From Stramenopiles sp. TOSAG23-2 (taxonomy: Eukaryota): 33,970 nt of DNA. This document shows positions 1 to 33,970 of the stretch, in pieces; the first letter of the stretch is position 1, and each line of letters starts with the position of its first letter. The stretch spans positions 1 to 33,970 of the forward strand of contig LT649355.1 of assembly GCA_900128395.1 (NCBI GenBank). Direction: 5' to 3'. Made by a program: the position numbers and the translations under genes. The notes under the pieces were generated by a model that had not been told where the DNA came from, made no database searches, and saw only the letters and a list, made by a program, of their open reading frames with translations.

Positions 1-444
1 GAAAGTACATAGCCATACCACTGATAAAAAAAAAAGGCCGTCGTTTCAAAAGGTACTTTTTGGCAAACTCAATTTTGCACCTCCGACGTTCGTTGTGTAC
101 CTGCTATTTCTCCCATGCTATGTACCTGGAAAATAATGGAAGATTTTCTTATACTTTTCCCCATACTGTGCTGTTATAGAAAATTAATAACACTAATTAT
201 AATTAAAAAATGCATCTTAAAAAATGTAAAAATGGTGTTTTTAGGGCATTTTCCTTAAACAAAATGTCGTTATTGTGCGGTGTGTAATAATTTTTTACAA
301 CTTATATGTAATTAGTACTAGAATAATGTTATAGTCTCAATAATTTCAATAATATATCAAACATTTTCTATTTTTCTATTAATTATAGATGTAGATGTAT
401 TAATGTAGGATGTAATTCTATTTGTAAATACAAAATTAAATAGG

Positions 445-2232
445 ATGCAATTTTTGAAAGTATTACCAGCTGCTGTGGATGTAGTCGTCATCGGTGGTGG
501 GCATGCTGGATGTGAAGCCGCAGCAGCTGCTGCAAGGGCAGGTGCAAAAACGTTATTAATTAGTCAGAAATGGGATACCGTAGGTGAACTTTCTTGTAAT
601 CCTGCAATTGGCGGTGTTGGAAAAGGGACATTGGTAAGGGAAATAGATGCATTGGATGGTTTGATGGGAAAGGCAGCGGATGAAGCAGCGATTCATTTTC
701 GTTTATTAAATAGATCAAAAGGACCAGCTGTGCAAGGACCAAGATTACAAGTCGATCGTAACTTATACCGAAATGCCCTTCAAAAACTTTTAAAAGAAAC
801 TGGGCCTAATTTAATGTTTTATGAAGATGGCGTGGACGATTTAGAAGTTGCGGCAAATGATAAGATCAAAAAAGTCACGGGCGTTGCAACATCAAGTGGA
901 CAAACGGTGAAAACAAATAATGTAGTTGTTACTACCGGGACATTTTTAAGTGGAGTTGTACATATTGGACCAGAAAATTTTCCTGCTGGTCGATTTCGAC
1001 GAAGTAATGAAGATGGAGTGGAAGCACCAACCACAGCTTTGGCTAAAACGTTTAATAATTTAGGCTTTAGTTTGGGTAGATTAAATACTGGCACACCACC
1101 ACGAATAAAGCAATCTAGTATTGATTTTGATGGTTTGGTCACACAACCAAGCGAGATGGATGATGACATTCATTATTTATCCTTTTTGAATGAACATGAA
1201 AAATTTAATAATATTAATAATAATAATAAGCAGCAACGAGAATTAGTTCATTGTTTTCAAACAAGAACAAATGAAAAAACACATGAAATTATGAAAAATA
1301 ACCTACATCTTTTACCTAAGTATGACACAAATGAAGGTGGAGGTGTAGGGCCTAGATACTGCCCAAGTTTAGATAGGAAAATTATACGGTTTCAAGACCG
1401 TAAAAATCATATAGTATGGCTAGAACCAGAATTTTTACCCGGAAGTGTTGAAGAAGATGAAGGTATTATTTATCCAAATGGCATATCAATGTCATTACCA
1501 GAAAATATTCAAACAGAAATTGTACATTCAATCAAAGGTCTAGAGGAAGCTGTTATATTGCGCCCAGGGTATTCGGTTGAATACGATTTCGTCGATCCTA
1601 GAAATTTAGATCATACATTAAAAACGAAAAATGTTGATGGTTTGTATTTAGCTGGACAAATTAATGGAACAACTGGATATGAGGAGGCTGGTGCACAAGG
1701 CATTGTTGCTGGTGCAAACGCTGCATTAAGTGTGATTGGTGGTGAAGATGTATTATTTACATTGAAACGATCTGAAGCCATGATTGGTGTGTTAATTGAT
1801 GATTTAGTCCTGAAAGGTGCGAAAGAACCGTATCGAATGTTTACCTCCCGTGCAGAACATCGCTTAAAACTTCGAGCAGATAATGCAGATGTACGCCTTA
1901 CGCAATTAGGTAGAAATATTGGAATTGTCGGTGATGATAGATATTTTAATACATGCCAAAGGTTATTAGAGATCAATGATGCACATAAAGCACTTAGAGA
2001 TTTGAAGTGGAGTACGTCGAAATGGAAAAAAAATGGTATTCCTATTAAGCAAGATGGAGCCATTTTGACTGCAGCTGAAGTTATTGGTAGGCAAATCAAT
2101 AACGTTAAAATATCTATTGATGATATACCAACAGTAAATATATCACCCTTAGTCAAATCAACCGTTGAAATTGATTGTATATATTCAGATTATATTAAAG
2201 TTAGCAAAAAGTTGGATATACTTGAAAAGTAA
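445..2232 (+). CDS. MTO1: tRNA U34 modification flavoenzyme MnmG/GidA family (mitochondrial MTO1-like); lacks the usual C-terminal extension
   Basis: FAD-binding [47 protein letters not shown] and [14 protein letters not shown] motifs diagnostic of GidA/MnmG. Confidence 0.95.
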
Positions 2233-2312
2233 AAAAGATGTTAGTTCTACTCGTATTTTAATTTTACTCATGATAAGAAGCATCATCTAGAGGATGCCAT
2301 GTTATAATTTTT

Positions 2313-5300
2313 TTACAACGCTGTATTTATCTTTGATTTATCATTCTTCTTCACCATTTCAAAAAATATACCATTCTCATTTTCTAATAATACATTTGGA
2401 GTGTCAAATTCTACAATTTTGCCTTCTTCCATCACAATAATACGGTCACTATCCATTATGGTATCTAATCGATGTGCAATTGTCAATACAGTTGTATCTT
2501 TGAATCTTTCACGAATCACTTTTTGAATCATTGCATCTGTCTTTCCATCAACGCTTGATGTTGCTTCGTCTATGAGCAAAACTTTGCATGATCGAACTAA
2601 TGCTCTACATATAACTAATAATTGTCGTTCACCATGACTTAACTCTGAGCCATCTTCTCCAACATAAAAATTTAATCCATCATCACCAGTTTTGTCAAAT
2701 CTGGACTTTAAATTTACCTCCTCCAGAGCTTTCCATAAAATTTCATCGTCAATGCCATCATGATTTGGATCTAAATTTTCTCTTACTGTCCCTGCAAACA
2801 CAACAGGTTCTTGTGGAATAATTGATATTATTTCGCTACGCAACTTTTTTAATGAAATATTTTTACAATTTATCCCACCAATGATAATCTCTCCCTCTTG
2901 GACTATGTAACGTTATGACAAGATTGATGATTGTTAGAGAAACAAAGAGATTTTTTTGCATGCATTTTAGGCAATGATAAAGCTTTTTACTTACGGGATT
3001 CAAACAAATGTAGCATTGCACGCATTATGGAACTTTTTCCACTTCCAGTTCGTCCAACAATACCAATGGTTTCACCATCATTTATTTTTGCATTTATTTC
3101 TTTTAATATAATAGGAAGATTTTCACGATAACGAAGTGATAAATTAACGATTTCAATAGAACCTGTATTAGGTATTGCTGATACACCTTGTTCAGGATTG
3201 CCATCAGCCGTTTTACCATTTTTCTTCAGTCGTATCATCTCTTCATCATCAATAGTTAATAATTCTTGGACACGTTCCACTGAAGTCAATTCATTCTCTA
3301 ATTGTACTAATGCCATAACAGTCCATGATGTCATGCCCATTAATTGTAGAGAATAAACAAAAGCTAATGATAATAGATTGGTATCTAATACACGCCTTAA
3401 TGAGGTTCCAAGTATAGTCAATAGCAATATAAAGATAGATGCTATTGTGTTGACATTTATAGAAGACCAACGCGTCAATATTTTGTCCATTAAAAAAAAC
3501 CTAGCTTGTGAATCACATTTAGATTGTGCATCTTTGACAAAATAGTCTACGACTCCGTATGCTCGTATAGCTTCCTTACTTTGTAAAGCTTGATCAAATG
3601 CCACATTTATTGGCGAACGTGAGACTGCATCCATTCGTTGCATTTCTCTGCCAGATCCTCGATAAAGCATGAATATAAATCTATATACTACTATCACAGG
3701 CAAAATTACTAAAAACACATATACACAACTAACACCGGCAAGTACATAGCAACTCAGCAATGTGAAGACATTATCAAGCATTTGATAAAGTATATTTGGT
3801 AGCATTGTGTCACTTTTTTGCATATCCGCAGACAATCTATTCAATACTCTACCGACAGGATTTTGTTGAAAATATAACAATGGCGCATTAAACAAACAGT
3901 TTATAGCACTCTCGTGCAAGTTTTTCGAGGATCGAATCGCTAAATAGACACCAAAAAACGCTCTTGTCAATGCTATACAAACATTTAATCCAACAAGTAT
4001 TGCAGCATCCTGGATGAATGATGATTGTGTTTTACTCCTTGTTGTCACAGTAGTAACATTATTGCCGTTCAAAACGATTTGTTTGTTGCTAAGTGGCGCC
4101 ACACTCCACCTAGTAAATATAACATCAATATAAACACGTACAGTTTGCCCTCCAATATATAAAGCGAAAATTAGCAGGCAAATTGCCCAACCCAAAGTAC
4201 TACCACCAACAGCCATATCAAAATGTTTTTTACAGACTTGTCTCTTCACTGCTCCTTTTTGACGAGTTTCTTCTACTACAATGTCGTTTCTATTTTCTTT
4301 CTTTTTCAAATGAAGTTCCTTCGCCGATTTTATATCACTATCCTCGATTACTGCATTATCATCATGTAACTGTATTGTATTTGTTGCAACTATTAAACTG
4401 CTATTGTTATTTTTAGCAACGTTAGTAGCATCACTGTTATCATTATTTACCGTGTTACACACTTCATCAAACGTTCCTACCTTTTCTAGCTCCCCATTTT
4501 GTGAAAGAACAATTATCATATCTGTGTGCTCCAATAATTGAACGTGTGAACTAACTATCAAAATTCTTGTAAACCCTTTTAAATGATTTAATAATCCCTT
4601 ATTAAACATTTTATATGCTACATCAACATCTACAGCACTAAGTGGGTCATCAAATATAGCTACATTATTACCATTATCAACATCATTCTTGTGATTATAT
4701 TTGCTGTGGTACAAACATCTAGCAAATGCAACTCGTGCTCTTTGACCACCAGAAAGATTTACACCATGTTCACCTATTTCCGTTAAATCATTATCGACTA
4801 ATAATCGAATGTCTTCACTCAAGCATGAAGCATCAATGCATTCAAAATACAACGATTGGTTCATTGTTAATCCAAATAATATATTTGAACGTAAAGTTGA
4901 ATTGAAAATGAAAGGTTTTTGACCAACATACGATGTATGCATGTTGGATGATTTTTTAATTGCAGAATTTGGATAACATTTTAATTCTCCAAGGAGACCT
5001 TTGATTAAACAGGTTTTCCCAGCACCAACACCACCAACAATTCCAACGAATGCACCTTTTTTTATTTGAAAAGATAAATTTTTAATCGTATATTTTAGAT
5101 TTTTGTGATTACTACTAGAAAGTTCATGGAACGAAAAGCTAGCATTTTTTAAATCAAAAATTGCTTGTTCATTATTCTCATTACTTTGCTTCGATATATC
5201 CATTTCTTCCTTTTTCAACCCACCATCCTTTTCCTTCTCAATATCTTTTAACAAAAAGCAATTTGGACTTTCTGGTAAATTTAAAAACGCATTGATCCGA

Positions 5301-6421
5301 CTCAAAGAAACCCTGGCTTGAAAAAAATTGCTAGCAGCCATTGGAATAATCAACAAGGGAAATCTAACTATATTGATATAAGCAAGTGTTTCAATGCATT
5401 GTGGCAATCCTAATTCACCACCAAACCATATGATGCTTGAAAATGTAAACAAAGCAACGATGGATGGAAAACAAAAGTTAACACAACGTAAAAACGCTTC
5501 TAAATATAAAATTGTTTGTGTTTCTTTTAATTCTAAATTACGTGCCACCCGCATCCGTTGTTTAAAGGAATCTTCCATTCGCGCACTTTTCAATAATTGT
5601 ATACCAAACAAAGCTGATTGTAATATTTTTGTTCGACGATCCGTATATGTCATCATAATTCTGCGATGTCTACCAATATGAGCAGAAACAAATGCATTTA
5701 ATGGCAAAAGCAACAGTAGCAAACCAAAACCTACCAATGCTGCATATCCAATGGAAATGTACATACTATATAAACAATATAGAACAAATAACACAGCAAG
5801 ATACAAATAATGAAAAAAATTCAAACATAAATAGAATTTATCAGCATCGTTACTAACTAAGTTTGCAAGCGTCCCAAGTGCATTGCCGGAACACGTATGT
5901 AATCGTAATGCCTTTTGGTGCAGTAAATTAACAGTCAATTGCCTGACCGATACGCCGATACGAGCTAAAACATGGAATTTCCAATTAATAGTATAGGCAT
6001 ACATAATACCACAACCACATAGAGAAAATGCTAATAAAATTCCTGTTGTATCCACAGAATTAGGATCTTTCAAAAATTCCACCACTTTTCTTAACAGTTG
6101 CGGTTGCAATCCTGCAGCTACGCACCAGCCAAAATAAAAACATTGAGCTAAAATCCAGGGAGGATAATATAGGCGAAACAAATAATGAAACAAATTAATC
6201 CTTTTTCCCTTCTTTTTGTGTTTCTTGTATAATATATCAAAATTTTTCAAAACAGTTGCTGATGTTGTATCATGCGGGATGAGAAAAGTATCATCAAAAG
6301 AAACAGTGCGTGATAGATTTTTGTACAACCATCCATATAAAAAACAATAAAACAACTCGTTGACTCTGTATCCTTTGCCTAATTGTGGTGGTGGTCCTTT
6401 CACTCTGTTGTCACTAGACAT
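2313..6421 (-). CDS. ABC transporter C family (MRP-like, TMD1-NBD1-TMD2-NBD2, no TMD0); exons 6421-2995 and 2902-2313, about 1338 aa
   Basis: NBD1 GGVGAGKT / LSGGQRAR / IFDDPLSAVD; NBD2 GRTGSGKSS, IIPQEP, LSHGERQL, LIDEATSSVD, TIAHRL. Removing the intron joins LHLFES-LQEGEIIIGGINCKNISLKKLRSEIISIIPQEP in frame. Confidence 0.93.
2903..2994 (-). other. Spliceosomal intron (92 nt, phase 1) in the ABCC gene
   Basis: GTAAGT donor at 2994, CTAAC branch (2937-2933), TAG acceptor ending 2903; splicing restores a continuous NBD2. Confidence 0.92.
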
Positions 6422-7185
6422 AATCTTTGTAGTTTTGTTATATGTCGTCTAATGGTATTATCTTTAACATACAGTATGTAGTCGTAGTCGTAGTCGTAGT
6501 AGTGTTACCTATTCAACTATTGTAGTTAAATTTATTATAATGAATAATAAAACTTATCGTAATTATATTTAATCTATTATAATAAAAGCCTTGGAACTTG
6601 TATGTATTTTTGCATTTTATTATTATATTTTTAAATATGGCCATGAAATATATGGCAGCCTCCGTTTGTCCAACCTGATGGGTGCATGGCACACCTTAAC
6701 CTCTGTAAACCAAACCTGTGTTTATGTTAATGTAGGAGTACATGTGATTAACACTAACAGCATTTATAATATGAAAAACCATCCGAAATTTAAACTCCAT
6801 AAAAACACCTATTGCATTTTTTATCCAGCCGGGCCAGGAAATAGAAATAACCAAAATTTGGATCGAAAAAAAAATGAATGAGACATAATTAGCAGCAAAT
6901 ACAATGTAATTGCTACTGTGATAATATCTTATAATATTTTTTTATTACTCATTACAGAAGTAATTTACTAGTATATAGATCTACTACTATTCCTATATAT
7001 ATATATATATATATAATATATTATACATTATTATATTCGCACACCACACACTAAATAATAAGTAATGCAAAAGAATTTATAAAGAAAATTATATAAATAA
7101 TTGATATACTTTATTCAATAAGGAAGTCAATTCTCTTTATTTTCGTCTTATTAATCGTTCAATATTTGTGTAAGTTTATGCAAAA

Positions 7186-10100
7186 ATGGCAACTAATGGC
7201 TGGCGTACAATTAAAGTAAATAGCGAACAAGCTGAGAGATATCCAACAAATGAAGTTATTAGTTCAAAATATACGTGGTACAACTTTATTTTTAAAGCAC
7301 TGTTTGAACAATTTCAACGTGCGGCAAATTGCTACTTCTTATTGATATGCTTCTTACAAACGTGGACGCTTGTGAGTATTACAGGTGGTGTCCCAACACA
7401 AGCACCTGTTTTATTTTTCATTTTAACGCTTTCACTTTGTAAAGTTGGTTATGAAGATTACCTGCGTCATAAAGCAGATGCAGAGGAGAACGGCCAAAAA
7501 GTAGATCAATTTAATCCAGAGACAAAACAATTCGAAAACGTTACATTTACAGAATGCAAAGTTGGATCTATATTAAAGATAAAAAACCGGGACCAAGTTC
7601 CGTCAGATTGTTGCTTGATTGCTTCTTCCGATACGGCAACAAATGCAGTCTTTGTAAACACAAAGGCGTTAGATGGCGAGACTGATTTGAAAATTCGCGA
7701 AGTTCACACTGATTTAGTGTTACCAAAAAATCTGGCAAATTTAAATCCAGAAGCACTTGCTGGAAAGATTGCGCAAGATGACTTGAAAGCAGAGGCACCG
7801 AGTAAAAATTTGCTGAAATTTGAAGGCACCTATTGTAAAAACGAAGAAAATGTTAGTCTTGATCGAAGTAATATCATTTTACGTGGTGTACAACTTCGTC
7901 AAGTTGAATGGTGTCTTGCCGTTGTACTATACACGGGTAAAGATACAAAAATTCAAATGAATTCCATTCGACCACCACAAAAAACTAGCACAATGGGTGG
8001 ATGGACAAGCCGCGATACTGGAAGAATGTTCGTGATTGACATATGCATGTGCTTAGCATCAGCAACAATTGGTTCAATTATGCGTAGCAATACGGCTTCG
8101 AATTATTTTGCGATCGGGCAAGATACAAAGGATTCATCAAATCGTATATATATGACGTCCATGGATAATGCTTCATATGGTGAGGTAGATCGTGGAGGTA
8201 TATCAGGTGGTTTTATTGAATGGGTGTTGAATTTTTTCCAATACTTTTTAATTTTCACGACTTTCATTCCAATATCGTTGCTTGTAACAATAGATTTTGT
8301 GAAGTTCTTTCAAAAATTCATTATCCAAGCAGATTTAGATATGTATTACGATGTAACTGATACGCCAATGCGCGTTCGTAGCTCCGAGTTGAACGAATCA
8401 TTAGGTATGGTCAGCCACGTATTTTCTGATAAAACTGGAACGCTAACATGTAACGTAATGGAATTTCGCAAAGCGTCGATAAACGGCATAAGCTATGGAA
8501 AAGGTTTAACACAAATTGGCGTAGGAAGATTCCAACGAGAAAATCCAGGAAAACCTATTCCAAAAGATCCTGTGGTTGATGGGCCGAAGACAGATTTTGT
8601 GAATTTCTTAGATGTTGGCCATACACTACAAAAGAAAATGGACAAAGGCAATTCTGAAGATGCACAATTGGCAAAGAAATTTTGTTTGAATTTGGCATTG
8701 AATCATGAAGTCATCCCAGAAGAAGTTGATGGAAGCGACGAATTGATATATTCAGGTCCATCGCCAGATGAAGTTGCATTTGTTTATTTCGCAAAACATA
8801 TGGGATATTATTACAACAAACGTACGCGTAGAACAGCAACAGTGAAAATTAATGGTAAAAATGAGGAATATGATATTTTAGAAGTGCTTAAATTTAGCAG
8901 TGCTAGAAAGCGCAGTTCCGTTCTTTGCAGAAAAACAGGAACATCAGGCAATATTACTGTATTTTGCAAAGGCGCAGATAACGTGATGAAACCATTATTA
9001 GACAAAAATTGCTCTCGTACAAGAAAAATGATGAAAGATACTCTAACCCATATACAGAATTATAGTGATGATGGATTAAGAATTTTGATGATTGCTGAGA
9101 AAACGGTTAGTGAAAAATGGTACGGCGCATGGCGAGCACGTATGGATAATGCAAAAAATGCAATGGAAAATCGCGAGGAAAAAGTGGAAGCTGTCATGGC
9201 AGAAATCGAGGGAGACTTGACTTTATGTGGTGTCACTGCAATTGAGGATAAATTGCAAGATGGTGTACCCAAATGCATTGCAAGTCTTCGTAAAGCTGGA
9301 ATTAAGGTATGGATGTTAACTGGCGACAAAGTGGATACTGCTATCAATATTGGCTATGCATGCCAATTAATTGCTCCAGACATGCGTGTATTGGAGCTTA
9401 CAGCAAAGGCCAGTAAGAAAGCACAGTTAGATCTGGACAAAGATGGTATTCCAACTCAAGTATGTTTGGAAACTGAAATGAGAAAAGCATTGGTTAGTGC
9501 AAGAGATGCAGTAGGAAAGAACCAAGAAGTTGTTGCAGTTTTGGATACTTATTTTTTAACTGCTATTGAGAAATACGAAGATTTTCCACATTTGCTTGAG
9601 TTATCACAAATGTGCAAATCTTTCATTGCTGCACGTGTCAGCCCAGATCAAAAAGGACAAATCGTCATGATGATACGAGACAATTCTTCTCCAGATATTG
9701 TTACATTAGCGATTGGAGATGGGGCGAACGATGTCAACATGATACAAAAAGCCCATGTAGGAGTTGGAATCGAAGGTCTTGAAGGAAAGCAAGCAGTAAA
9801 CAACAGTGACTTTGCTATTGCACAATTTCGATTCTTGCAAAAACTATTACTATGCCATGGAAGATGGTGTTACAGAAGAATGGCCACAGTTTCATATTAT
9901 ATGTTTTACAAAAATGCTTTCTTTGTATTCGCAAATTGGTTCACCGGTTTCTGGCAAAACTTTTCAGGACAAAACTATTACCTTGAATACCCATTATACC
10001 AAGGACACAATATGTTTTGGACAGCATTGCCAATTATTATATTTGGCGTGTTTGATAAAGATTTAGTGAAAGACGTTTGCATGCGTGTACCCGAAGTGTA

Positions 10101-10806
10101 TCAGGACGGAATTAAAGGGGTATATTTCAGCAATAAAATATTTGCACAATGGATCTTCGAAGCATTAGTAACTGGTATTATTTGCTCTTGCATGGGCCTT
10201 ATAACCGTGGAATACAGCAGCATTGGGAGGTTTGGCGTTGGTTTGTATTACATTGGTACCATCATTCATCTCTGCATGTCTGTGGTAACAAATGTACGTT
10301 TAATGCTAATTGTAAGAGATTGGACGTGGGTAGTCGTTCTCATATTTACGGGATCGATCGCATCATGGTTTCTTATAATGATTTGGCTGTCTGAAAGTTT
10401 CATCCAAACAATGCAGAATTTTTTCTCAATGAATACAGTAGGTATGCTTGAACAGTTGGTGAAAGACGAGTATTGGTGGTTTACCTTGCTTTTAGCAAAT
10501 GTATTATGCATTATGCCATTCTTTGCACAGAAAGCTTACATGTCATTCTATAGACCGCGAACTTCGCAACTAATGCAAGAATATCAATATAAACATGCAA
10601 CTCGACTTGGTTTAGATAAACGCCCTGTATTTTGTTGTTGTGGCAAGCAAGAGGGAGATCCAAGAGAAGTGGAAATTGAAGTAAAGGAAATTGAATTAAA
10701 AGATATGTTTGAAGGAGAAAAAGATCAAGAATATGAAAAGCGTATATTAAATATAAATTCAGAATCTACAGGATCATTGTCCAGCGAGAATCCTCTCAAC
10801 GTATAA
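7186..10806 (+). CDS. P4-type ATPase (phospholipid flippase)
   Basis: SSKYT, LDGETD actuator motif, PISL in TM4, DKTGTLT phosphorylation site, SPDE, KGAD, WMLTGDK, GDGAND, HGRWCY; multiple hydrophobic segments. Confidence 0.96.
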   Translation: MATNGWRTIKVNSEQAERYPTNEVISSKYTWYNFIFKALFEQFQRAANCYFLLICFLQTWTLVSITGGVPTQAPVLFFILTLSLCKVGYEDYLRHKADAEENGQKVDQFNPETKQFENVTFTECKVGSILKIKNRDQVPSDCCLIASSDTATNAVFVNTKALDGETDLKIREVHTDLVLPKNLANLNPEALAGKIAQDDLKAEAPSKNLLKFEGTYCKNEENVSLDRSNIILRGVQLRQVEWCLAVVLYTGKDTKIQMNSIRPPQKTSTMGGWTSRDTGRMFVIDICMCLASATIGSIMRSNTASNYFAIGQDTKDSSNRIYMTSMDNASYGEVDRGGISGGFIEWVLNFFQYFLIFTTFIPISLLVTIDFVKFFQKFIIQADLDMYYDVTDTPMRVRSSELNESLGMVSHVFSDKTGTLTCNVMEFRKASINGISYGKGLTQIGVGRFQRENPGKPIPKDPVVDGPKTDFVNFLDVGHTLQKKMDKGNSEDAQLAKKFCLNLALNHEVIPEEVDGSDELIYSGPSPDEVAFVYFAKHMGYYYNKRTRRTATVKINGKNEEYDILEVLKFSSARKRSSVLCRKTGTSGNITVFCKGADNVMKPLLDKNCSRTRKMMKDTLTHIQNYSDDGLRILMIAEKTVSEKWYGAWRARMDNAKNAMENREEKVEAVMAEIEGDLTLCGVTAIEDKLQDGVPKCIASLRKAGIKVWMLTGDKVDTAINIGYACQLIAPDMRVLELTAKASKKAQLDLDKDGIPTQVCLETEMRKALVSARDAVGKNQEVVAVLDTYFLTAIEKYEDFPHLLELSQMCKSFIAARVSPDQKGQIVMMIRDNSSPDIVTLAIGDGANDVNMIQKAHVGVGIEGLEGKQAVNNSDFAIAQFRFLQKLLLCHGRWCYRRMATVSYYMFYKNAFFVFANWFTGFWQNFSGQNYYLEYPLYQGHNMFWTALPIIIFGVFDKDLVKDVCMRVPEVYQDGIKGVYFSNKIFAQWIFEALVTGIICSCMGLITVEYSSIGRFGVGLYYIGTIIHLCMSVVTNVRLMLIVRDWTWVVVLIFTGSIASWFLIMIWLSESFIQTMQNFFSMNTVGMLEQLVKDEYWWFTLLLANVLCIMPFFAQKAYMSFYRPRTSQLMQEYQYKHATRLGLDKRPVFCCCGKQEGDPREVEIEVKEIELKDMFEGEKDQEYEKRILNINSESTGSLSSENPLNV

Positions 10807-11248
10807 AAATCTATTGTGATAATAAAACGATAATGAGTGTGTGTTATAAATTATAATTATATCGAATACGAAGTAGTATTTTAATTTGAAGTTGTATAGT
10901 CTTATTATTTAGTATACTTATTTTAATTATGCCTATTTTATATACTGGTATATGGTACAGTATATAGTATTCTTTATATAATGGTATAATTCTAGAATAA
11001 TTAGAATACATGAGTAGAGCTATAATACCTGGTACAGTACGAGGATAACGAACGTGCGAACGTGGCCAATTGTGCAATTAATTTTTAAATAATAAAATTG
11101 GTTTACATATTTATTCTATTTATTAACATATAAATACACAAAACGTATTTGGTAATTCATATGCGTGTTTGTTTGATAATTTATAAATAGACACAGAACA
11201 AACGCACATATATATACTTAAGCCCAGAGGCATCCACACTGTATCCAT

Positions 11249-14200
11249 ATGTATCAAGTAATATTTAATGTAAATAATAATAATAAATTATATAGGAGCA
11301 AGACATTTATTACAATATTAATAGCAACTTTATTACTTTCTATCACAAATACTTGTTTAGTCCGTGGTGACAGTGTAAGTAATAATAATAACAACAATAA
11401 TGTCAACAATGAAGAACAAATATTACCTATGGCAAAATCCTATTTTTTCAGTGAAAGGTTCAACAATGAACCAAGTGATGCTGATTTCGTGGAAGATCCG
11501 TCACATCAAATATGGTACATCGAGGGGAATAAAAGAAGACTAGTTGGAAGTTACCAATTGTTATTGGATTTATTGAAACAGGAAAAAAAGATTGAAAGTG
11601 ATGTGTTACAAGTCCGGAAAGACATTTTGTCTACAACAACAGTAGCAGGTGCCAATATGTACATAAACAGCAATGAAGATAAGAAAATAAAGCCGACATT
11701 TGCAATGAACCAAACCATACCATTTCATCCAAATTTTTCAATACAATATTCAAATCCTTTTAATTATGGATATGACTCCACCATGTTTTTTCAAATTTGG
11801 TTCTTTGAACCTCCGACAAATGGGCATCAAGCAATTTTTCATTCTCTTCCATCCGTATCAGAGACTTTATCTGTAGTGCTTTTTGCTATGCCAGGAAGTG
11901 TACCATCAAAATATGGAAATGGGAAGAAAATTTCCCTTTTTTTAGGTGTTTGTCATAGTAAAGTCTCAACAGCAAATGGAATTGGTAGCACTACCAGTAA
12001 TATTGAAATGAAAGGTACGCCTTTTTCTAATGCAGTAGATGCTCAACAGTGGAACCATGTATCAATAACGTTTACTCACGGAGCATTGACTCTATATGTC
12101 AATGGTAAACCTGGTGCTAGTTTCAATGTTAGTAAGTTTGGTTTATCCGGAGTAGCTGGTGGCGCGAAGGGAAAAATTTCTAGTAAACAACGTGCAATAA
12201 GCTTTGGACGATTTGAAAATCAAAATGGATTTTCTGGCTTAATTTCCAAAGGGAAGGCAGTGTTTGGGTGGAAAGGTGATCAGCATGATATAAATGATCA
12301 TATGAAGCAAACGCACATGAAGCCAATACCAAGATGGTTGTGCGATTTAGTTAAAATACAAGGAATAAAGAATACAGAAGTGTTCGAAAAAGCAAGGAAA
12401 GCATTAATTGCTGAAAATATAAAGAGTAATGCGAACGAAAATGATCAGAATGTGGTAACCGAAAGTAATAGTGCTGATACTGTAGATAATCTTGATTCAT
12501 TCAACATCAAAAATCGCGATTCATTATTTGATTTTGGGAGAGCATTTGCGTCCTTGACATCGATCGGTCATGTTAATGACGATTGGAGAAGTAATACAAT
12601 TAAAAAATATGTAAAAATTTTACATCTTCAAAAAGAACAAAGCCAGCAAGAGTATGCAAAGTGGTTTGAAACACCCCCAAAGAAAAAAATATCAGAATCA
12701 TTTAAAACGCAGGTATGTATTGAGAAAAAAACTGGCTGGTGGAACTACAATTATTGTTATCTTTCGACGACGACGCAAATACATGAGTCAAATGGCAATA
12801 ATGATAAGAAAATTGTATACAACTTGGGTCATTATTACTCAGCAGATAAGCCTATCATCCAAATAGATCCTTCTGATTTGCATATCGCTTGTAAAGAGGA
12901 GAGAAAGTTAGGCTGTCCTAATTTATTGTTTGAAGACACTGTGCTGATGATAGATTGCTTGTACTCTAAAATAAAAGAGGTATATATGCAAGGTCGTTGC
13001 AAATCGTTGGTTAGTAGATTAAAGAAGGAACCATTGATGATTTCGCACTCTCATAAAAATGGAGATAAATGCGACAATAGCAAAAGTCGAATGAGTGACA
13101 TAAAATTTGAGTGCTGTCCTGAACGTAGCGATCATAAACTTTCCCCAACTATCAGGAACGTTGTCGAACCTTCAGATTGTAATTACGTATGGACGATTTG
13201 CATTCCTCTGCTATGTAAACCAATTTTTTTTCACAATTATGAAAATGTTGTTGACGATAGTAGTAGTATTCATGCAAAAATGCCATTACAAGTACCGCCG
13301 AAATCATCTGGTTTTGATAATCAGAATCGGGATACAGGCAATACGAACATTTTTTTAAAGAGTATTGTTACAGCATCAAGCGCGTGGAACTCGCTACAGA
13401 TGGGTAAAAAGGCGATCGATGGAAAATTAAAAACCGAATGGAAGTCGCAATTAGATGATACAAATCCGACAATTGAATTTGAATTAAAAGAACCATGTAT
13501 AAATGGTGTAAAGCAAATTGAAATATTTTGGAGTTTAGCACCTGCAGCCTTTACTATTTATACATCAAAAGATGGGTTGAAGTTTGATGAAGTGACTAGT
13601 ATGGCAACCCAACCCGAGATGGGCCGTGTTGATGTTTTAGAAGGCTGGGCTTTGCCTAATGAATATTCTGTCACCAATATAAGAATTATAATCAGTGATA
13701 TTGGAACATATACTGCAAATTCGATAAAAGAAATAGTCGGTATATGTAAAAATTCCAAGATCAATATATCTCCTAAGGTACTCGCTGATAAAGCAAATAG
13801 TGAGAATATTGATAGTCGAATGAGACTAGAAAATACTGAAATAAGACATGGAAATGGATTGATGGAGGTGGAAGCAGCTTTAGAACGACTAGAAGATGGA
13901 GAAAGGGATTTCGATCTTGCCCATACAATTTGGATGCTTCAATTTATTACTAAACCAAAACGAAATATCAAGGCTCCAAACAACCGACACGATGAATCCT
14001 TTAAGAAATCATTACATGCATTAGCATACAATGTCTTAAAAGGCAATCAATGGCCATCTAATCGATTTCAGCACACTGACATTAACAATGGAAACAGTAA
14101 TAAGAACGAGGGAAATAATATACCCCAAGAGCAAAGCAGTTCACTTCATATCGTTGACGAGATAAATCACAACAAGCCATCATTTTACTTGGAACAATAT

Positions 14201-15808
14201 GATGTAGAACTTGCCGCACAATTATATCATGAAACAGCTTTAATAGTTATTGGTCCGGATCATGCGATGAAACAGCCAAAACCTGCTGAAAAAATATATT
14301 TGTCAAAGGCAACGAAGGAGCAACTAAAACAACATGCTGGGGAAGATGGTGATGTTGCAGTATATCAAAAAGATAAAGCAGAAGCTGGTGATAGGCATGC
14401 ACGGATGTGGATGGCAAGCCGATATTACCATGGTTTAAACGGGTTCGAATTAGATCGCGAACGGGCAGCTAATATTTTTCGTGAGGTTGCTGATGGCGGT
14501 GATGCGGAAGCAGCATATAATTTTGGAGTAATGCGATTAAATGGCCAAGATGGGCAACCACCGGATAGAAATGAAGCAAATAGATATTTCAATATGGCAA
14601 CGGCACATTCATTTTCCCCAGCATTGAATGGAATAGGTGCTCAACATATGCAAAAGGCTGAATATGAGAAGGCATTTAGTTATTTCTTGAAGGCGGCTGA
14701 GGAAATGTCACCAGATGGACATTTTAATCTTGGCACCATGTATCGTGATGGGCGTGGCGTACCTAAAGATCTTCGAAAAGCGTTGATGCATTTTGCAATT
14801 GCTGCTACGTTAGGACAACCCCGTGGAATGTGGGTGCTTGGCAAAGGCTACTTTTATCGCCAAAGTTGGCTAAATAAAATATCCATATCTGATTTTCATG
14901 AAAATGAAGAAGTAGTTGAAATTTATGGAAAGAAAAAGAAAAAAAATGTAATAATTACAGCAACAATAAAAAAGAATGAAATTATCTTGTTGGTAAACCA
15001 ACGCAAGCCATACTTGGTGCAGAATGTTACATTTCCCATTATGCGAGATGTAAAAATTGCATTAAAATATTTCAGAACTTTATCTGAACTTGGGTCTAGC
15101 ACTGCATCTAATGTTTCTTCCTTAGCATTAAAAGCATGGCTTGATGGACACCATGAAGAAGCCTCACTTTTGTATGCGGAGGCGGCTTCAATGGGTATAG
15201 TCGATGCATTATCAAATATTGCATGGATACAGAGATCCAAACAAAATACATTGACTGATATCGAAAGTCAAGACAGTTTTTCATTGAATGGCAAATGGAG
15301 CCAAGAACGAATAGCACACTTTTATACAGCAGCAGCAGCAGCAGAAGCTTCTGTAGAGGATCTATTGATTTTAGGAAAAGCGTATGAAGATGTAAAAATG
15401 AAAAGAGAGATTGTTCCAAAAATTTATGAGTTTGCTTCTCAACATGGTAGCCAGGAGGCAATGTTTAGATTAGGTGTTGCAGAATTAGAAAATTCAAATA
15501 TGACAAGTGCAATAATACACGTAAGTTAATTTTAGTATATATATGCCACACCAAAACCCTTTGCATTTAATTGTCTATTAGTCACCACACTCTAACATTT
15601 TTAATATATTTTTCATTCAATTCTCCACCGTTTTATGCATATGTAGTTTGATAAATGCATTGAAAAAGATGGTGTTGGTTCTATACCTTGTAGAATTTTT
15701 CGATATGGTGTATGGTGTTACCAGAATATTTACACTTCATACGATTTCTACCGTACGAAGGGCATTGAAGGGATAGCTTCTTTCCTTCTTGTAGGGTATG
15801 ATTTATAA
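11249..15808 (+). CDS. Multidomain SEL1L/Hrd3-family protein with signal peptide, LamG-like, OS-9-type MRH (with Cys-rich insert), F5/8-C discoidin and SEL1 repeats; exons 11249-15520 and 15647-15808, about 1477 aa
   Basis: Hydrophobic N-terminal leader; WNHVSITF..LTLYVNG (LamG); GWWNYNYC..Q, GDKCD..R..FEC, EPSDCNY...LLC (MRH); TASS..KAIDG...TEW.S (discoidin); repeated A..G...A.YN.G..Y..G (SEL1). Confidence 0.85.
15521..15646 (+). other. Spliceosomal intron (126 nt, phase 0) near the 3' end of the SEL1-repeat gene
   Basis: GTAAGT at 15521, CTAAC at 15592-15596, TAG at 15644-15646; downstream exon is open for 53 codons (FDKCIEKDGVGSIPC...GYDL stop) and completes the last SEL1-like repeat. Confidence 0.85.
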
Positions 15809-15928
15809 AATATTGACCCCGCGTTAAAATAATGATAATACGTTCATACCGTATAAAATGTACGAAAATGACAGTGGTATTTTTTTTCAATATTTTTTTA
15901 TTATATATAAAAGCTCTGCGCTGTGTTA

Positions 15929-16261
15929 TCAGTTTAATTTATATTTATCTAAATAGGTACGAAAATATTCTTTTCTAAGTTTCTCCTCTTTTTCTGCATC
16001 TTGTTTTTCCCAACTGGCAACTTTTAACACATTGTAACCATACCTTGAATCCCATAATAATTCCACATGTGTGTAATAATCTTTCACGCTTAAATAATGA
16101 ACGTTTCTAAGATATGGCCTCATACAACACAGAAAGACTCTAGCTTTTGCGTTATTTCGAAAATAATTAAACAACAAAAGATAAACAGCCATCTGCGGAT
16201 TTGCCCTTCCCTTTAAGATGGCAATGTCATATTTTGTAAAATTTCCACCAAATTTTTGCAA
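15929..16261 (-). CDS. Hypothetical short ORF or gene fragment (first ATG at 16192; the frame extends upstream across two TAA codons)
   Basis: 110-codon open frame with protein-like composition; no recognisable family. Confidence 0.3.
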   Translation of the reverse strand: MQKFGGNFTKYDIAILKGRANPQMAVYLLLFNYFRNNAKARVFLCCMRPYLRNVHYLSVKDYYTHVELLWDSRYGYNVLKVASWEKQDAEKEEKLRKEYFRTYLDKYKLN

Positions 16262-16769
16262 TTAGCCTTCGAACATTTTTATTATCATTTAGTCAATTAA
16301 TTCATCAAATGTTTCAATTCCGATTTTGTTTAAACATAGATGTAGAAAGAATCAAAAGGTTGATTAAATTAATAAGCATCCTAGATGTAGATAGAAGTAT
16401 GTCCATTAGTAAAATTTTTTACAATACAAACAAAGAAGTGGAGATGAACGACAAGAAGAATGATCAACGTATATCTTACGAAATTGATACAGCTGGGAAT
16501 ACTATGCTACCGGTAGAGTCACAAAATGATGATTTGGCAAAGTTAATAATTGAAAGTAAAAGGGAGTTTCTTGAATATCTTAAACTTTGAAAAAAATAAT
16601 AAGTTAAAATATATTACGGGGGGGGGGGGACAAATTACACCAATCATTTTTGATTTGAGATGTTAATGAACGGGAGTAAAAGACGTATAATATATGAGTA
16701 AGAGAACATTTTATATTCGTATGATATTAATACTCATAATAAAAAATATAATTAAATTAATATAAAAGT

Positions 16770-17318
16770 TTAAGGCGAAGCTTTTGCTGTTTTAGCATCA
16801 ATCTCCAAATCCATTTTTTCATCAACAATAGGTGTATGTAATGCTTTTGCTATGTCAAACCATTGAAAAGCTTTTGGTATATGGTCCGTATCTGTTGGTT
16901 CTATATCATGGTTCCAGTAGAAAAAATGATCAAAAACCTCATCTGTTACTGCAAAATTATTTGATTGTGCTTGTTGAAATCCTAAGTTAGCTCCACTACC
17001 AGACTGTTGGCGTAATATTATCCCGGTTACATTTTCTGGCAATTTCATTTTCTTACCTGCTAAACGCCTTCCACGAAATGACGCTTCATACGTACTATTT
17101 TCATCATCCTCCTTGACTTGTTGTGGAATAAAATATTCGCTTACTCGCGCGTGCCCGTCATAATGTATTTTACAAGGTAATAAATGAATATTTTTTTTGT
17201 TCGTAAATGTAGTATTTGCATGTTGATCAATATTATTATTGTTGTCGTTGTCATTCGTCTCTACTACCGTTGGTAGTGCTTTTTTGATATCTGCAGCTAA
17301 TATATGATCCGTCGACAT
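16770..17318 (-). CDS. RNASEH2C: Ribonuclease H2 subunit C
   Basis: IHLLPCKIHYDG..VSEYF, ASFRGRRL.G...LP...GIIL, F.YWNHD..P, W..IAKALH motifs. Confidence 0.92.
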   Translation of the reverse strand: MSTDHILAADIKKALPTVVETNDNDNNNNIDQHANTTFTNKKNIHLLPCKIHYDGHARVSEYFIPQQVKEDDENSTYEASFRGRRLAGKKMKLPENVTGIILRQQSGSGANLGFQQAQSNNFAVTDEVFDHFFYWNHDIEPTDTDHIPKAFQWFDIAKALHTPIVDEKMDLEIDAKTAKASP

Positions 17319-17560
17319 GATGATAATGGTTGTTGTTTATTTTTTGTGTTGTTTTATTTTGTTACTACTATTGTTTTCTTTCCTTTATCTTCAAATATAT
17401 ATATTTTAAAATATATTTATATTAAGTATAATATATATCTATTAGCTTACTTCAATTGCAATACATACTAGACTATACAAGTTAGTAACTTGTATAATAA
17501 TATAATATGAAATTATTAAAATACTAAATTCAAATTTCAATAATCACCGTGACCTCGTAT

Positions 17561-17650
17561 GTAGCAGCTGGATAGCCTGGATACAGTAGTCTACTGTACT
17601 GTAGCTGGATATAGCACGATATCCCAGCTGAGATTTCCAGGATTTCCAGC
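17561..17650. promoter_or_regulatory. CCAG/CTGG-rich cluster in the RNASEH2C/COG8 divergent region
   Basis: agctgg, gcctgg, agctgg, ccagct, ttccagg, ttccagc within 90 nt; similar clusters occur upstream of other genes. Confidence 0.45.
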
Positions 17651-17719
17651 ACATACTACTCGATTCCCTTCGTTCTTCCCTGCTACAGCCCATACCTTAA
17701 AATATGAGCGCAGCGAAGA

Positions 17720-18069
17720 ACTCGGCAAAAACTTGGCACTTGGAGGAATTTATAGGTTACCAAAATTTCTAAAAATATCTAAACAAACCAAATTTCCGCA
17801 AAAAAATACAGATATGATATTATACCTTTATATTTTGAAACATTTAATAAACTGAAATCCACTGATATTGTTTGTTTTCGACAGAACATGTCGGAGTTTA
17901 GAAGGTTAAAAGCCTAATTGTCTATTTTTATATCAATATATCCGAAATGTATAAATAATTTAAAGCTTGTATAATATATGTTTATATGATATGTTTTTGT
18001 AATATAAAAACCTTTAAAAAGAGAGTATTGGAATGTCGGACCTGTTTTGGTGCCAAGTTTCACTCGAGT
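17720..18069. mobile_element. MITE-like element, about 350 bp
   Basis: Terminal inverted repeat 16/20 identical with a perfect 11-nt core (aaacttggcac 17729-17739 / gtgccaagttt 18050-18060); non-coding AT-rich interior; no clear target-site duplication. Confidence 0.45.
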
Positions 18070-18535
18070 AAGCACATACCACATACCGACGATATTAAAT
18101 AAGTTTTATATTAATAGGTATAATAATGTACTGGTACACTACGCACCTACAAAATTCTGAGAGGAAAAGATACTATAATACTAGCATTATTCCAATTATC
18201 GGGAAAATGAATGAGAGTGATGATTAGCGCGATAGACTATGTGCATATGCCATACAGAAGAAGAATATAAAAATGTATAATTTTGAAATAATTTTGAACA
18301 CCAAAAAATAATAATAATAATTCTAGAATAATACTGATGTAATAAAAATAATAATTGCACAATTCAAAACAAGTTTATACTGTTTTAAAAAACATATAAA
18401 ATATTATTCTAAAGTCGAGACGATAGACACAATATATATTACATAACATATATATATATATATATAGCATAGCATAGCATAGTATATATTACTTATTATT
18501 TATTGTCGGAATCTTGTTTTAGTATATGAAAAACA

Positions 18536-20476
18536 ATGGAAGTAAGTGAATCTGGTATTAGTAATGCATATTTTGATAAAGTATCAAATTATTCATTATC
18601 ACGTTTACGTGAGGAACCAAGGAAAATAAATGAAGAATTGGGAAAATTAAAAATTGAAACTGAGGAAATGTCTGTACAAAATTATACCGCGCATATTGAC
18701 AATCATAGGTGCTTAACTGCTGGGATTAAAGGATTGAAAAGTATGGATAAAGATTTAAATGGATTTTCTGAAAATATAAGTGGAGTGAAAGAAGAAGGTA
18801 CGAAATTTTTAAATAATGCTGCACATTTAGTTGATAGGCATAAAGAGTTTCAATCAACTATGCAACAATATAATCAAATTTTACAATTGTTAGAAATACC
18901 ACAATTGCTCGATGCATGCATCAAACGACAAGCTTTTGAAGACGCACTTCGTTTAGCCGGGTTTGTAGAGAAATTGACCAAACGACATGGCGTTTTATAC
19001 GCTTCTGCCAATTCAGGTAATGAAAATGAAGGGCGTAACAAAGTGAAAAAGAAAAAAAATGGATTTGATTTAATTTTGAATATATGCAAGGATGTCAAAG
19101 AAATGATTGAATCGTTAAGAAGCGACTTAATTCATACATTAGGTGGTTCATTAACGCTACCTTTATGTGTACGTACTGTAGGTTATCTCCGTCGCGTCAT
19201 TGCATTGCTACATAAATTTAATAATATATCTCCATTGGACAATAATAATAATATTAATAATAAGAAGAAGAAGAAGAAGCAACGACGAAGCAAATATTCA
19301 TTTGAATCTGTACAATTAGAGAAAATATTTTTGACATCTCGTTCGAATTATTTAAGTGCTGAACTAGCAAAAATTAAGCAAGGGCAGCCAAGTGAATATA
19401 TTGTAAAATCAATTGAAAAGCGCCGTGTGATATTATGCGAAATTATGAGTCAATATAATGCAATATTTGTTGATGACAATAATAGCAATAACAACAAGTC
19501 GATAATTAGAAGTAACAGAGATGGTGAAGAAGAATCTAAAAAGAATGACTCTTCGACAATATCAAATGAACAACGTTTAATGGATTGGATTGTCCAGCAA
19601 GTAAATAAGACTTTAGCCATGTTGAGAAAATTTGTTGTTATGATTGATGATGGAGTTGCATTGTCAAATGTAATAGAGCAAGCCACATATATGGCTAAAA
19701 GTTTAGGGAAATTTGGTGCTGATTTCAGATCATTGCTAGTTCCAATTTTTCATAAACGTGTAATGAAATTGGCATCTGATTTCTGGGAAGATGCTATTTT
19801 ACAATTTCAAAAAAATATTAAAAATGTAGAATGGTTGAAAATTGATCTTAAATCTATTTTAAAAAGTGAAAAACAAAAATTTTTGGAAAAACACGAAAAC
19901 GACAATAATAACGAAGGAAAAGATAAGGACAGTAAAAATGTACGAGCACCACCACCTATTTTGCTCCAATTCCCATCTCTCGGACACTTTACAAATGCTA
20001 TAATTGGTTCCTTTAATGAATTACGTCATATTGCATTTTTATCTTTACGTGACAATTTAGCATCTCTATTTATAAATAAAATTAGTGAATTAATAGGTAT
20101 TGTCAAAGAATTAGATCCAGTAAAAGATACGCGAACGAAGAAAAAAATTTTAAAACGTTATCAACTGTATTGTAATTATGGTTTAAATGCATGTGTAGCG
20201 CATTTATTGATTTTATTTCAAAGTATTTACGGCGAAACAGATGCACGATTTAATAAATGGTATAAATTAAAAGCAAAGGAAATAAATAATAAGATGAAAT
20301 TTAATGATGGCAATCCACCATCATCAAATATGAATGCAAATAATAAAAGCAATGATAAAAAGGTTCAATCTACTGGTGTGAACGATGGAGAGAAAATTAA
20401 CAATGTTAATGATGCTGCTGTAGTATCTAACATCGATGGGAAAGATAGAGAAGATGAAGATGGAGATTTGATATGA
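18536..20476 (+). CDS. COG8: Conserved oligomeric Golgi complex subunit 8 (Dor1 family)
   Basis: LLEIPQLLDACI, L.LP.CVRTVGYLRR, SLGKFGADFR, PP..LLQFP.L..F.N....FNELR motifs. Confidence 0.92.
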   Translation: MEVSESGISNAYFDKVSNYSLSRLREEPRKINEELGKLKIETEEMSVQNYTAHIDNHRCLTAGIKGLKSMDKDLNGFSENISGVKEEGTKFLNNAAHLVDRHKEFQSTMQQYNQILQLLEIPQLLDACIKRQAFEDALRLAGFVEKLTKRHGVLYASANSGNENEGRNKVKKKKNGFDLILNICKDVKEMIESLRSDLIHTLGGSLTLPLCVRTVGYLRRVIALLHKFNNISPLDNNNNINNKKKKKKQRRSKYSFESVQLEKIFLTSRSNYLSAELAKIKQGQPSEYIVKSIEKRRVILCEIMSQYNAIFVDDNNSNNNKSIIRSNRDGEEESKKNDSSTISNEQRLMDWIVQQVNKTLAMLRKFVVMIDDGVALSNVIEQATYMAKSLGKFGADFRSLLVPIFHKRVMKLASDFWEDAILQFQKNIKNVEWLKIDLKSILKSEKQKFLEKHENDNNNEGKDKDSKNVRAPPPILLQFPSLGHFTNAIIGSFNELRHIAFLSLRDNLASLFINKISELIGIVKELDPVKDTRTKKKILKRYQLYCNYGLNACVAHLLILFQSIYGETDARFNKWYKLKAKEINNKMKFNDGNPPSSNMNANNKSNDKKVQSTGVNDGEKINNVNDAAVVSNIDGKDREDEDGDLI

Positions 20477-20482
20477 TAAAAT

Positions 20483-20672
20483 TGTGTGTGTGTGTGTGTT
20501 TGTGTGTGTCATCACGTGTACGTCGTACGTTCGTACGAGTACGAATATACGAAGTATATTTTTTTTTAAAATGCATGTTTAAATTATTCTCATTTATGCA
20601 CATATATATATATCGAGAGAGATTTATATATAGAGAGAGAGAGAGCGAGAGATCTATATATATATATATATA
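20483..20672. repeat. Microsatellite-rich 3' region: (TG)n, (TA)n, (GA)n
   Basis: Directly visible dinucleotide runs between the convergent COG8 and profilin-like genes. Confidence 0.8.
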
Positions 20673-20762
20673 TTATACGAATATATATTTTTTAATATTT
20701 TTTACTACGCGCTCGTAAATATATTATATTAGAATTATGCATCATAGATAAAAAATTATTTT

Positions 20763-21314
20763 TTAGATATCCATTGTCTTGACTTCTTTTTCAATTGCCA
20801 TTGCTATATTAAATGCATCTGAACTTTTCATGGGGGATTCATATAAACAACATAAAATCATTTTATTTATTCTGGCAACTATTAAACCACCACGATGTTT
20901 GCAACTACTTGCACATCTACAATGTATCCAATTATTTTTACAAGATACAATTAAATATTTTCGCATACTAATAGTAATATATGAACTTAAACTTTCTGGA
21001 CTTGGTTGCTGTTTTTCTATTTTCATCTCTTTTTGACGCTCAATTTCAGCTTCAGAGAAAAATCCTAAATCATAAACACGATTGACTAATTCATGAGCTT
21101 CTTCTTTTGAAAATGTTACGTCTTGCTCATCTACATCCTTTGTCTCTGAAAATAGTGCACTACCAATTTCTCCAATCCTAGTACAAACAAAAATGACAGG
21201 TCCTGTAATATGAAATTGATATTTCGAGGGCAACAAAGGGCGTAAATTCTTCATCAATTCTTTCTCATCGAATCCACTTAAATCTTTTACCATCGTATTG
21301 AATCTTGTTGACAT
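20763..21314 (-). CDS. Divergent profilin-fold protein
   Basis: C-terminal half ITISMRKYLIV...GGLIVARINKMILCCLYESPM....A..I follows the profilin pattern (G.KY.VI...GG....KT...I.IG.Y.EPM). Confidence 0.7.
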   Translation of the reverse strand: MSTRFNTMVKDLSGFDEKELMKNLRPLLPSKYQFHITGPVIFVCTRIGEIGSALFSETKDVDEQDVTFSKEEAHELVNRVYDLGFFSEAEIERQKEMKIEKQQPSPESLSSYITISMRKYLIVSCKNNWIHCRCASSCKHRGGLIVARINKMILCCLYESPMKSSDAFNIAMAIEKEVKTMDI

Positions 21315-21482
21315 GCTAATCTTCTTTCTTATCTATATCTCTATATATATATGTATATATTATATTAATACTATGATATATATTAATGATTACAATTTTT
21401 CTTCTTATTTTTCTTCTTACCGGTACAGTTGTAAATTCAAATAACAATAATTATAGAATAATAATAATTATTTATATTTTTT

Positions 21483-21634
21483 AAAAAAAAAAAAATAATA
21501 AAAAAAAAATAAAAAAAAAAAAAAAAAATTTTCATTTTAATTTTAACAAAAACTTTTTTTGTTGTTCCATTTGATTCCTGTCGATTCTATTTGAAAGGTT
21601 CTATATGGTTCCATTTCATTCTTAAACAATAAAT

Positions 21635-21695
<61 letters not shown>

Positions 21696-21710
21696 ATAAT
21701 AATAATAATA
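21483..21710 (+). repeat. A-rich tract, short degenerate 10-mer repeats, 55-nt poly(A) (21639-21693) and (TAA)n
   Basis: Directly visible. Confidence 0.85.
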
Positions 21711-21900
21711 GGCAACGCTCTAGGACCTAGATGATTAAGGCAACGCAACAACAAGAAACAAGAAGAAGTGCATGATCACAAATGATAATAGAAGATGTAT
21801 TTTAATCTAGTTTCCTTAAAAAGAAAAAGAATCTTTATTTTTTATAGCTCCCTTAATCTCAGAAGCTAAACCCGCATTGCAACCGTAGGTACGTCGACTA

Positions 21901-21960
21901 CTGGCTTTCCAGCTTTCCAGCTGTCGTCTGTGCCCTCAGCAAGCCAGCAAGCCTGGCAAG
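21901..21960. promoter_or_regulatory. CCAGC/CTGG-rich cluster about 190-250 nt upstream of GET4
   Basis: ctggctttccagctttccagctg...cagcaagccagcaagcctggcaag. Confidence 0.45.
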
Positions 21961-22149
21961 AGGCCACAACATGAATAATCACAAATACTATTATATAATA
22001 AATATATATTTTATTAACAACAGTAAATGCACAAACATATCTAATAATAACAAGATGAACAGGAAGAACAAGTAGAAAGATATATATATTATACCCACAT
22101 ATTATATAAACAATATAGTCTTAAAAATTACAACATCAATAGTAACAAT

Positions 22150-23064
22150 ATGGCATCGTTATCATCAAATGGAGGACCAACTCAACGCCGTAGAAGAAGA
22201 AAGGCAAAAGGTACGAAAAGTGTCTTGGCAAAATTAGAAGAAAGTTTAAAAGATGGTGATTTTTATAGTGCACTGCAAATGTATAAAACTTTATTAAGTC
22301 GTACCTCGCCGAAAGAAGTAAAAAATGCAAGGCATATTGCTGAGGAAGGTACCATTAAATTGTTGGAATTTGGATATAGCAAGGCTGCAACAGAACTTGG
22401 AAAACAATTTATTACAGATTATTTAATTGAATTTAAAATACTTGTCGATGAAGATGTCATACAAACAATATGTAATATTGCTAATAAATATCCCGCAAAA
22501 GATATTGATGCACAACAAGATAAATTATTATTTCTAAATGAAGCAATTGATTGGACAAAAAAACATGACAAATCGAATCCAAGGGGTACACCAACGTTGC
22601 ATTTAGTAACTGCTACAACTTATTTTTCATTAGGCGATTTCAACAATGCATCAACGCATTTTTTATTTTCTTCATCGCCAAAACAACATGCAAAGTTTCT
22701 ACTTTTTCTTGGAAAACGTGGTTTTAAAGGTGAACGGGACTTATTCATTTTAAGAGTTGTTTTACAATTTCTTGCCTTGGAAAATATTAAAGATGCATCT
22801 CAAACATTTAATGCTTGGAAAGAAGATGCGGTTGGGATTGAAACTCCTGCGACACATTTGTGTGATTTTTTAATACGTGCCTCACAACGTGGTCAAAGTG
22901 CAGCGCCATTATTTGCGTTATTAGAACAAAGATATCAACCAACGTTAAAACGTGACGATGCCTTCAGTCATTATATGTCTATGATTGGCCATAAATTATT
23001 TGGTAGACCAAAGCCGCAAATGGGAGGGATGATGGGAATGCTTAGTCAAATGTTAGGATTTTAA
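22150..23064 (+). CDS. GET4: Golgi to ER traffic protein 4 (GET4/TRC35)
   Basis: G.FYSALQMYKT..SR, FL..AI.W......GTP.LH, A..HF, ERDLFILRVVLQFL, L..RY.PTL.RD..F..Y...IG...FG and Gly/Met-rich tail. Confidence 0.92.
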   Translation: MASLSSNGGPTQRRRRRKAKGTKSVLAKLEESLKDGDFYSALQMYKTLLSRTSPKEVKNARHIAEEGTIKLLEFGYSKAATELGKQFITDYLIEFKILVDEDVIQTICNIANKYPAKDIDAQQDKLLFLNEAIDWTKKHDKSNPRGTPTLHLVTATTYFSLGDFNNASTHFLFSSSPKQHAKFLLFLGKRGFKGERDLFILRVVLQFLALENIKDASQTFNAWKEDAVGIETPATHLCDFLIRASQRGQSAAPLFALLEQRYQPTLKRDDAFSHYMSMIGHKLFGRPKPQMGGMMGMLSQMLGF

Positions 23065-23742
23065 AACAATTTACACAGCACGCGTGTGTGTATCAAATTA
23101 AAAAAAAGTAAAGTGTACGAAAGTATATAAATATGTTGGAATACGAACTTCAAAAAATGTATCATCAGAGTATATATGATATATCCATATACTGTGATAT
23201 GATGATTTAATTATGTATTTTATTAAAAATATAAATTACGTATAAAATATTTTAAAGTATGATACGTGTATATATTTTAATTTTTTATTTCTATACCCAC
23301 ATGACAAGTTCAATTTCCTACTCTCAAAAGAAAAAATTGAAATACTTGTGGTATGTGAGCCAATATTAATATCTACTCTATTCGTATCTCGCAACTTGTA
23401 TCAATAACTCCCATAACAGGAATTGCCGATGAGGTAAATAGATGTTAATCAACCTTCTGTTGATGAAAAGAGGGCCGGCATTAATATGAAGAGGGTACTC
23501 TGGACACGCAGAATAAATTGTACCACAGGGTGACAAATATTAAATAATATATTATATTTTTAAAAAGATTAAAAATATTATGCATACAAAATATTACACA
23601 CCACGATTCGTCGTCATACCAATTCCGGGAACAAAAAGTTTTTCTTATGTTTAAAACAATATCAGAAGGAATTTCATATTTTCAGATTATCTCAACAAAT
23701 ATGATAATATAGATGTTAATATACTCGTATATGATGATCACA

Positions 23743-24330
23743 TCAATCCCCCCAACCCTCGTCATCGATATCATTTGTATCCGTATCATCTACAAAGCGG
23801 GATGAAACATTTCCTTTCAATTCAATACGCTTTTGGACTCTCATTTTACTTTGTTTACTAATGTTTCTGCGCTCAATACCCATATCTGCAAAAATATCTT
23901 CAGCTTTCTTTGAAGCAAAAATTGTGGAAGAAGATGAACCTCCTCGTTTATTATTATTATTATTATTGTTGTTGTTTTTATTTTTATTTTTCTTCATCCA
24001 AGAAGTATTTCTTGGACGTGAATTTCGAACAGCAGGGTTCACACTATTTGCATATAAATTATTGTTACTATTGGTATTCCCCACATTTATTGCCTTATTT
24101 AATGCACCAGGGGAATTCTTGTTGCCACTACCACTACGTTTTCTGGATGATGATGTTTGGGAATTATTAGTGCTATTAATTAAAGTTTGATTTTCAATAT
24201 CATCGTCCCAGGTTCCCCAATCTTCTTCTTCTTCTGTATTATTGTTATTATTATTACTACTACTACTATCGTCTGTTTTTGCCTTCCCTTTTTTGAAACA
24301 GTTTTGTAAACATTGTTTTATCATATACAT
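23743..24330 (-). CDS. Low-complexity protein with EBAG9/RCAS1-like motifs
   Basis: N-terminal Cys plus basic patch, EEDWGTWDDD, DIFADM, VSSRF, terminal DDEGWGD; Asn runs typical of the genuine genes in this window. Confidence 0.6.
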   Translation of the reverse strand: MYMIKQCLQNCFKKGKAKTDDSSSSNNNNNNTEEEEDWGTWDDDIENQTLINSTNNSQTSSSRKRSGSGNKNSPGALNKAINVGNTNSNNNLYANSVNPAVRNSRPRNTSWMKKNKNKNNNNNNNNNKRGGSSSSTIFASKKAEDIFADMGIERRNISKQSKMRVQKRIELKGNVSSRFVDDTDTNDIDDEGWGD

Positions 24331-24491
24331 TGTGTGTTATGTAACTGTTTGTATATATACTGTATATAATTCCTTGGTATGCATTGTTCTATATATATCT
24401 TGTTATAAATATAAATATATATATAACTTTTTTTTATTATTAGACTATCTTTTAATTATTATTATATTATTTTTTTTTTGATGGTATAATA

Positions 24492-24536
24492 TAAGCTGGT
24501 AAGCTGTAAGCCAGTAAGCTGGTAAGCGGTAAGCTA
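24492..24536. repeat. Six tandem TAAGC(TGG)-like units in a divergent promoter region
   Basis: taagctgg taagctg taagccag taagctgg taagcgg taagcta. Confidence 0.75.
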
Positions 24537-24808
24537 CATCTGGACATAAGTTAGTAGTACCAGGTAATAGCATAAGCAGTGTACTATTCCTATCTTTAAA
24601 TCTCTCTTCTTTTCTATCTAAATATAATACGCACTTCTTCTTCAATTGGCAGACTTATATACATACTATTAGCTAAAAAAATAATAATTAATTGCTTTTA
24701 CTATATACGTTACAATGTATATTACAAACTAGAAAAGTCGAAATATACACAATGTATGTCTAGGTCATCCATAACAACAACAGATAAGATTGACAAGCCA
24801 ACAATAAT

Positions 24809-26905
24809 ATGATCAAGCGACGTAGGCGTGCTGGATCCGCACCAAAATATAGAAACCAAGAGTCACCACGAACTAGAAGTATAAGTGATACAGAAACAAA
24901 TGAAAGGTTACGGGAAGAACAAGAATCACTAGAAAGAAAACCATCATTAAAAAAATTGAAAACAAAAATTATAAAAAGTAAAAACAACTTTATGGAACGA
25001 AAACGTAAAATAAGTCAAAATGTCGATCGAAAAATAAACAAGATGAAAACAAAAATGAAAGAAAAAGTATATAATATGACAAAAAAGCTGCCAAATCGTA
25101 AACGTCTTTCAGGTAGTGATAAGCATTTATCTATCTATAATAATAATAATAATAATAGCAGGAGATCTGACGGTGAGGATAATAACATGGCATATGGCCG
25201 AGATCGTGGTAGTGGAAGTCTCAGTGGCAGAGATGCACGAAGTGATGGTGATGTTGCCGATGTAGAATTTTATGAAAATGTATTTTCTGATGAGGATGGA
25301 AACAATAATAATATGTATCATGATAATAATAATAATGCCTATCGTACTAGTAAATTTAGAGGAAAAGGACGTAATAATCATAAAGGTAGTAAAAAAATGT
25401 TAGAACGCTGGAAATCATGGAGAAAGAAACAAAGGCAAAAGGAGAAAAAAAACGATTTACAAGATTTTTTAGCACAAGATGGTAGCAATATGTTTGTCAG
25501 TCAATTGCAAAAATTAAATCGAAGATTTGATCAAAAAAAAATTAGTGTAAAATGGCCAAAATTTAAATTATCATCATCATCTCGAACAAAATTACAAAGA
25601 AGAAATACTGCGGAAGAACTGGGATTGGATAATTTAGCTCCAGAACTCCGCGTATTAGTCCTCGCAGAAACATGGGATGGATTATCAAAAGATAGACGAA
25701 GGCGTTTGTTACGCGTAAAGCCATCATTTGCCATTTTGCCTCTTGAAAGATGCTTGTGCCCATTACACATTGAAGCATTGTCATGTCTTATTAGAACTAG
25801 AACTGTGTCTGAATTAATTCCTGGTTATGTAGAGTCAAAAACCGGGCAATGGTGGAAAATGCATGGAGATGAAGATACAATTCAACATAAACTTGCTAGA
25901 GCCATGATGAATAGATCGTATTTCGCATCATTGCAAAAGAAAAACTATTGTCCAGTCTGTAAAAAGAATTTAGTAGAATATAAAAATGAAGTTCTTTCCA
26001 ATAATAATGATAGCAATACAACGATGGAAGATGATAGCATTGAGGATCATGAAGATAGTAATTCAAATATGAACTCGCCACTTCGACGATCAAATACATT
26101 AGATTATGAAAATTTATCACGCATACGTCAAAGACGAACTACAGACTCTAAATTGGCTAAATATGAAAAAGATATGAAAAATAGATCATTGAAGAAAGTG
26201 CTTGCTGAGGACACATCAGAATTATGTTACCTGTTGTCTTCATGCACAAAAGCTATTATTGGTATTCGCGTCTATTCTTGCCTTACAAAGAAATATAGGA
26301 GGAAAAAACGTGATAAAAATAGAATGAGTCTATCAAGAATGAGACAAATGCCTAATGCTGCGTTTAAATCATTTAGAGCGTCGTTGAGAATGCTTGCTGA
26401 TACAGCTTCTGGCAATAATGATAGTAGGTCAAGAGCACGAAGTGAAGAGGAGGAGGAAGAAGAAGAAGAGGATGAAGGATACCCAGAGGAATATATGTGT
26501 GCTATCTGTGTAGATTTACTAGCCAAACCTTGTAAATTAGCTTGTGGGCACACATTTTGTAAAGTTTGCTTGTTAAAAGTTGCTGTAATGCAACAAGCAA
26601 AATTTATATCATGTTTATGCCCATTTTGTCGCAGGCCTTTTTTCTTCTCAGATTTAAAAGAATCAAAGGAGGTTGTCTCAATAGTGACAAAAAAATATCG
26701 CGATGCTTATGAAGGTCGTATTTTAGATACAGTCCAGGAGGAACAAGACTTATTAAGAAATATAACAAAAGACGATGAAAATGAGAATACCTCAAATGAA
26801 GTTGGTCTATATGCAGTACTTCGTCATAATATTGCTGCAATTGCTGTATTATTTTCCTCTATTCTTATTGTGTGTTTCGTGTATTATTATTACGTTTTTA
26901 CTTAA
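24809..26905 (+). CDS. C3HC4 RING finger protein with C-terminal transmembrane anchor (putative tail-anchored E3 ligase)
   Basis: CAIC..LL.KP.KL.CGHTFC..CL...CPFCR at about 26498-26629; hydrophobic tail IAAIAVLFSSILIVCFVYYYYVFT at the extreme C-terminus. Confidence 0.85.
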   Translation: MIKRRRRAGSAPKYRNQESPRTRSISDTETNERLREEQESLERKPSLKKLKTKIIKSKNNFMERKRKISQNVDRKINKMKTKMKEKVYNMTKKLPNRKRLSGSDKHLSIYNNNNNNSRRSDGEDNNMAYGRDRGSGSLSGRDARSDGDVADVEFYENVFSDEDGNNNNMYHDNNNNAYRTSKFRGKGRNNHKGSKKMLERWKSWRKKQRQKEKKNDLQDFLAQDGSNMFVSQLQKLNRRFDQKKISVKWPKFKLSSSSRTKLQRRNTAEELGLDNLAPELRVLVLAETWDGLSKDRRRRLLRVKPSFAILPLERCLCPLHIEALSCLIRTRTVSELIPGYVESKTGQWWKMHGDEDTIQHKLARAMMNRSYFASLQKKNYCPVCKKNLVEYKNEVLSNNNDSNTTMEDDSIEDHEDSNSNMNSPLRRSNTLDYENLSRIRQRRTTDSKLAKYEKDMKNRSLKKVLAEDTSELCYLLSSCTKAIIGIRVYSCLTKKYRRKKRDKNRMSLSRMRQMPNAAFKSFRASLRMLADTASGNNDSRSRARSEEEEEEEEEDEGYPEEYMCAICVDLLAKPCKLACGHTFCKVCLLKVAVMQQAKFISCLCPFCRRPFFFSDLKESKEVVSIVTKKYRDAYEGRILDTVQEEQDLLRNITKDDENENTSNEVGLYAVLRHNIAAIAVLFSSILIVCFVYYYYVFT

Positions 26906-27544
26906 GTGAAAAAATGCGAAAAATGTAAAAAAAAAATACTTTTACGTACACGCGTACAAAGTCATAATATTACGACCTCGTACATGTATATATATATATA
27001 TATAATTGTAGAGTATTAGTTTGCAGAGGTGCATTAGAGCTTTACTATAGTAGGATAGCATATTATTCTTGCGATTGAGTATTGAGCATATATTACTTAA
27101 CACGAGAAGAGTGTAAAATTATTATAACTTAGATTTTAACCATCATAACTTAATAATTATACGAGAGTTCGTAATTATTAATTTTATTTAAAAAATAAAT
27201 ATTTTTTTATTAACATTTAATGTGTGTAGAGCTATGATATACTCGCTAAAAAAAATGTTCCTTTTACATACTTATTGTCTCAGTTATTGTATTCTTTTGA
27301 AGAGTAGGAATTATCATGAGTAAATTTAAAAATAAATTAAAGCATAAAAATTAAATTACTCGTATTAAATATACTCGTATCATATATGATATGCATATGA
27401 TATTGTATGTGGTATTTTTTATATTTTGGGACCAAATCTTTTTTAACACACAACACATACGAGTATCATACGAAGTACGAATAATGATATGATAATCTAT
27501 GATATCATAACACGTCTCTCTTTCACAAAGCGCATCGTTTCTTC

Positions 27545-30500
27545 TCACCTCTTCTTTGACTTCCCTTGTTTATTTCGAACATGATCAATACCCATAGAAA
27601 ACCCACCAACGCCTTCACTATACCGAGATTCATTTGGCAAACGTTTTGCAATAAATGATCCAATGATTGGAAACTGTGCTAGTAATTTTAACAATGGTAA
27701 AAACAGTTGATATGCCCAATCTATATTTGCATAAAGATATACAGCTAAACCGCCAAATAACAAGGTGAAAAAAATGCCACTATCCACCTCTTCATCAATT
27801 GAGATAGTTGAAACATCAAACGATAATTTCGTATGTATTGATGGCACTTTCACTTTAGATGGGATGGTTACTTTTACACTGTCTGTTTTGAATAAAAAGT
27901 GTTTTGAAGACAATGTTTTTGATTCAACACGTACTACATAATTACCAGCTGATATTTTTGAGAATTCAAAATATTTCGACATGCTTACACTGGTACGTTT
28001 AATGGCTGCTGTTGGATTCGAAGCTCTAGAAAGCACAACACTTAAATCTTTTGCATATTCATCCTTAACAACAACTGTACCGGTCAAACGTGCATGTTTC
28101 GGGGTATTCTGGACGATAAAATTCAGATCATTTGCATCCTCATCATTCATTTCGATTTGAAGTTCATTTGGAATGGTTTGAACTTGGTTACTAATACCAC
28201 TGCCTTTCATGTTATTGCTCCTGCTGTTTTTTTTATTATTTTTCTTTTTTCCATTCACCTTGATAGTATATTTACGCCCTGGTTTTAATCCACGGATTCT
28301 AAATTCACCATCAGCATTTGAGACTGCTTCGGAACTTTCAGAAGACTCGTTATCAACAGCAACTACTGTAGTATCAGCGCTTCCTTCGCCAACAATGGTT
28401 GATAATGTACCGAATACACTATATGCAACACGTTTTGCTTTGAATTCAAATACCTGGCTATCGCTGCTTTCCAAATCGAAAGATTGCGAATCCGGGGTAA
28501 ACTTGTACTCTTTCAACATAGGCCTTAAAAAATACGATCCGGGGAATAAAGATGGATATGAAAGAATACCATCCTCCTTTGTCACATCATTTTTACGGTA
28601 TTCATCCCCGCTTAATGATAGAAGCACACCAGTTAAACCAGTGTGATCATTTGCATCTTTAACAATTACTTTCAAGTTTGCAAGTTTGGAGTGCTGCAAA
28701 ACAAGCTTCGAATCTGCATTTGCTTTCGTGATTTTAATTGGCGCTTGAAAATTATAACCTTCTTTTTCTGCTTTTACACGATATATAAAATCACTATCTA
28801 ACGGGCCAGCTGACCATTGTCCTTTGCTATCAGATTGAAATGTTTTAACGTTCTCCCAAGCTGAATCTTCATTCTCTTCATCGCCATTACCATGTCCTTC
28901 TTTTTGTAAAGTAACTGATACACCTGCTAGTGTTGGTTTAATCACGCCATTCAACATCAAACCCCTTTTCATTGTAAACGTGTTTGTTTTCTTTGGGCAT
29001 CCAGATTTTGGTATATTGAATTTAATACCTTCACTTGGATTAATAATATATGCTTCATTATCAGATGATACTGTTAATAAAACATTTTGTATTCCTTGAG
29101 GTGCCATCAATCCAAAGTTACCGCTTGCATCCACTTTACTTGAGACGTCACTCTTGCCATCGATGCCAGACAATGTAACTGTTGGTAAAGCATTACCAGA
29201 AATACCATCAACAGCCCCTTCGATGCGAACACCTGCAACCACGATATTCGTAATTGATGAGGAATCACTTGAAGTTTTAATATTATATGTTGCTTCAGCA
29301 AAACTGTAACAGGAACTCGGATAGATTGTATATGTCCCACTTCTTGGCACACAGACTTTGTTCACGCCTTTTTTTAATTTAAAGGTATTTGACTCGCCTT
29401 TAATCAACACCCTTTTCTTTGTACTCGATTTCTTTTTTTTCGTACGACCAATTTTCACTTCCATGCTTTCGCTTGTTTCTAAATTTACAACATATCCAAC
29501 TTGTTTCAATTCAAGACCATCGATATCTTTAACACCAACATTGACTTTCATTTTACCAGCATTTGAATTAAATGTAGAAAATACATTTTTACCGACATCT
29601 TCAGATCCCCAGCAGCTTTCACTTTGAGCATTTGTGTGGAAAGCTTGTAGCGTATATCGTCCTGGAGAAACATTTTTCAACACAAACGCATTGTCGCTAA
29701 CATCAGCAGTTGCTTTCACACCATTTTGTGAAACAAATTTTACACTTAAATTTTCAGGACATCCCGACTTACCTAAACAAGTCACCTTGCCCGAAACACG
29801 TACTTTCGATGGTCCAAAGCTAATTCCGCTAATCGGGCCATTTACTTCCACATCATGCTGTTTTGGTGTTAATATTGTTCCACGAGGAGCATTTACACGA
29901 ATAAAATGTTCACCAGCTTTTACATTATCAAAACAAAAACTACCATTTTTAATTGGTTTTGTTGTAGCAATCTTTTTCTCCGTGTTGCTATCATAAATTG
30001 CTAGAGATACCCCTTTTACTGTACCACCTTCAATAGCACCACATACGGTATAACCAGATGCCTGGAAAGGTGCAATACCCGCGGTGGATGGCTTAATTTT
30101 GACATGGCTTAAATCACCAAATGACATTCCTTCTTTTATTACTTTGATATTGTATATACCTTCTTGAATATTATTTAATTGAAATCCACCATCTTTGCCC
30201 GTGACCAATTTTGCTTTCAAACCATCCACTATAAGTTTTGCACCTGGAATACCTTTGCCATTATGATCAACAACGGAACCACCAATGGTAAATCCAGTAA
30301 TGGAAAATGGTTTTAACTCCACATTTTGATCCTCAATTTCAAACAATGCTTTGCTCGGTTTAACATTAAATGAAGTGTGTTCACCTACGAAATATGGAAC
30401 AATGGTATATTTTTCCCCACATCCCAATCCAAATAATTGAAACGTACCATCCGCAGCTGTTTCAGCAACACATAGTGGTCTCAATCCTTTTGGGGCTTCG

Positions 30501-31339
30501 CCAGCAGGTAGTTTCGTCATAGAGGTAATCGCTTTACAATTTCGTGGTTTAGAAGTTGTTGCTGCTTTTCCATATAAAAATATTTGCACTCCTTGTATTT
30601 CTCCTTCAACCTTACCTTGAGCCATAAATCCGTCTGTTAGCACCAACTCAGAAAATTTAACACTGCCATCTTTCACTTTCACTGTGGTTGAACCATCGCT
30701 ACCTTTAGAGACGCTAGTTTCCTCGCTTTCAAATTTAAAACGATAATTACCAGGTTTAACACCTTGAAACATAAATTCACCTTTATCGTTTGTTTTTGAA
30801 TTATACACAGCATCTCCTTTACTACCATCATCATTCATCAAAATTAACGCTTGATTCTGTAACCTTACATTCTTACAAGATTTTTTAGATCCGGCTACAC
30901 CAACGGTACCACCAACTGAAAATCCAGTAAATTCAAAATTGACATCATTCTCGCAACCATTGATAATGTTCGACTTGGCACTAATGTCAAACGTGTCTTT
31001 TAATACGGTCCAACCATCTGGTCCTTGTACACGCAACTGAAATTTACCAGTTGTATCATATATTGGTAAGAAATAATATCCATTTGGTGCACACGCAGTT
31101 TCATCTTGTACCGCACCTGATGCAGAAAGCATTTGTACTTTAACTGTTGATATAGTCTTCTTCAATTTTTTTTTCGCTACTTTCGAGTTACCAACTAGAC
31201 TTTTTAACTCTGATGATAGTTTCACAAAACCACCACAACCAAGTATTTCATCGCTAAGTACTATAGACGGCACGCAAGATATTAATATTACAACAATAGT
31301 TAATATTGCGAGGGTAAAAATATTTGAATTGTATTTCAT
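27545..31339 (-). CDS. NOMO: Nodal modulator (NOMO) family type I ER membrane protein
   Basis: Signal peptide then GCGGFVK, CAPNGYYFLPIYD, tandem beta-sandwich repeats, L.PGSYFLRPMLKEYKF.P, RVAYS..G, C-terminal TM and KxKxx ending (KSKKR). Confidence 0.92.
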   Translation of the reverse strand: MKYNSNIFTLAILTIVVILISCVPSIVLSDEILGCGGFVKLSSELKSLVGNSKVAKKKLKKTISTVKVQMLSASGAVQDETACAPNGYYFLPIYDTTGKFQLRVQGPDGWTVLKDTFDISAKSNIINGCENDVNFEFTGFSVGGTVGVAGSKKSCKNVRLQNQALILMNDDGSKGDAVYNSKTNDKGEFMFQGVKPGNYRFKFESEETSVSKGSDGSTTVKVKDGSVKFSELVLTDGFMAQGKVEGEIQGVQIFLYGKAATTSKPRNCKAITSMTKLPAGEAPKGLRPLCVAETAADGTFQLFGLGCGEKYTIVPYFVGEHTSFNVKPSKALFEIEDQNVELKPFSITGFTIGGSVVDHNGKGIPGAKLIVDGLKAKLVTGKDGGFQLNNIQEGIYNIKVIKEGMSFGDLSHVKIKPSTAGIAPFQASGYTVCGAIEGGTVKGVSLAIYDSNTEKKIATTKPIKNGSFCFDNVKAGEHFIRVNAPRGTILTPKQHDVEVNGPISGISFGPSKVRVSGKVTCLGKSGCPENLSVKFVSQNGVKATADVSDNAFVLKNVSPGRYTLQAFHTNAQSESCWGSEDVGKNVFSTFNSNAGKMKVNVGVKDIDGLELKQVGYVVNLETSESMEVKIGRTKKKKSSTKKRVLIKGESNTFKLKKGVNKVCVPRSGTYTIYPSSCYSFAEATYNIKTSSDSSSITNIVVAGVRIEGAVDGISGNALPTVTLSGIDGKSDVSSKVDASGNFGLMAPQGIQNVLLTVSSDNEAYIINPSEGIKFNIPKSGCPKKTNTFTMKRGLMLNGVIKPTLAGVSVTLQKEGHGNGDEENEDSAWENVKTFQSDSKGQWSAGPLDSDFIYRVKAEKEGYNFQAPIKITKANADSKLVLQHSKLANLKVIVKDANDHTGLTGVLLSLSGDEYRKNDVTKEDGILSYPSLFPGSYFLRPMLKEYKFTPDSQSFDLESSDSQVFEFKAKRVAYSVFGTLSTIVGEGSADTTVVAVDNESSESSEAVSNADGEFRIRGLKPGRKYTIKVNGKKKNNKKNSRSNNMKGSGISNQVQTIPNELQIEMNDEDANDLNFIVQNTPKHARLTGTVVVKDEYAKDLSVVLSRASNPTAAIKRTSVSMSKYFEFSKISAGNYVVRVESKTLSSKHFLFKTDSVKVTIPSKVKVPSIHTKLSFDVSTISIDEEVDSGIFFTLLFGGLAVYLYANIDWAYQLFLPLLKLLAQFPIIGSFIAKRLPNESRYSEGVGGFSMGIDHVRNKQGKSKKR

Positions 31340-31713
31340 TATTGTTTATTGTTTTCCTTGAAATAACTGCAATACAACTATATAGATATATATATGTATC
31401 GCTCTCTTTCTCTCTTTCTTTATAATTTGTTAATAGGCATAATACCTTGTCTGTTGATCAATTCTATGTGATATATAACATATATAATAGTATATATCCA
31501 TTCAATTATTCAACACCCACCACGCGCTTGGCACGTAAGTAGTAGTAATCATATTATACCTGGTAGTATATAAAGCTAAATGCTATAATTATTGTTCGAG
31601 AGCGTATTCTCGTATTCTATGGCTAATCCTGGATCAGATTGTATACAGATTAGATTTACCACAGGATTAATACAGGTAATGTGCTAAGCACCTAAAATCA
31701 TAATTTCAATTCT

Positions 31714-32029
31714 CATGCCTTAGGTAGATTCTAAATCGGAGCCAATGGGACCGAAAATATTAGGATAGGAATAGCATTAGAATAGAGTTGGAGAGTAGGG
31801 TTCAATGGGAACGAAATCAATGGGAACGAAATTGGATCAAAAAATGCCGATTATTGATATTATTAACATACAAATATCCGATTATTATTTTGTAAAATGG
31901 TGTATCGATATGGTTATTTCTTTTAAAAAATGAATCACAAAATCCTTTTTTGAAATTCATTTTTTGATAAAATTTGGGTCCCATTGATTTCGGTCTCATT
32001 GGCTCCGATTTAATAATCTGCCGGGCATG
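31714..32029. mobile_element. MITE-like non-autonomous DNA transposon, about 300 bp
   Basis: 25-nt inverted repeat with 1 mismatch (31732-31756 vs 31988-32012), extendable imperfectly outward; subterminal CAATGGGA(A/C)CGAAAT repeats at 31803-31832 and an inverted copy at 31976-31990. Confidence 0.75.
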
Positions 32030-32273
32030 CATCATTTCTTTTTTCTGATGTGTGGTCTGAAATTGAAGATGATAAGAGCCCACATATAGCACCATTTACA
32101 TTATTATTTTATTATATTTATATTTTATCATATAAATTCATTGCTTTCTTATAGCCACATGTAATGGGATATATATGCAATAAAGTCGTGGAAAGAGGTG
32201 TGTGATATCAACTACATGTATATTTCATAGGAAAACTTACAGTATAAATTATAAATAATATATATTATATAAC

Positions 32274-33842
32274 ATGTTAAAAAAACGAGGAAGAAAAGCA
32301 CCACTTTTCAATGGCAATAAAAACTCGAAAAGAGCAAAAAATTCATCTACTAAACAACATTTTAGTTTTAATAATAGCGATGACGAAGTATTGTCTGAAT
32401 CAAGTGATGATGATGGAGTCGATGATAATCATGATATAATAAACCAGGATGGAGAAGCAGACGATTTTTTCTTAAGTGGTGAACCAGATGATGTAAACGA
32501 AACTGCTCAAGAAAAAAGAATACGACTAGCAAAATCTCTCCTTAGCAAAGTACATGATGAAGAAGAACAAGGTAATGAAGAGGATACGAACGAGGCAGTT
32601 GCCGAGCGTTTACATAATAAAGCATTAGGCTTAGCAGGGCGATTAATAAGAAATGTTGCTGAAATCTTCCAAAAGCAAATTGCAAAATCAGCGGGTTTGA
32701 AGCATAAATTTTATCGCGGTCATAATGGATCGTTAACAGCAGTAACTTTTGGAAAACAGGAAGATACTTTTTGGACAGCCTCCAAAGACTGTAAGATCAT
32801 ACGATGGAATATTAATGGAAAAAAAGAGAAAATATATCCTGGAAGAAAAGCAAATCGTCAGGAACGAAAACAAAAAGGAGGTGCGAAAAAAACAATCCCT
32901 GTGGGGCATTACGATGAAATTTTAACACTTGCTGCCTCTGATGATGGTAGATTCTTAGTTAGTGGAGGGCGTGACCGGGTTTTACATATATGGGATGCTA
33001 GCACGAATGAAATAATTGATTCGTTTAAAGGACATCGTGATATTATCACAGCCATTTGCTTCCAAAAAAAATCACGTACAATGTTTTCTGGATCATATGA
33101 TCGCAGTATTAAAATTTGGAATCTTGATGAAATGACCTATGTCGATACCTTATTTGGTCACCAAAGTTACGTTTTAAGTTTAGATTGCCAGCGAAGGGAG
33201 CGCCCTATATCAGGTGGCGATGACCGAACTTTACATTTATGGAAAGTTGAAACTGATTCTCAACTTATATTTCGTGGACATAAAAGAGGTATGGATACAG
33301 TTGTAATGTTGAATGAAGGAAATTATGTCTCTGGTTCTCAAGATGGTGCTATTGCATTATGGAATATTAATAAAAAAAAACCAGTATATCGTTTAGAAAA
33401 TGCACATACAATAGATGACAGCCAGAAAATTGATGATGGTGATGACAGTTATAGTAATAATGCAAATGGTAGTAGTAATAGTAGTGATAATAATATCAGT
33501 AGTAAAAAGAAAGTGTTAGGGACTGCATCTACGTCTCTGGATAATTCATTGCCATGTTGGGTTAATTGTTTAACAATGTTTCCATCATCTGATTTACTTG
33601 CATCGGGATCAAATGATGGGTACATACGATTTTGGCATGCAGACTTAAATCAAAGGTGTATTAAAGAAGTCGGCAAAATTGCAGTAGCTGGTTTTATCAA
33701 TTCTTTATCATTTTCTCCTTCAGGAAAGTATTTAGTTGCTGCTATTGGCCGTGAACATAGATTAGGAAATTGGTCTAGATTAAAAAGTGTTAGAAATGGT
33801 ATTGTAGTCGCGGAAATGCCAGATTTTGGGTTGAAAGATTGA
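32274..33842 (+). CDS. RRP9: U3 snoRNP-associated WD40 protein (U3-55K/RRP9)
   Basis: ETAQEKRIRLAK, WD40 repeats (F.GHRD, YVDTLFGHQ, LWKV..DSQLIFRG) and diagnostic C-terminal GREHRLG.W. Confidence 0.94.
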   Translation: MLKKRGRKAPLFNGNKNSKRAKNSSTKQHFSFNNSDDEVLSESSDDDGVDDNHDIINQDGEADDFFLSGEPDDVNETAQEKRIRLAKSLLSKVHDEEEQGNEEDTNEAVAERLHNKALGLAGRLIRNVAEIFQKQIAKSAGLKHKFYRGHNGSLTAVTFGKQEDTFWTASKDCKIIRWNINGKKEKIYPGRKANRQERKQKGGAKKTIPVGHYDEILTLAASDDGRFLVSGGRDRVLHIWDASTNEIIDSFKGHRDIITAICFQKKSRTMFSGSYDRSIKIWNLDEMTYVDTLFGHQSYVLSLDCQRRERPISGGDDRTLHLWKVETDSQLIFRGHKRGMDTVVMLNEGNYVSGSQDGAIALWNINKKKPVYRLENAHTIDDSQKIDDGDDSYSNNANGSSNSSDNNISSKKKVLGTASTSLDNSLPCWVNCLTMFPSSDLLASGSNDGYIRFWHADLNQRCIKEVGKIAVAGFINSLSFSPSGKYLVAAIGREHRLGNWSRLKSVRNGIVVAEMPDFGLKD

Positions 33843-33970
33843 AAAAAAAATTACGAACAACGTAATCATTATAGGTGTACCAAAGAGTGTAAAATGTACG
33901 CGTATGAATATATATATATATATGTGTTTTTCTCTTACTCATATGTTATATAAAATTCTTTTACTCCCGT

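Follow-up and report, generated by a model that had tools for sequence, protein, structure and literature searches.

A single gene in the window, by which we mean the whole 33,970-nucleotide stretch of DNA that was analysed, joins an MRH lectin domain to a C-terminal array of Sel1-like repeats in one polypeptide. The fusion is a genuine gene, expressed and conserved, and no product of misassembly; what is new is its domain layout, the parts and their partnership being already known. The best reading of its product, which we hold with middling confidence, is a luminal ER receptor for glycoprotein quality control, in which an MRH lectin of the OS-9/XTP3-B/Yos9 type is joined covalently to a SEL1L-like scaffold that would dock HRD1. 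We infer its residence in the ER, its glycan specificity, its partnership with HRD1 and its role in degradation. From the N-terminus, the order is signal peptide, ConA/LamG-like jelly roll, MRH, discoidin (F5/8C) and about ten Sel1-like helix pairs, and the features are as follows.

11249 to 11368, + strand: start codon and signal peptide (aa 1-40; hydrophobic core aa 18-40)
11471 to 11653, + strand: small conserved alpha/beta module (aa ~75-135; strands and helices in the AF2 model)
11717 to 12265, + strand: ConA-like/LamG-like beta-sandwich (aa ~157-339; AF2, Foldseek, Atlas, Pfam)
12281 to 12700, + strand: helical linker, partly low-complexity (aa ~345-484; long helices, low to medium AF2 confidence)
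12704 to 13228, + strand: MRH domain of OS-9/XTP3-B/Yos9 type (aa 486-660; W497, W498, Q510, R614, E640, Y646)
12848 to 13039, + strand: helical insert of ~64 aa between the MRH halves (four cysteines: C548, C556, C570, C584)
13364 to 13747, + strand: discoidin / F5/8 type C (CBM32-like) domain (aa 706-833; beta sandwich in the AF2 model)
13856 to 14056, + strand: conserved helical module (aa ~870-936; helices predicted with low confidence)
14276 to 14863, + strand: Sel1-like block M, about five helix pairs (aa ~1010-1205; the most conserved part)
14909 to 15037, + strand: predicted four-strand beta insert between the Sel1 blocks (aa ~1221-1263; low-confidence AF2 region)
15044 to 15520, + strand: Sel1-like block C, at the end of exon 1 (aa ~1266-1424; helix pairs in the model)
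15521 to 15646, + strand: intron (126 nt, GT..AG; joint 15520>15647 in RNA contigs of runs X1, X2 and X9)
15647 to 15808, + strand: exon 2 (53 aa and TAA; last helix pair and a tail with a short hydrophobic end, without a full membrane helix)

The reading frame is open from stop to stop at 11222-15529 (+), with the ATG at 11249, and so extends over 4.3 kb in DNA of 33% GC. Splicing of exon 1 (11249-15520) to the 162-nt exon 2 (15647-15808) yields a product of 1477 aa, the size given in the initial annotation, whose domain coordinates also agree with ours to within a few codons. All four domain types are encoded within exon 1. Intron removal was scored in RNA contigs of four marine metatranscriptome runs and is seen in three of the four; in run X5, a contig stops at the splice donor, 15520, with a loose end that is the start of exon 2. 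Transcripts of the gene are found in polyA-selected marine metatranscriptomes. The initial annotation had asked for RNA across both halves of the fusion, and a single 3597-nt contig supplies it, running from the MRH domain to past the stop codon (12475-15520 joined to 15647-16185). At the 5′ end, an RNA contig lies over 11234-11361, and no metatranscriptome contig covers 11000-11176. Strain differences within the CDS (n = 23) are biased toward synonymous changes, with 12 such differences against 20% expected (p = 7e-4).

The family to which this gene belongs is small, marine and unnamed. At 23-38% identity, it has six or more members of full or nearly full length, and fragments besides; the collinear orthologues are 36-39% identical and cover 94-95% of the length. 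Its members are currently annotated only as 'TPR repeat protein' or 'hypothetical protein', and none of the titles and abstracts listed in literature searches describes the architecture seen here. Given these orthologues, the observed splicing and the RNA contigs that bridge the domain borders, the earlier claim of one fused gene stands. The idea that two or more genes were merged by misassembly or read-through, or that the frame is a chance ORF, is effectively refuted by the collinear orthologues and bridging contigs, with the long open frame and the synonymous bias also against it, and nothing speaks for it except an odd joint, 12642>14925, in one X2 RNA contig (CC..TT, with just 20 letters on its shorter flank), which has the look of a chimeric assembly.

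For the MRH domain, the Pfam PRKCSH/MRH profile (PF07915) matches aa 489-552 at 7.6e-10 (40 bits versus a cut-off of 27), and PRKCSH_1 matches aa 601-663 at 0.0025. A phmmer search against the PDB retrieves XTP3-B at 2.2e-10 and OS-9 at 3.4e-9, and the best Foldseek match is the crystal structure of the OS-9 MRH domain (3aih_B; E 1.4e-8, TM 0.83 on target). When aligned to human OS-9, with OS-9 residue numbers taken from the alignment to chain 9og0_E, W497/W498 correspond to W117/W118, Q510 to Q130, R614 to R188, E640 to E212 and Y646 to Y218. The double-tryptophan motif, which precedes the second framework cysteine, has a role in alpha-1,6-mannose recognition. Both the tryptophan pair with the Q, R, E and Y mannose-contact residues and the eight framework cysteines of the domain are invariant in all six family members. 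For XTP3-B, PMC12217079 gives Q133, R207, E228 and Y234 as the mannose contacts. The MRH domain proposed in the initial annotation, with its WW pair and four binding residues, is thus borne out by profile and fold matches alike.

A profile built from the six members matches the ER lectins XTP3-B, Yos9 and OS-9 at 1.3e-23, 5e-14 and 1e-13, respectively, and the sorting receptors CI-MPR and GNPTG at 3.7e-5 and 1.4e-3; the glucosidase II beta chain is not among the matches listed at E <= 0.01. By sequence comparison, the domain belongs to the ER-lectin subgroup, closer to OS-9/XTP3-B/Yos9 than to other MRH proteins. It departs from OS-9 and XTP3-B in that the four close family members carry a 64-aa helical insert with four cysteines. 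This insert falls in a gap of the OS-9 and XTP3-B alignments and forms helices in the AF2 model, and its four cysteines, kept in the four close members, are missing in two distant ones.

In front of the MRH domain, Pfam Laminin_G_3 matches the window's protein at 2.2e-5 with 25.1 bits, under the cut-off of 27.6, and matches relative P0057 above it, at 31.2 bits. The AF2 model has a beta sandwich at aa ~157-339, Foldseek matches the LamG-like part to ConA-like jelly rolls (E ~1e-6, probability 1.00), and Atlas, when given aa 55-450, returns Laminin_G_3 clusters at 0.90. We conclude that this domain has the jelly-roll fold, an assignment at the level of the fold and not of the subfamily. Behind the MRH domain, Pfam F5_F8_type_C matches aa 707-820 at 1.4e-6 (28.8 bits versus a cut-off of 28.2) and the six-member profile matches solved discoidin/CBM32 domains at 1.2e-8 (4zz5_A); domain profile and solved members together identify a discoidin domain. 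No Pfam match is found for the modules at aa ~75-135 (25-31% identity to three close orthologues) and aa ~870-936 (42-46% identity to close orthologues), and the linker at aa ~345-484 is 18-26% identical to close orthologues. The 'up to three carbohydrate-binding folds' of the initial annotation hold as folds, the sugar-binding residues having been examined for the MRH domain only. The combination of LamG-like, discoidin and MRH domains would be fitting also for a multi-lectin that is secreted or sits at the cell surface, which we count against an ER receptor.

The Sel1 region is matched by Pfam Sel1 at 5.3e-17 (62 bits versus a cut-off of 30.7). Block M is 60-62% identical to the orthologues, and aa 1034-1190 align to SEL1L 354-514 with 59 bits. 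With the family profile, SEL1L 359-527 (repeats 5-9) reaches 71 bits, the best single collinear block among solved structures, and the best single block of the top bacterial Sel1 protein reaches 41 bits. Block C, 40-44% identical to the orthologues, matches SEL1L 528-597, which adjoins and is in order, at 8.8 bits, a score that is not significant alone. SEL1L/Hrd3 have about 11-12 Sel1-like repeats, grouped in N, M and C clusters, of which M is the clear one here. The protein resembles SEL1L/Hrd3 in having Sel1 repeats (luminal in SEL1L/Hrd3), for which SEL1L repeats 5-9 are the best single collinear match, with a weak match to the next segment in order. Unlike SEL1L, it has no detectable counterpart of repeats 1-4 (the N cluster, sought by alignment and with the family profile) or of the fibronectin type II domain, and unlike SEL1L/Hrd3 it carries about 1000 aa of lectin-type domains in front and a beta insert between the repeat blocks, aa ~1221-1263 being without a counterpart in the SEL1L alignment.

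The total scores of bacterial Sel1 proteins are similar to that of SEL1L, one of them being higher; yeast Hrd3 is marginal with the family profile (E ~3e-3); and the C-terminal 253 aa of orthologue P0003 matched generic Sel1 proteins only. In Foldseek, SEL1L is the top match of the C-terminal model, which is too poor (pLDDT 51) to decide on the fold. Membership of the Sel1 block in the SEL1L/Hrd3 family, as opposed to a generic Sel1 array, is not established from these alignments. The motifs that the initial annotation quoted as SEL1L-family features are indeed present, but, with bacterial totals similar and Hrd3 marginal, they point only faintly to that family. Its proposal of a Rosetta-stone ERAD fusion likewise holds for the fusion itself and for an ER-lectin-type MRH domain; a SEL1L/Hrd3 identity of the Sel1 part is not established.

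The close orthologues P0003, P0004 and P0143 have, besides a signal peptide, one membrane helix at the C-terminus, which is the type I topology of SEL1L/Hrd3, and a hydrophobic leader also begins the orthologues. The window's product, unlike SEL1L/Hrd3, has no C-terminal membrane helix. Its signal peptide is the sole hydrophobic segment of the 1477 aa in a hydropathy scan, and the chain stops after eight hydrophobic residues, in a tail that aligns to the orthologue tails that run on into the helix. A further 3′ exon is unsupported by RNA contigs. Having neither the membrane helix nor a K/HDEL-type C-terminal end, the product offers no explanation for being kept in the ER, a point against the ER receptor reading.

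As an ER quality-control receptor, the protein would be carried into the ER by its signal peptide. There, the MRH pocket (Q510, R614, E640 and Y646 with W497/W498) would bind N-glycans whose trimmed C-arm exposes alpha-1,6-linked mannose, the degradation mark of misfolded glycoproteins. The Sel1 arch would then dock an HRD1-type ubiquitin ligase in the manner of SEL1L/Hrd3, the adaptors that bind and stabilise HRD1, possibly holding substrate polypeptide too, and the substrate would be handed to retrotranslocation. In the HRD1 complex, as PMC12217079 describes it, the MRH domain and SEL1L repeat 12 flank the glycan, and a separate beta-domain of the lectin, seated on SEL1L repeats 2-3, provides most of its attachment; OS-9, XTP3-B and Yos9 are separate soluble proteins that dock on SEL1L/Hrd3 via this further domain. 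No match to the docking beta-domain of these three lectins was seen in the fusion protein. The covalent link may take the place of that non-covalent docking, which would fit with the N-terminal repeat cluster not being detected. The LamG-like and discoidin domains would be extra binding modules, the ligand of which is perhaps glycan or unfolded polypeptide. These two module types being physical partners in the HRD1 complex, their natural fusion follows the classic Rosetta-stone pattern.

Three other readings, each of which we regard as unlikely, have to be weighed against this one. One possibility, doubtful to us, is that the protein serves outside degradation, as a receptor with several lectin domains in the later secretory pathway or at the cell surface (in recognition of prey or particle glycans, or in cargo sorting), with the Sel1 repeats as a generic interaction platform. 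The MRH domain fits poorly with this, being closest to the ER lectins and retaining the WW pair and the four mannose-contact residues. However, a series of three carbohydrate-binding-type folds is typically seen in lectins that are secreted or displayed at the surface, and the window's gene model is without an ER-retrieval motif or a membrane anchor. The Sel1 repeats can be argued either way: such repeats are widespread and the bacterial totals equal that of SEL1L, yet SEL1L is the best collinear match, and the presence together of modules from two HRD1-complex partners would be a coincidence.

A second possibility, also improbable in our judgement, is a paralogue like SEL1L3, acting as a modulator of the HRD1 pathway and not as its main substrate receptor, ordinary Hrd3/SEL1L and OS-9 being kept; such a protein would compete for HRD1 or serve special clients through its own lectin domains. 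PMC13280011 (2026) describes the SEL1L family as having a single membrane helix, with effector domains toward the N-terminus and Sel1 repeats toward the C-terminus, and reports that SEL1L3, an animal paralogue of SEL1L, binds HRD1 via its C-terminal part and inhibits ERAD. The layout of the family resembles this description; with SEL1L3, as presented there, the fusion protein shares a large N-terminal non-Sel1 region followed by C-terminal Sel1 repeats, and the undetected N-terminal Sel1 cluster is consistent with such a paralogue. The initial annotation had suggested a link to SEL1L3, and the three best clusters for the whole protein in Atlas, a language model, are indeed SEL1L3, but only at 0.80, a score that shuffled proteins reach one-third of the time. 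Given only the N-terminal part, Atlas returns generic LamG clusters and not SEL1L3. When aa 1-1046 were searched with phmmer against 1.84 billion proteins (104 matches), the matches listed at E <= 1e-10 were confined to short fragments and to P0038 and P0040, the two distant members, and none of the 13 matches inspected among the 104 is SEL1L3-like; besides family fragments and the two distant members, the 13 comprise MRH/OS-9-like proteins and a single discoidin protein. The likeness to SEL1L3 is thus one of layout and Atlas score, and not of alignment.

The third possibility goes further than the ER receptor that we favour. In this uncultured marine protist lineage, the HRD1 pathway could have the single chain as its sole luminal substrate receptor, in place of both Yos9/OS-9 and Hrd3/SEL1L, with the LamG-like and discoidin domains as further sensors of glycan state or unfolded polypeptide. 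We do not expect this to be the case; if it were, structural and reconstitution work would gain a 'minimal' ERAD receptor made by nature.

Taken together, the fusion protein shares with OS-9, XTP3-B (ERLEC1) and Yos9 the MRH cysteine framework, the WW pair, the Q/R/E/Y contacts and a signal peptide, and differs from them in that the same chain also supplies a Sel1 scaffold and the LamG-like and discoidin domains. It reveals no new interaction, because the partnership of OS-9/XTP3-B with SEL1L has already been solved structurally; it would instead lend independent evolutionary support to that partnership. It also suggests that permanent tethering of the lectin is possible, which bears on the lectin mobility required for substrate hand-over, and as a single polypeptide it could be used for reconstitution. 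The LamG-like domain, the discoidin domain and the cysteine-rich MRH insert are candidates for recognition elements new to glycoprotein quality control. The family would offer an example of ER machinery in uncultured marine protists among proteins so far labelled only as repeat or hypothetical ones.

The gene for the lectin/Sel1 protein lies at 11249-15808 on the forward strand. Its open frame extends over 11222-15529 with the first ATG at 11249, and a consensus GTAAGT donor at 15520/15521 opens a 126-nt intron whose AG end is at 15646. From the open frame, this GT..AG intron and the second exon, a spliced product of 1477 aa is read, which is the length given in the initial annotation. The gene stretch is represented in marine/seawater metatranscriptome RNA libraries, polyA-selected ones among them (20 matching sample rows from 9 studies, 17 of them recorded as RNA), and RNA contigs from four runs in three studies were aligned to the window. 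The splice joint 15520>15647 (GT..AG) is found in three of these four marine runs (X1, X2 and X9); in the fourth, X5, a contig breaks off at 15520, and the 17 letters of its loose end match the first letters of exon 2. A single X1 RNA contig of 3597 nt spans 12475-15520 and 15647-16185, from the MRH domain through the discoidin domain and the full set of Sel1 repeats to the 3' end; it carries RNA across both halves of the fusion, MRH and Sel1, that had been proposed from the DNA. Further RNA contigs cover 11234-11361, 11406-12126 and 12134-12689. An X2 contig also joins 12642 to 14925, skipping 2282 nt with CC..TT ends and a shorter side of only 20 letters; this joint is probably an assembly chimera and not an isoform.

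Strain comparison gives 23 single-letter differences in the coding sequence, 12 of which are synonymous against a random expectation of 20% (binomial p = 7e-4), while the 11 replacements are mostly conservative. Given the spliced RNA contigs, the X1 contig that bridges the domains and this synonymous excess, a misassembly or a chance open frame can be set aside.

The surrounding DNA is AT-rich and eukaryotic (27-39% GC in 1-kb steps) and is tightly packed with housekeeping genes, most of them intron-free.

Features of the window (coordinates, strand, description)
409-2232, +, MnmG/GidA tRNA-modification enzyme
2987-6448, -, ABC transporter, 1153-aa frame
7174-10806, +, P4-type phospholipid flippase, 1210 aa, intron-free
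15647-15808, +, exon 2 of the lectin/Sel1 gene, 53 codons and then a TAA stop
15929-16261, -, 110-aa open frame convergent to the lectin gene, no Pfam match
16770-17336, -, RNase H2 subunit C, housekeeping neighbour
18530-20476, +, COG8/Dor1, housekeeping neighbour
22051-23064, +, GET4, housekeeping neighbour
24794-26905, +, 703-aa protein with a C-terminal RING finger, layout not HRD1-like
27545-31345, -, NOMO1-like protein (ER BOS complex subunit), one 1266-aa frame with many transthyretin-like/Ig-like beta-sandwich domains
32259-33842, +, WD40 protein resembling Prp19, housekeeping neighbour

The flippase, ABC transporter and MnmG/GidA frames point to an intron-poor, compact genome. Since the lectin gene's RNA contig reaches 16185, across the convergent 110-aa frame, transcripts of these two genes may overlap at their 3' ends.

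The N-terminal leader (aa 18-40) is the sole strongly hydrophobic segment of the product, and no K/HDEL-type C-terminal motif is present in it. The close orthologues P0003, P0004 and P0143 carry, besides the leader, a membrane helix at the extreme C-terminus; when the tails are aligned, the window's protein has eight hydrophobic residues before its end, which falls where the helix of the three orthologues starts. Read by hand, a splice from a GT at 15796 to an AG whose last base is 15874 would prolong the hydrophobic stretch into one resembling a membrane helix, and a donor set three bases later, at a non-GT site, gives a comparable hydrophobic reading. This third exon is rejected for now, because the X1 and X2 contigs, both from one study, are unspliced across the site, and the stop at 15806-15808 is retained. 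Strains also differ by indels near the 3' end: +1 after 15852, +3 after 15879, +6 or +9 after 15903, and -1 at 15921.

In Pfam, the protein matches PRKCSH (the MRH family; 7.6e-10, aa 489-552), PRKCSH_1 over aa 601-663, Sel1 (5.3e-17), F5_F8_type_C just over the cut-off (1.4e-6) and Laminin_G_3 just under it (2.2e-5). An AF2 model of aa 41-860, built from 17 family sequences, has a mean pLDDT of 67.8, with domain cores at 75-90. Its N-terminal part comprises a small alpha/beta module, a beta sandwich (aa ~157-339) that resembles ConA-like jelly rolls in Foldseek, and long helices. Next come an MRH barrel broken by a helical insert and, at aa ~706-833, another beta sandwich. A six-member family profile matches solved discoidin/CBM32 domains at 1.2e-8.

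Foldseek ranks the human OS-9 MRH crystal structure first (3aih_B, E 1.4e-8, TM 0.83 on the target). When aligned to OS-9, the WW pair (W497/W498) and the mannose-contact residues Q510, R614, E640 and Y646 all match up, and none of them varies among the six family members of full or near-full length, as expected from the MRH lectin, with its WW pair and Q, R, E and Y, recognized in the initial annotation. The insert between the MRH halves is a 64-aa helical segment with four conserved cysteines; it is found in four close members and is absent from both distant ones (P0038 and P0040). Against solved structures, the family profile reaches XTP3-B at 1.3e-23, Yos9 at 5e-14 and OS-9 at 1e-13, and the same six-member profile gives 3.7e-5 for the cation-independent mannose-6-phosphate receptor and 1.4e-3 for GNPTG. 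As judged from these comparisons, the MRH domain is clearly and specifically tied to the ERAD lectins (XTP3-B/Yos9/OS-9). A chain with this MRH domain together with LamG-like and discoidin domains could also act as a multi-lectin receptor that has no part in degradation; beside the tie to the ERAD lectins, we regard this as unlikely.

Word-indexed searches returned three collinear relatives of 1409-1472 aa, with 36-39% identity overall and 48-50% in the Sel1 region. A further word-indexed search, made with the six-member alignment, added no relatives and missed even known members, so it carries no information on how widely the family occurs. By part, identity to the orthologues is highest in the first Sel1-like repeat block (aa ~1010-1205; 60-62%), followed by 40-44% in the second (aa ~1266-1424), 37-42% in the discoidin domain, 35-37% in the LamG-like domain and 29-47% in the MRH halves. 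phmmer, run exhaustively over 1.84 billion representative proteins with aa 1-1046 as query, yielded 104 matches at E <= 1e-3, of which 16 have E <= 1e-10; judged by their lengths and matched ranges, these 16 are short fragments (101-424 aa) and the two distant members, P0038 (1168 aa, 26% identity) and P0040 (1228 aa, 29% identity). Thirteen of the 104 were checked by Pfam or cluster look-up, and wherever a family matched it was PRKCSH, Laminin_G_3 or F5/8C; one of them falls in a cluster named OS9 and another is a Vitrella F5/8C protein. P0038 and P0040 reach no further than the beginning of the first Sel1 repeat, where an intron or the end of a gene call presumably cuts them short, and a metagenome scan with P0038 for Sel1 repeats past its end returned solely a 1972-nt contig covering residues 10-392. 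In both, the LamG-like domain is preceded at the N-terminus by an extra module of ~130 aa that by eye looks like a small beta-grasp domain. In source annotations the family goes solely by 'TPR repeat protein' and 'hypothetical protein'. A small-size-fraction ocean sample supplied one of the fragments, and one member is listed by gene number in EukProt.

For the Sel1 region, SEL1L tops the list in a single-sequence PDB search (2.3e-27), with a long collinear block that pairs aa 1034-1190 with SEL1L 354-514. With the family profile, this block scores 71 bits, and the highest-scoring block in the top bacterial protein has 41 bits; the next SEL1L block in order, against SEL1L 528-597, is weak (8.8 bits) and not significant alone. 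By summed score, a bacterial Sel1 protein exceeds SEL1L, and yeast Hrd3 reaches E ~3e-3 at most among solved structures. No counterpart of SEL1L repeats 1-4 appeared in the PDB sequence and profile searches, and a PDB search with the last 253 aa of P0003, aimed at a match specific to SEL1L close to the membrane helix, returned generic Sel1 matches only. AF2 modelled aa 861-1424 poorly (pLDDT 51.3), and although SEL1L leads the Foldseek ranking of that model, a TM of 0.25 makes this a weak hint that adds little. Hence, of the SEL1L/Hrd3-family scaffold originally proposed, the SEL1L resemblance holds in the best collinear block, while the family assignment is tempered by the higher bacterial total and the marginal Hrd3 score. 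Considering the strong SEL1L block, yet also these two results and the missing repeats 1-4, we describe the Sel1 part as 'SEL1L-like' on sequence grounds, a label that stops short of SEL1L/Hrd3 family membership.

The protein could instead be a SEL1L3-like modulator that acts beside an ordinary Hrd3 and OS-9. A 2026 paper (PMC13280011) describes SEL1L3 as an ER membrane protein whose C-terminal part binds HRD1, with inhibition of ERAD. In a protein-language-model cluster atlas, the top three clusters for the whole protein are SEL1L3, at 0.80, but shuffled proteins get there a third of the time, and aa 55-450 alone fall in generic Laminin_G_3 clusters. SEL1L3-like proteins were absent from the 13 inspected phmmer matches (of 104, aa 1-1046 query). 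We consider this modulator role as improbable as the multi-lectin receptor. The string 'SEL1L3' in PMC4746701 is the construct name SEL1L(348-497) and does not denote the SEL1L3 protein.

In the library literature, from which most subscription journals are absent, none of the titles and abstracts that searches listed describes an architecture of MRH, Sel1, discoidin and LamG-like domains. The component domains and their partnership are already known. What is new is their arrangement in one chain, together with the insert in the MRH domain and the extra LamG-like and discoidin domains. As for that partnership, PMC12217079 describes a human complex in which a four-strand/one-helix domain on repeats 2-3 mainly holds XTP3-B to SEL1L, the XTP3-B MRH1 domain is located above SEL1L repeats 10-12, and MRH1 and repeat 12 have a trimmed N-glycan between them; there, mobility of the MRH domain is thought to be important to substrate loading. 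In the family described here, a covalent link would replace the docking interface between lectin and scaffold, and the single chain would serve in the ER as glycan reader and ligase adaptor combined. This combined role, which fits an OS-9-type MRH domain joined to a SEL1L-like array without a detectable N-terminal repeat cluster, has in our judgement about an even chance of being what the protein does.
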